Origin: a bacterium | Lineage (GTDB): Bacteria; UBP15; UBA6099; JBFMBQ01 | NCBI GenBank assembly: GCA_040752295.1 | Contig: JBFMFE010000322.1 | Location: forward strand, 1,682 to 65,681 | Reading direction: 5' to 3' | Length of the DNA stretch: 64,000 bases | In this document: piece after piece, positions 1 through 64,000 of the stretch | How the letters are laid out: every line of letters begins with the position of its first letter | Numbering within the stretch: position 1 is the stretch's first letter | Translations under genes and position numbers: made by a program | The notes under the pieces: generated by a model | What the model was told of the DNA's origin: nothing | What the model saw: only the letters and a program-made list of their open reading frames with translations | Databases searched by the model: none

Positions 1-222
1 GAAGACGGGACGCGGCGGTCCCTTGAGCCTCCTGACCGAGTCGTCGCCGTTGATTCCCACCACGAGGAGGTCGCCTTCCCGGCGGGCGCTGTAGAGGCAG
101 TAGATGTGTCCCGGGTGGATGAGGTCGAAACAGCCGTTCGTGAAGGAGATCGTTCTGCCGCGTGCTTTTTCGCGCCTTGAGATTTCCCCTATCTCACCCC
201 GGGAAACGAGTTTCAGCTCCAA
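1..222 (-). CDS. hldC: D-beta-D-heptose 1-phosphate adenylyltransferase (RfaE domain II-like); 3' end truncated by the window edge
   Basis: Reverse-strand translation reads ...[50 protein letters not shown]. It carries the HxGH cytidylyl/adenylyltransferase motif. The probable TTG start at 220-222 overlaps the end of the upstream kinase gene by 10 nt. Confidence 0.6.
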
Positions 223-1211
223 GTTGACTCCATGAACGAGAGAATTTCGTCCGCGGCGGCGGTGGTGGTGCCGCGTTTGCGGACGACGACGCCGGCGGCG
301 AAGTTGGCGAACTCGACGGCGTCCTCGAGCGCCGCGCCGGAGCTGAGGGCGAGCGTGACGGCGGAGATCACCGTGTCGCCCGCGCCCGTCACGTCATACA
401 CCTGGGTCGCCACGGCGGGGAAGAGCACCATGTCCTTCCTGTTGCTGAACAGCGCCATGCCGTCCTCCCCGAGCGTGACCAGCACGCCCGCGGCGCTCAG
501 CTCTTTTCTTATGATTTCGCCGGCTTCCCTGAGGCTTTCCCGGTCTTTTATCTCGACGCCCGATATCAGGGACGCCTCGCTCTTGTTGGGCGTCGCGAGA
601 GTGATGCCCTTGAACAGGGGGGCGTTCTCGGGCTTCATGTCCACGACGATTATCCTGTCGTGCTCCTTGGCGAGGGTTATCAGTCCGTTGATAAGGAACG
701 GGTTGATGACGCCTTTGCGGTAATCGGAGACCGCGATGCCGTGTATCGAAGGCATAATCCCGGAAGCGATTTTGAGAATTTTCGCCGACACTTTTTCGTT
801 GAGGTTATCGGTAACCTCGTAATCGGCGCGCATGACCTGTTGTCCGTGGGCGATGATGCGCACCTTGCACGTGGTGGGGCGTGACGGATCGGTCACGAGC
901 GAATCCGGGCGTATCCCCGCGTCACGGAGAACGTTGCGGAGTATTTTCCCGTTCTCGTCTTTCCCCACGGCGCCCATCAGCGTCGCGGATGCCCCGAGCG
1001 CCGCTATGTTCGCCACGGTGTTCGCCGCCCCGCCGGGGTGGAAGGTGCGCCGTTCTATCTCCACCACGGGGACCGGCGCCTCCGGCGATATGCGGGTCGC
1101 CTTGCCCCATACGTATTCGTCGAGCATCACGTCGCCCACCACTAAAATGCGGCGCTTCCCGAACTTCTTCGCGAGCCTTCTGAACTTTTCTATCTTTTTT
1201 GCCTTCATCAT
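213..1211 (-). CDS. hldA: D-glycero-beta-D-manno-heptose-7-phosphate kinase (PfkB-family carbohydrate kinase, RfaE domain I-like)
   Basis: The six-frame ORF is 213..1256. The sequence [13 protein letters not shown]...[14 protein letters not shown]...DVTGAGDTV is typical of PfkB/RfaE kinases. The start is placed at the internal MMKAKK (1211), since the 15 codons upstream are not conserved-looking. Confidence 0.8.
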
Positions 1212-1371
1212 GACCCGGTGTCGCTCATTGCGCCCCGGAAGAGCGCGGACGTGCACCCCCCGCCGTTATGGATTCCGGACGATTCGAAATCAGAGATGTT
1301 TTACATCAAAAATCCGCCGGCGCGCAACACTCGCCTCCGCCGCCGGGCGCCGCGGAACAGCCGCCGCCGGG

Positions 1372-3498
1372 CTACCTGCGGTTCGAAAGGCGCGTGTCGA
1401 GGAGAAGAGCCAGCGTCGCGGCGAAGATCAGGAGGGGCAGTAGCGGAGTGTACTCTCTGGCGAAAACGACGTCCACCGCTTCGTCTTTACCCCATCGCCA
1501 CGGGACGAGAACGACGTTGAAACCCGGCATTTTCTTCCTCAAAGCGCTCTCCGACGCTCTTTCAAGGCTGCCCTCTTCGGGCGCGTGGTTGACCGCCGCG
1601 GCGTCGAGCCGCCTGCCGGTCGCGGACGCCGCGATTTCATAGATGCCGGGAGCGACGGCGGCTCTCTCATCCGAGAGTGTGAATTTTTTTCTTTCCCCGT
1701 CAACGGCCGCGAGAGGGACCCTCACGCCGCCGCCGGGCGCCCTGAGTTCGATTTCCTCCCCGATCCTTTTATCGAAGGCGACGGAAAAGTCCGCGCCGTA
1801 CTGAAAAGCGCCCCCGTGCCGCGTGCCCGTTCCGCCGACGTGTCTGCATGCGCCGATCAGCCAGGGGACGAAAACGGGCTGGAGCGCGAGACTCGTCTGG
1901 CGCGGGTTCATCCCGCGGGAGACGAGCAGCACCGTCCCCCGTCCAAGCCGGCTTTCCACGATAAGAGGCTCGCCGCCCTGGAGCGTCGCCAGTATCCTCG
2001 CGCCGGGTCCAGCGGCGCTCACGGAGCCGGCGCCGGAGAACCTCGCCGTCATCAGCTCGGCGAGTCCCTCCCCGAGGTGAGAGAAGATGGGATGGTCCCG
2101 GGCGAGCGTTTCCACGCGGATGAACCGGTCGCCCGCTCCCGGCGCCCCTTCGCCCTGCGCGGCGGGGCGGGTTCTTATCCCCGCGCCGGCGGGGAAAAGC
2201 GTCTCCGCGATTGACTTTGCGGAAGGGTCGCCGCCGCGGGTGAAAACCAGCGCCCCGCCGCCCCTCGTCACGAAGTCGCGCAGGCGTTTCAAGCCCTTCA
2301 GGTCAACGCCCGCGTCCGAAGGCAGCACGGCTGCGTCGTACTCGCGGAGCGGGACGTACGGCAGTTCCGCGGCGGAGCGCAGGCTCGCCCTCACCCATTG
2401 AAACCCCGGTCCCGCGGCGTTCGCCGCCCGGAAAGCCCTGACGATGTAGTAGGCGTCGGACGCCGGGTTCTCCGCGGCGTCGCGCCCCGCCGCCACGAGC
2501 GTTCTCAACGCTTCCCTCGCCTCGAGCCGGAAGTACCACCGGTTGTCCGCTTCGAGCGCGTCCGGGGCGAGGCGCGCCTCGCCGTGGTGAACTCCCGGCT
2601 TCGCGAGAGTCACGCTGAAACACACGCGCCCGCTCCCGCCGCTTCGCGGACCCGCCGTCCGCTCCCCCCGGTTTACCCCGTCCACGATCAGCGACAGCGT
2701 CGCCCGGGCGCCGCCGCTCCCTCTTACCTCGAAGCACAATGGGGCGGGCACGCCGAGTATAAGGCTGCCCGGAGACGGCGCGGGCGCGACGGTGAGATTC
2801 TCTCTCGGGGTTCCTCCAGATGCGTCCACGATCATCGCCGTCACCGGGAACCCGGGACGGGGCAGCGGCTTGAACCGGAACGCGTTTTTCTGGACGTCGC
2901 CGGCGATCACGATTTTCCTCTCGGTCGCCGTGGACGCCGACAGCTTTCGCACGGCGTCCTTCAGGGCGGTCGAGAGGTCGTTATCGCAGTAATCCGGCCC
3001 GCTCCCGCGCAGGACCTTCATCGCCGCGGCGTTCCCGCTTCCCGCGGTCGAATAGACCCTCCCTGCGTTTTTCCCGCAGAGGAAGGTTATAAAGATTTCC
3101 TCGCCGCCGGCGGCGTCGCCGATGATCCCGCCCGCGAATTCCTTCGCGCGGTCGTACGTGGTCGCCCCCCTCGAACGCCATCTCATGCTCATGGAGTTGT
3201 CCATGATGATGAACACGGCGGTTGAGGCGCGGCTCGCGCCCGCGCCCCACGGCTTTCCCCTCGCCAGCGGCATCGCGAAGGACAGCGTGATCAGCGCCAC
3301 GCCGGACACGCGGCACAGCAGCGCCAGCAGGTGGTGAAGCGTGACGGACCGCATGCTCCGCCGGCGCGCCGTCCGCAGGAACATCAGCGAGGAGAACGGC
3401 ACCTGCGCGTACCTCTGCCGCGTGAAAAGGTGGAGAACAACCGGTATGCCCGTCAGCAGCAATCCGGCGAGAAACACCGGCTGGAAGAAATGAAGCAC
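1372..3498 (-). CDS. BatA-like membrane protein with N-terminal double-TM segment and von Willebrand factor A domain
   Basis: The N-terminus MLHFFQPVFLAGLLLTGIPVVLHLF is the BatA-type double-TM domain. It is followed by a VWA domain with a MIDAS DxSxS motif (FIIMDNSMSM). The gene lies immediately downstream of a DUF58 gene, the canonical MoxR-DUF58-VWA order. Confidence 0.6.
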   Translation of the reverse strand: MLHFFQPVFLAGLLLTGIPVVLHLFTRQRYAQVPFSSLMFLRTARRRSMRSVTLHHLLALLCRVSGVALITLSFAMPLARGKPWGAGASRASTAVFIIMDNSMSMRWRSRGATTYDRAKEFAGGIIGDAAGGEEIFITFLCGKNAGRVYSTAGSGNAAAMKVLRGSGPDYCDNDLSTALKDAVRKLSASTATERKIVIAGDVQKNAFRFKPLPRPGFPVTAMIVDASGGTPRENLTVAPAPSPGSLILGVPAPLCFEVRGSGGARATLSLIVDGVNRGERTAGPRSGGSGRVCFSVTLAKPGVHHGEARLAPDALEADNRWYFRLEAREALRTLVAAGRDAAENPASDAYYIVRAFRAANAAGPGFQWVRASLRSAAELPYVPLREYDAAVLPSDAGVDLKGLKRLRDFVTRGGGALVFTRGGDPSAKSIAETLFPAGAGIRTRPAAQGEGAPGAGDRFIRVETLARDHPIFSHLGEGLAELMTARFSGAGSVSAAGPGARILATLQGGEPLIVESRLGRGTVLLVSRGMNPRQTSLALQPVFVPWLIGACRHVGGTGTRHGGAFQYGADFSVAFDKRIGEEIELRAPGGGVRVPLAAVDGERKKFTLSDERAAVAPGIYEIAASATGRRLDAAAVNHAPEEGSLERASESALRKKMPGFNVVLVPWRWGKDEAVDVVFAREYTPLLPLLIFAATLALLLDTRLSNRR

Positions 3499-3501
3499 CC
3501 T

Positions 3502-4407
3502 CTACCGCCTCTTTCTGAGTTCCCTTCTGGAAAGAAATTCCATCAGCGTTTTTTCCACCGGCGTGGACGTCGAGGTCGCGCTGAAATCTATTCCAGCCTG
3601 CCGGCAGAAATCCGTGTAACCGCCGATGAATTTCCTGAGGTTTCTGATGTACTGTCTTCGGACCGCGGCGGGTTCGACCGTCATCGCCCGCCGAGTTTCC
3701 ATGTCCGTGAACCGGGACGACCGGGAATAGGGGAAGGTCAGTTCCGCCTCGTCCATCACGTGGAAGACCGCAACGTCGTGCCCTGACCTCTTCATGAGCA
3801 TGAGGGTGCGGGTTACGGGCGCGGTTTCTTCGAGAAGGTCGCTTATGAGAACGACGAACGACCGGCGCTTGAGCTGGGAGGCGAGGTTTTCGAGCGAGCG
3901 GGCGACGGCGGTTTCCCCTCCCCCCGTTCCGCCCTCTATCGCGGCTAAAATGCGGTAGAGGTGCTCCCGGGCGTTGCGCGGCTCTATCGTGACGATTGGG
4001 GACGAGTCGAACGAGAGAAATCCCACCGCGTCCCCCTGTTTCAGGAACAGGTACGCGATCGCCACGGCGAGCACGCTGGCGTAGTCCAGCTTTGTCTCCC
4101 CCGCGGCGTTGCTCCCGAACCGCATCGAAGCGCTGGAATCCAGCAGAATCCTCGCCTGGAGCGAGGTCTCTTCCTCGTGCTGTTTCACGAAGTACCGGTC
4201 GGATTTCGCGTACAGCTTCCAGTCAACGTGACGCAGGTCGTCTCCAGGGGTGTATTCCCTGTGTTCGAGAAACTCGACGTTGAACCCCCGCCCGCGGCTC
4301 CTGTGCAGTCCCGTGAGAAGCCCTTCCACGACGGTGCGTGCGCGAAGCTCCATCCGCGATATCTTCTCGAGTATATCGGGCGAGAGGTAACGGGTTTTTT
4401 CGATCAT
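3502..4407 (-). CDS. DUF58 domain protein (MoxR-operon associated)
   Basis: RGRGFNVEFLEHREYTPGDDLRHVDWKLYAKSDRYFVK matches the DUF58 signature. A 4-nt gap separates it from the downstream VWA gene. Confidence 0.7.
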   Translation of the reverse strand: MIEKTRYLSPDILEKISRMELRARTVVEGLLTGLHRSRGRGFNVEFLEHREYTPGDDLRHVDWKLYAKSDRYFVKQHEEETSLQARILLDSSASMRFGSNAAGETKLDYASVLAVAIAYLFLKQGDAVGFLSFDSSPIVTIEPRNAREHLYRILAAIEGGTGGGETAVARSLENLASQLKRRSFVVLISDLLEETAPVTRTLMLMKRSGHDVAVFHVMDEAELTFPYSRSSRFTDMETRRAMTVEPAAVRRQYIRNLRKFIGGYTDFCRQAGIDFSATSTSTPVEKTLMEFLSRRELRKRR

Positions 4408-4533
4408 CTCTTCATCGCCCGCGGCGCCTGGTTTTTATCCCGCATGCCCCGCCTGCGGCGCCGCCGCGCGCCGCGTTTCTCCGGTGTGATTTTGAATCAG
4501 CCCTTTTAAAACAATATAATAAATAAAAAGGGC

Positions 4534-5322
4534 GTGAGCGGAAACAATCCGTGGGGAGTTGACCTGAAAATCGCAGAGACCGTCGGAATCGTGGGCGTTC
4601 CTCCGTGGGAAATGATGCGGGAACGCATCGAAAAGGGCGACGAAATCGTAGACCTGGATGAGCCGGTACCGGGTTTTCCCGTGCGCGACGGGTACCTTCC
4701 GACGAATTACTGCGCCATCCTCAAGCGGGTGGTCTCGAACATCTTTTCCCTCCGGGAAGCCGGAAGGCTCCACCGTGTGATCGCCTGCGTTGGCGACGAT
4801 AAGTGCGACGGCATGAGACACATAGCGCGGTGGCTCTCGACCGCCACGGATATACCCGTCGAACGGGTTCGAAACGACAGCGCCAGCGGGTACGGAACGC
4901 CGATCTGCGAGAGTCACCTTCCGCTGCGCGCCAAGTTCGAGCTGATCGTGGAGGGCGTTTTCAGGACGCCCCGCCCGCCGGAACCCCTCCGCAAGGCGGC
5001 GCCGCGATGCGGTTTCTGGGGCGTGCCCCCGGCGGATTTCGACGTCCTCGAGCTTTTTCCCGACGGCACTCACGTGTACGGCTGGACGAGATGCATGGAG
5101 AACAAGACGCCGGGCGATTTCGAACTCGAATGCCTCGTGGACCCCGGCGTCCCGACCGTTTTCTTCGTTCAATCCTTCTGCCAGAAATCGGCGCTCGCGT
5201 TCAACCTCGCAAAGAAACACGGCGGGTTGTTCGTGGAGGTGGATTCGCGCCTGTCCCGCTCGGCGAGGGCCAAGATAGAGGCATTCATCCGTTTCAACGC
5301 CGCGGCTGCCGACACGCGGTGA
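4534..5322 (+). CDS. cysteine-rich hypothetical protein, possibly related to the 2-hydroxyacyl-CoA dehydratase (HgdB/D) component family; partner of the activase ATPase
   Basis: The 262-aa ORF has protein-like composition and eight Cys residues (NYCAIL, IACVGDDKCDG, PICES, TRCME and others). It lies 35 nt upstream of an HgdC-type activase on the same strand. Assignment to the family is uncertain. Confidence 0.4.
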   Translation: MSGNNPWGVDLKIAETVGIVGVPPWEMMRERIEKGDEIVDLDEPVPGFPVRDGYLPTNYCAILKRVVSNIFSLREAGRLHRVIACVGDDKCDGMRHIARWLSTATDIPVERVRNDSASGYGTPICESHLPLRAKFELIVEGVFRTPRPPEPLRKAAPRCGFWGVPPADFDVLELFPDGTHVYGWTRCMENKTPGDFELECLVDPGVPTVFFVQSFCQKSALAFNLAKKHGGLFVEVDSRLSRSARAKIEAFIRFNAAAADTR

Positions 5323-5357
5323 AGAGAATCGGGGGCGGAGTTCAGGAGACCCGGACA

Positions 5358-6038
5358 ATGAAAAGGGTCGTGGTTGACGGCGGCACGTGTTACACGAAGC
5401 TGCACTATCTCGATTCCGGACGGCGCCGGATCGTTCCCACCCGGCGTTTTTTTCAAAGCCGGAACGATTACCGCGTGGCCGCCGCCACCGGACATAACGC
5501 GCACAGAACCGCCCGGAGGAGGGTGAACGAACTCGTCGCCCTCGCCGAGGGAACGATGCGGCTCGTGCCCGACGACGATTTCACCGTTCTGGACTGCGGC
5601 GCGCGCGACGTCAAGTACGTGACTATTAAAGGACGGCGCGTCGCCGCCATGGACTGGAACACCGAGTGCGGGGCGTTCGCGGGGCAGATGATCGATCTGC
5701 TTCAGCGATATTTCGGCATACAGCCCGACCGCCTGCCGCGGGACAGTAAGCGCATCCCGGTCGTGTGCGGCGTTTTAGGCATGACGTATCTTTTCGACCG
5801 CGTTTCCCAGGGCGCAACGCACGAGGAGGCTTTCGCCGAGTTCCTGCGCGGCGTCTCTCATAACTGCGAATCGCTCGTCGGGAAACCGGACAGGCTGTAC
5901 GTGTCCGGGGGATTGTGCATGAACAGGGCGTTCCTCGAGAGCTTCTCATGCGAGGTCGTACCGCTGGGCAGGTTCGTTCTCGTCGAGGGACTGCTTTCGG
6001 TTGTGGGGCGGCGCGGTCTCGGGTTTGATGGACCTTGA
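5358..6038 (+). CDS. BadF/BadG/BcrA/BcrD-type ATPase (CoA-substrate-specific enzyme activase, HgdC-like)
   Basis: MKRVVVDGGTCYTKL, TVLDCGARDVKYVTI and WNTECGAFAGQMIDLL align with the HgdC motifs (IDVGST, IDIGGQDxKVI, NDKCAAGTGRFLD), including the cluster-ligand Cys. The six-frame ORF 4803..6038 has an Arg-rich spurious N-extension. The real start is the ATG at 5358. Confidence 0.75.
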   Translation: MKRVVVDGGTCYTKLHYLDSGRRRIVPTRRFFQSRNDYRVAAATGHNAHRTARRRVNELVALAEGTMRLVPDDDFTVLDCGARDVKYVTIKGRRVAAMDWNTECGAFAGQMIDLLQRYFGIQPDRLPRDSKRIPVVCGVLGMTYLFDRVSQGATHEEAFAEFLRGVSHNCESLVGKPDRLYVSGGLCMNRAFLESFSCEVVPLGRFVLVEGLLSVVGRRGLGFDGP

Positions 6039-6088
6039 CGGCGGGTATTTAAAAGCAGCGGAAGGGTTGAGACGGGGGGGGTGAGGAG

Positions 6089-6331
6089 ATGCCGGTTCGA
6101 AAGCGGCGGATTTTCAAGCGGCGTTCGTACTCGAAGAGGGTGATTGCTTCGAGGGGGTTGGCGTGGGTCGCTCTTTTTGTCGCGGCGCTGCTTCTTCTTT
6201 TCATCTTCGCCGCGTACGTCTGGCCCCCGCTCGCGGGAGAAAAATTTCTCACGAGTCCCTCTTCAGGCAAGAAGTACACTCCCGGCGAGGCTGTAAAAAA
6301 GACGGTGGACAGAATCAGAGGGCTGGATTAG
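6089..6331 (+). CDS. small membrane protein (hypothetical)
   Basis: 80 aa with a basic N-terminus, one clear TM helix (LAWVALFVAALLLLFIFAAYVW) and a strong GGTGAGGAG Shine-Dalgarno 5 nt upstream. Confidence 0.4.
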   Translation: MPVRKRRIFKRRSYSKRVIASRGLAWVALFVAALLLLFIFAAYVWPPLAGEKFLTSPSSGKKYTPGEAVKKTVDRIRGLD

Positions 6332-6370
6332 GCTGGGTTCTTCAGCGTTCCGGGTTCGCGCGGTCGGGTA

Positions 6371-7141
6371 TCAGTCGTCCTCGAAGATCGCCACGGCGCG
6401 GCACCACCCGGCGCTGCCCCCGGCGACTTTTATGGGAAACGCCGCTACCCTGAATCCGTAGGGTCTGGGTATCGCGCCGAGGTTGGTCAGCTTTTCGATG
6501 TGGCAGTATTCCCGCTCCCGCCCCGCGAAGTGACCGGGCCACAGGGCGCCGGGCGCGCTGGCTTTGTGGTCCGCGAGCATGTGGAGGAACGGGCGGTCCC
6601 AGCCGTAGCCGTCGGTTCCCATGACGCGGACTCCCTGCTCTATGAGCCAGAGGGTCGCTTCCCGGCTCATTCCCGGATGCGCGCCCAGGTATTCGAGCGA
6701 GCCCCACTTCCGGTCGGCGCCCGTGCGGATGAGAACTATGTCCCCTGGCTGGATGGCATAGTCAATCTTTTCGAGAGCCTCCTGAAGGTCCCTGACCGTG
6801 ACGTATTCTCCCGGTTTTTTGGAGGTGAGGTCGAGGACGACGCCGTTCCCGAAGCACCATTCGAGCGGAACCTGATCAATCGTCTTTGAGGGTTCTCCTT
6901 CCGCGGTGGGACCGAAGTGGAAGGGAGCGTCCAGGTGCGTCCCGGCGTGCGTGATGCCCTGCACCTCTTCCCACGCAAGCCCCATTCCGTCCGGGAAATC
7001 GTCGGGAGGGACCTCCTGCGCGGCGCCGAGTTTTTCCGCCCCGTCGCGGTGTGAAAACCTTGTGATTTTAGCGGGGAACGGCTCCGACGGAGAATCGTGC
7101 TCGAGCGGCACCGAAAGGTCTATGATCCTTGTTCTACCCAT
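6371..7141 (-). CDS. cyclase-family protein (kynurenine formamidase-like metal-dependent hydrolase)
   Basis: The HAGTHLDAPFHF motif and overall length fit the putative-cyclase family (PF04199). The start is placed at the internal MGRTRIIDLS. The ORF can be extended to 7183. Confidence 0.75.
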   Translation of the reverse strand: MGRTRIIDLSVPLEHDSPSEPFPAKITRFSHRDGAEKLGAAQEVPPDDFPDGMGLAWEEVQGITHAGTHLDAPFHFGPTAEGEPSKTIDQVPLEWCFGNGVVLDLTSKKPGEYVTVRDLQEALEKIDYAIQPGDIVLIRTGADRKWGSLEYLGAHPGMSREATLWLIEQGVRVMGTDGYGWDRPFLHMLADHKASAPGALWPGHFAGREREYCHIEKLTNLGAIPRPYGFRVAAFPIKVAGGSAGWCRAVAIFEDD

Positions 7142-7210
7142 CGTCACGCATCCCTTCGTTTGAATTTCCGCTGCCGCCGCCACCGCGGTCCTGTTGTGTT
7201 GAATCGTTCC

Positions 7211-8170
7211 TTATTTACCCGGCTGGGCGGTCCGCGGCGGTTCCGGTTTCGCGCGTCCGGCGGTTTCAGGCTCCATCAGCCTCTTCGCTTCGTCCACCGC
7301 TTTCTCGTCCTCGAGGTAAAAATCCTCGCGGAGTGCGGCAGCCCGCAGGATGTATGCCCGTATCGCTTTCTGCCGCTCTTCGGAACAGCCGAACCTGCAG
7401 CCGCTCCTCATGCGGTCGAGCGACCGCACGAGGGGGACGTCGCTGTCGAAGTATCCCTTCATTTCCTCCATCCTGACGTCCTCGCCGGTTATTTTTTTCT
7501 CAACGTGGAGTTTCACCATGTTTTCCTCGAAGTCCGCTCCGCGCACGAGGATGGGCGCCTCTTCGATGTTTTCGTCGAGCCAATCGTGGAGTTGCCCGTT
7601 GAACCGGGGTGTGTATTCTCCCAGCAGCCAGTGAACGGGGAGGGGGAGTATCCCGAGCCGGGCGCCCGCCAGGTATACATAAGGATACTTTTTCTCCCAC
7701 TTGATCCCGACGTCAATTATGACGCTCAGATTGGTCGTCATTCTGCTCTTTTCGCCGAGTGCGCGTATGTTTTCATCGAGGGACTTCTGTTTCATCTTGT
7801 TGATGATGAACTTCCTCAGGTTTTCAAAGGATATCTCGCAGCGGAATCTTATGATGCCTTTCTTCAAATAAATGTACGGGTAAATGATGGGAAAGCCTTC
7901 GCGCACCGGAAAGTACTGGTCGAGAAGCGCGTTTGCTTCCAGTTCCGTCACGACGAAGTCCATTTCCAGTTCGCCGCCTTGAAAAAGGTTTCTCTGGATG
8001 TTCTCGAACTGTATTTTCAGGTTTTCCCTCGCGACGGGATATATGTACTGGCGCACGTCGCTCTTGACGCGAACCGCCGGGGGCGGGGAGGTGATAAAGA
8101 GGTAAACCGTGGCGACGGCGAAAAAAACCAGGACAGTGAGACATCCGAAGATTTTGAAGAGCGGCTTCAT
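7211..8170 (-). CDS. hypothetical membrane-anchored protein
   Basis: 319 aa with an N-terminal TM or signal anchor (LFKIFGCLTVLVFFAVATVYLFI) and a Lys/Glu-rich body. Local composition is more AT-rich than its neighbours. Confidence 0.5.
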   Translation of the reverse strand: MKPLFKIFGCLTVLVFFAVATVYLFITSPPPAVRVKSDVRQYIYPVARENLKIQFENIQRNLFQGGELEMDFVVTELEANALLDQYFPVREGFPIIYPYIYLKKGIIRFRCEISFENLRKFIINKMKQKSLDENIRALGEKSRMTTNLSVIIDVGIKWEKKYPYVYLAGARLGILPLPVHWLLGEYTPRFNGQLHDWLDENIEEAPILVRGADFEENMVKLHVEKKITGEDVRMEEMKGYFDSDVPLVRSLDRMRSGCRFGCSEERQKAIRAYILRAAALREDFYLEDEKAVDEAKRLMEPETAGRAKPEPPRTAQPGK

Positions 8171-8278
8171 TGCTTTGGTTCGTTTTTGCGAAATTCGGAT
8201 GCAAAAATCATTTTTGTTTCGGAAAGACGAAACAATAACTACGGAATCCCGAAATATTGTTTCGGATTTCCACCGCTG

Positions 8279-9640
8279 TCATCCCCCGGCGCCTGCGACG
8301 TTGAGCCTGCCGATAAGCAGCGACGGAAACACGTTGCCGGCGTCGTCCCTGTAGTCCTTCGATATCTCCTCTATTCCCGCTATGACGTCGAGCACGTTAC
8401 CGCCGATCATTGTGTTGGCGACCGGATAGGCAAGCTCGCCTTTTTCTATCTTCCAGCCGTAGTCAACCGTCGCCGAAAAGTCCCCGGTGGCGGGATTCGG
8501 GCTGAGAGACGATGATTCGATGTAGATCGCCTCGTTCAGGGGGGAGATGATCTCTTTTTCCGTCCTGGCGCCCGTGGACGCGCGGATGTTGGTGTGACCG
8601 ATTCCCACGCTTGAATGGTAGCCGCCCCGGGAGGCGTGGGCTGTGTTAGGCTCGCCCGATTTTCCCGACGTGTAGGAGTTGTGGAAGAACCCCGCCAGTG
8701 TTCCGCCGTCAACGAAGACGAAACGCCGGTGAGGCACGCCTTCCCCGTCGAACGGCGAGGAGCCGATCCCGCCCGGAACGGTTCCGTCGTCGGCGATTGA
8801 CAGTGTGTCCGCGGCGATTTTCTTACCCTTTTTCCCGACGAGATACGATCTTTTTCTCTGAACGTTCTCGGCGCTCGCCGCCCCGCACAGTTCTTCGAAC
8901 AGCTCCGCCGACGCGAGGGGACCGAGGACGACGGTGTATGCGCCCGACCTGATCTTTCTTGAGTCGAGATACGAGAGCGCCCGCCGTACCGTTCTTCGGG
9001 CGAGTTCCGCGCGGGATTCCACGCCGCCGAGTGAGCGCGCGCGGGAGAAATCGTAGAAGGACGCCGCGGAGCCGTTTCTGCGTATCACGGCGAAGACGTA
9101 GACGTGCGCCGAGGTGAAGCGTTCCTCCGCGGCGGCGCCCAGAGAGTTGACCACGCAGGCGGACCCTGCGGCGAGCCTCACGCCCGCGCGGATGATCGCG
9201 TCGGGTGCGGTCTCCTTCCCGGCTTCGATGATCTCCTCCGCCCATTGAATCGCCGTCCGGTGCTTCAGGTCCGCGATTTCACGGTCGTAAAGCCCCGCCA
9301 CCTCTACGTGTTTCATGGGAGGGGGGAGTGTGCGGAAATCGGGGTCGGGCTGCGCGTGCCTTGCCATCCCGGCGGCTTCCACGCCCGCTGCTTTGACCTC
9401 TTCTTCCGCGATGCGCGAGACACGCGAAAATCCGACGCCGCCCCCGCGGAACGCCCGCACACAAAGCCCCGGGTCCTCTTTCGCGTCGCAGCAGCGCAGA
9501 CTGCCGGCTTCAACTTCAACCTCTATCACCCTTGAATTTTGAACGAACGCCTCCGCCTGATCGGCGCCCGCGGAAAGCGAAGCCCTGCACCCAATCTCGC
9601 CGTATTCGATAAGACCCTGCAGGAACGGAGCGTCGTTCAT
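8279..9640 (-). CDS. TldD/PmbA-family metalloprotease (PmbA-like)
   Basis: 453 aa. The C-terminal region GGYHSSVGIGHTNI...ESSSLSPNPATGDFSATVDYGWKIEKGE...GNVLD is characteristic of the PmbA/TldD family. Confidence 0.75.
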   Translation of the reverse strand: MNDAPFLQGLIEYGEIGCRASLSAGADQAEAFVQNSRVIEVEVEAGSLRCCDAKEDPGLCVRAFRGGGVGFSRVSRIAEEEVKAAGVEAAGMARHAQPDPDFRTLPPPMKHVEVAGLYDREIADLKHRTAIQWAEEIIEAGKETAPDAIIRAGVRLAAGSACVVNSLGAAAEERFTSAHVYVFAVIRRNGSAASFYDFSRARSLGGVESRAELARRTVRRALSYLDSRKIRSGAYTVVLGPLASAELFEELCGAASAENVQRKRSYLVGKKGKKIAADTLSIADDGTVPGGIGSSPFDGEGVPHRRFVFVDGGTLAGFFHNSYTSGKSGEPNTAHASRGGYHSSVGIGHTNIRASTGARTEKEIISPLNEAIYIESSSLSPNPATGDFSATVDYGWKIEKGELAYPVANTMIGGNVLDVIAGIEEISKDYRDDAGNVFPSLLIGRLNVAGAGG

Positions 9641-9653
9641 TTCAAGCCCGGAT

Positions 9654-10853
9654 TCAGAGAACGTCGGAGAGCTTCACGCGGTAGAGTCTTCCTTCCGTGA
9701 CGATCCAGAGATTGCCGCTCCCCGCCGTAAAATCCCTGGATTTCATCAGGACGTCCGCCGCCTTTCCGCCTAATCTCTTTATTTCCCCTTTTTCGGGGTC
9801 GAGTACGATTGCCGTCGCGGACGACGCGGCTAAGAAATTCGTTCCCGCCGCAGCCGCCGCGTGAAAATCGCCCCGCAGACTGATGTCCTGTTTCGATGAA
9901 TAAGACTTCCACTTCCCGGTTCGTGTGTCGAGGACGCACACCCCCCCCTTCGTCTTCACCGTTTTCACGGGTATGAGTCCCGATTCGATGTCTTTCTGGA
10001 GCGGCGCCCTCGCTTTCTCGTCCGTCGCGTAGGTGAACCACCTGTTCTCCTTTTCCACGTAAACCTTGATCTCGTCCCTCGAAAGCTCCATTCTGTCGCC
10101 GAGGTATCCGGTCGTACCGCCGCTCGTCGCGATAAGGACGTGGGCGCCGGTCTTTTCGATCGCGTTGATTCTCACCCCGCACCCGTGGTCTCTGGGCAGG
10201 AAATACCGGTACTTCCCGCTCGCGGCGTCTATCTTCAGCAAGCCCGCGCTCACGCCGAGCCAGATGTTCCCGGCGTCCGCGAGCATCGCCGTTACGGGTT
10301 TTGTGTGGTTGTATCCGGTCCGTTTCAGCGTCGTGCGGTCGAACACGGAGACGCCCTCGCGGTCCGGTCCGCCTTCGCCGGTAACGTAAAGCCTTTTTCC
10401 CTCGACGGCGATCTTGTCGCCGCCTATGATGTTGAGGTCGTAGAGTTCTTTCCACTCCCCGGTGCGGGGCGTGAACCGGCACGTTCCTCCCTCGTCTCCG
10501 GTGCGGAACCATACGCCCTCCCCGTCCTCGGCAAGGGAGAGTACGTCGCCCGCGGGGCATCCCTCGAGGCTTGTGTCAGCCTCGAACGTGCGCCACCCGC
10601 CCGCGCCCCGCTCGAGCACGCTGACCGCGTCTCGGTGCCCCGCCCACACCGCTCCGGCGCCGGCGTATATCGCCGTCACCGGCTTCGGTATCCCCGCCGC
10701 GGGCAGTCTGACGTGTTCCACAACCGGTTCGGCTGCCCCGGGAGGCGCAGCCGCGGGAGAACCGGGTGAAGGCAGGGAGGCGGCGGCGACGGCGGCGAAC
10801 AGGAGTATGAGAGGGAGTCTTGCTCTCATCGGACCCATCGGGGATGCGCTCAT
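9654..10853 (-). CDS. secreted beta-propeller-like repeat protein (hypothetical)
   Basis: Signal peptide MRARLPLILLFAAVAAASLP. Repeated ~40-aa Gly/Trp-rich units (GVWFRTGDEGG, GNIWLGVSAG, GNLWIVTEG) resemble propeller blades. Possible starts at 10853, 10838 or 10829. Confidence 0.5.
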   Translation of the reverse strand: MSASPMGPMRARLPLILLFAAVAAASLPSPGSPAAAPPGAAEPVVEHVRLPAAGIPKPVTAIYAGAGAVWAGHRDAVSVLERGAGGWRTFEADTSLEGCPAGDVLSLAEDGEGVWFRTGDEGGTCRFTPRTGEWKELYDLNIIGGDKIAVEGKRLYVTGEGGPDREGVSVFDRTTLKRTGYNHTKPVTAMLADAGNIWLGVSAGLLKIDAASGKYRYFLPRDHGCGVRINAIEKTGAHVLIATSGGTTGYLGDRMELSRDEIKVYVEKENRWFTYATDEKARAPLQKDIESGLIPVKTVKTKGGVCVLDTRTGKWKSYSSKQDISLRGDFHAAAAAGTNFLAASSATAIVLDPEKGEIKRLGGKAADVLMKSRDFTAGSGNLWIVTEGRLYRVKLSDVL

Positions 10854-12311
10854 TCAGCTTTCTCCCGGTTCGGGGATGCCCGCCAGCTCGCGGGCGAACC
10901 GCTTTTTTTCCTCGATGTTTCCCCTGCGCAGGATCATAAGTCTCTGCGCCTGCGGCGAGCCGGCGCCGTGCATGGACTCGGTGAGCGTCGTGCCGCCTGT
11001 CATGCACTCGATCAGCCTCCCGATGCGGATACGGTGTTCCGCCGGAAAGCCGTTTTTCGATTTGAAGTACTTGTCAATGAATTTTCCGAGTTTCGGGTGA
11101 TTCATATCCCGCTCGGAGGGCGTCGTCGCGATGAAGCCGCCGGCTACGTCGTGCACGAGCCTCGCCACTTCGTAGACGAAGCGCGTGGTGTTCATTTTCA
11201 CGACGTTGGCGAGCAGCCTGTCCGCGACGTAGGCGCCCGATGGTGTCGGCGCGCCCTCGTACGAGCACGCGAGCGAGCATGAGTGAAGCGTTTCGGCGAG
11301 GTGGATCATCTCCGTGACCTTGTCGCGCACGTGGGATGCCCCGTCGGTTCCCTGGTACTCTGCGACGAGCGCGGCGGCGCCGATCATCACGTCGCAGATT
11401 CCCGCCTTGCAGCCGCCGTAGTTCTGGCGGTGGGCGGTCGCGAACCGGTCCACGAACGACCCGGAGAACCGGTGTTCGCCGCAGAGGAAGACCCTTTCCC
11501 ACGGGACGAAGACGTCCTCGAAGAATATCGCCGCCTCGCCGCCCACCGGTCCGTAGGCTGCGTTTCCCAGGTCGAGTGTCCCGTTCTCGGCGCGCCGCGC
11601 GTCGTTCGTCTGCCGCCCGAAGACCATCACCACGCCGGAGGTGTTCGCGGGTATCGAAAAAGAAACGGCGAAGTCCTTTTCCTCCTCCCCCATCCCGGTG
11701 GTGGGCATGACGAGCACGTCGTGCGAGTTCACCGCGCCGGTTATGTGCATCTTGCATCCGCGCACGATGACGCCGTCCGCGCGGCGTCCGGTCACACGGA
11801 CGAACATATCGGGGTCGGTCTGCTTCGAGGGGCGCAGCGAGCGGTCGCCCTTCGCGTCCGTCATCGCGCCGGCTATCATGATGTTCTCTTCCTGCACGTG
11901 TTCGAGATAGTTCCTGAGCCGCTGGTGATACTCGGTCCCGAGTTCGCCGTCTATTTCGTACGTGACGCTGTAGAGCGTGTTCAGTCCGTCGTGCCCGACG
12001 CACCGCTGGAAACAACTGCCGGTCTTCCGCCCCATCGCGCGCATCATCTTCACCTTGGCGACAAGGTCGTCAGTGCTCTGGTGGATATGGGTGAACCTGC
12101 TGATCTTTTTTCCGGTCAGGTGGGATTTTGCGGTCAGCAGGTCTCCGAGTCCGGGGTCCCCGGTGAGATCGTAAAGGAGCGCCGCGCAGTTCACGTGGGG
12201 TCTGGTGAAAGGATTCGTCGTCACGTCGTCCACCTTCTCGCCGAGCACGTAGACCTCGGTTCCGAGCGCTTTGAGGCTCTGCCTGTAATCGTCGCCCGTC
12301 TTTATCTTCAT
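10854..12311 (-). CDS. abfD: 4-hydroxybutyryl-CoA dehydratase / vinylacetyl-CoA delta-isomerase
   Basis: Near full-length collinear match to Clostridium aminobutyricum AbfD. Shared blocks include NCAALLYDL, FTHIHQSTDDL.AKVKM, GRKTGSCFQRCVG.D, AMTD.KGDR.L.PS.Q.DPD, HRQNYGGCK.G, and ESMHGAGSPQAQR.MI.R.GNI..KK. GGAGGG Shine-Dalgarno. Confidence 0.9.
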   Translation of the reverse strand: MKIKTGDDYRQSLKALGTEVYVLGEKVDDVTTNPFTRPHVNCAALLYDLTGDPGLGDLLTAKSHLTGKKISRFTHIHQSTDDLVAKVKMMRAMGRKTGSCFQRCVGHDGLNTLYSVTYEIDGELGTEYHQRLRNYLEHVQEENIMIAGAMTDAKGDRSLRPSKQTDPDMFVRVTGRRADGVIVRGCKMHITGAVNSHDVLVMPTTGMGEEEKDFAVSFSIPANTSGVVMVFGRQTNDARRAENGTLDLGNAAYGPVGGEAAIFFEDVFVPWERVFLCGEHRFSGSFVDRFATAHRQNYGGCKAGICDVMIGAAALVAEYQGTDGASHVRDKVTEMIHLAETLHSCSLACSYEGAPTPSGAYVADRLLANVVKMNTTRFVYEVARLVHDVAGGFIATTPSERDMNHPKLGKFIDKYFKSKNGFPAEHRIRIGRLIECMTGGTTLTESMHGAGSPQAQRLMILRRGNIEEKKRFARELAGIPEPGES

Positions 12312-12449
12312 GCCGCCCTCCCCGTCCGGAAACCTGTACCTGCGTGGTTTCGCCCGTTTTTTCCCCGCATTTCCGTGGGATTGTTCATTATTTAAAGTAT
12401 ATAACCCGGAAACGGGGCGGCAACACCGCAGTTTAACGCTCCGGCAACG

Positions 12450-13706
12450 TCAGCTGTCCGCGGTCAGGGCGTAGTCGGCGTATGGGGTGGGTCCCTTCGG
12501 CGCGTCTTTCCAGTAGTTCTTCCAGCCGGGATGTGTGACGTACCATATCGGCGGAAGCTGCCCGTTGCGCGCGTACCATTTCAACGTCGCGTACATTCCC
12601 GTCTCGGGGTCGGGGTACTTGAACTCGTAGCCGGTTGCTTTCAATTTTGAGTTGTCGAACCGGTTGTCGAAGAACATATAGGGTATTTCGTCCTTTTCCA
12701 CGTTGTACAGCGGGAGCCTCACCCCGTGGGGCATCAGCTTTCCGAATGCGAGGACCATGAGCATCGGCATTTTCAGGAAGGGAGGGCGGACGTGGAGGGC
12801 CCTGGCGACCCTTACCATTGAGTCCTTCGTCGTGCCGGGGCGGTCGTCCGCGACGTTGAACGATTCGCCGTTGATTCCGGACCTGGGCGATCTCATTCGT
12901 TCGGCGAGGTGGAGCGCGGCGCCGACGATGTCGTCCACGTGGACGTAATGGGCTATGTGCTCTCCGGAGCCGGGTATCGGGACCACGGGAAACGCGAAGC
13001 TCCACGACATGGGAACGAATCCCTTCGCCAGCCCGTAAGCGCTCCTCGGTCCGTAGACCGCCGCCGGGCGGAGTGCCGCGACACGAAGCCCCTTTTCAAC
13101 GTAGGAGAGCGCCATCAGTTCCTGTTCCCACTTCGAGCGCGCGTAGTGGTTCATCGGGTTCTTCGGGTGAGTCTCTGCGATAAGCCCTTTCACGCGCGGT
13201 CTGCCGTAGACCATCGCCGTGCTCCACACGATTGTGGCGTCGGGCGGCTCGCCGGCGTCCATCGCCACGTCGAGCAGGTTCTTCGTGCCCATCACGTTCA
13301 CGTTGTACAGGTGCTTCCACGGCGCGCTCAGATTGAACACCGCCGCCGGGTGGAAGAGATACCGCACCCTTTTTTTCTTGAAGAGCGCGCGGAGCGATTC
13401 TTTCTTCGCCAGGTCGGCGGGTATTATTTCGAGTTTTACGCCCCCGAACCTTTTGTGGTTTTCCTCGATGTACTTTTTTCTTTCCCGCACGTACCGGAAA
13501 TCCGAGTTTTCGAGGTCGGTGGCGATCACCGAACAGCCCTTTTCCGTGAGAAGGTCCACGGCTGTCGAGCCGTTGAATCCCGCCGCTCCAGTGACGAGAA
13601 CGGTGCCGTTTTCTTCCCCGCTCCGGGGCGTCCCCGCCCTTTTCGCCGCCTTCTTCCTTCCGGGCGCCGCCGGATGTCGCATCTTGTCTGAGGTTCCTTT
13701 CGCCAT
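12450..13706 (-). CDS. NAD-dependent epimerase/dehydratase family protein (extended SDR)
   Basis: VLVTGAAGFNGSTAV Rossmann motif and YARSKWEQE catalytic YxxxK. The start is placed at MAKGTS (ATG 13706). The six-frame ORF reaches 13859 but that N-extension runs through the divergent promoter region. Confidence 0.7.
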   Translation of the reverse strand: MAKGTSDKMRHPAAPGRKKAAKRAGTPRSGEENGTVLVTGAAGFNGSTAVDLLTEKGCSVIATDLENSDFRYVRERKKYIEENHKRFGGVKLEIIPADLAKKESLRALFKKKRVRYLFHPAAVFNLSAPWKHLYNVNVMGTKNLLDVAMDAGEPPDATIVWSTAMVYGRPRVKGLIAETHPKNPMNHYARSKWEQELMALSYVEKGLRVAALRPAAVYGPRSAYGLAKGFVPMSWSFAFPVVPIPGSGEHIAHYVHVDDIVGAALHLAERMRSPRSGINGESFNVADDRPGTTKDSMVRVARALHVRPPFLKMPMLMVLAFGKLMPHGVRLPLYNVEKDEIPYMFFDNRFDNSKLKATGYEFKYPDPETGMYATLKWYARNGQLPPIWYVTHPGWKNYWKDAPKGPTPYADYALTADS

Positions 13707-13746
13707 ATAACGCCGCCGCTTTCGAACCGGCTCGAGTGAGGGCTGA

Positions 13747-13762
13747 TGCAGTATTATACCAC
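13747..13762 (-). promoter_or_regulatory. extended -10 promoter element (TGGTATAAT on minus strand) for the SDR gene
   Basis: The reverse complement of 13747-13762 reads GTGGTATAATACTGCA, a TGnTATAAT extended -10, about 40 nt upstream of the ATG at 13706. Confidence 0.35.
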
Positions 13763-13793
13763 CGGATCGCGCGTGGAAGCCCGTTCCTGCTCT

Positions 13794-13807
13794 GGTATGA
13801 TATAATG
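13794..13807 (+). promoter_or_regulatory. extended -10 promoter element (TGATATAAT) for the FabK/NMO-like gene
   Basis: TGGTATGATATAAT with a perfect TGnTATAAT at 13798-13806. It is followed by a 40-nt leader with a GGAGGG Shine-Dalgarno before the ATG at 13847. Confidence 0.45.
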
Positions 13808-13846
13808 CGCTCCGGCTCGTAGAACCGGAGGAAACGGAGGGACGCC

Positions 13847-14824
13847 ATGATAAAGACAAGGATAACGGAGATGTTAGGGATAAAATACCCCATTCTTCAG
13901 GGCGGGATGCAGTGGCTCGCCAAAGCGGAACTGGTGTCCGCGGTGGCGAACGCGGGCGGTTTCGGGTTCATAACCGCCGTGTCTTTTGCCTCGGCGAAGG
14001 AATTGAGGAACGAGATCGGAAAGACGCGCGGTATGACGGACAAACCGTTCGGCGTGAACATATCCATGCTGCCCGTGATGATGCCCGGCGATATGACCGA
14101 ACAATACGTTGACGCGGCGTGCGAGGAGGGGATACCCGCCGTGGAGACCGCCGGCAGGAGTCCCGAACCATACGTGGCGAGGCTGAAGCAGGCGGGAGTC
14201 AAGCTGATCCACAAGGTCCCGGCGGTGCGGTTTGCGAAGAAGGCGGAGTCCGTGGGTGCGGACGCGGTGACGATAGTGGGGTTCGAGTGCGGCGGACATC
14301 CGGGGATGGATGACGTGCCGACGTCCATACTTGTGCCGAAAGCGGTTGACGAACTGAACGTTCCGGTCATAGCCGGTGGCGGTTTCTGCGACGGCAGGGG
14401 TCTTGTGGCGGCGCTTGCGTGGGGGGCGGAGGCGATCCTGATGGGGACGCGGTTCATGGCTTCGAGGGAAAGCCCGATGCACGAGAACTTCAAGAGGTGG
14501 ATGGTGGAGGCGAAGGAGACGGACACGATGATCGTGGAGCGTTCGATACGGAACGCGGCGCGCGTGATCGTCAACGACGCGGCGAAAACGGTGGCGAAAA
14601 TGGAAGGCGAGGGCGCCACGCTCGAGGAACTGCTGCCCGTCATCAGCGGCAGGGTGGGGCTTGAAGCCTATCTCGGCGGCGACGTCAACCGCGGAGTCAT
14701 CGCCTGCGGCGAGGTCGTCGGCAGGATAAGCGAAATCAAAACGGTAAAAGAGATCGTCGAGGGGATAGTCGCGGAGGCGGAGCAGGTGATGGAAAGGCTC
14801 GGAGGCGTCATACGCGCGAGGTGA
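13847..14824 (+). CDS. NAD(P)H-dependent flavin oxidoreductase, nitronate monooxygenase / enoyl-ACP reductase II (FabK) family
   Basis: ML.IKYPI.QGGM.W...ELV.AV.NAGG.G.I and ...AGGG..DGRG..AAL.WGA.A..MGTRF are NPD/FabK TIM-barrel signatures. Confidence 0.75.
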   Translation: MIKTRITEMLGIKYPILQGGMQWLAKAELVSAVANAGGFGFITAVSFASAKELRNEIGKTRGMTDKPFGVNISMLPVMMPGDMTEQYVDAACEEGIPAVETAGRSPEPYVARLKQAGVKLIHKVPAVRFAKKAESVGADAVTIVGFECGGHPGMDDVPTSILVPKAVDELNVPVIAGGGFCDGRGLVAALAWGAEAILMGTRFMASRESPMHENFKRWMVEAKETDTMIVERSIRNAARVIVNDAAKTVAKMEGEGATLEELLPVISGRVGLEAYLGGDVNRGVIACGEVVGRISEIKTVKEIVEGIVAEAEQVMERLGGVIRAR

Positions 14825-14859
14825 CCCGGACCGCGGCTGTCTCGACCGGGCGGTTTACC

Positions 14860-15720
14860 ATGGGCTTTGAAGTGAGAAAGACGGCGGTCGTCGGCGCGGG
14901 AGTTATGGGCGGCGAGATCGCGTACGTCCTCTCGGCGGGCGGTTTTCCCGTCATGCTGAAAGACGTGGACGCAGCCCGTCTCGAAGCGGGCGTGGAAAAG
15001 GCGCGCGCGATATATTCCTTCAGGGTGAAGCGCCGCCGCATCGCTCAGGATGAGATGGACAGCCGGATGTCGCTCATCAAGCCCCGTCTCGATTACGAAG
15101 GCTTCGAATCCGCAGACCTCGTGATCGAGGCGGTTCCCGAGGACCTGGAACTGAAGAAGAGGGTTTTTGCCGAACTGGACGGAATATGTCCGCCGCCCGC
15201 CGTCCTCGCCTCCAACACGTCCGCGCTTTCGATAACGGCGCTGGCGTCGGCGGCGGAACACCGTCAGAGGATCGCGGGATTCCACTTCTTCAGCCCCGCC
15301 TCCATGATGCGCCTCGTGGAAGTGATCGGCGGCGAAAGCACATCGGAGGAAACGGTCGGAAGACTGCGCGGCTTCGCCGCCGCCATCGGTAAAACGCCGG
15401 TTCGGGTGCGTGATTCCGCCGGGTTCATAGTCAACCGTCTCCTGTGCGCGGCGATGTTGGAAGCCCTCCGTTGTGAGGAAGAGGGGCTTGCCTCGCGCGC
15501 GGAGATTGACTCGTTCCTCGTGAAACCCGACGCTGGTCTGCCGACCGGGCTGTTCAGGATGGCGGACCAGCTCGGCGTGGACCTCGTGGTTCACGTGATG
15601 GAGACGATTGAGAAGGAGCACGGCGCAAGGTTCCGCCCACCGGAAATCCTGAAGCGTCTCGTGCGGGAAGGGAACCTGGGCGTCAAGACCGGGAAGGGTT
15701 TTTATGAATATGGACGATAG
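14860..15720 (+). CDS. hbd: 3-hydroxybutyryl-CoA dehydrogenase
   Basis: KTAVVGAGVMGGEIA NAD-binding motif, plus NTSALSIT and GFHFFSPASMMRLVEVI blocks of 3HCDH. A GTG at 14821 is an alternative start overlapping the upstream stop. Confidence 0.85.
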   Translation: MGFEVRKTAVVGAGVMGGEIAYVLSAGGFPVMLKDVDAARLEAGVEKARAIYSFRVKRRRIAQDEMDSRMSLIKPRLDYEGFESADLVIEAVPEDLELKKRVFAELDGICPPPAVLASNTSALSITALASAAEHRQRIAGFHFFSPASMMRLVEVIGGESTSEETVGRLRGFAAAIGKTPVRVRDSAGFIVNRLLCAAMLEALRCEEEGLASRAEIDSFLVKPDAGLPTGLFRMADQLGVDLVVHVMETIEKEHGARFRPPEILKRLVREGNLGVKTGKGFYEYGR

Positions 15721-15946
15721 AAGACGGGAGATCGTGGAGCGGATACTGACAGCCGCAGCCGCGGAGGCGAAGCGGCTGGCGGGGGAGGGCGTGGCGTCGG
15801 AGGAAGACGTTGACACCGCAATGCGGCTTGGCGCGCTTTTCAAAAAGCCACCGTTCGAATACATACGGGAAATCGGCGGCGAGGACGCCTTTGCCGAACG
15901 GCTGAAAGGGTACGCCGCAAAATACGGCGGGAGATTCAAAATCTGA
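15704..15946 (+). CDS. stand-alone 3-hydroxyacyl-CoA dehydrogenase C-terminal (3HCDH_C)-like domain protein
   Basis: The 80-aa sequence ...EDVDTAMRLGALFKKPPFEYIREIG... resembles the second C-terminal repeat of FadB-type enzymes. It overlaps the hbd 3' end by 17 nt in the +1 frame. Confidence 0.5.
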   Translation: MNMDDRRREIVERILTAAAAEAKRLAGEGVASEEDVDTAMRLGALFKKPPFEYIREIGGEDAFAERLKGYAAKYGGRFKI

Positions 15947-15996
15947 CCGTCCGCGGGGACGTCCGCGGACGTGGTTCCGAAGGGAGAGGTCGAGCA

Positions 15997-17181
15997 ATGG
16001 AGGACGTGGTAATCGTAAGCGTGGCGAGGACACCGATCGGTTCTTTCGGGGGAGTTTTCAAGGACGTGACGGCGAGCGAGCTTGGAGTCGCCGCGGCGAA
16101 GGAGGCGATAAGGCGCGCCGGGCTGGAAAACGACGCGGGCATCATCGGGGACGTGATCTTCGGCAACTGCCTTATGCGCACCGACGAGATCAACATAGGA
16201 CGGCACATCGGGTTGACGTCCGGCATTCCGTTCACGACCCCCGGCATGACCGTGCAGAGACAGTGCAGTTCGGGGATGCAGGCGATCGTTATCGGGTTCT
16301 ACGAGATAGCGTGCGGCGACGCCGAGGCGGTGCTGGCGGGCGGCGTGGAGTCAATGAGCAGCACGCCGTATTACCTCAAGACCGCCCGGTGGGGCGCGCG
16401 GCTGCGCGATTCCGCCATGACGTGCGGCGTCATGGAGGGGCTGACAGATCCCTACACCGGTCTCATCATGGGGCTGACGGCTGAAAACCTTGCGGAGAAG
16501 TACGGCATCACGCGCGAGGAGCAGGACGAGCTTGCCTTTACGAGCCATCGGCGGGCGTGCGCCGCGATCGAGTCGGGCAGGTTCAGAGACGAAATCGTCC
16601 CGGTCCCGGTCAAGCAGCGCAAGGGCGACCCGAAAATGGTTGACACCGACGAGCACCCGCGCCCCGACACCTCGCTCGAAAAACTCTCCAAACTCCCGCC
16701 GGCGTTCAAAAAGGACGGCACGGTCACCGCCGGCAACTCGTCCGGGATAAACGACGGCGCCGCCGCCGTCGTCCTCATGTCCGCCGGGCGCGCGTCGAGG
16801 ATGGGTGTAAAACCGCTCGCCCGCATCGTCTCGCACGCCGCCGCGGGCTGCGAGCCGGAACTGATGGGGTACGGTCCCGTCCCCGCCACGAAAAAAGCGC
16901 TCGAAAGGGCGAGTCTCTCACTCGACGATATTCAGCTCATCGAGCTTAACGAGGCTTTCGCCGCTCAGTACCTCACGTGCGAGAAACTGCTGGGGCTGGA
17001 CCGTGGGATCACCAACGTCAACGGGAGCGGCATCGCGCTCGGTCACCCGGTCGGGTGCACCGGGGCGCGCATCGTCGTCAGCCTGATTCACGAGATGATG
17101 AAAAGGAATCTCAAGACGGGGCTTGCGACGCTGTGCGTGGGAGGTGGGATGGGGAAGGCGATGGTGATCGAACGGGTCTGA
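15997..17181 (+). CDS. acetyl-CoA C-acetyltransferase (thiolase II)
   Basis: VIVSVARTPIGSFGG, catalytic Cys in QRQCSSGMQA, NVNGSGIALGHPVGCTGARI and CVGGGMGKAMVIE are the canonical thiolase blocks. Confidence 0.9.
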   Translation: MEDVVIVSVARTPIGSFGGVFKDVTASELGVAAAKEAIRRAGLENDAGIIGDVIFGNCLMRTDEINIGRHIGLTSGIPFTTPGMTVQRQCSSGMQAIVIGFYEIACGDAEAVLAGGVESMSSTPYYLKTARWGARLRDSAMTCGVMEGLTDPYTGLIMGLTAENLAEKYGITREEQDELAFTSHRRACAAIESGRFRDEIVPVPVKQRKGDPKMVDTDEHPRPDTSLEKLSKLPPAFKKDGTVTAGNSSGINDGAAAVVLMSAGRASRMGVKPLARIVSHAAAGCEPELMGYGPVPATKKALERASLSLDDIQLIELNEAFAAQYLTCEKLLGLDRGITNVNGSGIALGHPVGCTGARIVVSLIHEMMKRNLKTGLATLCVGGGMGKAMVIERV

Positions 17182-17245
17182 CGACCGAAGCTCCGGGAAC
17201 GGCGGCGCGTGATTCCACGAGACCGTCCCGCGGCGGTGTCGCGGT

Positions 17246-18664
17246 TCAGAAGTTTTTGTTCTTCCGGTTTGGGGAGGCGTCTTTTTCAGGACCGGCCTTA
17301 TTGGATTTTGAGTATTTCCGTGATTCGCCGCCGGGAGCGGAGGCGCCGTACATTTTTTTCCTGATGGATTCGAGCCTCTGGCGGATCGCCGACTCGCTTC
17401 CCATGTCCGTGGGGACGTAGTAGACGGCGCCCTCAAGCCCCGGGGGGAAATATTCCTGTTCGACGAAGTGTCCGGGGAAGTCGTGGGGATAGAGGTAGCT
17501 GTCGGCTGAGGTTTTTTCCTTTGTGAAATCGTAGTTACGCAGGTGCAGCGGCACCGCCTCGAGGGGTTTTTCGAGGACGTCCTTTTTCGCTGATTTCAGC
17601 GCGCGGTAGGCGGCGTTGCTCTTCGGGCACGACGCGAGGAACACGCAGCAGAACGCGAGCGGGATTTCCGCCTCGGGCATGCCGACGTACTCCACGGCCG
17701 CGGAGGCGGCGACCGCCACCGAAATCGCCTGCGGTGAGGCGCACCCGACGTCCTCGGCGGCGAAGATAACCATCCGCCTGGCGATGAACTCGGGCGCCTC
17801 GCCGCCTTCAAGCAGGCGGACCATCCAGTAGAGGGCGGCGTCGGGGTTGCTTCCCCTCATGCTCTTGATGAACGCGGACACCACGTCGTAGCGGTCGGTC
17901 CTGAGGCGGTCGTAGTCCATGGCGCGGTGCGCTGCGACCTCCCGCACGTGCGCGCTCGAGATTCGGTTTCCCCTGCCCGTGAGCATGACGGAGAGTTCGA
18001 GCAGGTTGAGGAGCACTCTCGCGTCGCCGTTGGCGAGAAGGAGGAGTTCTTCCGCGGCATCCGCGCCCAGCGCTCGCGGCGCGTACGCGCCTTCTTTCTC
18101 CAGTTGAGCGAGCGCCCTGTCGAGGAGCTTCTTCTGCGCCGGGTCGCCGAGCCTCTCGAAGTGGAAGAGGGAAATGCGGGACCTGATCGCCGGGTTGAGG
18201 ACGAAATAGGGGTTTTCGGTGGTCGCGCCTATCAGCGTGATCAGACCGCTTTCGAGGTGCGGCAGGAAGGCGTCCTGCTGCGCGCGGTTGAAGCGGTGAA
18301 ACTCGTCCACGAAGAGAATCGTGCGGCGCCCCGATTCGCCGAGCCTGTCGCCTGCTTCTTTCACGACGCGGCGGATATCGCTGAGCTGTGACGTCACGGC
18401 GCTGTACGCCTCGAAGTGCGCGTCGTTGCCTGCGGCGATGAGCCGTGCGAGGCTTGTCTTTCCGGTGCCGGGCGCCCCCCAGAAGACCATCGAGACGAGG
18501 AACCCCTTCTCGATGATGAGCCGCAGGGGTTTGCCTTCGTCGAGAAGGTGTTCCTGCCCCACGAAATCCTCAAGGGTTTTGGGGCGCATCCGCGTTGCGA
18601 GGGGGTTGGCGCGATTCAGTTCCTTCCTCATCGCCTCGTCGAAGATTCCGGGTTCCCTTTTCAC
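17246..18664 (-). CDS. rarA: replication-associated recombination protein A (AAA+ ATPase, MgsA/WRNIP family)
   Basis: RMRPKTLEDFVGQEHLL, Walker A GAPGTGKTSLARLIA and the Walker B/sensor LFVDEFHRFNRAQQD match RarA. The C-terminal MgsA domain is also present. Confidence 0.85.
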   Translation of the reverse strand: MKREPGIFDEAMRKELNRANPLATRMRPKTLEDFVGQEHLLDEGKPLRLIIEKGFLVSMVFWGAPGTGKTSLARLIAAGNDAHFEAYSAVTSQLSDIRRVVKEAGDRLGESGRRTILFVDEFHRFNRAQQDAFLPHLESGLITLIGATTENPYFVLNPAIRSRISLFHFERLGDPAQKKLLDRALAQLEKEGAYAPRALGADAAEELLLLANGDARVLLNLLELSVMLTGRGNRISSAHVREVAAHRAMDYDRLRTDRYDVVSAFIKSMRGSNPDAALYWMVRLLEGGEAPEFIARRMVIFAAEDVGCASPQAISVAVAASAAVEYVGMPEAEIPLAFCCVFLASCPKSNAAYRALKSAKKDVLEKPLEAVPLHLRNYDFTKEKTSADSYLYPHDFPGHFVEQEYFPPGLEGAVYYVPTDMGSESAIRQRLESIRKKMYGASAPGGESRKYSKSNKAGPEKDASPNRKNKNF

Positions 18665-18701
18665 GCGGACGTTCTCCGGTTCCCGTCCGGGCTTGAACGT
18701 T

Positions 18702-19709
18702 CTATTTTATTCCCGCGTTCGCGGTTCGTGCGTCCAGGCGGGATGAAATGTCCATGATGTATTCCGTCTGTTCGGGGACGCCGGATATGACAAGACGGCG
18801 GCGTTCTTCGCCGGTTTTTCTTGCGAAGAACGCCGCGAACCGGGCTTTCGCCGGCTGCGTTTTACCCTCGACGACCCTGTCGAGGGCGTAGTGGATGTGT
18901 GGGAACATCGAGATGCCCGAGTTCCCGACAAGCCCGATGGTCTGCCCGCGCTCCACGCGGTCGCCCTCGGTGATCTTGAGAGAGCCTTGCATGAGGTGAT
19001 AGATCTCGCTGACCTCGCCGTTTCCGTGGTCAATCCGGACGAAGTTCGCCTTTCCCATTTTCGTCGTCATGGGTCCGTGGTCCGGCATGTCGTTTTCGGC
19101 TCGCACGATGTCGCCGGGCGCGGGCGCGACGACCTCCCGTCCCCAGGCGAAATAGCTCTCGTTCCGGTTGCTGTTTCCCTTCGACATGGCGCCGTCAATC
19201 ATCACCACTAAGTCCCAGGCGAATTCGTTTCCCGTGCCCTCCTGGTGTGAGATCACGCCCCGGTTGCCCTGCACGACGAACATTTCGCCCCTGAAGGGAA
19301 AGGTCAGGATCGTTTTCTGACCGTCGCCAGCGTCGTTTTCGAGGATGGGGAGGAAGTCGGTTGAGGACAGTCTGCCGGACAGCGCGCATTCGAAGACGGT
19401 TCCGGCGTCGCCGGCGTCGAGCGCGTCGAGGAAATCTTTTATCCGGGGGTACCTGTTGGCGGAGAGCCAATCGGCAATCTTCGCCAGCGCGGACTCTTCT
19501 TTTTCCGTGAGCGCGCCGTCGGCGGCGGCGATGTTTTCGAGCGCGTCGGCGAACCCGCCCGAGGTCGAGCGGATCGGCTCGAAGAGCTTCAGCTTGCAGG
19601 GGCATATCGCCTGAAGATCAGCCGGCGAAGCGAGCAGGGAGCAGGCGCACAGCGCGAGGGCGAGCCTGAGGTGGAAGCCGTGTCCTCGTGGCGGGGCGCT
19701 TTTTTTCAT
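18702..19709 (-). CDS. M23-family peptidase (secreted or lipoprotein)
   Basis: N-terminal signal or lipobox-like segment (LALALCACSLLA). The C-terminal block HxGxD...GLVGNSGISMFPHIHYAL is the LytM/M23 zinc-peptidase signature. Confidence 0.75.
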   Translation of the reverse strand: MKKSAPPRGHGFHLRLALALCACSLLASPADLQAICPCKLKLFEPIRSTSGGFADALENIAAADGALTEKEESALAKIADWLSANRYPRIKDFLDALDAGDAGTVFECALSGRLSSTDFLPILENDAGDGQKTILTFPFRGEMFVVQGNRGVISHQEGTGNEFAWDLVVMIDGAMSKGNSNRNESYFAWGREVVAPAPGDIVRAENDMPDHGPMTTKMGKANFVRIDHGNGEVSEIYHLMQGSLKITEGDRVERGQTIGLVGNSGISMFPHIHYALDRVVEGKTQPAKARFAAFFARKTGEERRRLVISGVPEQTEYIMDISSRLDARTANAGIK

Positions 19710-20767
19710 TTATGTTTCTGGTCGCAGAGATCGAGGCAGATGTTTTTGTCTTCTTCTTTTTTCTCTTTATCGCAGTTCTTTCTGCATTTCTTGAGTTCGC
19801 CTCTTTTTTTTGCCAGCGCTTTAAGCTCCAGCATATAGGCTTCGTGTTCCCTTATCCATCCTCTTTTGAGCGATCTCTGGTAGGAGTCCTCGAGGGATTT
19901 CATAAGCTCGGGCGAGGCCTCGGCGAAACCCACCCCGGCTGTTTTCATGATGTTGAAGACCACTCCCATTTCGGGGTCGTTGTGCGCGTTGAACAGGATC
20001 GCCTTGAACTTGTTCATCACGTCTTGATCGAGGTTTTCTCTGTACACTGGGAACACGCCGTTCGTCATCGCCTCCGTGCAGACGAGCGGAACGACGTTGG
20101 GGTTGCTGCTCTTTATAACCTGGTAGAGCGTTTCCGACATGAGGAAGGTTTCGAAGCTTCCCATCACGACGCCCGTCGGGAGGGCGAAGAAGCTGTCCAC
20201 GGGAACGAGCAGCTTGAAGAACTGCGTAGGAGGCTCGTCTATTCCGTTTTCGTACATCAAAGCCCGCATGGTGGTCCAGTCGAGCTGCGTGCCGCCCGCT
20301 ATTCTCTTCCCCCGGAGGTCCTCAAGTTTTTTGATGCTGGTCCCTTTTTTGATGAAAAGACAGTTTTTCTGGGTTATCTTTCCTCCCACCGTGAGGAGGG
20401 CGACGGGTTTGATCGGGACGTTCTGCTGACGCGCCTCGCGGTAATGGTGGTAATCCATCCAGGAGAAATCCCCTCCCTCCTTGAGCCGTTCCACCGTCTT
20501 GTCCATCGCCTCGTCCTGGCTGTCCTTCGGTGAGCCTACCATCTCGTAGTCGAAGGAAAGCCCGGTCTGCTTCTCTATTTTTTTTATCAGTTCCTCCCCT
20601 ATCTGCTTTATCGTATCGAGCGAGAAGCCCACGCCCTCGATATTGAATGTGGGGGCTATGAAGAGAAGCTTTGTTTTTTCCTGGAGTAATGCCGGCGCGG
20701 AAAGTCCCAGCGCTGATGCTGTCATGAGAACCAGGAAGGATTTTATTCGCGTCATCATTTCCGACAC
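19706..20767 (-). CDS. periplasmic substrate-binding domain protein (PhnD/SsuA-like) with Cys/Lys-rich C-terminal tail
   Basis: Signal peptide MTRIKSFLVLMTASALGLSAPALL. The body resembles ABC-type phosphonate/sulfonate binding proteins. The tail is KKCRKNCDKEKKEEDKNICLDLCDQKHK, with two CxxxC pairs. Confidence 0.5.
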   Translation of the reverse strand: MSEMMTRIKSFLVLMTASALGLSAPALLQEKTKLLFIAPTFNIEGVGFSLDTIKQIGEELIKKIEKQTGLSFDYEMVGSPKDSQDEAMDKTVERLKEGGDFSWMDYHHYREARQQNVPIKPVALLTVGGKITQKNCLFIKKGTSIKKLEDLRGKRIAGGTQLDWTTMRALMYENGIDEPPTQFFKLLVPVDSFFALPTGVVMGSFETFLMSETLYQVIKSSNPNVVPLVCTEAMTNGVFPVYRENLDQDVMNKFKAILFNAHNDPEMGVVFNIMKTAGVGFAEASPELMKSLEDSYQRSLKRGWIREHEAYMLELKALAKKRGELKKCRKNCDKEKKEEDKNICLDLCDQKHK

Positions 20768-20921
20768 CCCCGGGGCGTTTGCGAGACCCGTCTGTTCAAA
20801 TGAGCAGGCTTTCCCTTTATTCGATCTGAAATGTCCTGATCCATGATAGCGACCCGTTTTTGCGGTGTCAAACGGCGGGGCGCGCCCCCCCCGCGGCGCG
20901 GTTGTTTTTCGCCGCGGCGGT

Positions 20922-20951
20922 TTCTCAAACCCTTCCCGCGCGTTGTATAAT
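20922..20951 (+). promoter_or_regulatory. sigma-70-like promoter (TTCTCA-N18-TATAAT) upstream of the FadL-like OMP gene
   Basis: TATAAT at 20946-20951 and TTCTCA at 20922-20927. An 80-nt leader with an AAAGGAGA Shine-Dalgarno precedes the ATG at 21031. Confidence 0.3.
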
Positions 20952-21030
20952 ACTCACTACCTTTTATGAGAAAAACCGCGCCTGTATTACACCCGTCGTT
21001 CCCGCGGACTGTTTGGGAAAGGAGACCGTC

Positions 21031-22101
21031 ATGAAGAAACTGTTTGCGCCGGTTTTACTGACGCTGGCGTTTTCCAGCGGCGTTTTCGCCGCGAAGGTAG
21101 CCATGGAAGAGTTGAACGGCTCGGACCTCGGCATGGGCGTCGGCGCGAGGGCGATAGGGATGGGGGGCGCGTTCGCCGCGCTTGCGGACGACGCCTCCGC
21201 TATGTACTGGAACCCCGCGGGGCTGACGCGGCTCGACACGAACGAGACGATGCTGATGGCGGACCAGGACCCCATTCGTTACACCTTCAAGGCGATGGTG
21301 TTCCGTCCGAAGGAGTGGAGGAGAAAGAAGTCCAGTCCCGCTTTCGGCGCGGCGCGCACCAACAGGCTCAAGTACAGGGGTGAGGGCGACTGGAGAAACG
21401 ACACCTTCGCGCAGCATCTCATAGACCTGAGCATGATTGACGTGGACCTCGACGAGCCGAAGTGGGCGGGGACCGGCGGCATTGACTCGCGGACGTGGGA
21501 CTCCAGATTTTCTTTCGCCTGGACCTTCCCGTCAATGGAGCGTCTTTCGATGGGCGTGAGCTACGTTGATTTCAAGTGCGTGACCACCTTTTACGCCGGA
21601 TGGCTCCAGAACGCGTGCCAGGTCGTGGCATACGACGCGTGGGACCTCGGGCTGCTGTACCGCGCCGGCGGGAAGATGCAGTATGGATTGACGCACCGTA
21701 ACCTCTTCGAACAGACCAAGCCGAAGTATCTCACGGTCGCCGCCGCTCTTTTCAAGAACGAGGACACCACTTTCACGCTCGACGTCGAGCGCATTTTCGG
21801 CAACTACAGCAGTAACCTGCGGAAGGTCCGGTTTCTGATGGTTCGGGCGGGGATGGAGCGCCGTCTCGACCAGCGCTGGGCGCTGCGCGCCGGGCTTATC
21901 TTTCCCCTTCAGGCGCATACGTCCACGCTCGGCGACCTCAAGGCGAACCTCCCCAGTCCCGGGTTCGGCGGCGCGTTCGGCGTCGGATACACGTACAAAA
22001 CCACCTCGCTGGACCTCGCCGTGTTCGGCGACCCCGGAAGGAGCTACGTCGAGCATGACGCAAGGATAAATTACTCGCTCACCCTGACGCAGAGGATGTG
22101 A
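21031..22101 (+). CDS. FadL/OmpP1/TodX-family outer-membrane beta-barrel transport protein (PorV-like)
   Basis: Signal peptide MKKLFAPVLLTLAFSSGVFA. The N-terminal motif LNGSDLGMGVGARAIGMGGAFAALADDASAMYWNPAGL matches the FadL hatch motif (LNE.S.SGLGRA..GE.A.ADDAS....NPA). Beta-strand-rich alternating pattern throughout. The true start is the ATG at 21031, not the ORF start at 20860. Confidence 0.65.
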   Translation: MKKLFAPVLLTLAFSSGVFAAKVAMEELNGSDLGMGVGARAIGMGGAFAALADDASAMYWNPAGLTRLDTNETMLMADQDPIRYTFKAMVFRPKEWRRKKSSPAFGAARTNRLKYRGEGDWRNDTFAQHLIDLSMIDVDLDEPKWAGTGGIDSRTWDSRFSFAWTFPSMERLSMGVSYVDFKCVTTFYAGWLQNACQVVAYDAWDLGLLYRAGGKMQYGLTHRNLFEQTKPKYLTVAAALFKNEDTTFTLDVERIFGNYSSNLRKVRFLMVRAGMERRLDQRWALRAGLIFPLQAHTSTLGDLKANLPSPGFGGAFGVGYTYKTTSLDLAVFGDPGRSYVEHDARINYSLTLTQRM

Positions 22102-22152
22102 ATTCCGCGCCCTTCTGCCCGGCGCGCCGGTCGCGGCGCCGGTTCGGCTTCC

Positions 22153-23529
22153 ATGTCCGGCTCATCATCAGCCCCCGAAGATCGTCTCCCCTTATGGCGC
22201 GGGCTTATGTACGCGTCGGGCAACCTGTCGAGCCAGTTCCTCCAGTGGGCTTTCGTGATGTACCTCGCTTTTTACTACTCTCCCGGCGGCGGCACGGGAT
22301 TCAGGGAACTTCTCCCCATAGGACTCACGACGGCGGTCCTCGCCGTCGGGCGCTTCCTCGACGGATTCCTCGAGCCGGTCGTGGGTTACTGGAGCGACCG
22401 CACCCGCACACGGTGGGGACGCCGCATCCCTTTCATAATGTTCGGGGGATTTCCGATGTGCCTTTTCTTCCTTCTCATGTGGTATCCGCCTTTCCCCGAC
22501 AGCCTCCCGCTCACCACCCTGCATCTCGTCGTCACCAACACCGCGTTCTGGTTCTGCATAACGCTCGTGTTCTGCCCGTACCTCGCCCTCCTTCCCGAGA
22601 TAGCGAGGTCAAGCCAGGACAGGGTCTTCATATCGCAGCTCATGCAGGTTTTTCTCATGCTGGGCACCGGCTTGGTGATGATACTGCCCTCCGTTTTCAA
22701 GAGGAACGATTATGGACACACGGGGATGTACGCCGTCGTCGCGCTTCTCGCGCTTGTCGCCATCTACATGCCCGTGGTCGGTGTGCCGGAAAAAAGGTTC
22801 ACGCGCGCCAGGGGGGACGAGGACGACTATACCATTCTCCAGGCGCTGAAATGGACCTTCACCAACAGGGCTTTCCTCGTTTACGTGATCAGTTCCCTCT
22901 TCATGCTCCTCGGGTTTCAGACGATACTGAACACGTTCATGTACGTCATCACCGTTTTTCTCGGGAAGCCCCAGTCGTTCACCGCCGTCGTGTTCGGCAT
23001 CATTGCCGTATCGGTTTTCGTGTCTTTCTTTTTCATCCACAGGTTCGCATCAAGATATTCCAAGAAACTGATGCTTTCGGTTTCCTACCTCGCGCTCTGC
23101 GCCGCGCTGCCGATGCTGTATCTGCTCGACGCCGAGACCGTTTTCGGAATGCCCACCATCACGGTCGCCTGCGTGTTTTTCTTCATCATGGGCGTGCCCG
23201 TGGCGGGCATCATATGCCTGGGGCTGCCCATCATCGCCGACATCGCCGATTACGATGAGAAGGTGACGGGGAAGCGCAGGGAAGCCATTTTCTTCGGCGC
23301 CCAGGGGATTCTCCAGAAATACACGATTTCGCTCACGTATCTGACGCAGGGTTTTCTGTTCGGGAGGTTCGGATATTCAGTTGACAACCCCTTCGGGATC
23401 AGGTTGATCGGACCCGTCACGGCGGTGTTCGTGCTTTTAGGGCTGGTAATTTTTCTGTGCTATCCCCTCGACGAAAAGACGCTCACACTCAAGCCGACGA
23501 TTCCGTTCCGCTGGAAAAAGACCCGGTGA
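22153..23529 (+). CDS. MFS transporter, glycoside-pentoside-hexuronide (GPH):cation symporter family
   Basis: GYWSDRTRTRWGRRIPF is the GPH/MelB signature loop. The 458-aa protein has about 12 predicted TM segments. Confidence 0.75.
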   Translation: MSGSSSAPEDRLPLWRGLMYASGNLSSQFLQWAFVMYLAFYYSPGGGTGFRELLPIGLTTAVLAVGRFLDGFLEPVVGYWSDRTRTRWGRRIPFIMFGGFPMCLFFLLMWYPPFPDSLPLTTLHLVVTNTAFWFCITLVFCPYLALLPEIARSSQDRVFISQLMQVFLMLGTGLVMILPSVFKRNDYGHTGMYAVVALLALVAIYMPVVGVPEKRFTRARGDEDDYTILQALKWTFTNRAFLVYVISSLFMLLGFQTILNTFMYVITVFLGKPQSFTAVVFGIIAVSVFVSFFFIHRFASRYSKKLMLSVSYLALCAALPMLYLLDAETVFGMPTITVACVFFFIMGVPVAGIICLGLPIIADIADYDEKVTGKRREAIFFGAQGILQKYTISLTYLTQGFLFGRFGYSVDNPFGIRLIGPVTAVFVLLGLVIFLCYPLDEKTLTLKPTIPFRWKKTR

Positions 23530-23579
23530 CGCGCGCTTGCCGCCCGCACGTACGGTACGGTTTATGTTCCCTGCGGGCG

Positions 23580-23599
23580 CCGGGGGCATGTGCCCCCGG
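23580..23599 (+). terminator. perfect 20-nt palindrome (CCGGGGGCA TG TGCCCCCGG), candidate terminator or operator after the MFS gene
   Basis: 9-bp GC-rich stem, 50 nt downstream of the MFS stop. It is followed by TACTGGATTTCGAAATTT, which is only moderately T-rich. Confidence 0.35.
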
Positions 23600-23635
23600 T
23601 ACTGGATTTCGAAATTTCCCTCGAGTTTAAAAAAT

Positions 23636-23663
23636 TTGCTTTTTCAGGAAAAAGGTTTAGAAT
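23636..23663 (+). promoter_or_regulatory. sigma-70-like promoter (TTGCTT-N16-TAGAAT) for the giant S8 protease gene
   Basis: AT-rich island TTTAAAAAATTTGCTTTTTCAGGAAAAAGGTTTAGAATTTG. A GGAGGG Shine-Dalgarno lies 12 nt before the GTG start at 23691. Confidence 0.4.
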
Positions 23664-23690
23664 TTGATACCGGAGGGAATATAACATTCA

Positions 23691-26600
23691 GTGATCTGTA
23701 GAAGATCAGTTTTTGCGTCTCTTATAGTTATTTTCTGCGCGACCGGCGTTTTCGCGGGCGAATTCACGCGTACGTTTTCACAGGGTTGGCAGCTTGTAAC
23801 CTTTCCTTTTACGTTCGAGAACGCGGGCGACGCCTGCAAGTTGCTCGGCGAACGTGATTTCGCCCTTTTCGGGGTCAGGGACGGCAGGTACATCCCCTGC
23901 ACGGAGGTCGCCGGGATAAACCCGGGGCAGGGTTACTGGGTCCATCTGCCGGCGGGCACGTCAGCGCTCTCCGGAACCCCGGTAAGCGCCGCCGGCGGTT
24001 TCACCATACCGGTATCACCCGGGTGGAACCTTATAGGGAACCCATTCCTTTCCGAAATTGACTTGGTACAGTCGGCGAGCGTCGGCGGCGTGAGCCTGGA
24101 GAACGCGGACGGCGTTTCAGCCGTGGTTTTCGGGTACGACGCCGCGGAAAAGAGATACGCGGCGACCACGGTGCTGAAGCCGTGGGAGGGATATTTTCTC
24201 TATTCCCGCGTCGCCGCGGTCCTCGAACTGTCGCCCCCGACCGATTCCGGCACGCCCGAACCCGCGGCGCCCCAGGTTGTGACGATCCGGATAGAAAGCG
24301 CCCCCGATGGAACCGGGCGGGAAGTCGGTCCGCTTGACCTTCTGCCCGGTGAGGAAGTTACCTTCTGGGCTGCCGGATACGATAAAGCCGGCGGATACCT
24401 GGGTGGCGTCGAAGCGCAATGGGCGGCGGAAGGGACGCTCGGAGCGCTGTCGGCGGCGAGCGGGGTTTCGGTGAGTTACCGCGCGGATTCCGGCGGGAGG
24501 GCGGGGACCGTCGCGGCGGCATACGGTCAGGCGGCGGACTCGACGGGAAGAGTCGTGGTGGTGGATGATTCACCTCTTTCCGCTTATCCCTTCGGCGAGG
24601 AAGACCCCGTGGCGCGCGATGACGCCGGCGTTCCGTACATTTCGGATCAGCTTCTGGTAGCCGTCGCGCCCGGCACTGCCGACGCGCGCGTGGAGGAACT
24701 GGCGGGCGGAATCGGCGCGAAGGTCGTGGGCAGGAACTCCGCTGCTGGCGTGTACCAGTTTAAACTCGAATCCACGACGCCGCAGGACGCCGCCGCCGCC
24801 CTCGACGGGCTTCCCGAAATCAGAACGGCATCGCCCAATTACCTTTTGGCTCCCAGCGCCGTTCCCGCCGACCCCGTCTTCGACGCCGCGGCGCCGTATA
24901 TCGAGAGATGGGGTTTTGAAAAAGTAGGAATGACATCGGTGTGGAAGGAGTACGCCCCCGTCGGCGACCCCGTCATCGCTGTTCTCGACACCGGCGTGGA
25001 CGCTTCTCACCCTGAGCTTGCCGGGAGGGTATCCGGCGGCGTCAATCTTATCTCGCCCGCTGCCGGCACGGGGGACGTTTACGGGCACGGCACGCCGATA
25101 GCGGGCGTGGCGGCAGCGAAGGGCGACAACGCGGCGGGCATCGCCGGGATGTGCTGGAACTGCCGGATAATGCCCGTCAAGGTGTGCACCGACGCCGGCA
25201 CGTGCCCGCTGTTCACCGTGCTCGACGGCATAACGTACGCGGTGAACAACGGGGCGAGGATTGTCAACATCAGCGTGGGCGCCGATTTCCCGTCGGGTTC
25301 TCCCGTGGAGCAAATAGTCCGAGCGATCACGCGCGACGCCTATTACCGCGGCGCTCTTGTCGTTGCCGCGGCGGGCAACGGCGGACACGACTCCGGCACT
25401 TTCCTGCCGGGCGCCGACAGGTATGTTATGTCCGCGGGGGCGTCGGACGAGGACGACCAGCGCGCCTCATTTTCGAACTACGGGACGAGAGTGGACGTCG
25501 CCGCGCCTGGAAAGCAGGTTTACACCACCGGCGCGGGCGGCGGCTATGTTTACCGGAGCGGGACATCGTTCTCCGCCGCGTTCGTATCGGGTCTCGCCGG
25601 GATAGTGCTTTCAATCCACCCGGACATGAGCGTTAACACTCTCAAAAGTTATATTTCATCCAACGTTGACGTGATATCCACGGACCGCCCCATCGGCGGA
25701 AGGATCAACGCCGGGAAGGTTCTTCAGTCGCTGATGAGTTCAAACCTGCCGCCGGTCATTTCGAGCCTTGTCGCGGAAAGGCTGCTGGTGAGGACGGGGG
25801 AGACCGTTCAACTGACGCTTGCGGCGGGCGATCCCGACGGCGACCCGCTGAACGTGGAGTGGAATCCTACCGCCGGGACCGTCGCGCCGGCAGGCGCATG
25901 GTCGCCGGCGTGGCAGGCGCCCGCCTCCCGTGGGGAGATTGTCATCGCCGTCACCGTCAGGGACACGCAGGGTGCGGTGGACGCGGCGGAGATACGCATC
26001 GCGGTGCTGGACGGCGCCGCCGCTGAGGTGAGGATCGAGCCGGATTCGCCGACGGTGGGGCAGGGCGGCACGGTCGCGCTTTCCGCATACGCATACGACG
26101 CGCCCGCACTGGGCGGTACGGCGTCTCCCGTGAGAGTCTATCCCGTATGGAGCGTGACCGGGGGAGTGGGGACTGTTTCGGCGGACGGCGTTTTTGCGGC
26201 GACGAACGCGGGGACGGGCATGGTGACGGCGGCGATTGACGGTCTGACCGGGACGACTTCGGTAACGGTCACGCCGGGTACTTCGCCGTCGCTCACGCCG
26301 GCGGCGACGAACGTTCCCTGCGGCAACGACTGGCCCATGATGGGCTGCAACCTCTCGCGCAACGACCAGTCGTCGCTCGAACTGCCCGGACCGATGACGG
26401 TACGCCAGGTATTCTCAACGGTCGCCAACATGATGGCTGGTCCGTTGATGGTCAACGGCAGGGCTTACGCCGTGGACCTTGGCGGGAACCTGTACTGCAT
26501 CGATCAGAATACCTGGACACAGATATGGACGGTTCCTCTGGCGGGTGGAATTCCCTACAGGTCGCCTGTGGCGGCGAACGGCGCGGTGTACGTACTCAAC

Positions 26601-29600
26601 AACGGAGGAATTCTATACAAACGCAACCTCGACGGCACACCCGTCTGGCAGTACAGCCCCGCTTCGGGGTACGGCGTGGGTTACTCGACGCTGGCAGCCA
26701 CCTCCGATTCAGTGTATTACGTATCGTACAACTTCAGCGGACTCGACGGAGAGGTCATAGCCCTGAACGACGCGGATGGGTCGGAGAAGTGGCCCCCCCT
26801 CAACATCTTGTACCCGTCGCAGTACGTAAGCATCGCGGTGGAGACCGTCGGCGCAACGGAGATGCTTTTTGTCGGGAAGAGGAGACACGACATTGACAAG
26901 CTCAGATACATGGCGGTGAACGCCTCGACCGGCGCGATCGTGTGGGAGCAGGAAGTTGTGATCATCGGGGGATCGTCTTTCAGGGGCTCGCCGGTTGTGG
27001 AGGGTAACGCCCTTTACGCCCTCGAGGAATCCGGGAACATCGTGAAATTCGATGCGACAACGGGGAGTGTAATTTGGGTTCATGATCTCGGGCAGTGGGT
27101 TTACGGTGACATGGCATACAGGGATTCGGTTCTTTACGTCGGCACCATAGACGGGTACGTGCACGCGATTCTTGACAGCGGCTTGACGTCGTCGGAGCTG
27201 TGGGTTTCGGAAAAGTTTGGAGGCGTTGCCGGCGCCGAGTTTTTCGGTGCGCCGGCGATAACCGGCAGTTACGTCATCGCGGGCGGAGTGGGAGCGGGCG
27301 CGCCCGGAACGTTCAAAATCCTCAACCGTGCGGACGGGAGCACGTACCAGACAATCCTGTTCAGCTGCAACTATTCCGACTCGCCCGCGGTCGGTTTTTA
27401 TCCCACAAGCGGCGAAACCGAAATCTACATGACGTGCGACGGTCCCAAGTACGTGATCGCGTTTGAAAGAAACTACCCTCCGAACATAATTTCCCTCAGC
27501 TACACCCCGCCGGGGCAGGTCGTCCCCGGCGGCAGTACGGACGTGTTCGTTCAGGTTGAAGACCCGAACCAATCGGGAGGCACTCCATGCTCCGACATTT
27601 TCGCGGTGGAGATTGACCTCGGGCTGGTGGGGGGGGCGACGGCGACGCTTCTTGACGACGGGTTCCCGCCCGACGCCGCGGCGGACGACTGCCTGTTCAC
27701 CGCGACGATAACCGTCGAGCCGGGCACGTCCGCGGGGCTTAAGCCACTGCTCGTCACCGCGTACGATTACGGAAACTTCACCGATGCCACCGACACTCCG
27801 AACCTGGAGGTGCTCCAATCCGCGCCGACCGTCGTGAGCGTCACGTTCACGCCGCCGGACGTCGTGAACAACGGCGCGGACACCACGCAGGTCTCCGTCG
27901 TTGTCGAAGACCTGAACGACTCGATAAACGCCGTCATGGTTGACCTCGACGAGATAAACGGCGCCTCCGGCACTGAGTGGCTCGACATCACCGCCGGCTG
28001 CGGCGCGTTCTCGACCACCACCCACCAGGTCACGTGCACCTTCGCCGGAATAACCGCCGACCCCAGCACGACGCTCGGTTTCAAGACCATCCCCGGCAGA
28101 GCGATTGACGATTTGTACGACGTCTCCGGCTCACCCACTCCCAACAACTTGGAGGTGATCGACCTCGGCTCGTTCAGGGTGACCGCAAGCCCGACGTCCC
28201 TTCCTGTGAACACCGACACGACCATAACCATCGAAGCCTACGATGACAACGGCAGCCTGATAGACACGTACGTCAACGCCGTCGCGATAGACCTCTCCCA
28301 GACCGGTGCCGCAACGGGGACGACGCTGACCTGGAGCGGGGCGGGAGTGACCAACAACGGGGACGGCACGGGCTTCATCGCCACGGGAACGTTCGTCGCG
28401 GGCGTTGCGACCGTCAAGTTGAAAAACATACGCGCCAACGAAACGATAACCGCCGCCGCCACCAACCCCTCGGACGGGTCAACGGGCAACACGTCCCTGA
28501 CCGGCACCAATGTAACGTGGACGCCGGGTCCGCTCGCTAAATTCGTGGTCACGGCCAATCCCACGACCCCGGTCATCGGAACGGCAGCCACCGTCTCCAT
28601 CAAGGCGTATGACGCGTACGACAACTTCATAGGCACGTACGAAAACGACGACGGCCCGATAGACCTCCAGGCGGAACTCGCGGGGTTTCCATGCCCGAGC
28701 GCGACGATGTGGTGGACGGCTGTTGCGCCGGCGACCATCACCGACCTCGGAGGCGGCTGCGCCACGCTCGAGATGAACAGCTTCGGCGGCGACGGGGAGG
28801 CGCTCGTCAATATCTATAACACCACCGCCGAGGGTCCCGCGAAGATAACCGCCGCGCACAGCCTCTCCGGAGCGACCGGCAACACCAATGAAACCGGAAC
28901 CGACGTCACCTGGGGCACCGGCGTGCTCGATCACTTCGACGTTTACGCGAACCCGTACGCGTCCGTGCCCGCCGGCGCGACGACCACGGTGTACGTCGAG
29001 GCGCACGACGCCTTCCACAACGTCATCACGACCTTCGACAAAGACATGAACATAACGCAGACCGGCGGCACCGCGTCGGCGATAACTTACTCCGGCGCGA
29101 ACATAGTGGACCTGGGGGGCGGCAACGGAAAAATCCTCGGCGCGGCTTTCGTGAGCGGCCTCGCCGAGTTCTACCCGGCGGACACAAAGGCGACCGAAAC
29201 GGTGCGCTTCACGGCGACCGAGCCGACGTCGGGCGCGTCGGGGAACACCGGCGCAGGCGAAAACCCGCCAACCAACACGGACGTCACCTGGGTGCCGGGC
29301 GCGCTCGCGAAATACATCATACGCGATTCTCCCAACGGCGGGGGAAGCGAGCAGGGCAACAAGATCATGGCGGCGGGCGCCTCTCTCACGCTTTATGCCG
29401 CCGGCTACGACCAGTACGACAACCTGCGAGGCGACGACCCCGCGTGCTGGAGCGTCACCGGAACGCTCGACCCGATAGCGACGGGTCCTTTCAGCGTCAA
29501 CACCTTCATCCCGGCACACGAGGGACCGGAAGGCACCATACACGTGGACGCGCCGGCGGCGCCGGGCGACTGCTCGGCGTTCGACCCCGGCGTCGTCACC

Positions 29601-30788
29601 GATGACACCGGCACCATCAAGGTCGGCAGCGACAAGCCCCTGCCCCCGACGCTCACCGCGGTGGGCGGAACGCTCGAAATAAGACTATCCTGGTCTGGTC
29701 CCTTCCAGTACGAGGACGGAACAAGCGTCACCCCGGGGGAACTCGCCACGTTCACGTTCAACGTGTACCGCTCCCTGAGCGCGTCCGGCGTCTGCGATCC
29801 GGGGAACCTTTACGTCACGGGAGTGGGACCCGCGACGAGCACGTACACCGACACCGCCGTCACGTCCTGGGTCACCTACTACTACGTCGTCACCGCAGTC
29901 AACCCCAATGCCCTGCCCACCCCGGAGGAGAGCGAGTGTTCCAACGTGGCGAGCGCCGTCGCGATGGAGCCTGCCTGGACGCTCCTGAGAAAATGCGGGG
30001 AAAACCCGACCGAATACCTGCCGCCGTGGCACACCGACAGGTTCAACCGACCGATGGACGCCGTCGTTGATCCCGCCGGTTTCATTTACGTGGCGGATAT
30101 GGACAACCACCGTATTAAGAAGATAGACATGAACTGCGTTTACATAACCCACTGGGGAACCCTTGGTCCCGAAGACGGGAATTTCCGCCAGCCCATGGGC
30201 ATCGCCTATTCCGGCGGCGAACTCTACGTGGTGGACAACTACAACCGTGTGCAGGTGTTCGACACTAACGGCGTATTCCTGCGCAAATGGGACGTTTCCG
30301 CGCCCGTAGCCATCGAGGCCGCCGCGGGGGCGCTGTTCGTGACGACGAGCAACTGGAAGATAAAAAAGTACGACAGCGTCGGGACGCTGCTGGACACATT
30401 CACCCTCAAAGACCCGAAGGGCATTGCCGCCGACGCCTCCGGGAACCTCTACGTTGCGACATGGGACGACAGCACCATAAGGAAGCTGGACTCGTCCGGC
30501 GCCGCCGTCGCGACGTACGGCGCCTTCGGCTCGGCGTACGGCCAAACAAGGTATCCTTTCGACGTGGACCTCGACTCCGCGGGAAACATGATCATAGCGG
30601 ACGGGACCTATAACAACAGAGTGCAGATATGGAAGCCGGACGGCTCTATTGACAACGTCATCCACCCGAAGTCGAACGATTACGCGACGCTGAACGGTCC
30701 GATGGGGGTGGCGGTCGCCTCCACCGGCGAACTGGTAGTGATGGACACGGACAACAGCCGAGTGCTCATATTTCAGCCGCCGCCGTGA
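23691..30788 (+). CDS. giant secreted multidomain subtilisin-like (S8) serine protease / adhesin-like protein (2365 aa)
   Basis: Signal peptide MICRRSVFASLIVIFCATGVFA, then an I9-like propeptide, then an S8 catalytic domain with the triad in AVLDTGVDASHPEL (Asp), YGHGTPIAGVAAA (His) and GTSFSAAFVSGLAGIV (Ser). Downstream are PKD/Ig-like and Big_2-like domains and a PQQ-type beta-propeller (residues ~880-1250, YCIDQNTWTQIW..., YALEESGNIVKFDATTGSVIW). About seven invasin/Big-like Ig repeats follow (VTASPTSLPVNTDTTITIEAYDDNG...), then an FN3 domain (LEIRLSWSGP...TYYYVVTAVN) and C-terminal NHL repeats (RPMDAVVDPAGFIYVADMDNHRIKKID...). Confidence 0.85.
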   Translation: MICRRSVFASLIVIFCATGVFAGEFTRTFSQGWQLVTFPFTFENAGDACKLLGERDFALFGVRDGRYIPCTEVAGINPGQGYWVHLPAGTSALSGTPVSAAGGFTIPVSPGWNLIGNPFLSEIDLVQSASVGGVSLENADGVSAVVFGYDAAEKRYAATTVLKPWEGYFLYSRVAAVLELSPPTDSGTPEPAAPQVVTIRIESAPDGTGREVGPLDLLPGEEVTFWAAGYDKAGGYLGGVEAQWAAEGTLGALSAASGVSVSYRADSGGRAGTVAAAYGQAADSTGRVVVVDDSPLSAYPFGEEDPVARDDAGVPYISDQLLVAVAPGTADARVEELAGGIGAKVVGRNSAAGVYQFKLESTTPQDAAAALDGLPEIRTASPNYLLAPSAVPADPVFDAAAPYIERWGFEKVGMTSVWKEYAPVGDPVIAVLDTGVDASHPELAGRVSGGVNLISPAAGTGDVYGHGTPIAGVAAAKGDNAAGIAGMCWNCRIMPVKVCTDAGTCPLFTVLDGITYAVNNGARIVNISVGADFPSGSPVEQIVRAITRDAYYRGALVVAAAGNGGHDSGTFLPGADRYVMSAGASDEDDQRASFSNYGTRVDVAAPGKQVYTTGAGGGYVYRSGTSFSAAFVSGLAGIVLSIHPDMSVNTLKSYISSNVDVISTDRPIGGRINAGKVLQSLMSSNLPPVISSLVAERLLVRTGETVQLTLAAGDPDGDPLNVEWNPTAGTVAPAGAWSPAWQAPASRGEIVIAVTVRDTQGAVDAAEIRIAVLDGAAAEVRIEPDSPTVGQGGTVALSAYAYDAPALGGTASPVRVYPVWSVTGGVGTVSADGVFAATNAGTGMVTAAIDGLTGTTSVTVTPGTSPSLTPAATNVPCGNDWPMMGCNLSRNDQSSLELPGPMTVRQVFSTVANMMAGPLMVNGRAYAVDLGGNLYCIDQNTWTQIWTVPLAGGIPYRSPVAANGAVYVLNNGGILYKRNLDGTPVWQYSPASGYGVGYSTLAATSDSVYYVSYNFSGLDGEVIALNDADGSEKWPPLNILYPSQYVSIAVETVGATEMLFVGKRRHDIDKLRYMAVNASTGAIVWEQEVVIIGGSSFRGSPVVEGNALYALEESGNIVKFDATTGSVIWVHDLGQWVYGDMAYRDSVLYVGTIDGYVHAILDSGLTSSELWVSEKFGGVAGAEFFGAPAITGSYVIAGGVGAGAPGTFKILNRADGSTYQTILFSCNYSDSPAVGFYPTSGETEIYMTCDGPKYVIAFERNYPPNIISLSYTPPGQVVPGGSTDVFVQVEDPNQSGGTPCSDIFAVEIDLGLVGGATATLLDDGFPPDAAADDCLFTATITVEPGTSAGLKPLLVTAYDYGNFTDATDTPNLEVLQSAPTVVSVTFTPPDVVNNGADTTQVSVVVEDLNDSINAVMVDLDEINGASGTEWLDITAGCGAFSTTTHQVTCTFAGITADPSTTLGFKTIPGRAIDDLYDVSGSPTPNNLEVIDLGSFRVTASPTSLPVNTDTTITIEAYDDNGSLIDTYVNAVAIDLSQTGAATGTTLTWSGAGVTNNGDGTGFIATGTFVAGVATVKLKNIRANETITAAATNPSDGSTGNTSLTGTNVTWTPGPLAKFVVTANPTTPVIGTAATVSIKAYDAYDNFIGTYENDDGPIDLQAELAGFPCPSATMWWTAVAPATITDLGGGCATLEMNSFGGDGEALVNIYNTTAEGPAKITAAHSLSGATGNTNETGTDVTWGTGVLDHFDVYANPYASVPAGATTTVYVEAHDAFHNVITTFDKDMNITQTGGTASAITYSGANIVDLGGGNGKILGAAFVSGLAEFYPADTKATETVRFTATEPTSGASGNTGAGENPPTNTDVTWVPGALAKYIIRDSPNGGGSEQGNKIMAAGASLTLYAAGYDQYDNLRGDDPACWSVTGTLDPIATGPFSVNTFIPAHEGPEGTIHVDAPAAPGDCSAFDPGVVTDDTGTIKVGSDKPLPPTLTAVGGTLEIRLSWSGPFQYEDGTSVTPGELATFTFNVYRSLSASGVCDPGNLYVTGVGPATSTYTDTAVTSWVTYYYVVTAVNPNALPTPEESECSNVASAVAMEPAWTLLRKCGENPTEYLPPWHTDRFNRPMDAVVDPAGFIYVADMDNHRIKKIDMNCVYITHWGTLGPEDGNFRQPMGIAYSGGELYVVDNYNRVQVFDTNGVFLRKWDVSAPVAIEAAAGALFVTTSNWKIKKYDSVGTLLDTFTLKDPKGIAADASGNLYVATWDDSTIRKLDSSGAAVATYGAFGSAYGQTRYPFDVDLDSAGNMIIADGTYNNRVQIWKPDGSIDNVIHPKSNDYATLNGPMGVAVASTGELVVMDTDNSRVLIFQPPP

Positions 30789-30910
30789 GGTTTCGCGGGG
30801 ACCCCCGCCCCTCGAGCGATTCCCGGGGACGTTCACGGCGACACTGTCGCCGCGTTCCCGAACCCTCCCGCTCCGAAAAAGTTGCAGGTAGTGGTTTTTT
30901 CTCCGGTCGC

Positions 30911-30937
30911 TCAAGTTTTCGCGCCTTATACCGATTA
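30911..30937 (+). promoter_or_regulatory. sigma-28 (FliA)-type promoter upstream of the flagellin gene
   Basis: TCAAGTTT-N11-ACCGATTA compared with the consensus TAAAGTTT-N11-GCCGATAA. The -10 ends 77 nt before the flagellin ATG. Confidence 0.5.
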
Positions 30938-30963
30938 AATAATAGAAGGCGGGATAGACGCCG

Positions 30964-30983
30964 AGGGCGAAAAGGATTTCGCC
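30964..30983 (+). promoter_or_regulatory. 5'-UTR hairpin presenting GGA in its loop (CsrA-binding-site-like) in the flagellin leader
   Basis: GGGCGAAA-AGGA-TTTCGCCC forms a perfect 8-bp stem with a 4-nt AGGA loop. A second GGA lies in the GGGAGG Shine-Dalgarno. This is the two-site arrangement known for CsrA control of flagellin mRNAs such as B. subtilis hag. Confidence 0.35.
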
Positions 30984-31013
30984 CCCATCCGTGACTACAG
31001 GGAGGTAGTTGAG

Positions 31014-32018
31014 ATGATCTCCATTAATACAAATACCACGGCGCAGTACGTATTTAATCAGACCCGGCTCAACAACCTTGTTTTCGGCGAGAAGACCGAG
31101 CGGCTGACGTCGGGCGCCAGGGTGAACAGGGGGGTGGACGACCCCTCCGGGCTTGCCATAAGCGTGGGGATGACGGCACAGATTCGCGGACTGCTCACCG
31201 ACATAGCCAACGTGCAGGACGGGATTTACATGCTCAACTTTCTCGACGGAGTTTTCGACGTTACCCAGGACATACTGATGCGGATGAAGGACATCGCGCT
31301 GCGGCTCGCGAACGAGGCGGTCGTGAGCACGGTCGTTGATCCCACGGAGGTTGTCCCCTCGCAGGCGCGGATGCTGTACGACGAATACTACGGACTTGCG
31401 CAATTAGTGGTGAAGTTCTTCAACACACAGGTGGGAGGACAGCGGTTCCTCCCCTATATCCAGTTTAACGGGAAGCCCATACTGATGAACGATTTTTACA
31501 TAGAGCCTGGCACGGGCAACCTCATACCGCATTATCATCTGCCTTCCGGGGAAGACCTTCAGGTCGGACCCGATAACGATTCGAGCCACAGGATAGAGGT
31601 CAAGACCATGTGGATGGAACAGGTTTTCGACGATTTCGAGGCGTTCTTCCAGCCCCCCCTTCCGAATTTCACCATGAGCTGGTTCAGCGGGTTCGGACGC
31701 ACGCAGGCGTCGAACATAGCCGATAAGATTGACAAGATCAGCGAGGCGCGCGTCGAGGTGGGCACGATAATAAACCGGCTGAGAAAAACGCTCAACGACA
31801 TCTCCGCGCAGTACATAAACGTCTCCGCCGGGAGGTCCCGGATACTGGACGCCGACATGGCGGTGGAGATAACCGAGCTTGCAAAGAATCAGATCAGGAC
31901 GCAGACCACCGTCGCGATGGCAAGCCAGGCGAACGCCGTGCCGCTGATAGCCATGCCACTTCTGGAAGCCATCTACGCGGGTCTCGCGCCGACGCCCGAA
32001 ACGGAAACCTCGCAGTAG
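31014..32018 (+). CDS. flagellin-family protein (divergent)
   Basis: The N-terminus MISINTNTTAQYVFNQTRLNN....ERLTSGARVNRGVDDPSGLAIS parallels flagellin MAQVINTN...LSSGLRINSAKDDAAGQAIA. The C-terminus RSRILDADMAVEITELAKNQIRTQTTVAMASQANAVPLIAMPLL parallels [50 protein letters not shown] Shine-Dalgarno and a sigma-28 promoter upstream. Confidence 0.8.
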   Translation: MISINTNTTAQYVFNQTRLNNLVFGEKTERLTSGARVNRGVDDPSGLAISVGMTAQIRGLLTDIANVQDGIYMLNFLDGVFDVTQDILMRMKDIALRLANEAVVSTVVDPTEVVPSQARMLYDEYYGLAQLVVKFFNTQVGGQRFLPYIQFNGKPILMNDFYIEPGTGNLIPHYHLPSGEDLQVGPDNDSSHRIEVKTMWMEQVFDDFEAFFQPPLPNFTMSWFSGFGRTQASNIADKIDKISEARVEVGTIINRLRKTLNDISAQYINVSAGRSRILDADMAVEITELAKNQIRTQTTVAMASQANAVPLIAMPLLEAIYAGLAPTPETETSQ

Positions 32019-32047
32019 TTTCGATAAATCCTCCTCCATGAGTTTGT

Positions 32048-32080
32048 GCGCCGGCGCCTCCTCGAGTGCCAGCTTTTTTT
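32048..32080 (+). terminator. possible terminator after flagellin (GCGCCGGCGC palindrome followed by a T7 run)
   Basis: 10-nt perfect palindrome at 32048-32057 and TTTTTTT at 32074-32080. The spacing is not canonical. It lies between the convergent flagellin and methyltransferase genes. Confidence 0.25.
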
Positions 32081-32142
32081 CGATTGAAGCGTTTGTGGCT
32101 TTCTTGCGTGATGGGCGATCCTTACGCCGCACGCCCGGTTTT

Positions 32143-33129
32143 TCAGCGGGCTGGTTTCCCGGAAGGCGGACCGGAACGGGTTTTCTTCTTGTCTTCCGTC
32201 CTTTTCTGGAACAACAGCACGTTGTAGTGCACGATGTTGGGGACGTAAGTGTGGGGGTAGCCATAGGGACGGAGTTTCTCCGCCGGGTTCTCCCATATTT
32301 TTTCCCCCCGGAGAACGAACCCCGCCGTTTCAGCCCGCTGCGCGAGCATCGGCGCCGTCTGTATGTATCCCCCGTCCATGAACAGGTTCCTGGTGAACAT
32401 TGCGAGGTGTTTTCCCGGCTTGAGCACCCTGCGGCACGGCGGCAGAATCTGCCCCGCTAAATCGGCGAAAGCCTCCACGGCGCGCCGTCCGTCGTCACCG
32501 GCGGCGGTGAACCACTCCCTCTCCTTCCCCGGGTGGGGAGGGTCGAGAATGACGAAATCAACGGAATCGTCGGGGATGTGCCGGATGAGATGCCGGCAGT
32601 CGCCGTGGACGATCTTGTGTTTTTCTATCCCTTCCGCGGTGCAGAGCGTGTTGTACAACTGGATCCATTCCTGGTTTATCTCGAATCCGATGGATTCCCT
32701 GCCGAGAATCGCCGCCGCCGCCAGCGCGGCGCCCGTGCCCGCAAAGGGGTCGAGGACGAGGTCGCCGGGCATGGTGAAGAAGGCTATGAGCTGCCCCATA
32801 AGGTAGGGACTCTTGTAATCGGGGTGTCTCCGGCGCAGGTTGTGCGCGAGATTCTTCGGCAGTCTGGAAGGGAAGACGGTGCGGGTGAAGCGCAGCCACT
32901 CGCCGCTCGTCAGGTCGTTGAACCTGTTGCGGGGATCGGGTTCTCGTCCCGGCTTGCGGCGGGCGAGGAAGGGAAAGTCGTCTTCCTCCTCCCTCCTGCG
33001 GGCGTCTTCGAGTCTGAACACCTCGAGCAGGTAGAGGAGGTCGCGGCAGGATTCCGCCCTCGCGCATTGCGGGCACATGAATATGGGGCTTCGGCAGTGG
33101 AAGACGTGTTCGCCTTTTTTTTCTTCCAT
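32143..33129 (-). CDS. DNA methyltransferase (PF01555-type N6-adenine/N4-cytosine MTase, permuted motif order, DPPH motif) with N-terminal zinc-ribbon-like Cys cluster
   Basis: VLDPFAGTGAALAAAAILGRESIGFEINQEW matches the FxGxG/AdoMet region. HGDCRHLIRHIPDDSVDFVILDPPHPG....RVLKPGKHLAMF matches the (D/N/S)PP(Y/F/H) catalytic region. The N-terminus has HCRSPIFMCPQCARAESC. No restriction endonuclease gene is adjacent. Confidence 0.7.
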   Translation of the reverse strand: MEEKKGEHVFHCRSPIFMCPQCARAESCRDLLYLLEVFRLEDARRREEEDDFPFLARRKPGREPDPRNRFNDLTSGEWLRFTRTVFPSRLPKNLAHNLRRRHPDYKSPYLMGQLIAFFTMPGDLVLDPFAGTGAALAAAAILGRESIGFEINQEWIQLYNTLCTAEGIEKHKIVHGDCRHLIRHIPDDSVDFVILDPPHPGKEREWFTAAGDDGRRAVEAFADLAGQILPPCRRVLKPGKHLAMFTRNLFMDGGYIQTAPMLAQRAETAGFVLRGEKIWENPAEKLRPYGYPHTYVPNIVHYNVLLFQKRTEDKKKTRSGPPSGKPAR

Positions 33130-33214
33130 GGGCGACCCGGCGGGTCTTTTCCGGTCCTGTCCGCTGCCGGAAATCCTGCGCGCCGCAGGGCGAAGATGAC
33201 TGCCCCCCGGCGCT

Positions 33215-34621
33215 TCAGGTGATCGCGCCCTTTTTGAAGTCGGTGGTCTCTCCCACGTAGAGGTCGTTGATGGAGAGCAGGTTGAGGACTTTTCCCGCGA
33301 CGTCGCGTTTGGGGTCGGCGTAGCAGTGAAGCAGTTCCACTATGGGGTTTTCGGGTCGTCCGGGATTGTTTTCCTTGACGCGCGCCCTGAAGACCGGTTC
33401 GGTGGTTTTCACGTGATAGAGGTCAACGGTTTCGCCGACTTCGTAAAGGTTGAGAATCCGCTCGAAACAGAGGAACAGTTCGCGGTCGAACGTGTTGTGC
33501 TGGATGTTGCCGGAGAGGTCGGATTTTTTTTCGGAGTTCTGGTAGAGGTATTCGAGTACCTTGCTCCTTGCGAACTTTTTTCGCCAGGGGCGGTCGTTCA
33601 CGAGGGAATCGAAGACGTCAATGACTCCGAGGATTCTTGAGAACGCGTGAAAGTTGTTTTTTCCCTTCGGGTACCCCGAGCCGTCCAGCCGCTCGTGGTG
33701 GTTTTCGATCACGCTTATGGCGAGCGGCCGGTTGCTGAAGAAGGTGTGGTAGCTCACCACGTTCATGGATACTTCGACGTGCTTTTTGAGGACGTCGTGG
33801 TCCTCTTTCGAGATGACCTCCTTCTTGGCGAGGATTTCCGGCATACCGTCGTGGAGGTAGCCGACGTCGTGCATGAAGGCGCCGAGCGCGCCGCTGAGCA
33901 TCTCGTCGTCCTCGAAGAAAAAAACGGCGTCCTTTTTCGCGCGGAAGTCCTTCGAGTATTTCAGCCTGGAGCTTACCGCGCCTTTTTTCTTCAGCTCGGC
34001 GTTGTGCTTCGCGACCGTCGCGAGAAAATAAAGCCCGCAGTTCGCCATGTGGTGATAGATGTAGCTCTCCTCCATCCGGGTGTCGTTGAGGTTGAGGCTC
34101 ACCGAGTCTATGCGACGGGGCGAGAACTCGTTCTCGAGCAGGTCCCTGCACATCTTCATGAATTCCTCGAGCCTCTGCACCGTTATGATGGATTCCGAGA
34201 ATTTTTTCAGGTCTTTGATTTCCCAGCTCGGTCGTTCCGGGTCCACCCTGGTCAGCGCGCCTTTCTTCATCAGGATGGTATTGCGGCTCACGTTTTTGAT
34301 CTTGAGTATTTCGCGCTGGGGGTCTTTTTCCGTCATGATGTCCGCGAGGACGTTTGCGACCTCGTTTTTTATCTTCAGGAACTTCTCGCGCTGGGTGATT
34401 TCTTCCGCTTCGCCCTCTTCCCCTTCTATTATCTGTTTCACCTCTTCGTCTTCGCCCGCGATCCAGATTTCCTCGAATCCGAGCTTTTTCAGCATCGCCA
34501 CGACGCGATCGTTCACCTCGACGCCCGCGTTGAAGCCCTTGACGCCGGTTCCGAGTATAACGGGGCGCGCGAGGACGATCCGTTCGTTCGTGCTGATCTC
34601 GTCAAGCGATATCTTCTGCAT
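33215..34621 (-). CDS. HD-GYP domain cyclic-di-GMP phosphodiesterase
   Basis: HDVGY...HHERLDGSGYPKG is a canonical HD-GYP signature. It has an N-terminal non-catalytic domain of about 230 aa. Confidence 0.85.
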   Translation of the reverse strand: MQKISLDEISTNERIVLARPVILGTGVKGFNAGVEVNDRVVAMLKKLGFEEIWIAGEDEEVKQIIEGEEGEAEEITQREKFLKIKNEVANVLADIMTEKDPQREILKIKNVSRNTILMKKGALTRVDPERPSWEIKDLKKFSESIITVQRLEEFMKMCRDLLENEFSPRRIDSVSLNLNDTRMEESYIYHHMANCGLYFLATVAKHNAELKKKGAVSSRLKYSKDFRAKKDAVFFFEDDEMLSGALGAFMHDVGYLHDGMPEILAKKEVISKEDHDVLKKHVEVSMNVVSYHTFFSNRPLAISVIENHHERLDGSGYPKGKNNFHAFSRILGVIDVFDSLVNDRPWRKKFARSKVLEYLYQNSEKKSDLSGNIQHNTFDRELFLCFERILNLYEVGETVDLYHVKTTEPVFRARVKENNPGRPENPIVELLHCYADPKRDVAGKVLNLLSINDLYVGETTDFKKGAIT

Positions 34622-34793
34622 CAGCTTTTCGCCCTTCTTAAAGGCGTGACGCGCTCTCAGCCGCGGCGCCGTTCATTATGAAAATTCTTATAAAAAAAGC
34701 CGCCGCTTTCAACACGCGGTTTTCTACCTTCCGCCCGGACGTTCCCCGGTCCACGTACCCCGTACGCCCCGGAGGATGATCTTTTCGTACGGT

Positions 34794-35723
34794 TCAACCC
34801 ATTTCGATGCGAATGTACTCGATGGTCCTCCTCAGCCCCTCCTCGAGCGGGACCGCCGGGCGCCAGCCGAGCGTCGCTCGCGCTTTCGAGACGTCCGGCT
34901 GCCTGCATTTGGGGTCGTCATCGGGAAGCGGCTGACGTTCAAGCCTGCTCCTTGAACCGGTCAGCCCGATTATCATTTCCGCAAGCTCAAGGATGGTGTG
35001 CTCGTCCGGGTTGCCGAGGTTTACCGGTTCCGCGAGATCGCTGTCGAGCAGTCTCATGATCCCGTCCACCATGTCGTCTATGTAGCAGAAGCTCCGTGTC
35101 TGCGCGCCGGAGCCGAATACGGGGATCGGTTCGCCGCGGATGGCTCTGGTGATGAAGGTTGGTATCGCCCTCCCGTCGTCGAGCCTCATGCGGGGACCGT
35201 ACGTGTTGAAAATCCGCGCGATCCGCGTGCTGACGCCGTGCACCTTGTGGTACGCCGTCGTCATCGCCTCCGCGAACCGCTTGGCCTCGTCGTAAACACC
35301 CCGCGGACCCACGGGATTCACGTTGCCCCGGTAACTCTCTCTCTGTGGATGCTCGAGGGGATCGCCGTACACCTCGGATGTGGAGGCGAGAAGGAACTTC
35401 GACCCTTTCGCCCTCGCAAGCCCGAGCGCCTTGTGCGTTCCCAGCGCTCCCACCTTCAACGTCTGAATGGGAAGTTTTATGTAATCTATCGGACTTGCGG
35501 GACTCGCGAAATGCAGGATCGCGTCAACCCCGCCTGCCACCGATATGAAATTGGTGATGTCGTACTGAATCATGGTGAACCGCGCGCCCAGCAGGTGCGC
35601 CACGTTATCCGCGCGCCCGGTGATGAGGTTGTCAAGGCACACCACCTCGTGCCCCTCCTTCAACAGCCGCTCGCAGAGGTGGGACCCGATGAACCCCGCT
35701 CCGCCGGTGACGACCACTCTCAT
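34794..35723 (-). CDS. UDP-glucuronate decarboxylase (UDP-xylose synthase)
   Basis: [36 protein letters not shown] and [14 protein letters not shown]...RQPDVSKA are UXS/ArnA-decarboxylase family blocks. Confidence 0.8.
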
Positions 35724-36367
35724 TGCCTTGCTCTCCGCGCGCCGGGCGGACGTGCTCTACCGCGCCCGCGCCTTGAGATGTACAGGCGGCCGAAATAGAC
35801 GGCGGCTATCGCCGCCACCACGGCGATCGTGCCCAGCTTGAACCCGGCGCTCTCGAAAAATTCCTCGACCGCCCTGAGTTCCATATCCTTCGAAAAATGG
35901 GAAACGAGACTGCCGATGATCGCGTACCTCGCGCCGCGCGCGAGAAGCGACACCGCCACGAACCGCCGGAAGTGTATGACGCACACGCCGCCGGCGATTG
36001 TGAAAACCTTGTAGGGAATCGGCGTGAACGCGGCGATCCCTATCGCCCACGCGTCGTACTTCTGAAGGAGCTGCTCCACGCGTTCCACCTTGCGCCTCTC
36101 GAACATCCTCAGGAGAAGTGGGCGCCCCCCCTTGACGCCTATGAAATAGCCGAACATGGCGCCGAGCACCGACGCCGCCGTCCCCACGCCGGCGTACGAC
36201 ATCGCCTCCGGGAATGTTCTTTTGAAGCACAGGGGTATCAGGAGCGTCTCGACGGGCAGGAGGAAGAACGACGCCTCCATGAACGAAAGCGCGAAGAGCG
36301 CGGCGAACCCCGCGCCGCCGCTGATCATCGCCAGGTTCAGCCAGAACTTTGCCGTGAGGATTTTCAT
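35720..36367 (-). CDS. DedA/SNARE-associated (VTT-domain) membrane protein
   Basis: [11 protein letters not shown]...[48 protein letters not shown] matches the DedA family core. It overlaps the UXS start by 4 nt. Confidence 0.75.
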
Positions 36368-36590
36368 ACGGAATCCGAGCCTTTAATACTATGTTGCGCG
36401 ATCCCGAATGTCAATTTCCCCGCCGCGCGGAAACGGGCGCGGTTCCCCCGCCGGCGCGGCTGTGAGGAACCCGAACATGCGGGTGTAATCTACTGTCGCG
36501 TCAACCATAAAGTGACGTATTCGAGCCTGTTATATAATTGTAGGGCGGGGTCGCCGTACCCCGCCGAACAGAACAGCAGGGCGTGATAAA

Positions 36591-36688
36591 TCGAATGTCG
36601 AATATCGAACAAGAAACCGCGGAATATCGAAGGAAAATGCAGGAAAAACTTCATCATTCGACATTCCTTGTTCGTTATTCGATATTCG
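36591..36688. repeat. palindromic repeat element copy A (TCGAATGTCGAATATCGAACAAG ... CTTGTTCGTTATTCGATATTCG arms)
   Basis: Imperfect inverted repeat of about 98 bp. The inner arm AAACCGCGGAATATCGAAGG pairs with CATTCGACATTCC. It is highly similar to the element at 55834..55928. It sits in the divergent dedA / GT-C promoter region. Confidence 0.5.
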
Positions 36689-36727
36689 TTTTTCAGCGCG
36701 ACATATGACCGTTGACATGACACTACG

Positions 36728-38941
36728 GTGAAACAGGGGTTTCACAGGGCGATGACGGACAGCCGGATTTACGCAGTGGTTGTTTTTGCGCTTGCGAACG
36801 CCTCGGCGGGATACGGAGCGCACAGGGTGGCGCGCCGCGTTTTTCCCGACTCGGCGGGCGCCGCCCCGCTTGCCGTTTTCGCCGTCGTGTACTGCGCGAC
36901 GATAGTAGTTCTCGAAGCGGCTCTCGGTTTCGCCGGCGCGCTCGCGCCGGAATCCGTTCTTGTCTGCGCCGCGCTCGCTGCCGTCGTCATCCATGCCGCG
37001 ACGGGGCGCGCCGGAAAGCGCACCCCGCCGCAAACGCCGGGACCGCCGCCCTCCGTCCGCGCGGGTGTTCCGGCTCAATCCACACTTCGAGGCATGATCC
37101 CGTTTCCGCCCTCGGGCGCCGCCCACTCGTGCGTCGCCGCCGCGCTGGCAGCCCTGTTCGCCCTCATCGCCGCGTGGGCGTTCGCCGCCCCGCCGCCCGC
37201 CGGCGGCGACGCCTTCATCTATCACCTCTTTTTCCCGGCGGCGTGGCTCCACAGCGGGAAAATCGAGATAGTGCCGCTGCCTTTCGGGGCGCAGGCTGCC
37301 TCGTACTATCCCCTCAATACGGAACTGCTCTTCCTCTGGCTGATGCTCCCGTTTCACGAGGACTTCCTCACCAACGCACTCCAGGTCCCGTTCCTGGTTC
37401 TCTGCGGCGCGCTGGTTTTCGAACTCGCCCGCAGCATGTGCGCGGAACGCCGGGATGCGCCGCTCATCGGCGCGTACGTCGCCGTTCTCATACCCGCCGC
37501 CGTGCAGCAGGCGGTCGTCGCCCGCGTGGACGTCGTGTTCTCAGCGTGGTTCCTCGCTGCTGTTCTCTTCCTTCTCGAATGGCGACGCTCCCGTGAATTG
37601 AGGCGCCTGTGCCTCGCAGGAATCGCCTTCGGACTCTTCCTCGGGACAAAGTCCGTCGCCGTGCTCTACGGGACGCTGCCCGCCGCGGTTTTCCTGTGGT
37701 CGCTCCGCGGGGCGGGTCTGAGAAGATCGCTTCAATACGTCCTGCTGTTCGGCGTTCTGTCCATCGCCTCGGGCGGTTTCTGGTACGTGCGCAACTGGGT
37801 CGTCACCGGCAATCCCTTCTACCCGCTCCGCGTCGGGGTCGCCGGGTTCACCGTATTCTCCGGCGCCTACGGGAGGGACGCGATGAAAATCTTTCACGTA
37901 ACCGACCCCGGCGAGATGCTCCGGATTCTCGATTTCTTTCTCGGGTACCCGCTCGCCGTTTTTCTTGCGGGGTGCGGCGCGATCTCCCTCGTCCTCGTGC
38001 TGCGGAGGGGACTTGAGGCGTCCCGCCGGGTCATTCCCGTTCTGCTGCTTCCCCCCGCGCTCGCCGCGCTCTTCTGGTACGTTAACCCTCACAACAATCT
38101 TACGAACGGCAGGTTCCTGTTCCCCGCGTTCTTTCTGTCCTGCGTTTATCCGTGCGTTGCGCTCGATGGTCTCGGAAGAAAGGGACGGGGCGTTCTGTGG
38201 GCGTTCGCCGCCGCAGCCGTTGCCGCGAGCACACTTCGCCATGATCACGCGCTGAGGATAGCGTGGGAGGTTATGACGACGGTCGCCGGGGCGAACCAGG
38301 GGTTGTTGGGTCCGGCGAGGGGAGCGGTGTCGCTCACGGCGGCGTCGGTCGCGGTTTTTTTCGTTTTTCTGTGGGCGAGGGCGGCATTCCCTCTCAAGTC
38401 CGCCTGCGCCGTTCTTGCCGGCGCTCTTCTTGTCCCTGCGCTTTTGCTTTCGTGGGATTATCACGCGCGGTACAAGTACCGGTGGTACACGGCGTTTCCC
38501 GTGGGCAGGGCGTGGGGGTTGATTGACGCGAACGCCGGCGCCGGCGCGCGAATCGCACACTGCGGGAACGAGCGCGCTTACGGCCTTTTCGGAACGGGAC
38601 TCCGCAACCGCGTCTTCTACGCGAACGTGGATGAACACGCCGACTGGAATTTTCACGATTATCACCTCAGGGTTCCCGGAAACCTCGAACCGGGCGCGGA
38701 CACGGAGCGTCCGCAGTTCCACAGGGAGCGCGCGGATTTCACTGCCTGGCTGAGAAACCTGCGCGCCGGAGGAGCGGACTACCTGTTCTGCACCACGCTC
38801 GATCCGATCGCGCGCCGGTTCATGAGCCATTCTCCCGAAGGGTTCACGATCGAGGCGCAATGGGCTTCGGCGCGTCCGGACGTGTTCAGGGAAGTCTTCA
38901 GAAGCGAGGAAGTCCGGATTTTCCGCGTTCTCGAGAAGTGA
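36728..38941 (+). CDS. polytopic membrane protein, putative GT-C-type glycosyltransferase (ArnT/PMT-like)
   Basis: 737 aa with more than 12 hydrophobic segments, an HEDF acidic loop motif after TM1-2, and a large C-terminal soluble domain. The family assignment is tentative. Confidence 0.45.
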   Translation: MKQGFHRAMTDSRIYAVVVFALANASAGYGAHRVARRVFPDSAGAAPLAVFAVVYCATIVVLEAALGFAGALAPESVLVCAALAAVVIHAATGRAGKRTPPQTPGPPPSVRAGVPAQSTLRGMIPFPPSGAAHSCVAAALAALFALIAAWAFAAPPPAGGDAFIYHLFFPAAWLHSGKIEIVPLPFGAQAASYYPLNTELLFLWLMLPFHEDFLTNALQVPFLVLCGALVFELARSMCAERRDAPLIGAYVAVLIPAAVQQAVVARVDVVFSAWFLAAVLFLLEWRRSRELRRLCLAGIAFGLFLGTKSVAVLYGTLPAAVFLWSLRGAGLRRSLQYVLLFGVLSIASGGFWYVRNWVVTGNPFYPLRVGVAGFTVFSGAYGRDAMKIFHVTDPGEMLRILDFFLGYPLAVFLAGCGAISLVLVLRRGLEASRRVIPVLLLPPALAALFWYVNPHNNLTNGRFLFPAFFLSCVYPCVALDGLGRKGRGVLWAFAAAAVAASTLRHDHALRIAWEVMTTVAGANQGLLGPARGAVSLTAASVAVFFVFLWARAAFPLKSACAVLAGALLVPALLLSWDYHARYKYRWYTAFPVGRAWGLIDANAGAGARIAHCGNERAYGLFGTGLRNRVFYANVDEHADWNFHDYHLRVPGNLEPGADTERPQFHRERADFTAWLRNLRAGGADYLFCTTLDPIARRFMSHSPEGFTIEAQWASARPDVFREVFRSEEVRIFRVLEK

Positions 38942-39044
38942 ATTTTCACGGCGGGCGCGGGCGGATGCAGGTGAAATACCCCGGATGTTGATAATCAGCG
39001 GATATCTCACATAATAAGAAACGGAAAGAGGCGGGTTCGCAGCG

Positions 39045-41090
39045 GTGGTGCTCCGGGTCATGCGCGTCGCGGGGAAATGGCTGTACGTTCCGTACCGCAG
39101 GTTCTGGTCGTCCGAGACGGCGGTGCTGACGGCCCTCGCGCTGGTTATTGGCGTCGGCTCCGGTTTCGGCGCCATCGTATTCCGGATGATGATCGAGTTT
39201 TTCCGTTCCCTGTCGTTCGACAGAGGGGGGACGCTGCTCGGTTTCATGGGGCGGCACTACGTGATTGTCGTGCCCGCCGCGGGCGGACTGATCGTGGGCG
39301 CTGTCATCCGGCTGGTCGGCAGGGAGATGAGGGGTCACGGCGTGCCCGAGGTGATGGAAGCGGTTGCCCTGCGCGGCGGACGCATCCGTCCCGTCGTGGT
39401 CATCGGCAAGACCCTGGCGTCGTCCGTCTGCATCGGCACGGGGGGTTCGGTGGGGCGGGAAGGACCGATCGTCCAGATCGGGTCGGCGCTGGGTTCGACG
39501 ATAGGGCAGGCGCTGCGGCTTTCCGAGAGGCGCATCAAGAACCTCGTCGCGTGCGGCGCGGCGGGTGGCATCGCCGCGACGTTCAACGCGCCGATCGCCG
39601 GGGTCGTGTTCGCGCTCGAGGTCATCCTGCGCGATTTCACCATCAGGACGTTCAGCACCATCGTGGTCGCCTCCGTGATCGCCACCGTCATCAGCAGGAT
39701 TTTCCTCGGAAACTTTCCCGCCTTTCAGATTCCCCACTATTCACTCGTCAGCCCCTGGGAACTGGCTCTGTATCTCGTTCTGGGTCTCCTCGCCGCGTTC
39801 ACCGCGCTGCTTTACGTGCGGTCGCTTTACGCCTGCGAGGACGTCTTCGGCGCCTTCAGGTTCCCGGAGCACCTCAAGCCCGCCGCGGGCGGGCTTATAG
39901 TCGGCGCCCTCGGGTTGTACCTGCCGCAGGTCTTCGGCGTGGGCTACGGCACAATCGAACTCGCCCTCGTCGGAAAGATGACTTTCGGCTTGCTCGTTGT
40001 TCTCGTGTTCGCGAAGATTCTGGCGGTGTCGGTCACCATCGGTTCGGGAGGTTCGGGAGGGGTGTTTGCGCCGGCGCTGTTCATAGGCGCGATGTTAGGC
40101 GGCGCGTTCGGCGCCGTCGCCAAAGCCTGGTTTCCCGGCGTTACGGCGGAGAGCGGCGCTTACGCGCTCGTCGGAATGGGGGCGCTGTTCGCGGGCGCCG
40201 CGCGTGCGCCCGTGACGTCAATTCTGATACTCTTCGAGATGACGCAGGACTACCGCATAATTCTCCCCCTGATGTTCGCCACGGTCGTCAGCACCGTCGT
40301 CGCCGACCTCGTTGACCCCGAAAGCATCTACACCCACAAGCTCAAGCGCCGGGGCGTGGACCTCTATTCGCGCAGAGACCTCGAACTCCTCGGCGCGATA
40401 CGCGTCGAGGAAGCCATGAAGCCGGTCTCGAAACTAACCACTGTGCCGCCGGACATGCCGCTCGACGAGATCGCGCGGCTGTTCCGCGAGACGTTCCATC
40501 ACGGCTTCGCGGTGGTGGACGCCGCGGGCAGGCTGTACGGCGTCATCACCCTTCACGACCTGGAGCAGGCGCTCAAATCGAAAAGGCGCTCGGGAACGGT
40601 CGCGGACATATGCGTCAGGCACGTCGTGACCGCCTACCCGGACGACACCCTCGAGGACGTAATGAGGCGTTTCGGCGCGATGGACATCGGCCGGATTCCG
40701 GTCGTGGACCGGGCGAACCCCGGACGCCTCGTGGGAATGCTCCGGTGGAGCGACATCGTGCGCGCCTACTCGCAGGTCATGCTCGACACCGGAGAACGCA
40801 GGGATCACATGGAACGGCTGCGCCTCGAGACCGCAACCAGCGCGCATCTCGTCGAGTTCGTTCTCGGAAGAAACGACGGGGCGGTCGGCAAAACTCTCAG
40901 GGAGCTTCACGTCCCCCCCGACTGCGTTATCGCTTCCATCCTCCGCGGCAGGCACGTCGTCGTCCCCAGGGGGGACACCGAGTTGAGGGAAGGCGACAAG
41001 GTCGTCGCCATGGCTGCGCCCGATGCCGAGAAAGCATTGAAAAAATGCCTCCGCGCGGGCGAGCACGGCCCCGGCGAACGCCGGAGCTGA
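39045..41090 (+). CDS. ClC-family chloride channel / H+-Cl- antiporter with C-terminal CBS pair and TrkA-C domain
   Basis: Selectivity-filter motifs GSGIP-like (VGSGFGA), GREGP and GSGGSGGVFAP (GxFxP). Two CBS domains (VVDAAGRLYGVITLHDL; IPVVDRANPGRLVGMLRWSDI) and a TrkA_C-like tail follow. Confidence 0.85.
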   Translation: MVLRVMRVAGKWLYVPYRRFWSSETAVLTALALVIGVGSGFGAIVFRMMIEFFRSLSFDRGGTLLGFMGRHYVIVVPAAGGLIVGAVIRLVGREMRGHGVPEVMEAVALRGGRIRPVVVIGKTLASSVCIGTGGSVGREGPIVQIGSALGSTIGQALRLSERRIKNLVACGAAGGIAATFNAPIAGVVFALEVILRDFTIRTFSTIVVASVIATVISRIFLGNFPAFQIPHYSLVSPWELALYLVLGLLAAFTALLYVRSLYACEDVFGAFRFPEHLKPAAGGLIVGALGLYLPQVFGVGYGTIELALVGKMTFGLLVVLVFAKILAVSVTIGSGGSGGVFAPALFIGAMLGGAFGAVAKAWFPGVTAESGAYALVGMGALFAGAARAPVTSILILFEMTQDYRIILPLMFATVVSTVVADLVDPESIYTHKLKRRGVDLYSRRDLELLGAIRVEEAMKPVSKLTTVPPDMPLDEIARLFRETFHHGFAVVDAAGRLYGVITLHDLEQALKSKRRSGTVADICVRHVVTAYPDDTLEDVMRRFGAMDIGRIPVVDRANPGRLVGMLRWSDIVRAYSQVMLDTGERRDHMERLRLETATSAHLVEFVLGRNDGAVGKTLRELHVPPDCVIASILRGRHVVVPRGDTELREGDKVVAMAAPDAEKALKKCLRAGEHGPGERRS

Positions 41091-41127
41091 CTGCGCCGGC
41101 GAGCGCCTCACCCCGCGCACGCGCGCC

Positions 41128-42120
41128 TCATCCGCGCGCCCCGCCCGGAATCCGTCTCGCAAATTCGAGGAGCGCCTCCCTCGAAGTGTACCTGAACGCG
41201 AAGTTGAAGTCCCTTTTTATTTTCCCGTTGCTGACTTCCCACGGATAAGAGATGAGGTCCACGAATCCCGCGATGGGCGGCGTCAGCCTCAGCCTCTCGA
41301 TGCGCCGCGCGGCGCCCGCGAGTATGCCCCTCGGCACTAAAACAGGCGTTCCACCGCAGATGTGTATCACGTCCCTGTACGGCACGCCGCCGTCGCCGGT
41401 CACGTTGTATATCCCCTCGCATTCCCGCTCCATGAGAAGGCGCGTCGCGCGAGCGAGGTCGTCCTCGTGCACGAATTGAAGGGGCGGGTTCTGAAAAACC
41501 GGCGCGGGGATGAGACGGACCACCCGCAGCAGGAACGAGAGTATGTTTCCCATCGAGGGTCCCGTGATCACCGAGGGGCGGATTATCACGAACCTGGTAT
41601 CTCCGTGGTTCCTCCGGTATTCTTCGACCATGTCCTCTATCTCCACCTTGTCCCTCGTGTAAAACAGCCCCTGCGTCATGCGTGCCGGCACGTCTTCCGT
41701 GAAGGGTTCATCGTTCTCGGGAAAAGCCCCGTAGACCGTTGTGCTGCTTGCGAGGACGAACTTCCTCACGCCCGCTTTCACGCAGCAGTCGAGCAGGTTC
41801 CGCGTCCCGACGATGTTCACGTCCCTTATCTTTCTGTCCGGTGAGAACACGTTCAGGGCGAACGCGAGGTGGACGACCGTGTCAATCCGCTCGCTTTCGA
41901 GCGTCTTCCGGAGACCGGGGTCGCGGACGTCCGCCCTGCGGAAATCGAGTAACGGGCGCCGCCGCGCGGGCTTTTTCACGTCAATCCCGACGAGCTTTTC
42001 CGGGGGTTTTTCCCCTGAGAAAGAACGGACGAGCGCCGCGCCCCAGTATCCGCTGACGCCGGTGATCAGGAAACGGCTGTGCTTTTTCTTTCTCACTTTT
42101 CCGCGGGGAACGGTTCTCAC
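41128..42120 (-). CDS. NAD-dependent epimerase/dehydratase family protein
   Basis: FLITGVSGYWGAALV Rossmann motif and a YxxxK-like YTRDK motif. SDR-extended fold length. Confidence 0.7.
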   Translation of the reverse strand: MRTVPRGKVRKKKHSRFLITGVSGYWGAALVRSFSGEKPPEKLVGIDVKKPARRRPLLDFRRADVRDPGLRKTLESERIDTVVHLAFALNVFSPDRKIRDVNIVGTRNLLDCCVKAGVRKFVLASSTTVYGAFPENDEPFTEDVPARMTQGLFYTRDKVEIEDMVEEYRRNHGDTRFVIIRPSVITGPSMGNILSFLLRVVRLIPAPVFQNPPLQFVHEDDLARATRLLMERECEGIYNVTGDGGVPYRDVIHICGGTPVLVPRGILAGAARRIERLRLTPPIAGFVDLISYPWEVSNGKIKRDFNFAFRYTSREALLEFARRIPGGARG

Positions 42121-42188
42121 CCCGTGTTATTCCCGTCTTCGGAACGGCTCGCGATGAATTCAGGTTCCGCCGGATTTACAAACCCGTT

Positions 42189-42689
42189 TCACGATTCGGC
42201 GCGCACCACCTTCAGGTGGCACTTCCCTGCGCCGTCGGCGATGGTCTCGCCGATGAGCAGCCTGCCCCCCAGCCGCCCGACCAGTTCCCTGTCCGCCGAC
42301 ATGCCCGCGAGGCAGACCTCCTTCCCGTTCTTTTCGCTCAATCCCGCCGGGCATTCGAGCATGAAAACCTCGACCCCGCCGCTCGTCACCTTCCCAACCT
42401 CGTACCGGCAGTTCAGAGCCTCGAGGACCTTCAGCCATTCGCCCGCCGCGGCGACGGGACCGTCGGCTGTTTTCATCCCGAACATTTCCATCTCCGCGAG
42501 CGCCGCGCCCGCGAGTCTCCCCGTCCGCTCCATGAGGAGCCGCCCGAGGGACGTTCTCCCCGCGAGGCGCACCATCGCGCCCACGGTCCGCCAGAGCAGG
42601 TCCGGGTTGCGCGAAAGCAATCTCTCCGCCGCGCCGAAGTCCTTCGCCATCTCCTCCCTGTCCGGGCGCTTCAACTTTCCCTTTCCCAT
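42189..42689 (-). CDS. hypothetical protein (small Cys-containing, ~166 aa)
   Basis: The start is placed at MGKGKLKRP, ATG 42689, preceded by a GGAGGGG Shine-Dalgarno. It contains CPAGLSEK...CLAGMSAD...GKCHLK. No confident family assignment. Confidence 0.4.
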   Translation of the reverse strand: MGKGKLKRPDREEMAKDFGAAERLLSRNPDLLWRTVGAMVRLAGRTSLGRLLMERTGRLAGAALAEMEMFGMKTADGPVAAAGEWLKVLEALNCRYEVGKVTSGGVEVFMLECPAGLSEKNGKEVCLAGMSADRELVGRLGGRLLIGETIADGAGKCHLKVVRAES

Positions 42690-42902
42690 GTTTTCCCCTC
42701 CTTCCGGCGTGTTTTTTCGAACGCCGGGGCGTCCGGTGTCAAGTGTATCATCCGCATTGTTATTCTGTAAACATCGGGAGGGGATCGAGAACTGCAAATA
42801 TCCGTTGCCGATGGTTTTTTGTCCGCGGATCGTGTATCATTCAATGAGCGTAAAATCAATAAAGACCGACGAAAAAGGAGCGGCGAACGAGGGAGAGGAA
42901 TC

Positions 42903-44231
42903 ATGAGGATTTTTCAGCAGGCATTGTTGTGGGCTGCATTTTTTTCGTTCTTCGGGGCACTGTCGCGCGCCGAGCTTATCCCTTCGTACATAGACAGGCT
43001 GAGGGGCGTCGTCATCGCCAGGGGCGAGGCTGAGGGGACGCCCGGCGCGTCGCACGCTCAGCTTCGCTCGCTCGCCATCGAGGACGCGCGCAGGAACGTC
43101 ACGATCGTTCTCGAGAGGGAGAGCCTGACCGACAGGGAAACCATAGGGGAGCACCTCTCGGCGTACCCCGAGAAGCGCCAGGTCCTGAGGCTGTTCGTCG
43201 AATCCGCGACGATAATCAACCAGAACGTCGCCGCGGACGGGAAGGTGGAGGTGACGATCAGCCTGCCCATCGGGGGCGAGGGGGGGCTTGACTCGGTGAA
43301 GGGGTGGCTCAGAGGGGAGCGGACCGGGCCGCCCGGGTTCCAGGCGTTCGCGGGCGGCACGGAAGGCGAGCCGTTCCGCACGGGCGCCCTCGCTCCGTCG
43401 AGGAAGGAGAAATTGAAGAAGACGAGGGAGCCGAAGCGCCTCGTTTTCATGACGCTCGAAAACAGGACGGGCTTTGAGGGAATTGACGCGGGCGAGGAGT
43501 TCACCCGGCGTCTCAAGGAACGTTTCAGGAGGGACCGGAGATTCGTCATCCTGCCGCCCGAAGAGTCGGCAAAAGCGCTCGAAGAGAGCGACATGACGGT
43601 TGAGGAACTGATGAACTCCGACGTGACGGACAGGGTGCGGGTGCGGGGCGCGGACGGCGTCATCGTCGGCGCCGTTTCTAAATACGAGTCGAAAGTCAAC
43701 AAGATCGGTCCCGGCGGACTGGGGTACCTCGAAGTCTGGTTCAACGCGGCGGTTGACATGCGCATACTCGACGCCGCCGCAAAGAGGTGGGTCTTCTACG
43801 AGGAAATACCCGTTTCGCTCAAGGACACCACGTTCACCCTGAAATCCGCTGACGACGCCGATAAGTTCATCCAGATGACCAGCCTGGACTCGGAGCGCGG
43901 GCTTGCCGCAAGGGCGTTCAACGAACTGATAGCAAAAGCCGAGAAGGTCGTCAGAACGTCTTTCCCGCTTGAAGGGTACGTGTTGAGAACGCTCGGCGAC
44001 AGGGTGTACATCAACCTCACCGTCGCCGACGGCGTCAGGGAGGACGACGTGCTCACGGTGTACCGCATCGGAGAGACGCTCGTGGACCCGGTCACGGGAG
44101 AGGAAATTGACGAAATAAGGGACATCATTGGAACGATCAGGGTGACGGCGGTCTGGGACACGTACTCGCAGGCGGCGGTCGAAGAGATCGGCAGGATGAT
44201 AGTCGAGGGCGACGTCGTGACGCTCAGGTGA
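42903..44231 (+). CDS. secreted hypothetical protein (possible CsgG/LpoB/LPP20-like periplasmic fold)
   Basis: Signal peptide MRIFQQALLWAAFFSFFGALSRA and a GAGGGAGAGGAA Shine-Dalgarno. The core KRLVFMTLENRTGFEGIDAGEEFTRRLKERF...RFVILPPEE is reminiscent of CsgG/LpoB-type periplasmic domains. Tentative. Confidence 0.5.
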   Translation: MRIFQQALLWAAFFSFFGALSRAELIPSYIDRLRGVVIARGEAEGTPGASHAQLRSLAIEDARRNVTIVLERESLTDRETIGEHLSAYPEKRQVLRLFVESATIINQNVAADGKVEVTISLPIGGEGGLDSVKGWLRGERTGPPGFQAFAGGTEGEPFRTGALAPSRKEKLKKTREPKRLVFMTLENRTGFEGIDAGEEFTRRLKERFRRDRRFVILPPEESAKALEESDMTVEELMNSDVTDRVRVRGADGVIVGAVSKYESKVNKIGPGGLGYLEVWFNAAVDMRILDAAAKRWVFYEEIPVSLKDTTFTLKSADDADKFIQMTSLDSERGLAARAFNELIAKAEKVVRTSFPLEGYVLRTLGDRVYINLTVADGVREDDVLTVYRIGETLVDPVTGEEIDEIRDIIGTIRVTAVWDTYSQAAVEEIGRMIVEGDVVTLR

Positions 44232-44279
44232 AGTCTTCCGGAGACGTGAAAATAACTCAGCCGGGCGGCGGTTTCTGAA

Positions 44280-45215
44280 ATGACCGATGCGAAAGCAACC
44301 CGAGCCGTACGCGCGACGGCGGCGGCGTTTTTCCTCGCGCTGTGCGTTTTTGCGGCGGCAGCGCCTCCGGGCGCCGCAGAGCGGATATTTCTCGAGAACC
44401 GCTATGAACGGGGCGACGTGTACGTCTATTCGCTTAAGATGACGGGCAGGGGCAGTTCCATGGTTCTGGGGGCTGCCGACCCGGCGTTGAGAAATCAGGA
44501 GTTCTTCATGGAAATCAGGAACGGGATGGAGATGAAGGTGCTGGAAGTCGCCGAGGACGGCGCCGCCGCCATCGAAGGGAGGGTGACGGACTGGTCGGTG
44601 AGTTTCAACGACGCGGTAATATCTTCGCCGGAGAAGGCGGAGAAGCTTCCCGCGGACTCTCCCATGAAAAAGCTCACCGAGCCGTTCCTCATGAAGGTCG
44701 CAAAGGACGGCAGGGTGCTCGAATTCAGCGGCTCCATCGTGGAGTCCGAGCTGTTTCCCATCAGGACAGGCGAGGCGCTGGGCGGGTGGTCGCACGCCGT
44801 GTTTCCGGACCATCCCGTCAGCGTCGGCGAGACATGGAAGGGGCAGATGCCTCTTTTTCCCGGGGGAGGGAAGGACGCGCCCGCCGTTAACGTGGAGTAT
44901 GTTCTGGAGGGGATCGAAAGCGTGAAGGGACTCGCGTGCGCCGTCATCGAGGCGAGGACGGACGCGGACGTGCCCGAAATCAATGAAAAATTCTTCTCGG
45001 CGCCCCCTTTCGCAGGCGCAGGCGTTGAAATGAAAAAACTCAAACAGAAACTGAACGGTAAAATCTACTTCGCCCACGCGGAGGGCATAATGGTCGCCTA
45101 CGAGTTCTCCATGCGGCAGGAAAGCGAAATGAGGGTCAGGAATCCCCTGTCGCGGAAGAAGCCCATCGAGATGAAAGTCGTGATGGACATGGAGGGGCTT
45201 TTGAACCTCGAGTGA
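44280..45215 (+). CDS. secreted hypothetical protein
   Basis: Signal peptide (AAFFLALCVFAAAAPPGAAE). 311 aa with no recognisable catalytic motif. Confidence 0.5.
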   Translation: MTDAKATRAVRATAAAFFLALCVFAAAAPPGAAERIFLENRYERGDVYVYSLKMTGRGSSMVLGAADPALRNQEFFMEIRNGMEMKVLEVAEDGAAAIEGRVTDWSVSFNDAVISSPEKAEKLPADSPMKKLTEPFLMKVAKDGRVLEFSGSIVESELFPIRTGEALGGWSHAVFPDHPVSVGETWKGQMPLFPGGGKDAPAVNVEYVLEGIESVKGLACAVIEARTDADVPEINEKFFSAPPFAGAGVEMKKLKQKLNGKIYFAHAEGIMVAYEFSMRQESEMRVRNPLSRKKPIEMKVVMDMEGLLNLE

Positions 45216-45296
45216 AACTCGGAGCTGAACCTGCCGCGTCGTGAACCCGCGGACCGGGGTTTTCGGACGCGCCGAAAAAAAACCGGAGCTGCGCCG

Positions 45297-46442
45297 ATGA
45301 AATCCATTCATGAATGGGAAGAAAGAACTCTGGCGGAGTACGCCGTGAAAAGCGCAGGGACGCGCGGCAGGGAGTACGCGGAGGAGGAGCACCCGTATCG
45401 CAGTCCCTTCCAGCGGGACCGCGACAGGGTGATACACTCGTCGGCTTTCCGCCGGCTCGAATTCAAGACGCAGGTGTTCGTGCCCTTCGAGAGCGACTAC
45501 TACCGGACGCGGTTGACGCACACCATCGAGGTCGCGCAGATATCGCGGACATGCGCCAAGCGCCTGCGCCTCAACGAGGAGCTTACCGAGGCGGTGGCGC
45601 TCGCCCACGACATCGGTCATCCGCCCTTCGGACACACCGGGGAGGAAGTGCTCCACCACTTGATGAGAAAGCACGGCGGCTTCGAGCACAACCGCCAGGG
45701 GCTGAGGATCGTGGAGAAGCTGGAGTCGCGCTACCCCGGGTTTCCGGGATTGAACCTGACCTGGGAGGTGCGCGAGGGCGTTTCGAAGCACCGCACATCC
45801 TTCGACGTGCCGGAACTGGGATTCGTCAGGGGCACGCTGCCCTCGCTGGAGGCGCAGGTCGTGAACAGGGCTGACGAGATCACCTACATATCTCACGACA
45901 CGGACGATGGACTCAAATCCGGAATCCTCGGGGAAGACGAACTGAGGGGGCTCGAAATATGCAAGCCGATTTTTAAGGTCATTGACGGCAACCCGGCGCT
46001 TGCCGGCAACGTCAAGATGAGACGCTACCAGCTCATTCGGATGCTCATAGACGCGATGGTGTCCGATCTCGTCGGGGAAACGGAGAGGAACGTCGGGCGG
46101 ATGGGCTTCCGGTCGGTGGACGACGTGAGACGGGCGGACGGGGAAGCGGTGTGTTTCAGCGGGGGAATGGAGCGGAAGGCGGGCGAACTGCGCGACTGCC
46201 TCTATGAGCGGTTTTACAAACATCGCCGGATCAGGCGGATGGCGGGGTTTGCGAAGAAGTACGTAACGGGACTTTTCGAGTATTACCTTAAAAACCTCCG
46301 GGAGGTTTCCGAGGATTTCAGAGGGGGGGCGGCGGACGAGCCGCCACACAGAATCGTCTGCGACTACGTCGCGGGCATGACCGACAGGTTCGCCGTCAGG
46401 GACTACAAGAGAATTGCGAAGCGCGGGAGAAAGAGGAGGTAA
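45297..46442 (+). CDS. dgt: dGTP triphosphohydrolase-like HD-domain protein (Dgt family, short form)
   Basis: RSPFQRDRDRVIHSSAFRRLEFKTQVF...RTRLTHTIEVAQISR...LAHDIGHPPFGHTGE is the HD-domain dGTPase signature. The C-terminus has DYVAGMTDRFA. Confidence 0.85.
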   Translation: MKSIHEWEERTLAEYAVKSAGTRGREYAEEEHPYRSPFQRDRDRVIHSSAFRRLEFKTQVFVPFESDYYRTRLTHTIEVAQISRTCAKRLRLNEELTEAVALAHDIGHPPFGHTGEEVLHHLMRKHGGFEHNRQGLRIVEKLESRYPGFPGLNLTWEVREGVSKHRTSFDVPELGFVRGTLPSLEAQVVNRADEITYISHDTDDGLKSGILGEDELRGLEICKPIFKVIDGNPALAGNVKMRRYQLIRMLIDAMVSDLVGETERNVGRMGFRSVDDVRRADGEAVCFSGGMERKAGELRDCLYERFYKHRRIRRMAGFAKKYVTGLFEYYLKNLREVSEDFRGGAADEPPHRIVCDYVAGMTDRFAVRDYKRIAKRGRKRR

Positions 46443-46505
46443 AAGGCGGGGAACTGTGTTCGGGCGCTGCGCGAAACCGGCTGATGTGCCGCCGCCGCGG
46501 CAGGC

Positions 46506-47420
46506 TCACAGTATCCCGAATTCCGAGAGCTCTTTTATTATTTCGCTCACAGCCGCGTCGTGGAGCGGCTCCAACGGCTGCGACATGATCGGAGAACAGA
46601 TGCCGATAAGCGACAGGGCGACCTTCAACCCCTTCACGTAGGAACTCCAGGGCTGCCGCCCGTGCGTGTAGATACGCCTCAGCCGGTTGAAAGCCGATTG
46701 CATCTTGTCGAGGGATTTCAGGTCTCTCTTCTTCGCCGCGTTATACAGCCCCGCGAGGAACGCCGGTATGAGGTTGGACGTGCCGAGGACGCACCCGTGT
46801 GCGCCCTTGACGAGGGCTTCCGCCGCGATGCCTTCGGCGCCGCAGAACACGCGGAAGTTCCCCCGGCGTTTGAACGTCCTGATCAGCTCGGTCATCTTCG
46901 AGGCTTCCGGGCGGCTGTCTTTGACTCCGATGATCGCCGGGTCGGCGCTTAACTTTTTCAGCGTCGCCGGCGTCACGGACGACCCGCCTGTGAAAGGCGG
47001 GTTGTTGTATATCATCACCGGGAGTTCGATTTCGTCGGCGATGCGGACGAAGAATTTTTCCATCTCGCCTTCTTCGAGCGGGAAGTAGTAGGGCGGAATG
47101 ACCACGGCGGCGTCGGCTCCTGCCTTCCGCGCGGCGGCGCCGTTTTTGATCACCTGCTGGAAGTCCGTGTCGGCGATGCCGGCGAGCACCGGGACTCTTC
47201 CCCCGGTTTCCTCGACGGTCACCTCGATTACGTTTCTCCTTGTCTCGCGCGTCAGGTGCGGGAACTCGCCCGTTGTTCCGAGGGGGAAGACGCCGTGGAC
47301 GCCGCCGTCGAGGACGTAGCGCACGAGCCTGCGGAGGGCTTTTGTGTCGAGCCGGTCGGGTTTCGACAGAGGCGTGACGAGCGGCGTTATGATTCCCTCG
47401 AGCCTCTGCAGTTTTGACAT
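46506..47420 (-). CDS. DapA/NanA-family class I aldolase (dihydrodipicolinate synthase / N-acetylneuraminate lyase family)
   Basis: GIITPLVTP......GVHGVFPLGTTGEFPHLT..E and the Schiff-base lysine context IIGVKDS match the family. The start is placed at MSKLQ (47420) to avoid a 40-nt overlap with tctA. Confidence 0.8.
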   Translation of the reverse strand: MSKLQRLEGIITPLVTPLSKPDRLDTKALRRLVRYVLDGGVHGVFPLGTTGEFPHLTRETRRNVIEVTVEETGGRVPVLAGIADTDFQQVIKNGAAARKAGADAAVVIPPYYFPLEEGEMEKFFVRIADEIELPVMIYNNPPFTGGSSVTPATLKKLSADPAIIGVKDSRPEASKMTELIRTFKRRGNFRVFCGAEGIAAEALVKGAHGCVLGTSNLIPAFLAGLYNAAKKRDLKSLDKMQSAFNRLRRIYTHGRQPWSSYVKGLKVALSLIGICSPIMSQPLEPLHDAAVSEIIKELSEFGIL

Positions 47421-47424
47421 GTAC

Positions 47425-48900
47425 CTATGATATACGCTTCCGTTTCTTTTGCCAATCCTGAACAAGGGGGAGGACGAGCGAAAGGACGGCGAGGGCGATG
47501 AAGACCGCGGCGATGGGGCTGGCGATCATTCCGGCGACGTCGCCGGGGTGCGCGCGGAGGGCGTTGCGGAGGTTTTCCTCGGCGATGGGACCGAGGATCA
47601 CGCCGAGGACGAGGGGTCCCATCGGGAAGCCCTGGAGTCTGAGCAGGTAGCCGGCGACCCCCGCGGCAAGCATGAGGGTGACGGAAAACATGGTGTTGGT
47701 CATGGAGAACGAGCCGACGACGCAGAGCACGACGACGAGCGGCCAGAGGAAATGGCGCGGGATGTTAACGGCTCGCGCGAAGAGCGGGGCGCCGATCAGG
47801 CGTATGGGCAGGACTAACAGGTTGGTGATCAGCAGACCGGCGAAGAGCGCGTTCACGAAACCGGCGTTCTCCTCGAAGAGGCGCGGCCCCGGACGCAGTC
47901 CGTGAACGATGAGCGCGCCCAGCAGGATCGCCGTCACCGAGTCGCCGGGGATGCCGAGCGTGAGCATCGGGATCATCGCGCCGCCGGTGACGGCGTTGTT
48001 CGCGGTCTCGGCGGCGGCGACTCCCTCGATTGAACCGCTTCCGAATTCCTCGGGCTTCTTCGAAATTTTCCTTGCCTGGTCGTACGCCATGAAGGAGGCG
48101 ATGTCGCCGCCCGCGCCGGGGATCGCCCCCACGAGCGTGCCGATGGCGCTGGAAAGCGAGATCGCAGGGACGAGGCGCTTGAGATCGGCAGGACCGGGGA
48201 AGACGTTTCTTATCCCTTCCGCGACCCCGGCATTGCCGCGCGGCGCGCCCGCCTGAATCAGCGCCTCGGACATCGCGAAAACCCCGATGAGCAATGGAAT
48301 GTACGAAATCCCCTCGTACAGGTCAGGTTCCCCGAAGGTGAATCTCGGGTAAGCGTCGATCGGGTCGAAACCGACGGTTGATATGAACATGCCGGCGGCG
48401 CCCATTATCAGTCCCTTCGTGAGTGAGCCTTCGGACACGCCTGCGATGATGCTCAGCCCGAAGAGGGCGAGGGCGAACATTTCGAAGTAGCCTATCCTGA
48501 GGGCGAAGCCGGCGATCTGCGCCGCGACGAGGGCGAGGACGATCGCGCTTGCGACGCCGCCGCACGTCGAGGCGATGGCGGATACGTTCAGGGCGAGCGA
48601 GGCTTTGCCCTGCTGCGCCAGAGGGTAGCCGTCGAAGCACGTCGCGGCGGCGGCGGGTGTGCCGGGCGTGTGGATCAGTATCGCCGAGATGGCGCCGCCG
48701 TGCATCGTCCCGATGTATACACCCACCAGCATCATGAGTCCGGGCATGGGATCGAGCGCGAAGGTGAACGGCACGAGGAGTGCGACGGACATTGTGGCGG
48801 TCAGCCCGGGGAGCGCGCCGGCGACGATGCCGCCGACAAGCCCCGCAAGCATGAGCGCCGTGGTCTGAAGCGTGAGTACCGATGAGAGGGCTTCGAGCAT
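47425..48900 (-). CDS. tctA: tripartite tricarboxylate transporter, large permease TctA
   Basis: 491 aa. LAGLVGGIVAGALPGLTATMSVALLVPFTF and the repeated GxxxG-rich TM pattern are typical of TctA (DUF112). Confidence 0.9.
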   Translation of the reverse strand: MLEALSSVLTLQTTALMLAGLVGGIVAGALPGLTATMSVALLVPFTFALDPMPGLMMLVGVYIGTMHGGAISAILIHTPGTPAAAATCFDGYPLAQQGKASLALNVSAIASTCGGVASAIVLALVAAQIAGFALRIGYFEMFALALFGLSIIAGVSEGSLTKGLIMGAAGMFISTVGFDPIDAYPRFTFGEPDLYEGISYIPLLIGVFAMSEALIQAGAPRGNAGVAEGIRNVFPGPADLKRLVPAISLSSAIGTLVGAIPGAGGDIASFMAYDQARKISKKPEEFGSGSIEGVAAAETANNAVTGGAMIPMLTLGIPGDSVTAILLGALIVHGLRPGPRLFEENAGFVNALFAGLLITNLLVLPIRLIGAPLFARAVNIPRHFLWPLVVVLCVVGSFSMTNTMFSVTLMLAAGVAGYLLRLQGFPMGPLVLGVILGPIAEENLRNALRAHPGDVAGMIASPIAAVFIALAVLSLVLPLVQDWQKKRKRIS

Positions 48901-48943
48901 GTTTCCGGTGAGTGCTCCGTGCAGTCTCCCGGCGAGCGCCTCC

Positions 48944-49402
48944 CTAATAGCCGAAAGGCAGCGGTTGAAGCGGCACTTTCAGGAGGGCGCCGAAGAACAG
49001 GTATACGCCAATCGCCCCGGCGGCGGAAAACGCTAAGTTCCCGATGGGCTTCTCCCCCCTCATCCATTGCGTGGAAACGAAGAGAAACAGGGTGGTTGAA
49101 GGCAGGAACCCGAGGGGGTTCATCGCCATGACGTACGCGATCGCGAGGAGGAGGAACAGGACGGGGGAGAACGGGGCGGCGGTTTTTTCACCGCCCCCTT
49201 CGTCGGGGCGTTTACGTGAGAGAATCGTCTGCAGCAGGAGCGCCGCGCCGAGCGCGCCGAGGAAAATGCCGATCAGGCGTGGAAAAAAGGAGGGACCCGG
49301 CGTCCCCTCAGTTCCCGCCGGCATGAGGGAAGCTTCCCGCAGCGCCCAGACCGATAAAGCGATGAAAAGCAGCGCCGTGGTTGATTGTGCCGCCTTTTTC
49401 AT
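48944..49402 (-). CDS. tctB: tripartite tricarboxylate transporter, small permease TctB
   Basis: 152 aa with 4 TM segments. The position between tctC and tctA is canonical. Confidence 0.7.
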   Translation of the reverse strand: MKKAAQSTTALLFIALSVWALREASLMPAGTEGTPGPSFFPRLIGIFLGALGAALLLQTILSRKRPDEGGGEKTAAPFSPVLFLLLAIAYVMAMNPLGFLPSTTLFLFVSTQWMRGEKPIGNLAFSAAGAIGVYLFFGALLKVPLQPLPFGY

Positions 49403-49446
49403 GCCGCCCGGGTGGTTCCGCCCTCTTTCCGGGGTCTGACGTAGCG

Positions 49447-50439
49447 CTATCTGATCTCAAGCTTTTCGATTGTTTTCCTGAAACCCTCGCTCTGCTCCCT
49501 GACGAAGGCGAGGAAATCCTCGCCATCGAGCCAGCCGAGCCGGACGCTCTGGTTTTTCATCTTTTTCTGGAATTCGGGGTTGTCGTATGCCTTTCTGAAA
49601 CCCTCTATCAGCGTTTTTTTCACCGTCTCGGGCGTTCCTTTCGGCGCCGCCATGCCGCCCCACGCGCCGACGCTCACGGCGCTGCCGGTTTCGGCGGCGG
49701 CGGGCACGTCGGGGAAGTTGGGGTCGCGTTCTTCGTCAAGGACGGCGAGCATACGGAGTTTTCCCGCCTCGACGTTGGTCTGGACCTCGGCGGGGGCGAC
49801 GGTCACGGCGTCTATGTGCCCTCCGAGGAGCGATTTGACCGCGGGCGCCGCGCCCTTGTGCGGGATGTGGAGAAAATCGGTCCCGAGGCTCTGCTCCAGC
49901 CGTGCGGCGGCAAGGTGCCATATTGAAAAGGCGCCCGAGTTGCCGACTCTTATCCTGCCGGGATTCGCAGCGGCGTAAGCGGCGAAGTCGCGGAAGCTTT
50001 TCCACGGCGCGCCGGAGTTCACCGTTAGGGCGGCGGGTGTGTGGTTGATGCGGAAGAGGAGGTCGAAGTCATCGTACGAGACGGGGGCGAGTCCGCGGTG
50101 GGGGAGGATGGCGATTTCGACGACCACGTACGTGACGGTGTAGCCGTCGGGCTTCGCTTTCGCCCCGGCGCTCATGCCCACCGCCCCCGCCCCGCCCGTC
50201 TTGTTGACCACGATTACGGGGACGCCGAGTTCCTTTTCGGCGTAGTACGATATGGTGCGCGTCACGAGGTCGGAGGTTCCCCCCGGCGCGGGAGGGCAGA
50301 TGACCGTGATGGGTTTCGACGGAAACTTTTTTTCCTTACGGGAACAGCCCGCGGGTAGGAGTAGTGCGGCGGCGGCGGCAACAGGGAGAAGCAGCGCTGC
50401 GGTTCGTCGTCGCGTGCGGATCACGTCCTTGGGCGTCAT
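49447..50439 (-). CDS. tctC: tripartite tricarboxylate transporter substrate-binding protein TctC (Bug family), lipoprotein
   Basis: Lipobox LLLPAGCS. PITVICPPAPGGTSDLVTR...NKTGGAGAVG...PDGYT are Bug/TctC family blocks. Confidence 0.85.
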   Translation of the reverse strand: MTPKDVIRTRRRTAALLLPVAAAAALLLPAGCSRKEKKFPSKPITVICPPAPGGTSDLVTRTISYYAEKELGVPVIVVNKTGGAGAVGMSAGAKAKPDGYTVTYVVVEIAILPHRGLAPVSYDDFDLLFRINHTPAALTVNSGAPWKSFRDFAAYAAANPGRIRVGNSGAFSIWHLAAARLEQSLGTDFLHIPHKGAAPAVKSLLGGHIDAVTVAPAEVQTNVEAGKLRMLAVLDEERDPNFPDVPAAAETGSAVSVGAWGGMAAPKGTPETVKKTLIEGFRKAYDNPEFQKKMKNQSVRLGWLDGEDFLAFVREQSEGFRKTIEKLEIR

Positions 50440-51548
50440 TTTTTATAGGGTTTTTGCATGATCCACTCTTTATTGAAAGCGGCGTGCTTGATGTTCGTCC
50501 GCTTGTAGGTGTAGGTGACGTGGATGACGCCGTCCCTCGATTGAATCAGCGAGGGATACGAGAACTCGCCGAACGTTTTTTCGAGGTCGCGCTTGAACGT
50601 CCAGGTTTTTCCCTCGTCGGTGGAAAGCGCGGCGGAGAGGGGCGTCCGGTCGTAGAACGAATCGTTGTAGATGAGGACGAGGCTCCCGTCGCGCAGGCGC
50701 GCGAGGTCTACCGCGGCGTTCGGGTTTGGGAAGGCGGTCGGCTCCGGGCTGCTCCATTTTTCGCCGCCGTCGGTGGAGACGGTTTTCATGATGAAGCCTT
50801 CTTTTGCGCCGGTCCTCATGTAGGCGAGAATGGCGCCGTCCGAGAGCTGGACGCTGGAAGGTTGAATTATGCCCCCGCCAGCCCTGAGGTTGATGCCGGT
50901 TTTCTTCCAGGTTTTTCCGCCGTCGGTCGTGAGGATGAAGCCGGGCGTGAACAGCACCTCGTTGTAGATGGGAAGTATGAACGTCCCGTCGTTGAGTATC
51001 AGCGGGTGGTTGCGTGTCATCCATCCCTTCTGCCCGATGAGCGTGTTTTCGCCGCTCCACGTTTTCCCCTCATCGTCGGACGTGCGGTAGTGCACCTTGC
51101 AGTCGTTCCATGTGCTGCCGTACATCACGACGTAGAAGAACCAGACCCTGCCGTCGCCGTCGGCGAAGAGAACGGGATTGCCCTCGGAAAGCCCCGGCGC
51201 GTCGTGCAGGATTTCGGGACTGGACCATTTCTCCGCGCCGGGCGCGAGGCGCGAGCAGAAGATGGCGACGTCGGTCGCCTTTTCCGCCGCCCCCGCGTAC
51301 CATGCGGCGAAAAGCGCGCCGCCGGGCAGCTCCGTTACCGTGGAGCCGTGACACGAGGGGTAGCCGGGGATCTCGTCGAATATCAACTGCTCTTTGAAAA
51401 ACGGCTTATCCATCGCGCCTTCCTCCCCGGCGAACGTCGGCGCGGCGGGCAGACGCCCCGTCAGAGCGGCGAGCAGGAAAAGAAAGCCTGCGAATCGTGC
51501 CGTCCACGTGTTCATCAGCGCCATCACGTCCGGTTCGATGCGGTTCAC
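50436..51548 (-). CDS. BNR-repeat (sialidase/neuraminidase-like, GH33-like) secreted protein
   Basis: Four Asp-box BNR motifs: TSDDEGKTW, TTDGGKTW, STDGGEKW and STDEGKTW. There is a signal peptide, and the start may be at 51515 (MNTWTARFAGFLFLLAALTG). It overlaps the tctC start by 4 nt. Confidence 0.7.
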   Translation of the reverse strand: MNRIEPDVMALMNTWTARFAGFLFLLAALTGRLPAAPTFAGEEGAMDKPFFKEQLIFDEIPGYPSCHGSTVTELPGGALFAAWYAGAAEKATDVAIFCSRLAPGAEKWSSPEILHDAPGLSEGNPVLFADGDGRVWFFYVVMYGSTWNDCKVHYRTSDDEGKTWSGENTLIGQKGWMTRNHPLILNDGTFILPIYNEVLFTPGFILTTDGGKTWKKTGINLRAGGGIIQPSSVQLSDGAILAYMRTGAKEGFIMKTVSTDGGEKWSSPEPTAFPNPNAAVDLARLRDGSLVLIYNDSFYDRTPLSAALSTDEGKTWTFKRDLEKTFGEFSYPSLIQSRDGVIHVTYTYKRTNIKHAAFNKEWIMQKPYKK

Positions 51549-51579
51549 AATTATATCAGAAAGCCGGTTTGAATCGCCG

Positions 51580-52731
51580 TCACTTTTTTTCTTCCGTTTC
51601 CGCGAGGAAAGCGGGTTCCAGCGGGAACAGGATGCGCACGTGGGTGACGTCCGCGAGGGCGTCGTCCACGCGCCCCTTCACCTCCGGCATACGCTGCCAT
51701 TTCCCCCCCTCGATGCGCACCTGGACGATGTACATGTCGAGCATCTCCTCGATGGTCCTCCCCGAGGTTCCCATCGGGAAGTAAACGGGGCGCAGGTACA
51801 GGGAAAAAAGCGGCGCCGCGCCCTCTGTCGAGGGGGCTTCCACCGACGTGGGACCCACGACCATCCACTGCGTCAGCAGACGGGCGTTTTTCATCTCGGG
51901 ACTCATGGCGTGATTCTCGGGGATGATCTGGAATCCGCCGACTTCGCCCGGTGGCGACGTGGACACGCAGATGACGCCCGTGTGGTTCGCGCGGATGCGC
52001 CCGACGTCGGCGTAAAGCGAACCCGCGAACCGCCCGACGCCGGCGACCGGCTTGAGCACCATCCCGATCACCCTCGCGCCGCCCCCGGCGTAGCGCACAA
52101 GTATGCGCCCGCCGAAGCGGTTCTCGAAGACGATTTCCGACGGGAGCCGGACCGGGCGCAGCACCTTTATCTGGATCGTGTCCCCCTCGCGCGGCTGGTA
52201 CAGCGCCGGGATCGGAACCCATTTGCCCCCGTCCTTTAAGAAGACGGGGTTTCCGACGAACGGCGATAACCCGCCGCCGAATATCCCGGTCCCGGCAGGA
52301 ATGTCGGTCATTATCGAGGACGAGGCGCTGTAGTAGGATTTGTAATCCGCGGGTTTTTCGTACATTTCCGCGGGCAGTATGCTGAGAACGGCGCCCCGGT
52401 CGCCGGACTGCCGAACCTTGACGTGGACCGCGTTGACGGCGACGGCAGCCACGGACCGCTGCCACGCCCACCCGCTCGCGGTGTAGCCGCTCTCGTTCAA
52501 CCGCCCCGCCGCGGCGAGGACTGTGCCCGCTCGCTTCGTTTCCCCGCTCCGCTTGACGTAAACCCCGCCTCCCGCCCGGTTTTCGATCACGATGCTGAAC
52601 AGTTCCTCCAGCGCGGGATAGTTCTCTTCCGCCGCAGCCTCCGGCGCGCCGCGCGCGTTTTCGAGAACGGCGAACGACGCGGCGGAACACAGGACGCAGA
52701 GGACGGCGACCGCGGCGCACGCTGTCTTCAT
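51580..52731 (-). CDS. secreted hypothetical protein
   Basis: The start is placed at MKTACAAVAVLCVLCSAASFA (ATG 52731). 383 aa with no recognised motif. It lies in an operon with the sialidase-like gene. Confidence 0.5.
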   Translation of the reverse strand: MKTACAAVAVLCVLCSAASFAVLENARGAPEAAAEENYPALEELFSIVIENRAGGGVYVKRSGETKRAGTVLAAAGRLNESGYTASGWAWQRSVAAVAVNAVHVKVRQSGDRGAVLSILPAEMYEKPADYKSYYSASSSIMTDIPAGTGIFGGGLSPFVGNPVFLKDGGKWVPIPALYQPREGDTIQIKVLRPVRLPSEIVFENRFGGRILVRYAGGGARVIGMVLKPVAGVGRFAGSLYADVGRIRANHTGVICVSTSPPGEVGGFQIIPENHAMSPEMKNARLLTQWMVVGPTSVEAPSTEGAAPLFSLYLRPVYFPMGTSGRTIEEMLDMYIVQVRIEGGKWQRMPEVKGRVDDALADVTHVRILFPLEPAFLAETEEKK

Positions 52732-52902
52732 TTCACGTCCTTTGCCGTTTCGCCGTCGTTCCGTCTCCGGTTTTTCCATTTCAGCGCGGATTTTCCGCGT
52801 TTCTTCAGGGTTGCGTGTGGTTTTCTTTCCGGCGTCGTCCATCCGACCCGAACCGCCGGTGATTATCCCGTGCGTGGTTTTCGCTTTCGGTCCGTCGGCG
52901 CT

Positions 52903-54246
52903 CTACAGAAACATGGCGCCCGCGACCAGCAGCCCCGCCGCCGCCAGTCCCCACATGTACGGGAGGGTTTTGCGCGTGAACACCATCACGTCCTTTCCGA
53001 GGTATCCCGCGAGCCAGGCGTTGTGCGTGTTCGTGGGGTCGCTCACGCCCTGGATCATTCCCACCGAGAGCAGGGCGCCCATGATCGCCGCCGGGGGTAG
53101 CGTGCCGGTGGCGAGCATGACCCCGGCAAGCCCCGCGCCCATACCGTATATGTTGAGCGGTCCCCGGTAGAGCGCGAGGGGAGCGAGAAGCGAGAACACG
53201 GCGACGTATCCCGGGAGGGTCTGCGGCATGGCGCGTTTCAGTATCGGTTCCATGAAGCCGCCGACGGCGGGGTGAGTCACGGCGTTCAGGATCATGCCGA
53301 TGCCGACGAGGAGGGCGATGGCGGGCGCCGACGCGGAGACGCCCTCGATGGCGCACCTCGTCAGCCGCTGCACGTTCCCGCCGTCGGTCCTGAACGTCGT
53401 GACGACCCCGAAGACTATCCCGGCGAAGAGCGCCGCGTTTATGGGAAAATAGTACGGGTTCGGGGGTTTTTCGAGGAGGTTGTAAACGTTGAACGGCACG
53501 AGGAGAAGGATCGGGACGACGGGGGTGAGAAGCGCGAGCGGGTTAAGGCGCGGCGGTTCCTCGACCGGTCCGGTCATCGCCCAGAACGATGACACCCCCC
53601 GGCGCAGGTTGACGATCAGGAACAGAGATGCGACGGCGGCGAAGACCGCCCCGAACACCGCCGCGAAACGGAACACCTCCGCCTGCGTCAGCCCGAGCAC
53701 GCCGATGTAGACCGCCCAGTTCGCCGGGTTGAAAGTCCCCCCCAGGCTGAGTCCGAGCAGAAACAGGCACCCCGCAGCCTCCGCGCCCACTCCCGCCGAA
53801 AGCATTATCGGCATCACGAGCGTCGCCACCATGATCACCGCGCCCAGCCCCCCCAGCGTCGTGAAAAGCACCGCTGTGGCGCCCGTGAGAAGGAAGCAGA
53901 CCGCGACCGGGCTGTCGCCGCCCAGCTCCGAAGCCCATCGTATCATCGCCTTCGATACGCCGGACGCCTTCAGCAGTTCCGCCAGGACGGCGCCGAGGAT
54001 TATCGTCACCATCACGTTCGCCAGACGCACCGTCCCTTCGGCGATCACGACGCCGAAGAAGTCCTTCGCGAGAACCACGGCGTGGGACCCCGGATAGACC
54101 GGTCGGACGCCGTAGTGGAATATTCCCCCGGCGATGAAGAGCGCCGCCGCCATGAGGGGCAGCGCGATGAGCGCCGGAAGTTTCCCGAGGTACATCAGCG
54201 CCGCGAACGCGAGGAACACGGCGACCAGAGCGAGTCCTATCATCAT
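52903..54246 (-). CDS. ion-transporter-superfamily permease (GntP/CitMHS/DctM-like, ~12-14 TM)
   Basis: The 447-aa ORF is hydrophobic and Gly-rich throughout. Assignment to a specific family is uncertain. Confidence 0.55.
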   Translation of the reverse strand: MMIGLALVAVFLAFAALMYLGKLPALIALPLMAAALFIAGGIFHYGVRPVYPGSHAVVLAKDFFGVVIAEGTVRLANVMVTIILGAVLAELLKASGVSKAMIRWASELGGDSPVAVCFLLTGATAVLFTTLGGLGAVIMVATLVMPIMLSAGVGAEAAGCLFLLGLSLGGTFNPANWAVYIGVLGLTQAEVFRFAAVFGAVFAAVASLFLIVNLRRGVSSFWAMTGPVEEPPRLNPLALLTPVVPILLLVPFNVYNLLEKPPNPYYFPINAALFAGIVFGVVTTFRTDGGNVQRLTRCAIEGVSASAPAIALLVGIGMILNAVTHPAVGGFMEPILKRAMPQTLPGYVAVFSLLAPLALYRGPLNIYGMGAGLAGVMLATGTLPPAAIMGALLSVGMIQGVSDPTNTHNAWLAGYLGKDVMVFTRKTLPYMWGLAAAGLLVAGAMFL

Positions 54247-54259
54247 GCGGGTGTGCCTT

Positions 54260-55657
54260 TCACCGGGCGCTTCCGCGGGTTTCCGGCGGGGCGTTTTTAA
54301 CGTGGGAATGCCACTGCGGCTTTCGGGGCGCGTCCGTCCCGGCGCCGGGGGCGCTCCCCGTCCGCTGCGGGTTTTTCCGCACGATCACCCTGTTTATCCT
54401 GCGCTTGTTCATGCTCTCGACGGTGAAAGTCATGTCTTTGAACACGACGCTTTCCCCCGGTTTGGGGACCTTTCCGAGCGTCGTGAATATGAAGCCGCCG
54501 AGGGTGTCGAAATCTTCGCTCTCGGGAAGGCGCGATTCGAGTACGTCGTTGAGTTCGGAGACGGGAATCCGTGCGTTGACGTGGAGCGTGTTTTCGTCAA
54601 TCCAGCGGTACAGGGGTTCCTCGGTGTCGTATTCGTCCCTGATTTCGCCCACGATTTCTTCGAGCAGGTCTTCGAGTGTGACAAGCCCGCTCGTGACACC
54701 GTGTTCGTCCACGACGATCGCCATGTGGACGCGCCTCTTCTGGAATTTCCTGAGAAGGTCGTCAATCTTTTTCGTTTCGGGCACGAAGTAAGGCTCGCGC
54801 ATGACGGCGTCCACCGACTCGTCCGCTCTGCCCTCGATCAGGGCGCGTATGAGGTCTTTGGAGTTGACGATCCCCACTATGTTCTCGAGCGTGCCGCTGT
54901 AGATGGGGACCCTCGAGTGCCCCACGTTTTCGACGAACGAAGCCATCTTCCCGATGGTGATTTCCCTGGGCGCGCACGCCATGTCGGGTCTGGGCACCAT
55001 GACCTCTTTCACGTAGGTGTCGCCGAACTCGAATATGCTGTGGATCATCTCCCGCTCGTCCTTCTCGATCACGCCCTCCTCTTCGCCGGTGGTTACCATG
55101 CCGAGGATTTCCGCCTCCGTGACGAACGGTCCCTCGCGCGCGGGCTTCCCGCCGAACAGCCTGATGATCCGGTTGCTGGCTGTCATCATGATCCACGTGA
55201 AGGGGGTTATCAGCCGGTCCACGAGCACGAGGGGTCTGATCGCCGCCATGGAGTACCGCTCCGGGTTGTGCACGGCGAGTATCTTCGGGATGATCTCCCC
55301 GAACGTGATGAACACCACCGCCACCGTCATGATGCTTATGGTCGGCTCCACCCACCCGGGAGGGCGCAGGTCGTGCGCGGAAACGACTGAATGGACGATC
55401 TTCGTCATGACCCACTCGGCGCTGATCGCGACGAAGTTGATGCCGATCAGCATCGTGGTGAGCAGCTTGTTGGGGTTGTCCAGCCAGAGCTTAATCGCGC
55501 CCTCGCGCCGGTGGTCCTTCCTCGCGATCTCCTTGAGCCTGTGGCGGCTCATCGCCACGAGCGCCGTCTCGACCGAGGAAAAGAACGCGCCGCTCAGAAA
55601 CAGGCACACCAGTATTACGACGAGGTAAAAAGGAATCGTTTCCAAACCTGTGATCAA
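54260..55657 (-). CDS. HlyC/CorC-family transporter (DUF21/CNNM membrane domain + CBS pair + CorC_HlyC domain)
   Basis: N-terminal four-TM DUF21 with SSVETALVAMSRHRL. CBS pair (VMVPRPDM...; VPIYSGTLENIVGIVNSKDL; MAIVVDEHGVTSGLVTLEDLLEEIVGEI). C-terminal transporter-associated domain. Confidence 0.85.
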   Translation of the reverse strand: MITGLETIPFYLVVILVCLFLSGAFFSSVETALVAMSRHRLKEIARKDHRREGAIKLWLDNPNKLLTTMLIGINFVAISAEWVMTKIVHSVVSAHDLRPPGWVEPTISIMTVAVVFITFGEIIPKILAVHNPERYSMAAIRPLVLVDRLITPFTWIMMTASNRIIRLFGGKPAREGPFVTEAEILGMVTTGEEEGVIEKDEREMIHSIFEFGDTYVKEVMVPRPDMACAPREITIGKMASFVENVGHSRVPIYSGTLENIVGIVNSKDLIRALIEGRADESVDAVMREPYFVPETKKIDDLLRKFQKRRVHMAIVVDEHGVTSGLVTLEDLLEEIVGEIRDEYDTEEPLYRWIDENTLHVNARIPVSELNDVLESRLPESEDFDTLGGFIFTTLGKVPKPGESVVFKDMTFTVESMNKRRINRVIVRKNPQRTGSAPGAGTDAPRKPQWHSHVKNAPPETRGSAR

Positions 55658-55833
55658 CAGTGAATATAACCCATCCCCCGCGGGAATGTCAAATCGGGGC
55701 GGTCCGGCGCGGCGGGCGGCGCGGAACCTGTCTCGCTGCTTCGGCGCTTTACCGGCAGCGGTCTTTCCCGCCGCCCTTCAGGTCAGTCCCCTGTAAGCGT
55801 TGACTTTAAGAGCCATACCGATATATTGCAAAA

Positions 55834-55928
55834 ACGAATGTCGAATAACGAATTTCGAATTATGAAGTCCTCCTTCGTCTCCGTTGTCCTTCGACATTCT
55901 GCGGTTCCTTGTTCGATATTCGATGTTC
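55834..55928. repeat. palindromic repeat element copy B (ACGAATGTCGAATAACGAA ... CTTCGACATTCTGCGGTTCC TTGTTCGATATTCGATGTTC)
   Basis: It shares the CGAATGTCGAATA(T/A)CGAA arm, the CCGCGGAAT(A/G)TCGAAGG inner arm (present here in inverted orientation) and the CTTGTTCG(A/T)TATTCGAT arm with copy A at 36591..36688. It sits upstream of the corC-to-dapA-like operon. Confidence 0.5.
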
Positions 55929-55949
55929 TGTTAAGTTAACGCTTATGGG

Positions 55950-57215
55950 TCAGTCCCCGAATTTCTCTTTGACCGCCCTGAACGACGCGTCCGCTGCTTC
56001 AAGTGTGATCTCCACGTCTTTTTCGGTGTGCGCCGTGGAGACGAACCAGTTGTGGTGCGGGTGGACGAAAATCCCGCGCCTGTTCATTTCCGCGCAGAAC
56101 GCCTGGTTGCGGAACAGGTCGTTGTCGTTCGTGAACCTCGCGTACGGCATGGTGGGGTTTCCCGAGAGGGCGAACGTCAGCCCGCGCTCCTTCGCCAGTC
56201 CTTCAAGCCCTTCCCACAGGAGCTTTCCGATGCGGTACATCGTCTCGACGCCGTCGTTCTCCTTCAGTTCCTTTATGGTCGCCATTGACGCCGCCATCGG
56301 GACGGAGCTGAACCAGTAGCTCCCGGTGGCGAACACCTTCGACGCCGCGTTTTTGAACTCTTTTCTCCCGAGGCAGGCGGAGAGCGGGTAGCCGTTGGCG
56401 AGCGCCTTGCAGTGCACCGAGAGGTCGGGGCGGAACCTGAAGAGTTCCTGCGAACCCTGCAGGTGGAGGCGGTAGCACGTGCGCACGTCGTCGAGTATCA
56501 GCACGATCCCCTTGCGGTTGCACACCGCCTGGACTTCCGTCCAGAACCCCGTCTGCGGCAGCACGCTGTCGCTCCAGTTGGGAAAATGGTACGGCGTCAT
56601 GATCGCGCCCGCGATCTGTCCTTCGTGTTCGTCCACCAGTTTTTTGAACGTCACGATGTCGTTCCACTTGAATGTGAGGATGTTCTCGCGGTCGCCGGGG
56701 ACGAGTCCGGCGTGTCCGGGCGTGCACCATGCGTGCGCGCCGTGGTACGTCCCCTCGACCATGATTATCTTCCGCCTGCCCGTGTGCGCCCGCGCGACCT
56801 GAAGCGCCCAGGTGGTCATGTCGGAACCGTTTTTCGCGAACAGCGCCCAGTCCGCGAACGGGATCAGCTCCACGAGGAACTCAGCAAGTTCCACCATGAT
56901 CCCGCCCGGGACGCTGGCGCAGTCGCCGAGCTTCCTCTGTTTTTCCGCCGCCTCCTCGACGCGCGGGTTGTTGTATCCCACCACCATGGGTCCGTACGCG
57001 CACAACCAGTCTATGAACTCGTTTCCGTCCACGTCGCGGAATCGCGCGCCCTGCGCGCTCGCTGCGTAGTACGGGGTCGCTCCCGGCGTCCTGATGATCG
57101 GCGACAGGTGCCCGTAGATTCCCCCGGGAATGACCCGCGCGGCTCTCTCGAAAAGAGCCATGGATTTATCGAACGCGCACTTTCCGCCGCCGCCTCTTTC
57201 TTCTCCGTCGCTCAT
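55950..57215 (-). CDS. class-III (PLP-dependent) aminotransferase, glutamate-1-semialdehyde aminomutase-like
   Basis: FERAARVIPGG..., GTYHGAHAW and the lysine context DLSVHCKALANGYPLSA parallel the HemL/AT-III active-site region. Confidence 0.8.
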   Translation of the reverse strand: MSDGEERGGGGKCAFDKSMALFERAARVIPGGIYGHLSPIIRTPGATPYYAASAQGARFRDVDGNEFIDWLCAYGPMVVGYNNPRVEEAAEKQRKLGDCASVPGGIMVELAEFLVELIPFADWALFAKNGSDMTTWALQVARAHTGRRKIIMVEGTYHGAHAWCTPGHAGLVPGDRENILTFKWNDIVTFKKLVDEHEGQIAGAIMTPYHFPNWSDSVLPQTGFWTEVQAVCNRKGIVLILDDVRTCYRLHLQGSQELFRFRPDLSVHCKALANGYPLSACLGRKEFKNAASKVFATGSYWFSSVPMAASMATIKELKENDGVETMYRIGKLLWEGLEGLAKERGLTFALSGNPTMPYARFTNDNDLFRNQAFCAEMNRRGIFVHPHHNWFVSTAHTEKDVEITLEAADASFRAVKEKFGD

Positions 57216-57218
57216 TGT

Positions 57219-57977
57219 TCACTCCATGTATTCGCCGAGCCTGTCGAGCGCCGCGTTCAGCGTGTCTATCAGCGGTATGTAACCCTCCAGGCGGATCGAG
57301 CCGTTACCGAGCGCGGCGTACGCGTCGAGTCCGCCGAGCGCGAGTTCGTGGAGAACCCCGGCGTCGGCGAACTTCATGTAACAGTTCGCCCTCTCGGCGC
57401 GCCCGGTCCGCGCCTCGAGCCGCCCGTCGCTCAGTACAACGTGCGTCGCCGGACCGTCGGGGAGCACCTCGAACTGGGCGACACCGTTCCGCGCCTTCAC
57501 GACGAGGGGGCTGACCTCCGGATCGTTTTCCCCCACCGCCTTTATCCCCCTCGTCATCGCGTAAAGGGTCATCCTGACGTGGAGCTTGAACGTTTTCGCG
57601 TCCTTCAGCATTTCCTCCGTCGGGCGCATCACCTGCTCGAGCCGTTTCGCAAGCCGGGAAAACCCCCTCAATGCCCCGACGTTCCAGAAGCCCGTCCACA
57701 GCACCGGGAGACCCTTTCCTCTGAACATCGCGTTCAGCTTGCCGTGCGAGGGAAACCAGAAACCGACGCTGGGAAAACGCCCCTTTCCGGCGACCGCCGT
57801 GGCTTTGCCGTCGCGGAACTGGATGAACGCGGCGGGTCCGCCCCGAACGGCGAACCGGAAGCTGCACCGCCACCCGCGCGCGATCGCGCCCGCCTCGGCG
57901 TCCCCGCTCACGAGTTCCCCGATGAGCGGAAGCACGGCGTGAAGATTGATGTGCGCCAGCGTCTTCTCGTCCTTCAT
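57219..57977 (-). CDS. hypothetical protein (possible SCP2-like fold)
   Basis: 252 aa, 4-nt overlap with the aminotransferase start. The C-terminal ...LGGLDAYAALGNGSIRLEGYIPLIDTLNAA faintly resembles sterol-carrier-type domains. Confidence 0.45.
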   Translation of the reverse strand: MKDEKTLAHINLHAVLPLIGELVSGDAEAGAIARGWRCSFRFAVRGGPAAFIQFRDGKATAVAGKGRFPSVGFWFPSHGKLNAMFRGKGLPVLWTGFWNVGALRGFSRLAKRLEQVMRPTEEMLKDAKTFKLHVRMTLYAMTRGIKAVGENDPEVSPLVVKARNGVAQFEVLPDGPATHVVLSDGRLEARTGRAERANCYMKFADAGVLHELALGGLDAYAALGNGSIRLEGYIPLIDTLNAALDRLGEYME

Positions 57978-58106
57978 GACGTTCAGGGCGCTATTATAGG
58001 CTGATGCAGGCTTTTTTGCACGCGTATGATACGCAGGACCGCCACGCGCGCGAAGTATCGCCCGGCTTCCCGAAACCCGAATCCGTTGCGTTTCGGAGCC
58101 GGGCGT

Positions 58107-58754
58107 TCATGCTTTCCCGACCCTTATGTCCACGTTCTGCGGGTTCTTGCAGCCCCTGAGAGTCGTCACCATCCCCCTGACGGTGTTCCCGATGAACGCC
58201 TTGACGAACGGCTTCAGGTTTATCGTCTTTCCGTTGACCCGGAGCCGGACCTCGTTTTTCATCTCCGGCACGGGGAACCTTTCGTTGATGAATCCGGCGA
58301 GCCTGGCGGTCTCCTTTCTTCCGAAGACGGGCGCGCCGGTTGCGACTTTCCCGTCGGATACCACGGCGATAAGCTCTCCTTCCCCCGCTTCCGGCGCCGC
58401 TCCCTTCGCGTCGCGTATGATCTCGATCTTGGGCGTGTCCGCGCTCCTGTACCCCTCGGTCAGTATGATGTCGGCGCCCGCGAAGTACCATGACGCTACC
58501 TCGCCGGGTGAGAGTTCCTTCCCGGTTTTCCTGAAAAAAGCGAGGTGTGTCGGCGAGGCGACACAGACCTCGTCGGCGCCCGCCTCGGCGTGTCGCCAGC
58601 TGTCTTTGCCTTCCACGTCGAAACCGCCCTCGTGCGCGTGGTGTTTGATTGTGCCCGCGGTCCTTCCGAGCTTTGCGAGTTCTTTGATCAGCGCCGTTAT
58701 GAGTTCGGTCTTGCCCGAACCGGGGGCGCCGATTATCGAAACAAGCGGAATCAT
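58107..58754 (-). CDS. MobB-like P-loop NTPase (molybdopterin-guanine dinucleotide biosynthesis adapter family) with C-terminal extension
   Basis: MIPLVSIIGAPGSGKTELITALIKEL compares with MobB MIPLLGFAGWSGSGKTTLL. The Walker A motif is intact. Confidence 0.65.
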   Translation of the reverse strand: MIPLVSIIGAPGSGKTELITALIKELAKLGRTAGTIKHHAHEGGFDVEGKDSWRHAEAGADEVCVASPTHLAFFRKTGKELSPGEVASWYFAGADIILTEGYRSADTPKIEIIRDAKGAAPEAGEGELIAVVSDGKVATGAPVFGRKETARLAGFINERFPVPEMKNEVRLRVNGKTINLKPFVKAFIGNTVRGMVTTLRGCKNPQNVDIRVGKA

Positions 58755-58857
58755 GCGCGATCACTCCTCAAGGGGCTATTTTAACCGGGGCGGGCGTCCA
58801 ATCAAACCGCCCGACGCCGCGGCGGCGGCTTCCAATCGCGGCGGGGTTCCCGATGGA

Positions 58858-59841
58858 TCATCGCGGCGCCCGGGCGTATTCGAACGGAAGTGAGCCTTTT
58901 ATCCCCCCGACCGCTTTGTCCACGATGATAACGACCCTGCATTCCTTAAGCTCCTTGCTGTGGTTCTCCTTCATCTTCCGCGCCGTTTCCTTGTTGACAA
59001 CGAGGTTGGTTTTCAGCTTCCCTTCCGCCCGGACGCCTCCGAGGAGGACCCGGGCGGCGAAGGCGGTTCGCGGTGCGATAAGCAGGCAGAGGGGGTCGAG
59101 CCGTTCCCGAGGGTTCAGTCCCGTGCTTTCTTCCACCGTGACGTACGTTGCCACGCCGTTTTTCACCGCCGCTTTAAGGTCCGCCGCCACGATGTCGTGC
59201 ACCGTTTCCCCCTCCTCGCTCACGATTCGCGGAAGGAGAGCCGGAATCAGCCCGGTTCCCCGCGCGTCGAGCAGCGCTCCGTCGTACGCCCCGCTCCACA
59301 ACTGCTCGACGAGAGTCCCTTTTTCGCCCGCGGGTTCCTCGCCGCCGCCCGTTTCTTCATTTTCAATCCCGTCCGCGCCGGGCGGCTTCCTTCCCGTTTC
59401 CTCCTCGATGAAGATGCTCCCCAGCCCCTTAACGCCTTTGAGCGGGACTTCCATTTCGACCCACGCGACCCGTCTTCCGTCCAGTTCTTCCTCGCCGGCG
59501 CCTGTTTCCCTCGCGCCCTGAATGAAGGCGCGTACCTTTCTCTTCAAACCCGCGTAGTCTTTCACCCTTCGCTCGTCGTTGACCGGGATTCCTTCCACCG
59601 CCGGGGGGATCGCGCCCATGGCTCGGACCCTTGCGGCGCGCGCGGTCGCGCCCGTGCCGTGCGCGCGCACGGCGCCGTCGGTCCAGTTCACCACCGCGTA
59701 GGTCCCCAGGTCGAAGCCTGTCCTTTCGACCCTCGCTTCGTATCGAAGCGCCTGCTGCGCGACGCTCGCGGCGAGTCCCGCGGCGGAGACCGCAATGAAA
59801 GCGAGCAGAAACCTTCTCATCGCGTGCGCAGCTTTTCCCAT
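58858..59841 (-). CDS. secreted hypothetical protein
   Basis: Signal peptide MRRFLLAFIAVSAAGLAASVAQQ, so the start is possibly at 59820. Acidic Gly/Glu-rich middle segment. Confidence 0.5.
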   Translation of the reverse strand: MGKAAHAMRRFLLAFIAVSAAGLAASVAQQALRYEARVERTGFDLGTYAVVNWTDGAVRAHGTGATARAARVRAMGAIPPAVEGIPVNDERRVKDYAGLKRKVRAFIQGARETGAGEEELDGRRVAWVEMEVPLKGVKGLGSIFIEEETGRKPPGADGIENEETGGGEEPAGEKGTLVEQLWSGAYDGALLDARGTGLIPALLPRIVSEEGETVHDIVAADLKAAVKNGVATYVTVEESTGLNPRERLDPLCLLIAPRTAFAARVLLGGVRAEGKLKTNLVVNKETARKMKENHSKELKECRVVIIVDKAVGGIKGSLPFEYARAPR

Positions 59842-59866
59842 GAGTTAAGGAGGGCGCCGCGGCGGT

Positions 59867-61051
59867 TCACTTCACCTGTGTCTCGACCAGGCTGCCCGAG
59901 AAACCCGTGATTTCGAGCTTGAACCTTCCGAGGTCGAGTTCGGAGAGCTTTTCCGCGAAAACCTCGGGGCTGAACTCGGATTCGGCTTCGAGCGTGGACA
60001 GTCCGCCCGACTCGAACCCGCGCTGCACGACGCCACGCGTTCCCCTCATTCCCGCAACGGCGTCCTTGATCTTTTTGAATTGAATGAAATCCGCGCCGGA
60101 GACTTTGATCAGTATGACGTTTCTTGCTTCGCCCCCTTCGCCCGCCATGATTCCGACGAGCGAGCGCACGAGCTTCTCGCCGGCGGACTGTATGGCGCGC
60201 TTGCTGCCGATGTCGTCCGAAATGCCGATCCCGGGTGCGATCGCCTGGTCGTCGGCGAGGATGACGCCCGTGGTGACGTTCACCACCCTCGCCGTGAGCG
60301 CGGCGGTGCACGAGGAAAGCCCTTCGTCTTCCTCCTCGTCGTAGGGGTTGATGTCGCTCGTGCACTCCTCGACCGCGGCTTCGCCGATTATGAGGAACTC
60401 CGAGTCGTAGCGCTGGGCGACGAGCTGCGCCGAGCGTTCGTTCCCCCGCACCGCCTCGCGCGCCATGTCGCGCTCCTGAATCCGCTCGATCGCCGTTGAA
60501 TCCAGCGGATTGGTAAAGCAGGATTCCTTGAGGCGCTTGACGATCTCGGATTCGGCGAACGGACGTTCGCTGCGCCTCCCGAGGACCGTCTCGCTCATCA
60601 GCACCATCACCCGCGGCTTGTGCCACCGCTCCTGCAGAAAGCAGAGACTCCCCATCTTCTTTATGATTTCCCTCACGGCGTCCACCGGCAGGGTCTCCGC
60701 CCTGATGACAGTTTTGTAAAGGGTTCCCGTCTGCTCCTCGCCGGTGATCTCGTAGCTTTTCACGAATCCCTCGGCGCGGGCGTACACCTCGTCCAGCGCT
60801 TCCTCCAGACCTTCCACCACGGTTGTGGATTCTATGTAGGTCCCCACGCCCTGCTCGACGGCTTTCCTCTTCGCGTCCTCGAGCGCCTCATCCCGCGCAG
60901 CGGCAGTGTCTCCGCCCCGTATCGTCGCGACGCCCTCCACTTCCACTGTGACCGCCTCCTCCGCCGCTGAAGTGGCGCCGCGGAGTGTTCCGGCGGCGAC
61001 GATCAGGACGAGAACGGCGGCGATGGTCAGCGCGTAATCGTGTCTTTTCAT
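59867..61051 (-). CDS. secreted hypothetical protein (N-terminal domain with LPP20/FlgP-like AxxAAxxDAxRKAVEQ pattern)
   Basis: Signal peptide ALTIAAVLVLIVAAGTLRG. VEGVATIRGGDTAAARDEALEDAKRKAVEQGVGTYIES resembles the LPP20/FlgP lipoprotein family motif. The rest is acidic. Confidence 0.5.
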   Translation of the reverse strand: MKRHDYALTIAAVLVLIVAAGTLRGATSAAEEAVTVEVEGVATIRGGDTAAARDEALEDAKRKAVEQGVGTYIESTTVVEGLEEALDEVYARAEGFVKSYEITGEEQTGTLYKTVIRAETLPVDAVREIIKKMGSLCFLQERWHKPRVMVLMSETVLGRRSERPFAESEIVKRLKESCFTNPLDSTAIERIQERDMAREAVRGNERSAQLVAQRYDSEFLIIGEAAVEECTSDINPYDEEEDEGLSSCTAALTARVVNVTTGVILADDQAIAPGIGISDDIGSKRAIQSAGEKLVRSLVGIMAGEGGEARNVILIKVSGADFIQFKKIKDAVAGMRGTRGVVQRGFESGGLSTLEAESEFSPEVFAEKLSELDLGRFKLEITGFSGSLVETQVK

Positions 61052-61307
61052 TCCATCCCCCCGCTTTTTCCGGGCAAACCCCTGCCCGGTCTTTTTACTT
61101 CCCGTAATATACTTTCGGTTCCGCCTCCGCCTTTTAACCCTTTCCCTGCCCCCAAACTCCCGGACGTTATCGAATGTTTTCAGGGCATTTTATACGCGGA
61201 ACGCCGTCCGTTCAAGGCGCAGCCGGGGCGTCGGCGGTTCAGCGAAGCGCGCGGAACGGCGTATGTTATTGCCGAGATTTGTGAGAACGGGTTAATATAA
61301 CCGCAGC

Positions 61308-63884
61308 ATGAGTCGCGAAACGGGCGCGCGGAGGCGAAAAGCGGTTTTTGAAGCAGATTCCATCCGCGTCGCGGCAGACGCGGGAGCGGAGGGATTGTTC
61401 GTCTTTCAGGTCAGGCGCCGCGGATGGCATGACGTCGTGATGTTTGACGCGGGCGCGCGCGGCGGTGAACGCGGCGCGCCGGGCGCGGTGTTGGAGGCAG
61501 GCTCGTCGTGTGGCGCGATCCCCTTGAAGCTTGAGAAAGTCCACAGGGAGGGCAAGGACGCGAGGATAGTCTTCACGGGTAACCGGAGGGGCATCGCCGT
61601 AACGCAGGAGTTGATGCTCAGAAGGGGCTGGAAGTGGATCGAGGTCAACTCCTCGTGCAGCTTCGAAAAGGACGCCCTGCTCAGGTCGTTTTTCTCCAAT
61701 TTTCTTTTCGTGCCGGGCGGCGGGGTTTACAGCGACTACGCGCCTCTCAAATACTGCTGGATTCCCAACATAAGAAAGACACGGCGGCACGTTTCTCCGG
61801 ACCAGGTGTTCCGCTCTCCTGCGGTGATACTGTGTACGGAAAAATTCTCCGTTTCGCTCGTCCCCGACCTGGATCATCTCGGGCGCCGCCGCCCGATGGA
61901 GACTTGTCTCGACCTGCGCCTCGCCGGACTCGGCGGGGACGACGAGGCGCCTGCGCTGGGGTTCGGTTTCAGGAGGTACCGCCCCGACGGTCACACCTAC
62001 TTCGCCCCCACGGGACAGGGTGCCCGTGTCGGCGCCGGAGAGGAGCGCAGGCTGCGGTTTTTCCTGTACGCTGCTGCGAGCGGTCCCGAGGACGCCCTGC
62101 GGGAGACGCTCGGGTTCACGTGGCGGAGATGGGGGAGGGCGCACATGGGCGGCGTCGAGCCTCAGACGGTTCCCTTCGAGCGCTGCGCGGAATACGGCGC
62201 GGACTTCGCGGTTCGTCGCGGCAGGATATGGCGCGACTTCGAGTTCGACGGGACGCCGTGCGGCGGCACCCTCGCGTTCCATTTCCCGGGAAAGCGTTAT
62301 CCGAAGACGATGGACGCGGCGCAGACGCGCCGGTTCTTCCGGTTGAGCGGGGCGCGGGACCGTGTGTTCCGGTTTTCGGTCGAAAGGTTGATGCCCCTGC
62401 CCGCGATGAACGACGTGCTGGAGGAGTTCATATACAACACGCGGATGAGCGTTCCGCCGGTGATACTGTTCCAGGCATGGTTCAACAACCTCAGGACCGC
62501 CTGCGGGCTTTACCGGTTCGGCAGGCGGTGGGGCGACGCGCGGCTTGTTGAGCGTGCGCGGCTGATTCGCAGCCTCGCGCTCGCCGCCCCGGCGTGGAAG
62601 GGCTTGTTCGCGACCGTCTGCTGCGCCGCGCGCGACGGCGTCTTCTGGTACGAGGGAACGAGGGGGTTCCGCCCAACGACAGAGTACCACCTCCCCGACA
62701 ACGCGTGGACCGGATGCTGGATGTTGAGGTGGCACCGCGAGCTTGAGCGCGACGCCCGCCTCGTGAGGCGCTGCGCGGACCTGGGCGACGCCCTCCTCGG
62801 GATGCAGAAGGATGATGGCTCCATCCCCTCGTGGGTTCGTGTGCGCGGCGGAAAGCTCACTCCTTCCCCCCTACTCGAGAGAAGCGCGCAGACCGCCGCG
62901 CCGGCGATGTTTCTGGCGCGCCTCTCCTCCGTCACCGGCGTTAAGAAGTACCTTCAAGCGGCGGTCCGCGCGGGGGACTTTCTCCGCCGCGAAGTCATAC
63001 CCGGCGACAGATGGTTCGACTTCGAGACGTTCTTTTCGTGCTCCAAGAAGTCTCTCGACATGACGGACGCATACTTTCCCATTCCGCCGCAGAACAACCT
63101 GTGTCTTTTCTGGGCGGCGGAACTCTTCCGTGAGCTGTACGGAGCGACGGGCGACGCCGGCTGTCTTCGCACCGGCAGGAACCTCCTCGACAGGCTCTGT
63201 CTCTACCAGCAGGTCTGGAACGCGCCCCACCTCGATATCAACACGTTCGGCGGCTTCGGGGTGATGAACACGGACGCCGAGTGGAACGACGCGCGCCAGA
63301 GCATGTTCGCGGAGACACTGATGGATTATTATGCGGCGACCGGCGTGAGGGAATATTTCGAGCGCGGGATCGCCGCGCTCCGCGCCTCGTTCACGCTGAT
63401 GCTGATTCCAGAGAACCGCGGCGCGGCACCGGGAAACCTGACGACTTTTCTGGCGAAGGACGCCGGGGCGACCTTCGAGAACTACGCGCACCACGGCTTC
63501 GACCGACGCGTCGTCGGCTACATAATGCACGACTGGGGGACCGGCGGCGCAATGACGTCGGCGGCGCGTACACTCGACCGCTTCGGCGATTTCCTCATTA
63601 ACGTCCGCAGAAAGCACGCCTTTGGCATCAATTTCTGCACCCTTGGCGGGCTTCGCGTCGCCAACGGCACGATCGGGTTCGAAATCGAATCTCCTTCGCT
63701 CCATGGAAGGGAGTGGAGGGGGAAACTGATCGGGGTTCCTCCGGGGAAGTGGGACGTGGTCGTGAACGGTCGCAGGGCGGCGCGGTTCGACGCCAGGACC
63801 GGTTCGAGATGGCTGAGATTCAGGATAGGCGGTGAGGGCGCCCCTGGACCGGCTCTCCGCGCCCCCGCCGCTCGGATGACCTGA
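61308..63884 (+). CDS. large hypothetical protein (858 aa), possibly (alpha/alpha)6-barrel glycoside-hydrolase-like
   Basis: Protein-like composition with many Trp/Tyr and conserved-looking acidic residues (WNDARQSMFAETLMDYY; HDWGTGGAM). No confident family assignment. Confidence 0.5.
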   Translation: MSRETGARRRKAVFEADSIRVAADAGAEGLFVFQVRRRGWHDVVMFDAGARGGERGAPGAVLEAGSSCGAIPLKLEKVHREGKDARIVFTGNRRGIAVTQELMLRRGWKWIEVNSSCSFEKDALLRSFFSNFLFVPGGGVYSDYAPLKYCWIPNIRKTRRHVSPDQVFRSPAVILCTEKFSVSLVPDLDHLGRRRPMETCLDLRLAGLGGDDEAPALGFGFRRYRPDGHTYFAPTGQGARVGAGEERRLRFFLYAAASGPEDALRETLGFTWRRWGRAHMGGVEPQTVPFERCAEYGADFAVRRGRIWRDFEFDGTPCGGTLAFHFPGKRYPKTMDAAQTRRFFRLSGARDRVFRFSVERLMPLPAMNDVLEEFIYNTRMSVPPVILFQAWFNNLRTACGLYRFGRRWGDARLVERARLIRSLALAAPAWKGLFATVCCAARDGVFWYEGTRGFRPTTEYHLPDNAWTGCWMLRWHRELERDARLVRRCADLGDALLGMQKDDGSIPSWVRVRGGKLTPSPLLERSAQTAAPAMFLARLSSVTGVKKYLQAAVRAGDFLRREVIPGDRWFDFETFFSCSKKSLDMTDAYFPIPPQNNLCLFWAAELFRELYGATGDAGCLRTGRNLLDRLCLYQQVWNAPHLDINTFGGFGVMNTDAEWNDARQSMFAETLMDYYAATGVREYFERGIAALRASFTLMLIPENRGAAPGNLTTFLAKDAGATFENYAHHGFDRRVVGYIMHDWGTGGAMTSAARTLDRFGDFLINVRRKHAFGINFCTLGGLRVANGTIGFEIESPSLHGREWRGKLIGVPPGKWDVVVNGRRAARFDARTGSRWLRFRIGGEGAPGPALRAPAARMT

Positions 63885-64000
63885 GTTCGACCTTACGCGC
63901 CGGAATCGGTTCTTTGTGAGGAATAAGGGACGAGGGCGTTGCAGCCGTTCGGGCGGGGATGTATGATACAGTGACTCTCGTTCCATGTCATTCATCGAAG

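Follow-up and report, generated by a model that had tools for sequence, protein, structure and literature searches.

Domain architecture and gene neighbourhood of a predicted giant S8 protease carrying two β-propellers

Gene organization of the locus

Three open reading frames were found in the window, a 64,000-nucleotide stretch of contig JBFMFE010000322.1 from a bacterium of the GTDB lineage UBP15, and correspond to a predicted outer-membrane β-barrel protein (OMP; 20860..22101 in the program-made call), an MFS transporter (22153..23529), and a 2365-aa protease (23691..30788). As originally predicted, the three genes were co-directional; they and all features described below are located on the + strand. 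Their GC3 values (0.78-0.83) were usual for real genes of the window. Horizontal acquisition was ruled out on composition, as GC3 of all three genes matches the window. No tRNA or Rfam elements were found in the window.

The most likely translation start of the OMP gene is ATG 21031 (protein MKKLF...), which gives a 356-aa protein with a signal peptide (21031..22101), and not TTG 20860, the start given in the original prediction. The upstream start was considered unlikely because the 32 full-length homologues (43-65% identity; alignment A1) were all 346-391 aa in length, and because both a ribosome-binding site upstream of the ATG (GGAAAGGAG) and a promoter-like site, TTCTCA-18-TATAAT at 20922-20951, fit a start at 21031.

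In Pfam and NCBIfam scans, the OMP did not exceed any curated family cut-off (Toluene_X, 24.2 bits against 29.7; PorV_fam, 45.4 against 90; PorV2, 47.7 against 325), and the OMP-family profile matched no PDB sequence. Profile-profile comparison by hhalign nevertheless aligned A1 with the PorV/UPF0164-type alignment A3 over 275 columns (query columns 10-341; probability 99.84%, E 2.9e-30). The members of A3 matched UPF0164 (15/15), PorV (13/15), and Toluene_X (11/15). The N-terminal motif G.GARA.GMGGAF.A.ADDASA.YWNPAG was common to the OMP and to PorV/PorQ and UPF0164/FadL-like barrels. Judged by profile-profile homology, the OMP is thus a divergent representative of the PorV/PorQ-UPF0164-FadL superfamily, and the earlier assignment of the upstream gene as FadL/PorV-like was borne out over the full length, although below every curated cut-off. 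Unlike these relatives, it contained a family-specific insertion at approximately residues 95-125. The UPF0164 members TP0548, TP0856, TP0858, TP0859, and TP0865 have been listed as predicted treponemal OMPs (PMC10600179).

The second gene (22153..23529) encodes a 458-aa, GPH-related inner-membrane transporter that matched Pfam MFS_2 end to end (residues 19-441; E 3.5e-53, 181 bits, cut-off 27). Its best PDB matches were the lysolipid symporters MFSD2A (E 3.6e-17), followed by MelB (E 2.4e-05), both being MFS_2/GPH-type symporters. Of the earlier assignment to the GPH family, full-length MFS_2 membership was confirmed; the transporter was nearer to MFSD2A than to MelB, and its score against the GPH model TIGR00792 was under the cut-off (145 bits against 231) and far under the equivalog cut-offs. 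The gap between OMP and MFS was short (51 bp) and GC-rich (78% GC), so that co-transcription of the two genes is likely, and it contained no promoter-like site.

Between MFS and protease, a 9-bp GC hairpin (CCGGGGGCA/TGCCCCCGG) was followed by an AT-rich stretch (23578..23690), which included the 80 nt with the highest AT content in the entire window (at 23624, GC 0.30). This region is probably a separate promoter region for the protease gene, a role that is inferred, as a consensus sigma-70 scan returned no site in 23578..23690 and the fold was no better than that of shuffled sequences (z -1.0). No canonical terminator (hairpin and T-run) was found between MFS and protease, and read-through into the protease is therefore possible, the genes being co-directional and tightly spaced. 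An AT-rich island of its own, which had been predicted for each gene, was thus evident for the protease and weakly so for the OMP, and was missing for MFS.

Domain architecture of the protease

The protease begins with a predicted signal peptide (residues 1-22; 23691..23756) carrying an SPase I-type site between VFA and GEF. All homologues also began with a signal peptide, with a conserved GWQL domain right after it, and tblastn alignments of the homologues started at query residues 3-8. The NCBI gene model (2315 aa) lacks the signal peptide, and its correction is of practical value.

The signal peptide is followed by an N-terminal domain of ~160 aa (N-domain; residues 23-183; 23757..24239) with no family model. 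It showed an internal duplication (GWxL..P...G.GYW and GWNLIGNP...PWxGYF) and was confidently predicted by AF2, and its profile matched no PDB sequence. The N-domain was located at the N-terminus in the protease family and C-terminally or internally in other giant secreted proteins, including two S8 proteins with T9SS C-terminal domains (P0056 and P0034). A relocated T9SS C-terminal domain was ruled out as its identity, since it was distinct from the real one in both proteins. The N-domain is a previously unmodelled family whose fold is without a solved relative, and it is the most novel element of the protein. We raise only tentatively, as a rather improbable proposal, that it may serve as a surface-retention or secretion-targeting module, in which case the zymogen would remain at the envelope until the prodomain is cleaved and the active enzyme set free. 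Being widespread, and without a family model or structural neighbour, it merits a Pfam entry and a structure.

Next was Ig-like domain A (residues 196-291; 24276..24563), a divergent Big_1-like repeat. This domain was widespread: 1281 representative proteins were matched at E <= 0.001, mostly via domain A, and a single protein could contain as many as 25 matched stretches. Relatives of domain A scored on Big_1, and the domain was homologous to residues 1875-1980 of the same protein (A'; E 2e-08).

A fervidolysin-type prodomain (residues 305-383; 24603..24839) was identified by PF22148, Fervidolysin_NPro-like (E 1.9e-07, 31.8 bits, cut-off 21, profile positions 4-81 of 81). The propeptide named in the original prediction was thus recovered above the cut-off, whereas the idea that the protein begins with it had to be abandoned, as ~300 residues precede it (signal peptide, N-domain, and Ig-like domain A).

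The S8A catalytic domain (residues 427-659; 24969..25667) matched PF00082 Peptidase_S8 (E 2.2e-44, 152.4 bits, cut-off 21.8) and, in the PDB, Ak.1 protease (1DBI; E 1.4e-44) and thermitase (1THM; E 1.1e-39); its nearest relatives were thermitase, Ak.1, and subtilisin Carlsberg. D433 (DTGVD), H466 (HGT), and S626 (GTSFS) aligned column for column with 1DBI and 1THM, and the oxyanion residue N563 in AAAGN (N155 in subtilisin numbering) aligned with AAAGN of both. The predicted complete D/H/S triad was therefore confirmed at S8 active-site positions, and the active site, in the D-H-S order of S8A, is intact as read from the sequence.

Two β-sandwich domains follow (25749..26276), one Big_9/PKD-like (residues 687-770) and one Big_2-like (residues 778-862). 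Pfam matches in residues 687-862 were Big_9 (E 8.4e-08), PKD (1.3e-04), Big-like (6e-04), and Big_2 (0.16, weak). A PQQ/BamB-like β-propeller occupies residues 876-1260 (26316..27470), in agreement with the PQQ-type propeller proposed earlier. It was supported by PQQ_2 (E 2.7e-21), by the BamB model TIGR03300 (residues 916-1217), and by PDB matches to BamB and to designed propellers of the PQQ type (E down to 2.7e-30), and 7-8 blades with the pattern G.ly.ld..tG...W could be read from its sequence.

The propeller is followed by two β-sandwich domains without a Pfam model (residues 1261-1492; 27471..28166). These contained a weak choice-of-anchor X motif (residues 1319-1343), and AF2 strands for residues 1339-1489 (pLDDT mostly 70-89, block means 55-89) gave Foldseek matches to Ig/FN3 chains. 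Further downstream lie three tandem Big_1/filamin-like repeats of ~125 aa each (residues 1495-1874; 28173..29312). They aligned in register with repeats that P0185 carries in tandem, and P0185 itself matched Big_1 (E 6.7e-17) and Filamin. As the AF2 model was unusable for the three repeats (pLDDT <50), their assignment as Big_1-like is a purely sequence-based one; the stalk model, built from a 5-sequence alignment, had a mean pLDDT of 54. Self-BLAST of the giant protein at E <= 10 detected no internal repeats, and the stalk repeats were visible only via homologues and P0185. When the stalk alone was used as query, a word-indexed search returned one protein and missed the query itself, which is probably a low-complexity effect.

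Ig-like domain A' (residues 1875-1980) and an FN3 domain (residues 1983-2090) complete the stalk (29313..29960). The AF2 pLDDT of this region was ~56-89 (mostly 65-89), and Foldseek matched FN3/Ig chains. Pfam fn3 gave no match at 1983-2090, and the FN3 label is suggested by the predicted fold and a sequence pattern. Among the Ig-like domains, Pfam detected only Big_9/PKD (687-770) and the weak Big_2/Big-like domain (778-862); the remainder may, on indirect evidence, be divergent Big_1/filamin-like domains. Of the "about seven" Ig domains and one FN3 domain previously described, the FN3 domain was retained, and the count rose to ~9 β-sandwich domains in addition to it.

The protein terminates in a six-blade NHL β-propeller (residues ~2100-2365; 29988..30788; ending ...LIFQPPP). 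The C-terminal NHL propeller of the original prediction was substantiated by profiles (NHL, E 1e-23; SGL, 2.2e-06) and by six-blade NHL structures of TRIM71, Thin, and PknD (E down to 9.5e-35). No sorting signal was found after the propeller, and homologues stop at the same point. Likewise, the protease gave no Pfam or NCBIfam match to a T9SS C-terminal domain, as had been noted before, and neither it nor its homologues extend beyond the last NHL blade; the same scan did detect real T9SS C-terminal domains, namely in P0056, P0034, and P0199.

Homologues and conservation of the gene neighbourhood

Four homologues (P0002-P0005) were colinear with the protease over the full length (31-42% identity, ~80% coverage). 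Stalk length varied among homologues (781-1260 aa), as did repeat number. In P0007 and P0312, an RCC1 propeller came after the same head, and in P0258 (4305 aa), which retained the C-terminal NHL propeller, an HExxH segment and numerous PQQ propellers were added. As stalk length and propeller type vary among members, the head is regarded as a constant functional unit and the tail as the part that sets the target. The protease and its homologues make up a small family of giant mosaic S8 proteases from uncultured bacteria. No exact match was returned for the window proteins, P0001, or P0007. The NCBI name for the protease is "S8 family serine peptidase"; the protein is a new addition to the large multidomain S8 peptidases, an already known class whose mosaic members are common among uncultured diderm bacteria. 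The constant head (N-domain, Ig-like domain, prodomain, and S8 domain), combined with PQQ and NHL, RCC1, or multi-propeller tails, offers a natural system for tail targeting of subtilases.

The three contexts of protease homologues that showed the upstream side (L001, L002, and L004; all 31-42% identical) contained neither OMP nor MFS upstream of the protease. Conversely, neither S8 nor MFS genes were present beside six OMP homologues (36-60% identity; nine loci, L005-L007 and L085-L090). In the closest relative (L085), the genes for M23 (55%), SBP (52%), and OMP (60%) were syntenic with the window, and NamZ and ARPP-1 were located downstream of OMP in place of MFS and S8; downstream of OMP orthologues lay genes for NamZ, a PDDEXK protein, or an epimerase. 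No MFS homologue was detected in 170 loci (2.28 Mb), nor within 10 kb of ~90 PorV/UPF0164-like OMP loci, and none of the 80 loci carrying the N-domain contained a PorV-like OMP. Among ~30 larger likely window genes scanned, no secretion-system, por, or sortase genes were identified.

Proposed function and comparison with known systems

We consider it probable that the three genes are functionally independent and that the product of the large gene is a Sec-exported zymogen of the thermitase/fervidolysin-type S8A subtilases, belonging to the small mosaic family described above. The signal peptide would be cleaved at its SPase I-type site, as indicated by sequence and conservation. By analogy with established subtilase biology, the prodomain would then chaperone and inhibit the catalytic domain, and autocleavage would detach or loosen the N-terminal ~400 residues (N-domain, Ig-like domain, and prodomain). 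The domain carrying D433/H466/S626 would remain covalently linked to ~1700 non-catalytic residues, which may act as a reach-and-bind arm, with the BamB-like propeller near the protease, a flexible stalk of ~7 β-sandwich domains, and the terminal NHL propeller. Such an arm could bring the enzyme to a ligand that is polymeric or located on the cell surface, where it would degrade or process proteins outside the cell; periplasmic residence of the ~250-kDa protease may also be considered. The OMP would be part of a conserved M23-SBP-OMP block, and the MFS_2 gene a lineage-specific insertion, probably co-transcribed with OMP.

The original prediction linked the genes differently, proposing an OMP-associated surface complex in which the protease would depend on the PorV/FadL-like barrel for anchoring or shuttling. 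Such a complex would be comparable to PorV-bound T9SS cargo or dentilisin. The adjacency and common direction of the genes, the true homology of the OMP to the PorV/PorQ-type family, a weak NCBIfam match of the protease to dentilisin PrtP (68 bits), and the occurrence of the N-domain in S8 proteins with T9SS C-terminal domains are in its favour. We nevertheless regard such a complex as very improbable: the protease and its homologues end in an NHL propeller and carry no T9SS C-terminal domain; in P0056 and P0034, the N-domain is separate from the T9SS C-terminal domain; the PorV_fam and PorV2 scores are under their cut-offs and the dentilisin match is far below 300 bits; no por genes were found among the window genes scanned; the protease gene has its own AT-rich upstream region; and synteny was absent in either direction (3/3 protease contexts, the nine loci of six OMP homologues, and the 80 N-domain loci). 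On this genomic evidence, OMP and MFS appear to be chance neighbours of the protease rather than partners, and a neighbouring PorV-like barrel should not be taken as evidence for a secretion or anchoring partnership, although a lineage-specific functional link may exist in this one organism. Leaving the protease aside, OMP and MFS could form a co-transcribed pair that takes up an amphipathic lipid or glycoside, with the OMP as a FadL-type channel in the outer membrane and MFS as an MFSD2A-like symporter in the inner membrane, an arrangement consistent with the GC-rich 51-bp gap devoid of a promoter-like site, the FadL/PorV superfamily membership of the OMP, and the closeness of the transporter to the lysophosphatidylcholine symporter MFSD2A ahead of MelB. 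We judge this pair unlikely, as the adjacency recurred in none of the loci sampled, among them the ~90 PorV/UPF0164-like OMP loci, and OMP orthologues precede other genes (NamZ, PDDEXK protein, or epimerase).

The role of the protease itself may be construed otherwise, namely as mainly an adhesin or a specific processing protease (e.g., for maturation or shedding of a propeller-bound surface partner) and not a bulk degrader. NHL and BamB-like propellers serve as platforms for interactions between proteins. Approximately 70% of the protein consists of non-catalytic binding-type modules (propellers and Ig-like domains), and paralogues have the head in common but exchange the tail, both of which fit such a role, as does the interaction function of the propellers. 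We hold it to be doubtful, and slightly more so than the uptake pair, as the catalytic domain is nearest to the broad-specificity enzymes thermitase, Ak.1, and subtilisin Carlsberg and no conserved candidate partner gene lies nearby; by sequence alone, it is indistinguishable from the Sec-exported S8A zymogen that we prefer.

Among known systems, that zymogen resembles fervidolysin and the thermitase/Ak.1 S8A subtilases, with which it shares the prodomain type, the catalytic domain, and β-sandwich domains after the catalytic domain. The fervidolysin precursor has ~700 residues; the giant protease is ~3 times longer, with ~300 extra residues before the prodomain and, unlike fervidolysin and thermitase, two β-propellers and ~9 further β-sandwich domains after the catalytic domain. 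The presence of the OMP gene indicates a diderm host. Dentilisin PrtP, from the outer-membrane protease complex of Treponema denticola, is likewise an S8 protease from a diderm, and the family of the OMP includes treponemal UPF0164 proteins; in contrast to dentilisin, the NF033595 score was 68 bits against a cut-off of 300, PrcA/PrcB partner genes were absent, and the OMP link was not conserved. PorV/T9SS systems differ in that no T9SS genes or cargo bearing a T9SS C-terminal domain occur near the OMP. In Gram-positive bacteria, the cell-envelope proteinases lactocepin PrtP and streptococcal C5a peptidase ScpA have their S8 head mounted on an extended multidomain stalk (Fn3/Ig-like), which projects the enzyme and directs it to its target. 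The giant protease follows the same design logic, a likeness that is functional only: it lacks the PA-domain insertion and the LPXTG or sortase signal of PrtP and ScpA, and its propellers have no counterpart in them.

Gene organization and start sites

The three ORFs of the original prediction, encoding an outer-membrane barrel protein (OMP), an MFS_2 transporter and a 2365-aa S8 protease, were present on the forward strand at 20860..22101, 22153..23529 and 23691..30788, and Pfam and NCBIfam scans upheld their main family labels. Their GC3 values (0.83, 0.78 and 0.79, respectively) were in line with those of genuine genes elsewhere in the window, whereas shadow ORFs showed values of ~0.5-0.6.

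The start codon of the OMP gene is almost certainly the ATG at 21031 (MKKLFAPVLL..., signal peptide) and not the codon at 20860. GGAAAGGAG precedes this ATG, a TTCTCA-18-TATAAT site was located at 20922-20951, and the 356-aa product from 21031 agrees in length with 32 full-length homologues. The GTG start of the protease gene at 23691 was backed by its homologues, all of which open with a signal peptide and, directly after it, the conserved "GWQL" domain, and tblastn alignments began at query residue 3-8. The NCBI model MEW5947732.1 (2315 aa) begins 50 codons after this GTG (window 23691-23840), and thus the signal peptide common to all homologues is missing from the public model.

Each gene had been proposed to carry its own AT-rich island; this was only partly right, holding for the protease gene but not for the MFS gene. 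No 80-nt stretch in the 64-kb window is richer in AT than one in the MFS-protease spacer (GC 0.30 at 23624), and a perfect GC hairpin of 9 bp lies ahead of it. This hairpin has no T-run, and the spacer region folded no better than shuffled sequences (z -1.0), which leaves termination there putative. The OMP-MFS spacer is 51 bp long with 78% GC, and no promoter-like site was detected in it. Given this GC-rich, promoter-less gap and the AT-rich spacer that follows the MFS gene, OMP and MFS are probably co-transcribed, and the protease gene is probably transcribed from a promoter of its own.

A strong stem-loop (z -2.8) was found after the protease stop codon (30786-30860). Further downstream, a sigma-28 (FliA)-like promoter (TCAA-N15-ACCGATTA, 30910-30950) lies shortly upstream of a flagellin gene (31014-32018). 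On the reverse strand, a 1170-aa shadow ORF (42837-46349; GC3 0.60) overlies three forward-strand genes (42819-44231, 44280-45215 and 45297-46442; GC3 0.78-0.81), two of which had no Pfam match. Five other likely genes (36728-38941 and 61308-63884, forward; 52903-54246, 7211-8170 and 9654-10853, reverse; GC3 0.72-0.86), including those for 737- and 858-aa proteins, also had no Pfam match at E <= 1e-05. In addition, BatA-like and DUF58/VWA genes of an aerotolerance-type operon were found at the left window end (1372-4407, reverse), and TctA/TctC tricarboxylate transporter genes at 47425-50439.

Domain architecture of the protease

Domain borders of the protease were drawn mainly from Pfam scans and AF2 modelling, and the structural reading of the original prediction was borne out with several corrections. 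The protein does not start with a propeptide, as had been described; a signal peptide (residues 1-22), an N-domain without a family model (residues 23-183) and an Ig-like domain A (residues 196-291) precede the Fervidolysin_NPro-like prodomain (residues 305-383). The Peptidase_S8 domain (residues 427-659, E 2.2e-44) follows. When residues 301-700 were searched against PDB, the best matches were Ak.1 protease (1DBI, E 1.4e-44) and thermitase (1THM, E 1.1e-39). The DTGVD, HGT, AAAGN and GTS motifs of the query aligned with the same motifs of both structures, giving D433, H466, N563 (oxyanion hole) and S626 as the active-site residues. The complete triad claimed earlier was therefore in register with known S8 active sites, and from its sequence the protease looks catalytically competent.

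Downstream of the catalytic domain, a Big_9/PKD domain (residues 687-770, E 8.4e-08) and a Big_2-like domain (residues 778-862, weak Big-like/Big_2 match) were the only Ig-like domains recognized by Pfam. These are followed by a PQQ/BamB-like propeller (residues 876-1260; PQQ_2/BamB match), two β-sandwiches (residues 1261-1492), three tandem repeats of ~125 aa each (residues 1495-1874), an Ig-like domain A' (residues 1875-1980), an FN3 domain (residues 1983-2090) and a six-blade NHL propeller (residues ~2100-2365; NHL/SGL match). The presence of two different propellers was confirmed, and both assignments are well supported: the first matched BamB and PQQ-type propellers in PDB, and the C-terminal one matched the NHL domains of TRIM71, Thin and PknD.

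For residues 1300-2080, the best Pfam match was only Invasin_D3 (E 0.13). When residues 1310-2090 were modelled with AF2, only 1339-1489 and 1869-2090 gave confident predictions, with pLDDT <50 for the three central repeats, and Foldseek searches with the confident parts returned generic Ig/FN3 chains. Multiple in-register alignments linked the central repeats to the tandem repeats of the protein P0185, which matches Big_1 (E 6.7e-17) and Filamin. Homology was also detected between domains A' and A (E 2e-08). The repeat to which domain A belongs is very widespread, with matches in 1281 representative proteins and as many as 25 matched stretches in a single protein, and Big_1 matches were obtained for other proteins that carry it. 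The invasin/Big type proposed for these domains was thus supported, indirectly, by P0185 and the Big_1-scoring relatives, but their number had been underestimated (about seven): the total comes to about nine β-sandwich domains plus one FN3 domain.

The protein combines a Sec-type signal peptide, a fervidolysin-type prodomain, an intact S8A catalytic domain that follows this prodomain immediately, and an extended series of binding-type modules towards the C-terminus, with a head that is constant and tails that vary across the family. By analogy with general subtilase biology, the prodomain would aid folding and inhibit the enzyme until autocleavage, and this cleavage would also release the mature enzyme from the N-domain and Ig-like domain A. 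Targeting of the active head to a ligand, either a polymer or a surface, may then fall to the propellers and stalk.

Identity and neighbourhood of the OMP and MFS genes

The OMP gave only short N-terminal matches to Toluene_X/FadL, UPF0164 and PorV/PorQ models, all below curated cut-offs. For a profile comparison, an alignment of the window OMP and its 32 full-length homologues was paired with one of 15 proteins that individually match UPF0164 (15/15), PorV (13/15) and Toluene_X (11/15). Because hhalign linked the two with a probability of 99.84% (E 2.9e-30) over 275 columns, nearly the whole protein, the barrel is, as judged by profile comparison, a member of the FadL/PorV/UPF0164 superfamily, in agreement with the clan named in the original prediction. 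The OMP was rejected as a bona fide PorV (45 bits vs. a cut-off of 90). UPF0164 predicted outer-membrane proteins include TP0548, TP0856, TP0858, TP0859 and TP0865 of Treponema pallidum (PMC10600179). The second protein matched MFS_2 end to end (E 3.5e-53). Among solved structures, the lysolipid (lysophosphatidylcholine) symporter MFSD2A (E 3.6e-17) was nearer than the melibiose permease MelB (E 2.4e-05), which hints at an amphipathic lipid substrate.

An OMP-associated protease complex had been proposed from the adjacency of these genes. No OMP or MFS gene was found upstream of protease homologues at three fetched loci, which instead held a PepX/S15 peptidase gene (L001), an AMP-binding gene in opposite orientation (L002) and small opposite-strand ORFs (L004); L003 was left out of this comparison for its short flank. 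Conversely, no S8 or MFS gene was found near OMP homologues in L005-L007 and L085-L090. The most informative of these, L085 (GCA_043815765.1), carries the closest OMP relative (60% identity). Its positions 1-3321 were syntenic with window 18702-22101, comprising an M23 peptidase (55%), a periplasmic binding protein (52%) and the OMP, after which NamZ and ARPP-1 stand where the window has MFS and S8. In L085, an acyl-CoA dehydrogenase gene fragment sits between the binding protein and OMP genes. Moreover, no MFS homologue was found across 170 fetched loci (2.28 Mb), ~90 of them centred on PorV/UPF0164-like barrels, and none of 80 metagenomic N-domain loci had such a barrel within 10 kb. The scanned window genes encoded ordinary metabolism, flagellin, transporters and aerotolerance functions, with no secretion system or sortase among them. 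With no such pairing at the loci of protease homologues, OMP homologues and the N-domain, the proposed complex was unsupported, and the adjacency is best read as coincidental.

The protease family and known S8 peptidases

The protein database contained an identical protein and a handful of colinear relatives, namely P0002-P0005 (2605-2913 aa, 31-42% identity, ~80% of the query covered) and the partial P0006. The family alignment was colinear from signal peptide to C-terminus, with the stalk varying from 781 to 1260 aa by repeat gain and loss; the constant part is the head (N-domain, Ig, prodomain and S8). P0007 (MEW5945836.1, outside the window) has a 55-72% identical head followed by an RCC1 propeller in place of the PQQ propeller, stalk and NHL propeller. 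Its accession is close to that of the window protein, so the two are probably paralogues from one MAG. P0312 is arranged in the same way. P0258 (4305 aa, outside the window) combines the same head with a zinc-metalloprotease-like HExxH segment (HETGH), about eight PQQ-type propellers and several FN3 domains, and ends with the same C-terminal NHL propeller. As had been noted, a T9SS C-terminal sorting domain (CTD) is absent: no T9SS CTD, LPXTG or PEP-CTERM signal was found in the protease or its full-length relatives, and the last NHL blade (...LIFxPPP) forms the C-terminus of every full-length member.

No Pfam or NCBIfam model matched the N-domain, which contains an internal duplication (GWxL..P...G.GYW and GWNLIGNP...PWxGYF) and was modelled by AF2 from a 21-sequence alignment as an all-β fold (pLDDT 89.3, pTM 0.84). 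It was N-terminal in non-protease proteins (P0288, P0306), duplicated and C-terminal in others (P0298, P0307), and internal in P0056 and P0034, two S8 proteins that carry a T9SS CTD separate from it. Of the first 600 pattern matches from JGI metagenomes, at least 158 were confirmed as relatives. Only the N-domain could count as a new element; the window protease itself joins the giant multidomain S8 peptidases, a known class under which it is already annotated.

What the first reader, a model, noticed from the sequence alone, without database searches (positions are those of the whole stretch)
30789..32090. Solitary, divergent flagellin gene carrying a sigma-28 promoter and a CsrA-type GGA hairpin, with no other flagellar genes in the window
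The 334-aa ORF has the conserved flagellin N- and C-terminal helical segments. The middle region is short and its core is divergent (GLAISVGMTAQIRGL in place of GQAIANRFT.NIKGL). A FliA-like promoter lies upstream (TCAAGTTT-N11-ACCGATTA at 30911-30937). The leader contains a perfect 8-bp hairpin displaying AGGA in its loop (30964-30983), plus a second GGA in the Shine-Dalgarno. That is the architecture CsrA uses to repress hag/flaB-type flagellin mRNAs. None of the 60 kb around it encodes a flagellar component. The gene immediately follows a 7.1-kb secreted protease gene. So this is either a remote flagellin locus of a flagellated organism or a flagellin-fold protein co-opted for another surface structure.
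Basis: partly seen in the sequence, partly recalled or inferred. Interest (0 to 1): 0.5.

Follow-up and report, generated by a model that had tools for sequence, protein, structure and literature searches.

The report
Stand-alone flagellin gene with CsrA-type leader
This is an ordinary, working flagellin gene of an uncultured flagellated bacterium, sitting alone on the chromosome and carrying the well-known sigma-28 promoter plus two-hairpin CsrA control region; its only unusual trait is a conserved extra tail on the protein.

Summary
ORF 31014-32018 is a 334-aa flagellin with significant Pfam N and C domains and a complete predicted D0/D1 fold. A sigma-28-type promoter lies at 30911-30937. 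A second GGA sits in a hexaloop hairpin over the Shine-Dalgarno. None of this is chance: orthologues at 39-50% identity keep the promoter, both hairpins (with compensatory stem changes) and the motif CTAC-ARGGAG-GTAG. A GGA-loop hairpin lies 25-60 nt upstream of the ATG in 15 of 19 lineage flagellin leaders, against 5-9% of control regions. The orthologues are also solitary. Relatives' genomes carry flgA-flgH-flgI-flgJ-flgN-flgK-flgL-fliW-csrA-flagellin clusters and motAB. A lineage-type csrA-fliW pair has GenBank accessions about 2,200 below the window's flagellin, so it is probably in the same MAG. The co-opted-fold alternative is not. The architecture matches B. subtilis hag and C. jejuni flaA, so this is a new member of a known kind. 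The unexplained feature is a clade-specific C-terminal extension (PLLEAIY-GL plus a variable tail). FliA itself was never observed.

The parts
30911..30937 (+). sigma-28 (FliA/SigD)-type promoter, TCAAGTTT-N11-ACCGATTA. The predicted transcription start is about 30944-30946, which gives a leader of about 70 nt.
   Evidence: Only hit in the window at up to 3 mismatches. The same motif lies upstream of orthologues: L002 TAAAGTTT-N11-TCCGATGT, L005 TAAAGTTT-N11-ACCGATAT, L006 and L013 TAAAGTTT-N12-GCCGATT, L001 TCAAGTTT-N11-GCCGTATA. A strict pattern matches 10 of 21 lineage flagellin leaders against 3.2% of other upstream regions. The transcription start is inferred, not mapped.
30965..30984 (+). 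Leader hairpin 1 (proposed CsrA site 1): 8-bp stem GGGCGAAA/TTTCGCCC with loop AGGA (30973-30976).
   Evidence: It is conserved at about -50 to -30 from the ATG with different stems: L002 GGACAGAA[GGGA]TTCTGTCC, L013 CGGAACAAA[ACGGAA]TTTGTTCCG, L012 GGGGCGGAA[GGGA]TTCCGTCCT, L014 GCCGGATA[AGGA]TATCCGGT. RNAalifold predicts it, with compensatory changes in 4 of its 8 pairs.
30994..31009 (+). Leader hairpin 2 (proposed CsrA site 2): ACTAC[AGGGAG]GTAGT, a hexaloop carrying GGA (31001-31003) that overlaps the Shine-Dalgarno GGAGG (31001-31005).
   Evidence: CTAC-ARGGAG-GTAG (with C or G at the third base and A, G or T at the sixth) is kept in six orthologous leaders. CUACAGGGAGGU matches the SELEX consensus RUACARGGAUGU at 10 of 12 positions, with the same AC/GU-closed hexaloop geometry (PMC7652899).
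31014..32018 (+). Flagellin coding sequence, 334 aa. It has D0/D1 domains only, plus small beta inserts and a C-terminal extension of about 17 aa.
   Evidence: Pfam. Best PDB sequence match is B. subtilis Hag, E 1.9e-29. AlphaFold2 model: pLDDT 81.5, helices 8-32, 44-99, 117-136 and 221-321. Foldseek hits are filament flagellins, TM 0.66-0.79 normalised to the target. GC3 is 0.77, like neighbouring genes.
32053..32079 (+). Weak terminator-like hairpin followed by a T-run after the stop codon. The next gene is on the opposite strand, so the transcript should be monocistronic.
   Evidence: Consensus scan: 5-bp stem, and no more sites were found than in shuffled sequence. This is suggestive only.

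Best explanation
This is a functional late-class flagellin gene of a flagellated, diderm, uncultured bacterium. The organism is listed at NCBI only as 'bacterium'; one related MAG is labelled UBP15.

Proposed mechanism:
1. The gene is transcribed alone from a sigma-28 (FliA)-type promoter, giving an mRNA with a leader of about 70 nt.
2. The leader folds into two hairpins that each display GGA in the loop. The two GGA motifs are 27 nt apart, and the second overlaps the Shine-Dalgarno.
3. A CsrA dimer is proposed to bridge both sites and block ribosome binding.
4. FliW relieves the block once flagellin is exported. This is the Hag-FliW-CsrA partner switch known from B. subtilis, C. jejuni and B. 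burgdorferi.

Shown here: flagellin identity and fold; the sequence motifs; their conservation and covariation; csrA, fliW and flagellar structural genes in genomes that carry orthologues.

Inferred: use of FliA, the transcription start, CsrA binding, FliW binding, and presence of csrA and fliW in this exact genome.
For: - Flagellin domains and fold.
- FliW-binding Asn: Hag N255 aligns with N269 here (alignment; role of N255 from PMC12327847). The column is nearly invariant in the 65-sequence alignment.
- Promoter: unique in the window and conserved in orthologues.
- Hairpins: RNAalifold finds both. 94.9% of cells are paired, against 37-47% when the 3' partners are slid. Five pairs show changes on both sides.
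- Position-specific enrichment: a GGA-loop hairpin lies in -62..-23 in 15 of 19 leaders, against 5-9% of controls. The binomial P is about 5e-13, with some non-independence among leaders.
- Relatives' genomes: DAOSYA MAG flgA-flgH-flgI-flgJ-GT-flgN-flgK-flgL-fliW-csrA-flagellin plus motAB 5 kb from the orthologue; JBFMBQ and JBDRIQ MAGs fliW-csrA-flagellin; L090 the same cluster.
- Own genome: CsrA MEW5945501.1 and FliW MEW5945502.1 against window flagellin MEW5947733.1. Accession proximity was validated on three other MAGs. That FliW is 70% identical to the FliW of the MAG holding the nearest flagellin orthologue.
- Literature: the same two-stem-loop ANGGA leader behind a sigma-28 promoter was shown experimentally for C. 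jejuni flaA (PMC4894983). The CsrA bridging range is 10-63 nt (PMC7652899).
Against: - No fliA or flgM was seen in the window or in any held locus.
- The link between the csrA-fliW contig and this MAG rests only on accession proximity. The gap is 2,231 and could cross into a neighbouring MAG of the same submission.
- Hairpin 1 is an 8-bp GC-rich stem with a 4-nt loop. SELEX ligands mostly had 4 or fewer contiguous base pairs and hexaloops.
- The nearest orthologue, L005, keeps the promoter but has no obvious hairpin 1.
- The window's minimum-free-energy fold of the whole leader does not form hairpin 2 exactly as in the consensus.
- All NCBIfam flagellin models score far below their cut-offs.
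- There are no expression or binding data.
Confidence: 0.72

Rival explanations
1. The gene is a real flagellin gene, but the two conserved leader hairpins act without CsrA. They could be an mRNA-stabilising or Shine-Dalgarno-sequestering structure (for example a thermosensor or a translation-rate limiter), or the target of another RNA-binding protein or sRNA.
For: Hairpin 2 by itself partly sequesters the Shine-Dalgarno. Hairpin 1 is more stable than typical CsrA ligands. No binding data exist. L005 lacks hairpin 1.
Against: The invariant feature across unrelated stems is GGA in the loop. That is what CsrA reads, and a purely structural element does not need it. Site 2 matches the SELEX consensus at 10 of 12 positions with the same loop geometry. 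CsrA and FliW are encoded in every relative examined.
Confidence: 0.15
2. The protein has a flagellin fold but has been co-opted for a non-flagellar surface or secreted structure. It is suggested by the solitary location, the neighbouring giant protease and the unusual C-terminal extension.
For: No flagellar neighbours. A clade-specific C-terminal extension and inserts. All NCBIfam flagellin models score below cut-off.
Against: Complete D0/D1 fold with a conserved N-terminus and conserved polymerisation helices. Flagellar-regulon promoter and CsrA-type leader. The protease neighbour is not conserved in any orthologous locus. Scattered flagellin genes are the rule in this lineage, and the genomes have full flagellar gene sets.
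Confidence: 0.05
3. The sigma-28-like motif is not the working promoter. Transcription would come from another sigma factor, or by read-through from the protease gene.
For: FliA was not found in held sequence. 17% of shuffled windows give a hit of this quality somewhere in 64 kb. L001 has a degenerate -10 element, GCCGTATA. The csrA-adjacent flagellins of relatives lack the motif.
Against: The motif is placed correctly and is conserved in orthologues with different upstream genes. No sigma-70-like site lies on the + strand of the intergenic region.
Confidence: 0.08

Closest known systems
Bacillus subtilis hag (SigD promoter; CsrA sites BS1 and BS2; Hag-FliW-CsrA partner switch)
   Same: Short D0/D1-only flagellin; Hag is the best PDB sequence match. 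Sigma-28-class promoter. One upstream GGA site plus one over the Shine-Dalgarno. The FliW-binding Asn is conserved. The lineage CsrA has the long C-terminus that FliW contacts. Relatives keep the flgK-flgL-fliW-csrA-flagellin gene order.
   Different: This gene is not next to fliW-csrA; it sits alone among housekeeping genes. Identity to Hag is only about 30%. It has a C-terminal extension of about 17 aa. The host is a diderm with L and P rings.
Campylobacter jejuni flaA leader (two stem-loops, each with ANGGA; sigma-28 promoter) (PMC4894983)
   Same: Two adjacent hairpins with GGA in the loops, the second covering the ribosome-binding site. The structure is supported by compensatory changes. 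GGA spacing is in the same range: 21 nt there, 27 nt here. A sigma-28 promoter. The genome also has other flagellin types.
   Different: The leader is longer (about 70 nt against 45 nt). Hairpin 1 has a tetraloop on an 8-bp stem. The flagellin is much shorter, with no D2/D3 domains. Nothing has been tested experimentally.
Spirochaete flaB genes (B. burgdorferi flaB-CsrA-FliW-FliS circuit; T. denticola multiple scattered flagellins) (PMC12327847, PMC9481697)
   Same: Several flagellin paralogues scattered around the genome. The best structural match is the Leptospira FlaB core. The covariance model of the leader weakly hits spirochaete flagellin leaders, for example L085 at E 5e-6.
   Different: Relatives encode FlgH and FlgI, which suggests an external flagellum (inferred, not observed). 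B. burgdorferi lacks FliA, whereas this gene has a sigma-28 motif.

Membership tests
Bacterial flagellin (Pfam PF00669 + PF00700) | Significant N-terminal and C-terminal helical-region domains | tested here: met
   58 bits (cut-off 26.6) and 64.5 bits (cut-off 23).
Bacterial flagellin (Pfam PF00669 + PF00700) | Complete D0/D1 helical fold as in filament-forming flagellins | tested here: met
   AlphaFold2 pLDDT 81.5. Foldseek hits filament flagellins 9lrz, 9oxj and 5wj*, E about 1e-10, TM 0.66-0.79 normalised to the target.
Bacterial flagellin (Pfam PF00669 + PF00700) | Polymerises into the flagellar filament | not testable with these tools
   Needs filament proteomics or cryo-EM.
Named flagellin subfamilies (NCBIfam Hag, LafA, FliC/FljB, FlaA/B) | Score above the curated cut-off of any model | tested here: not met
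   the best scores are 115 bits, against cut-offs of 352-365. The protein belongs to a separate small clade (P0001-P0012).
Sigma-28 (FliA/SigD) regulon, class III flagellar genes | Promoter matching TAAAGTTT-N11-GCCGATAA at a suitable distance from the start codon | tested here: met
   13 of 16 positions, unique in the window, conserved in orthologues.
Sigma-28 (FliA/SigD) regulon, class III flagellar genes | fliA (and flgM) encoded in the genome | not testable with these tools
   Only the window is available. None was found in the window or in about 1.2 Mb of held loci.
Sigma-28 (FliA/SigD) regulon, class III flagellar genes | Transcription start downstream of the -10 element and dependence on FliA | not testable with these tools
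   Needs 5'-RACE, dRNA-seq or in-vitro transcription.
CsrA-repressed flagellin leaders (hag / flaA / flaB type) | GGA displayed in a hairpin loop upstream of the Shine-Dalgarno | tested here: met
   30965-30984. Conserved with covariation. Present in 15 of 19 leaders against 5-9% of background regions.
CsrA-repressed flagellin leaders (hag / flaA / flaB type) | Second GGA site overlapping the Shine-Dalgarno, within the bridging distance of 10-63 nt | tested here: met
   GGA at 31001-31003, 27 nt from the first. Matches the SELEX consensus at 10 of 12 positions.
CsrA-repressed flagellin leaders (hag / flaA / flaB type) | csrA and fliW present in the same genome | tested here: inconclusive
   Met in four related genomes. 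For this MAG there is only accession proximity: MEW5945501 and MEW5945502 against MEW5947733.
CsrA-repressed flagellin leaders (hag / flaA / flaB type) | Flagellin keeps the asparagine required for FliW binding (Hag N255) | tested here: met
   N269 aligns with Hag N255. Its role is described in PMC12327847.
CsrA-repressed flagellin leaders (hag / flaA / flaB type) | CsrA binds the leader and represses translation | not testable with these tools
   Needs gel shift, footprinting, toeprinting or reporter assays.

The most novel reading that the evidence does not exclude
The flagellins with the extension (...PLLEAIY-GL plus a variable tail of 6-15 aa, and DDPSGL in place of DDAAGL) may be a distinct structural subtype. 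The extension continues the C-terminal D0 helix past the point where known flagellins end, so it would have to be accommodated in or near the filament's inner tube. If so, these proteins could build a filament with a modified core or lumen, or act as a specialised component alongside the canonical csrA-linked flagellin in a multi-flagellin candidate phylum. They could also change how FliS or FliW is recognised.
Probability: 0.15. Interest if true: 0.5.

Novelty: new member of a known kind. Interest (0 to 1): 0.27.

Why it matters
It extends the sigma-28 plus CsrA/FliW flagellin-homeostasis architecture to an uncultured lineage that NCBI lists only as unclassified 'bacterium'. The architecture was worked out in Bacillus, Campylobacter and Borrelia. 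It also shows that the two-hairpin GGA leader travels with flagellin genes even when they are scattered far from fliW-csrA. This supports the view that the circuit is ancestral and widespread, but it does not change that view. The comparative set of leaders gives a clean, covariation-supported RNA motif that could be turned into a family model. The conserved C-terminal extension is a small structural puzzle for flagellar filament specialists.

Tried and rejected
- Exact look-ups of the window flagellin, P0001 and the FliW P0160 in the gene-position index found nothing. The window's own assembly could therefore not be read.
- The window's genome is not among the GTDB representatives scanned. 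The best hit there is 40% identical.
- A phmmer search with E. coli FliA over all held loci found no sigma-28 gene.
- Rfam has no family matching the leader.
- The covariance model built from six leaders is too sequence-specific. It recovers only its own members strongly, plus weak spirochaete hits.
- A functional link to the upstream protease was rejected, because no orthologue has that neighbour.
- Hairpin 1 as a terminator of the protease gene was rejected. It lies downstream of the promoter, has no T-run, and is conserved where the upstream genes differ.
- The FlgT_N hit at 59867-61051 was checked. The protein is closer to a LipL46-like lipoprotein and was not counted as a flagellar gene.
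- A literature search for UBP15 gave nothing useful on motility.
Full report
**1. Observation**

The window region 30600-32300 holds an ATG-initiated ORF at 31014-32018 encoding 334 aa.
- Pfam finds Flagellin_N at residues 4-103 (E 1.4e-15) and Flagellin_C at residues 234-316 (E 1.1e-17). Both score well above the gathering cut-offs.
- All NCBIfam flagellin models hit, but far below their curated cut-offs.
- The best solved relative by sequence is B. subtilis Hag, E 1.9e-29.
- Codon-position GC (GC3 0.77) is like that of the neighbours, so the gene is native.

It is the only match to TAAAGTTT-N11-GCCGATAA at up to 3 mismatches in the 64-kb window, where 0.18 are expected.

Its free energy is about -12.3 kcal/mol.

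The second GGA (31001-31003) is in GGGAGG, 8 nt before the ATG. It sits in its own small hairpin, ACTAC[AGGGAG]GTAGT, at 30994-31009.

**2. Surroundings**

Pfam and NCBIfam scans of about 50 ORFs show housekeeping, transport and metabolic genes and no flagellar genes.
- Upstream is a 2365-aa S8 subtilase with beta-propeller and NHL repeats and a signal-peptide-like N-terminus.
- Downstream, on the other strand, is an N6/N4 DNA methyltransferase.
- The only flagellum-flavoured hit is a FlgT_N domain (36 bits) in ORF 59867-61051. That protein resembles the lipoprotein LipL46 more.

**3. The protein**

The exact protein is in GenBank as 'MAG: flagellin [bacterium]', MEW5947733.1, on a 68.8-kb contig. 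It belongs to a small clade (P0002-P0012, 36-50% identity, 303-355 aa), all from unclassified MAGs or metagenomes. Beyond that clade, similarity drops to generic flagellins at about 30%.

The alignment shows a complete D0/D1 layout:
- N-terminal D0;
- the motif DDPSGLAIS.GM.AQIRG;
- ND1b ending in FNGKP;
- the beta-hairpin motif LQVGPDN;
- CD1/CD0 with the DADMA motif.

There are short clade-specific inserts. There is also a conserved C-terminal extension, PLLEAIY(D/A)GL plus a variable tail, after the point where canonical flagellins stop.

AlphaFold2 on a 65-sequence alignment gives pLDDT 81.5. It predicts helices 8-32, 44-99, 117-136 and 221-321, a small beta region at 137-200 and a disordered last 13 residues. 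Foldseek against the PDB returns only filament flagellins: Leptospira FlaB core, Shewanella FlaA/FlaB, B. subtilis Hag and others.

The asparagine needed for FliW binding is N255 in Hag, N237 in T. pallidum FlaB and N287 in B. burgdorferi FlaB (PMC12327847). It aligns with N269 here.

It is not unusual outside the enterobacteria.

**4. Comparative test of the regulatory signals**

Contigs encoding clade members were fetched. In all of them the flagellin gene is solitary among unrelated housekeeping genes, so 'solitary' is a trait of the lineage. Despite the different neighbours, the upstream regions keep the same layout:
- a sigma-28-type motif, T(A/C)AAGTTT-N11/12-(G/A/T)CCGAT;
- a hairpin 30-55 nt before the ATG whose loop contains GGA and whose stem sequence differs between loci;
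- the block CTAC-ARGGAG-GTAG over the Shine-Dalgarno.

The stem-and-loop sequences of hairpin 1 are:

| Locus | Hairpin 1 |
|---|---|
| window | GGGCGAAA[AGGA]TTTCGCCC |
| L002 | GGACAGAA[GGGA]TTCTGTCC |
| L012 | GGGGCGGAA[GGGA]TTCCGTCCT |
| L013 | CGGAACAAA[ACGGAA]TTTGTTCCG |
| L014 | GCCGGATA[AGGA]TATCCGGT |
| L016 | CGGGTC[ACGGAC]GACCCG |
| L020 | GGGCA[TGGA]TGCCC |

A GGA-loop hairpin with a stem of at least 5 bp lies within -62..-23 in 15 of 19 leaders. The rate is 5.2% in shuffled segments, 8.9% upstream of other long ORFs in the same loci and 6.4% in random windows. The binomial P is about 5e-13, although some leaders are near-duplicates.

RNAalifold on six orthologous leaders predicts both hairpins. 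94.9% of cells are paired, against 37-47% when the 3' partners are slid. Five pairs change on both sides, and 0 of 500 shuffles reach the observed covariation score.

A strict sigma-28 pattern occurs in 10 of 21 lineage flagellin leaders, against 3.2% of other upstream regions.

The nearest orthologue, L005, keeps the promoter but lacks an obvious hairpin 1. L001 has a degenerate -10 element, GCCGTATA.

**5. Is the organism flagellated, and does it have CsrA and FliW?**

- The orthologue P0007 lies 5 kb from motA-motB, with the MotB plug domain.
- A second contig of the same MAG (DAOSYA, L034) encodes flgA, flgH, flgI, a rod-binding FlgJ-like protein, a glycosyltransferase, flgN, flgK, flgL, fliW, csrA and a 282-aa flagellin.
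- The same cluster is on an 850-kb metagenomic contig, L090.
- The MAGs holding the two closest orthologues, JBFMBQ (P0002) and JBDRIQ (P0004), each have fliW-csrA-flagellin. RA.bin91 has it too (L027).
- The lineage therefore encodes L and P rings, which suggests an external diderm flagellum, together with the FliW-CsrA module in the B. subtilis gene order.
- Several flagellin paralogues per genome are the rule.

The window's own assembly could not be read. However, a lineage-type FliW (P0160, MEW5945502.1) and CsrA (P0238, MEW5945501.1) lie together on a 52-kb contig. Their accessions are about 2,230 below the window flagellin's.

In three other MAGs, proximity of accession numbers correctly predicted membership of the same assembly. 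P0160 is 70% identical to the FliW of the MAG that has the closest flagellin orthologue.

I regard co-residence as probable but not proven. No fliA or flgM was seen anywhere.

**6. Mechanism**

The layout matches experimentally characterised systems.
- In C. jejuni, the sigma-28-transcribed flaA leader folds into two stem-loops, each with ANGGA in the loop. The second covers the ribosome-binding site. The structure is supported by compensatory changes, and both loops are footprinted by CsrA (PMC4894983).
- In B. subtilis, CsrA occludes the hag Shine-Dalgarno, and FliW switches between Hag and CsrA (PMC6529632).
- B. burgdorferi uses the same circuit (PMC12327847).
- The SELEX consensus is RUACARGGAUGU, typically a hexaloop closed by AC/GU. 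A CsrA dimer bridges sites 10-63 nt apart (PMC7652899).

The window's site 2, CUACAGGGAGGU, matches that consensus at 10 of 12 positions with the same geometry. The two GGA motifs are 27 nt apart. The lineage CsrA proteins have the long C-terminus that FliW contacts.

I therefore propose sigma-28 transcription, repression by a CsrA dimer bridging both loops, and relief by FliW when flagellin is exported. Binding, the transcription start and FliA dependence are all inferred. One weakness is that hairpin 1 is more stable, and has a smaller loop, than typical CsrA ligands.

**7. Rivals**

- A CsrA-independent structural role for the hairpins is possible. It does not explain why GGA is invariant in loops whose stems differ.
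- The co-opted-fold idea is contradicted by the complete fold, the flagellar-regulon signals and the flagellar gene sets of relatives.
- An alternative promoter cannot be excluded without a mapped transcription start.

**8. Novelty and score**

This is a new member of a well-known kind of gene and regulatory circuit, found in an uncultured lineage. The one feature I cannot explain is the conserved C-terminal extension of this flagellin clade. It would have to be accommodated at the D0 inner tube. That is worth a specialist's look but is not established as functionally different. Interest is about 0.27.

Noticed in passing
window 31965-32015 (protein residues 318-334); same region in P0002-P0012: All 12 clade members carry a conserved extension...PLLEAIY(D/A)GL, followed by a variable tail of 6-15 aa. 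It begins where canonical flagellins end (LLR/LLQ). AlphaFold2 continues the helix to residue 321 and leaves the tail disordered. How this fits the filament core is unknown.
   Followed up: partly
window 59867-61051 (-): A 394-aa ORF with a Pfam FlgT_N hit (36 bits, above the cut-off) and a sub-threshold NCBIfam match to the Leptospira lipoprotein LipL46. It is the only flagellum-related hit in the window, and probably a lipoprotein rather than a flagellar part.
   Followed up: partly
L027 1203-1583, L034 9681-9985, L088 2605-2941, L089 10790-11085: The csrA-adjacent canonical flagellins of relatives share a conserved intergenic region of about 300 nt. It has a hairpin, TTTCTGGTGGCTCCAGAAA, and ACAAGGAGGAG at the Shine-Dalgarno, but no sigma-28 motif. 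L034 has a sigma-54 activator just downstream, and L089 has TGGC-N9-TGCA. This may be a sigma-54 versus sigma-28 split between flagellin types, as in Campylobacter and Helicobacter.
   Followed up: no
P0014 (metagenomic protein): A 548-aa protein, 51% identical to part of the query. Its precomputed Pfam hits combine flagellin N/C regions with PD40 and DPP-IV-type beta-propeller domains, so it may be a flagellin fusion.
   Followed up: no
window 23691-30788 (+): A very large (2365 aa) predicted secreted S8 subtilase. It has a fervidolysin-like prodomain, a PQQ/BamB-type beta-propeller and C-terminal NHL repeats. It is not linked to the flagellin in any orthologous locus.
   Followed up: partly
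P0143 / P0144 (MFA6451368.1 / MFA6451365.1, one 7,038-bp contig): Two distinct FliW paralogues of the lineage type lie three genes apart on one contig of a related MAG.
   Followed up: no
L006 4519-5544 and 12970-13950; L008 7441-10831: Relatives carry further flagellin paralogues nearby: a second one 7.5 kb away on the opposite strand in L006, and three in tandem in L008. Several MAGs hold 3-6 flagellin genes on different contigs.
   Followed up: partly

Follow-up and report, generated by a model that had tools for sequence, protein, structure and literature searches.

The 64-kb window, by which we mean the whole stretch of DNA analyzed, contains two copies, denoted A and B, of a palindromic repeat of about 100 bp, both of them where an earlier note on this DNA had placed them. 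Each copy sits between protein-coding genes, and its parts, numbered by position in the window, are the following.

35720..36367, − strand: DedA/VTT-domain gene, divergent from copy A
36588..36693, + strand (sense of the presumably lost gene): copy A, a putative ORF-less miniature of a heptad-armed palindromic element, from its inverted repeat and fold and from its end-to-end alignment with the joined ends of the full-length elements L181, L245, L248, L252 and L146
36593..36635, + strand: 5′ arm of A, GAATGTC GAATATC GAACAA GAAACCGCG GAATATC GAAGGAA, from unit parsing and alignment to intact elements
36611–36616, + strand: degraded ribosome-binding site AAGAAA of A (AAGGAA in intact elements)
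36624..36626, + strand: ATA, a start-codon remnant of the four-helix-bundle gene (ATG in the intact elements L181 and L146)
36648..36688, + strand: 3′ arm of A, ACTTCATCATTCGACATTCCTTGTTCGTTATTCGATATTCG, the reverse complement of a GAA-N4 array
36654..36656, + strand: TCA, a stop-codon remnant inside ACTTCATCATTCG (TGA or TAA in intact elements)
36689..36693, + strand: T5 run right behind the hairpin of A; no call by the terminator consensus scan
36728..38941, + strand: gene for a 737-aa polytopic membrane protein, downstream of A, with no Pfam match; the ATG at 36753 is a possible start
54260..55657, − strand: CNNM/CorC transporter gene, downstream of B
55781..55958: 11-nt perfect direct repeat GGTCAGTCCCC around B, at 55781–55791 and 55948–55958
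55794–55806 and 55933–55945: 13-nt inverted repeat around B
55830..55930, − strand (sense of the presumably lost gene): copy B, in opposite orientation to A and collinear with A(+), from its inverted repeats and its alignment with the ends of full-length elements
55830..55834, − strand: T5 run right behind the hairpin of B
55835..55868, − strand: 3′ arm of B, ACTTCATAATTCGAAATTCGTTATTCGACATTCG
55860..55862, − strand: retained stop codon TAA, within ACTTCATAATTCGAAATTC, out of frame with the ATG
55886..55928, − strand: 5′ arm of B, GAACATC GAATATC GAACAAG GAACCGCA GAATGTC GAAGGAC, matching the 26-nt arm pattern
55895..55897, − strand: retained start codon ATG (ATG TCG AAG GAC = M S K D)
55950..57215, − strand: class-III aminotransferase gene, co-oriented with B, its stop 20 nt upstream of B (Pfam PF00202; 100% identical to NCBI MAG protein P0001)

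The earlier description of the repeat as promoter-proximal on both occasions holds for A, which lies in a divergent intergenic region ~35–60 nt upstream of the 737-aa gene, but not for B, which follows the aminotransferase stop codon at a distance of 20 nt and precedes the CNNM/CorC gene by ~175 nt, all three being on the − strand. A sigma-70-like match, TCGACA-17-GATATT (36658–36686), a consensus match only, lies in the 3′ arm of A and points outward to the membrane-protein gene. A strong match of the same kind is found at 55692–55663, between B and the CNNM/CorC gene.

In both copies, which are long palindromes, the arms are built from repeated GAA-N4 units, generally 7 nt in length (exactly so for 87% of the units, by unit parsing). 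The palindromic nature attributed to the repeat was borne out by a long imperfect inverted repeat in A (36588–36616 / 36664–36692, 29 nt, 86% complementary, plus an inner stem) as well as in B (55836–55852 / 55912–55928). Folding, suggested at the outset as a check, gave structures more stable than those of shuffled sequences on either strand: −38.4 kcal/mol for A(+) (z −6.1), −39.7 for A(−) (z −5.7), −29.1 for B(+) (z −4.1) and −23.9 for B(−) (z −1.9). In two scans of the 64 kb, motif matches were confined to A and B (7 versus 1.45 expected and 8 versus 2.33 expected). The additional copies of a short core that had been reported at 36396 and 61166 actually lie at ~36404 and ~61168 and do not rise above chance, CGAATGT being present 5 times in the window against 9.3 occurrences expected. 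Likewise, the internal arm that seemed inverted between the copies is an artefact of comparing the wrong strands: A(+) aligns with B(+) at 73% identity and with large gaps, whereas A(+) and B(−) are collinear over ~100 nt with 79% column identity, so that B is the same element in the opposite orientation.

Arms of this type are widespread. The pattern TCGAATNTCGAA-N50–80-TTCGANATTCG was found at no fewer than 118 genome loci, which span about ten phyla and include genomes with several copies, against roughly 8 matches that, by our arithmetic, would be expected by chance in 596 Gb. The 26-nt arm common to A and B, GAACAAGRAACCGCRGAATNTCGAAG, recurs at a minimum of 120 metagenome loci, where far fewer than one would be expected. 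In hundreds of unrelated genomes from many phyla, the A/B-type arms adjoin unrelated genes. So broad an occurrence overtakes the refutation offered in the earlier note, a lack of other copies in the genome. By blastn, copy A has no match among 72,556 plasmids or 50,697 phages, and given this result and only 2 pattern matches in IMG/VR, we rejected a phage or plasmid origin. The nearest relatives of the source organism show 61–67% protein identity; those sampled (L119–L121, 64%) have just the SCP2-aminotransferase pair in common with the window and carry no heptad arrays in 54 kb. A left flank, ACTATCAGCTATCA..., shared by 18 metagenome copies is non-coding rather than the end of a multi-copy gene; length polymorphism downstream of the copies L252, L253 and L254 turned out to reflect unrelated insertions near tRNA genes. 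In Desulfobacterota copies, a conserved interior of ~50 nt constitutes an alternative loop content.

At some of the metagenome loci, the arm leads directly into a gene. In L146 and L181, the arm runs on as ATG TCG AAG ... into intact ORFs of 126 aa that match PF05635 (E 4e-14 and 3e-15), TIGR02436 (85 bits; cut-off 24) and PDB 2RLD (1e-16), i.e., the Avd-like "23S rRNA intervening-sequence protein" (S23p) family; locus L172 has one more intact gene of this kind, at some other place. In these full-length elements, the ribosome-binding site AAGGAA and the ATG are inside the 5′ arm, and the stop codon is inside the 3′ arm (...ACT TCA TGA/TAA TTCGAAATTCC...), and full-length copies on the long contigs L245, L248 and L252 show an identical arrangement. 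When the two ends of such an element are joined, A and B align with them over their full length, start and stop regions included. Neither copy has an ORF in the loop, only the start and stop regions of the gene being kept; therefore, we take them to be ORF-less miniatures. In A, 10 codons can be read in frame from the ATA (ATA TCG AAG GAA AAT GCA GGA AAA ACT TCA). B retains an intact AAGGAA 10 nt before the ATG, as in full-length copies, and its remnant ORF shows no homology past the first three codons. Other loci contain shortened or frameshifted N-terminal remnants, e.g., MSKEEKFDLEERLVDFAVRIIK and MSKESKIFGLEDRLID, which make up a graded decay series.

Thus, A and B are, in all probability, gene-less miniatures of a widespread palindromic element that carries a four-helix-bundle gene, and of the readings offered in the earlier note, a small non-autonomous mobile or palindromic family of the MITE or REP kind was, judging by these alignments, essentially right. 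The architecture of the full-length element and the derivation of A and B from it are read from the alignments, and it is from copy number, distribution and unrelated flanks that we infer mobility. A point against this interpretation is that tblastn and an HMM built from 16 members (E ≤ 10) detected no four-helix-bundle gene in the 64-kb window, so that, should the protein mobilize the copies, nothing there could do so. Furthermore, among the matches listed in a broad genome scan, start-like and stop-like remnants occur in order in only 7 of 122 heptad hairpins, so that the link to the gene holds for the A/B subfamily and for 14 plasmid genes described below, not for all heptad hairpins.

The four-helix-bundle subfamily is large, with at least 7,977 clusters at 90% identity, and proteins that are 74–78% identical carry different heptamers. 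The same kind of flank is found far beyond it: 14 distant four-helix-bundle genes (24–43% identical) on annotated plasmids have lineage-specific heptamer arrays on their flanks, the best autocorrelation lag being 7 in 12 of the 14 upstream flanks and in all 14 downstream flanks; the base rate of such arrays is 7 per 50 kb, a figure that includes the two on either side of the gene. Wherever the arrangement is clear, the arrays are inverted, namely, in 5 of the 6 first examined and, by eye, L262, L263, L266, L267 and L268, whereas the main arrays of Treponema L258 are direct. In Planktothrix, the four-helix-bundle gene is flanked by units of CCCCAAT, the STRR1 heptamer, and in Euhalothece, by TAACTGG/TCACTGG units.

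These observations bear on the strongest alternative, in which the hairpin comes first: a REP-like palindrome would be spread by a host or trans-acting system, the gene would be cargo that some copies took up in their loop by insertion or capture, and A and B would never have been coding. Such a scenario accords with the different heptamers on closely similar proteins, with the existence of other loop contents, as in Desulfobacterota, and with the numerical dominance of gene-less miniatures among the A/B-arm loci, where 2 of 123 arm occurrences among the matches listed run into an intact ORF, the gene in L172 being the third. It does not account for the distribution of gene parts between the arms, with AAGGAA, the ATG and the first codons (MSK) in one and the last codons and the stop in the other, both kept in A and B, nor for the graded series of N-terminal remnants; and with all 14 distant genes possessing period-7 arms of their own, repeated independent capture is hard to invoke. 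We consider this alternative unlikely.

Less probable still is a host-selected, non-mobile RNA element, be it a 3′-end terminator, a stabilizer, an attenuator or a small RNA. The strong folds and the T5 run behind both copies in the sense orientation are compatible with such a role, as is placement: B lies close behind a stop codon, members of the family follow a stop codon at a median distance of 39 nt, and, on crude home-made ORF picks, convergent contexts are commoner than divergent ones (21 against 9). Yet the T-runs show no preference for the direction of the upstream gene (17 of 66 versus 19 of 66), A, situated between divergent genes, has no gene upstream whose transcription it could end, neither copy is called a terminator by the consensus scan, and a terminator has no need of a 26-nt sequence conserved among phyla or of a gene's start and stop codons within it; moreover, unlike an intrinsic terminator, A and B have an A+T-rich stem of ~40 bp. 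A classical terminator was rejected on the strength of the negative scans and the unoriented T-runs. Searches of Rfam 15 at the gathering score yielded no match in the window and only an unrelated tRNA in 18 family loci; relaxing the threshold to E ≤ 10 added nothing beyond nonspecific microRNA-hairpin and snoRNA matches. Neither folding energy (sense versus antisense, 30 versus 31 elements, p = 0.81) nor G·U pairs (p about 0.15) showed a strand preference across the 62–106 members compared. With Rfam empty and the strand tests null, a riboswitch, an attenuator and a small RNA were rejected, and the structured-RNA reading of the earlier note is not supported.

The proposal of a shared operator, in which a regulator would recognize tandem TCGAAT half-sites and co-control the membrane-protein gene and the corC operon, merits even less credence. 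Some ribbon-helix-helix repressors do bind arrays of 7-bp units, direct and inverted, and A and B each lie upstream of a gene in identical relative orientation. However, the same arms are found beside unrelated genes in hundreds of unrelated genomes from many phyla, and it was this distribution that led us to reject an operator. In addition, 175 nt and the separate strong promoter-like site lie between B and the start of corC, and nothing connects the two downstream genes. Finally, coincidental low-complexity similarity, to which the palindrome TTCGAA within the unit lends some plausibility by inflating direct and inverted matches, can be practically discounted in view of the collinear 79% identity of A and B over ~100 nt, the restriction of motif matches to two sites, and the recurrence of the shared 26-mer across the metagenome loci.

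Having weighed these possibilities, we return to miniatures of a gene-carrying element and ask what this element resembles. Its closest described relative is the S23p-carrying 23S rRNA intervening sequence (IVS). Short IVS without an ORF occur in Salmonella, Yersinia and Campylobacter, and these parallel the miniatures A and B. The S23p IVS of Leptospira, Coxiella burnetii, Brucella and Xanthomonas share with the full-length elements a terminal inverted-repeat stem, an S23p/PF05635 ORF in the loop, and a ribosome-binding site with variable heptamers just before the start codon. The IVS of Coxiella has been described as a selfish element of 428 nt (PMC4990558); RNase III cuts its 28-bp terminal stem, the loop contains the S23p ORF, and the start codon is preceded by tandem heptameric repeats that vary in number. 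S23p IVS are held to be selfish, and decay of their ORF has been observed (PMC4990558). A and B likewise have tandem heptamers and a ribosome-binding site before the start, with the 7-nt unit predominating. They differ in their position between protein-coding genes, in the loss of the ORF, and in heptads of the form GAA-N4 rather than GACAGAT; Rfam detected no rRNA in the window, so that they do not lie in helix 9, 25 or 45 of 23S rRNA. Excision by RNase III, shown for IVS, is in the present case predicted by analogy.

Resemblances to other classes of repeats are more limited. Like MITEs, A and B are ~100 bp long, non-coding, intergenic and multi-copy (two in 64 kb, and several per genome elsewhere), with terminal inverted repeats, and, by the alignments, they arose through internal deletion from a longer, coding element; unlike in MITEs, the arms are 7-nt arrays rather than unique terminal repeats, there is no consistent target-site duplication, and the only gene of the parent encodes a four-helix-bundle protein, which is not known to act as a transposase, instead of a recognizable transposase. 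REP/BIME elements are similarly dispersed extragenic palindromes after stop codons and within operons that could affect mRNA ends, whereas A and B are longer (~100 nt against 20–40 nt), built of heptads and derived, it appears, from a coding parent, with no GTAG-type head and no RAYT transposase nearby. Avd is a pentameric four-helix-bundle ring that binds nucleic acid. Homology between it and the PF05635 fold family is assumed in the literature (PMC10053308); in contrast to Avd loci, the elements examined here have neither a reverse transcriptase nor a template or variable repeat next to them. The heptamer repeats of cyanobacteria (STRR), Beggiatoaceae (TAACTGA) and Bacteroidetes are intergenic and lineage-specific, of unexplained function and suspected horizontal spread (PMC4679880); STRR and TAACTGA arrays, unlike A and B, are described as direct repeats, mostly upstream of start codons. 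Within the partial coverage of our literature search, we found no report of such elements, or of miniatures of them, as multi-copy intergenic families that cross phyla, none of GAAT-heptad hairpins, and none of a link between four-helix-bundle genes and heptamer arms beyond the Coxiella IVS; nor did the papers searched connect STRR and TAACTGA arrays with four-helix-bundle genes.

From these comparisons, a history of the two copies can be proposed. The full-length element consists of a 5′ arm with GAA-N4 units, AAGGAA and ATG, a four-helix-bundle gene of ~126 codons, and a reverse-complement 3′ arm with the stop; in A and B, the gene has been deleted almost entirely, leaving the two arms as a ~100-bp hairpin-forming palindrome. 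The element would be selfish, intergenic and devoid of a recognizable transposase, and as it is usually located just past a stop codon and mostly in line with the upstream gene, it probably depends on read-through transcription by the host. On the crude ORF picks, 47 contexts are tandem, 21 convergent and 9 divergent, and the upstream neighbor has the orientation of the element in 62 cases and the opposite one in 37. Once transcribed, the arms are predicted to form an interrupted dsRNA stem of ~40 bp that would bury the ribosome-binding site and the start codon; in the predicted fold of the 451-nt L181 RNA, all 33 base pairs formed by the first 60 nt (the 5′ arm) are with the 3′ end, and they include AAGGAA and the first two bases of AUG. 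Like the stem of rRNA intervening sequences, the stem formed by the arms would probably be a substrate of RNase III.

As for the manner of spread, no transposase-like ORF was found between or beside the arms in 860 kb of loci, and the flanks yielded no consistent target-site duplication, only a weak excess of flank-to-flank repeats without fixed length or position. The 11-nt direct repeat at B is the longest flank-to-flank direct repeat in the 111 family members tested and lies outside the additional 13-nt inverted repeat, and nothing like these bracketing repeats is seen at copy A. The two repeats may represent the target duplication and the ends of a larger, 156-bp insertion, and it is uncertain whether they belong to the element. 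In the window, A and B probably are inert relics with side effects: B, a hairpin followed by U5 close behind the aminotransferase gene, would terminate or process transcripts ahead of corC, and A occupies what would be the leader or promoter of the gene for the membrane protein.

Starting from A and B, we arrive at a general architecture in which period-7 arms, mostly inverted, surround the four-helix-bundle gene and contain its translation signals. To our knowledge, no function is established for the S23p/four-helix-bundle family apart from that of Avd in diversity-generating retroelements. Similarly, rRNA intervening sequences have been called selfish for more than 30 years, and we know of no mechanism for their mobility. 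S23p proteins, rRNA intervening sequences and heptamer repeats, three separate puzzles, may be one. The period-7 architecture makes this testable, the question being whether the protein binds or acts on period-7 arrays. Tentatively, and aware that the idea may well prove wrong, we suggest that S23p/Avd-like proteins and period-7 arrays form one functional unit throughout bacteria, with a ring protein that recognizes or helps generate the arrays and so enables spread without a transposase. If this is true, one kind of element would have left, as its footprints or miniatures, heptamer arrays such as STRR and TAACTGA, the short rRNA intervening sequences that lack an ORF, and the many "four helix bundle protein" genes that stray into defence and other operons. 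Where four-helix-bundle genes occur within cas, BREX, DISARM, restriction-modification and efflux operons (see also PMC3936711), they are probably inserted elements rather than components of these systems. In practical terms, the hairpins interrupt metagenome assemblies, many of the matches lying at contig ends, and there is a risk of taking them for operators or regulatory RNAs.

The two palindromic copies lie where the earlier note had placed them, A at 36588-36693 and B at 55830-55930, and both are long imperfect inverted repeats: the arms of A (36588-36616 and 36664-36692) are 29 nt long with 86% complementarity and have a perfect inner pair, GAATGTCGAAT/ATTCGACATTC, and an inverted-repeat search revealed the same construction in B. 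As single strands, both fold far better than shuffled sequences, at -38.4 (z -6.1) and -39.7 kcal/mol (z -5.7) for the plus and minus strands of A, and -29.1 (z -4.1) and -23.9 kcal/mol (z -1.9) for those of B. Across the window, CGAATGTCGAATA (up to 2 mismatches) was matched 7 times against 1.45 expected, and TCGAATNTCGAA (up to 1 mismatch) 8 times against 2.33 expected, exclusively in the interiors of A and B. The inversion of one internal arm between the copies, as described in the earlier note, is an artefact of comparing plus strand with plus strand; A(+) and B(-) are collinear, with 79% column identity, and have in common a 23-nt block, TCGAATATCGAACAAG(A/G)AACCGC, with a single A/G difference. 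In this orientation, T5 terminates both copies and each is co-directional with its downstream gene. The arms are arrays of GAA-initial units, namely, GAAAAAC GAATATC GAATAAC GAACAAG GAATGTC GAATGAT GAAGTTT in A(-) and GAACATC GAATATC GAACAAG GAACCGCA GAATGTC GAAGGAC in B(-). The resemblance of A and B is real and non-random. The additional short cores noted previously, actually located at ~36404 and ~61168, slightly away from where they had been put, do not stand out, CGAATGT being present 5 times in the window where 9.3 occurrences are expected.

Hairpins of this kind are widespread. The structural pattern TCGAATNTCGAA-N50-80-TTCGANATTCG, for which we calculated ~8 chance matches in 596 Gb, matched at least 118 loci; the matches listed include Acidobacteriota, Desulfobacterota, Bacteroidota, Planctomycetota, Verrucomicrobiota, Methylomirabilota, Nitrospirota, Nitrospinota, Gemmatimonadota and others, with multiple copies in several single genomes and many matches at contig ends. 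In 244 arms of this family, 87% of the units are exactly 7 nt long and the modal arm consists of 6 units; GAACAAG and GAACCGCA units recur across phyla though absent from the search pattern. Copies within the same genome have common arms, and sometimes a common centre in either orientation, with unrelated flanks. Rfam holds no family for the heptad hairpin, A has no blastn match among plasmid and phage records, IMG/VR yielded only 2 pattern matches, and no heptad arrays were found in 54 kb from sampled relatives of the source organism.

What the palindromes derive from became apparent from the 26-nt arm common to A and B, GAACAAGRAACCGCRGAATNTCGAAG, which matched at least 120 metagenome loci against a chance expectation far below 1. 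At some of these, the arm runs straight into coding sequence (...AACAAGGAACCGCAGA ATG TCG AAG G...), and two loci, L146 and L181, carry intact 126-aa open reading frames (ORFs) beginning in the arm; a third intact gene copy lies within L172, away from the arm. The encoded proteins match PF05635, "23S rRNA-intervening sequence protein" (E values of 4e-14 and 3e-15), TIGR02436, "four helix bundle protein" (85 bits; cut-off 24), and PDB 2RLD (1e-16). The stop codon falls inside the opposite arm (...AAA ACT TCA TGA/TAA TTCGAAATTCCTTGTTCGATATTCGATATTC). Further full-length copies on long contigs show the same arrangement, with unrelated genes on either side, and other GAACAAGRAACCGCRGAATNTCGAAG loci retain truncated or frameshifted N-terminal remnants. 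The encoded proteins belong to a huge, uniform subfamily that comprises at least 7,977 clusters at E<=1e-5; the best 120 of these are all ~80% identical or more and come mostly from short contigs. In the folded 451-nt L181 element, the two arms pair with each other, covering AAGGAA and the AU of AUG. No transposase was found in 860 kb of heptad-hairpin loci, no consistent target duplication across the family, and no adjacent reverse transcriptase beside the full-length copies examined.

In alignment with the joined ends of five such loci (L146, L181, L245, L248 and L252), A(+) and B(-) correspond over two stretches. The first begins at the outer units and takes in the ribosome-binding site and start region; the second begins at the last codons and stop and takes in the 3′ arm. 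The remnant ORF of A reads ATA TCG AAG GAA AAT GCA GGA AAA ACT TCA TCA, with the start mutated to ATA, the stop to TCA and ten codons remaining; B still has AAGGAA, the ATG and ACTTCATAATTCGAAATTC, no longer in frame. Homology searches detected no four-helix-bundle gene in the 64-kb window. The alignment shows A and B to be gutted, ORF-less derivatives of the full-length element. Of the three readings offered earlier, a palindromic or mobile element, a shared operator and a structured small RNA, the first is right in kind.

The family also includes variants. In one subfamily, mostly from Desulfobacterota MAGs, the arms enclose another conserved ~50-nt centre, ...GGAATGTATTCTATCTATTTTAAAAAGATTGAGCGAAGCGA... 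(L007, L010, L011, L013, L051, L074, L110, L115, L129, L147, L213, L224, L226, L237 and L240), with no similarity to the four-helix-bundle gene; this centre could represent either a further type of cargo or the outcome of a different deletion. Nested within the CGATATT|CGATATTC units of the 3′ arm, many metagenome copies have an insert of ~40 nt, GTCCTTCGGACTCCCCACCCTGCGGGCGGGTCCCCAGTTT, and others have TGACTTTAGATCACGTCTTTAGCGTGA near the same place; the loci with these inserts include L140, L141, L144, L150, L159 and L171 (3′ arm) and L142, L154, L161 and L219. Both inserts are small hairpin-forming repeats within heptad arrays, recalling the "small dispersed repeats" reported in Nostoc. A ~30-nt non-coding extension, ACTATCAGCTATCAAGTCTTTGAGAATATG, precedes the heptad arm in 18 metagenome loci (including L138, L144, L159, L171, L208 and L236), so that in some lineages the repeated unit exceeds the palindrome. 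The loops of L068, L069 and L080 hold other 7-nt arrays (GGAATTT/GGAATCT, GTATTTC and CGCATCC), and thus mixed heptamer arrays occur within one element.

The period-7 arms extend to distant four-helix-bundle genes. A search with the L181 protein identified "four helix bundle protein" genes, 24-43% identical, in 29 plasmid records, and all 14 records examined, from Nostoc, Planktothrix, Dolichospermum, Aulosira, Gloeocapsa, Euhalothece, Pseudanabaena, Anabaena, Treponema, Chlorohelix, Bernardetia and Chondrinema, carry lineage-specific heptamer arrays on both sides of the gene; clear cases have inverted arrays, whereas those of Treponema (L258) are direct. Seven was the best autocorrelation lag in 12/14 upstream and 14/14 downstream flanks; the base rate in one Nostoc plasmid was 7 arrays per 50 kb, 2 of the 7 being the flanks of its own four-helix-bundle gene. 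Examples of the flanking arrays are as follows:

(AATTCAA)4 upstream, (TTTTGAA)4 downstream
CCCCAAT/CGTAAAT units
GGTCGGA units
GTAATTC upstream, TTACGAA downstream
CAATTCG upstream, AATTGCG downstream
CAGTGAG/CAGTTAC upstream, TCACTGG x12 downstream

Different heptamers can accompany proteins 74-78% identical; the period is conserved and the heptamer sequence is not. A Nostoc flagelliforme plasmid (L269) also bears solo arrays at 9934-9984, 21301-21337 and 21617-21660, with GTAATTC x3, TAACTGA-like and GCGAATT x4 units, which are the arm units of elements in Dolichospermum (L262), Euhalothece (L266) and Nostoc (L268); these may be footprints of lost elements. The plasmid genes stand in line between unrelated genes, often in defence loci (drmD/pglX, helicase/N6-methylase, DUF1156/HEPN and cas2/cas1 in annotated plasmids), and also in an RND efflux pump operon, where the adaptor and permease genes are the neighbours. 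In the records with such placement (L256, L260, L263, L264 and L265), they look like insertions rather than parts of the systems; four-helix-bundle genes in cas loci have earlier been read as possible cas-associated functions (PMC3936711).

Whether the palindrome is selected as RNA can be judged from strand preference. By home-made, crude gene calls, the family members are intergenic (47 tandem, 21 convergent, 9 divergent), at a median of 39 nt after a stop codon, and the upstream gene is co-oriented in 62 cases vs 37 opposed, a modest bias (p ~0.01 by our normal approximation). T-runs are oriented independently of the upstream gene, the sense strand folds no better than the antisense (30 vs 31 elements, Wilcoxon p=0.81), and within elements neither strand is enriched in G·U pairs (p ~0.15). 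Given that these three tests of strand preference are null, the palindrome behaves as a symmetric feature of the DNA rather than as an RNA with one selected strand. The surroundings of A and B are:

35720-36367, minus strand: DedA/VTT gene, divergent neighbour of A
36658-36686, plus strand: promoter-like TCGACA-17-GATATT, pointing outward from A
36728 or 36753 to 38941, plus strand: 737-aa membrane-protein gene, other neighbour of A
57215 to 55950, minus strand: class-III aminotransferase gene, stop codon 20 nt before B
55800-55827, plus strand: strong sigma-70-like match TTGACT-16-TATATT, antisense into B
55692-55663, minus strand: strong promoter-like site TTGACA-18-TATATT (11/12), between B and the corC ORF
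55657 to 54260, minus strand: CNNM/CorC gene, start ~175 nt past B

The polytopic 737-aa protein, called GT-C-like in the earlier note, has no Pfam match at E<=0.001. The closest homologues of the aminotransferase are 61-67% identical, one being from Phycisphaerae. The TTGACA-18-TATATT site lies immediately before the corC ORF, at a distance so short as to cast doubt on the annotated TTG start (55657). Immediately 5′ of A, at 36539-36570, is a G+C-rich hairpin, TGTAGGGCGGGGT...ACCCCGCCGAACA, which follows a TATAAT-like box at 36533 and has no T-run. A perfect 11-nt direct repeat, GGTCAGTCCCC (55781-55791 and 55948-55958), flanks B, and its right-hand copy contains the aminotransferase stop codon; immediately inside is a 13-nt inverted repeat, TAAGCGTTGACTT/AAGTTAACGCTTA (55794-55806 and 55933-55945), its left copy overlapping the -35 box of TTGACT-16-TATATT. 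Together these resemble a target duplication and the two ends of a putative 156-bp insertion comprising B and 28 additional bases; of the flank repeats in 111 family members, GGTCAGTCCCC is the longest, and A has nothing similar.

The closest known counterpart is the intervening sequence (IVS) in the 23S rRNA of Coxiella burnetii, described as a 428-nt selfish element whose 28-bp terminal stem is cut by RNase III and whose loop holds an S23p ORF, now decaying, with a ribosome-binding site followed by 2-3 tandem GACAGAT heptamers and the start codon; similar ORFs occur in Leptospira, Brucella and Xanthomonas, and an old proposal casts the IVS ORF as a mobility factor (PMC4990558). PF05635 is similar to Avd of diversity-generating retroelements, and the two are treated as homologues (PMC10053308). 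The A/B type is best filed as an intergenic, ORF-less variant of the S23p-type intervening-sequence element.

The loci compared here demonstrate the architecture of the element and its intergenic placement just past stop codons. Such an element would have no promoter of its own and ride on host transcription; its stem would block translation of the gene and, if the IVS is a guide, is probably cleaved by RNase III. A and B themselves are probably inert relics. Between the aminotransferase gene and corC, B may cause transcripts to end or be processed, and A may provide the membrane-protein gene with the outward promoter-like TCGACA-17-GATATT or a leader hairpin. Tandem heptamers of cyanobacteria, Beggiatoaceae and Bacteroidetes are known and unexplained (PMC4679880); in a literature search of incomplete coverage, we found no description of the intergenic cross-phylum family and its miniatures, or of period-7 arms as a general accompaniment to four-helix-bundle genes. 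The main interest of the findings lies in this general association of period-7 repeat arrays with a protein family that is uncharacterised.
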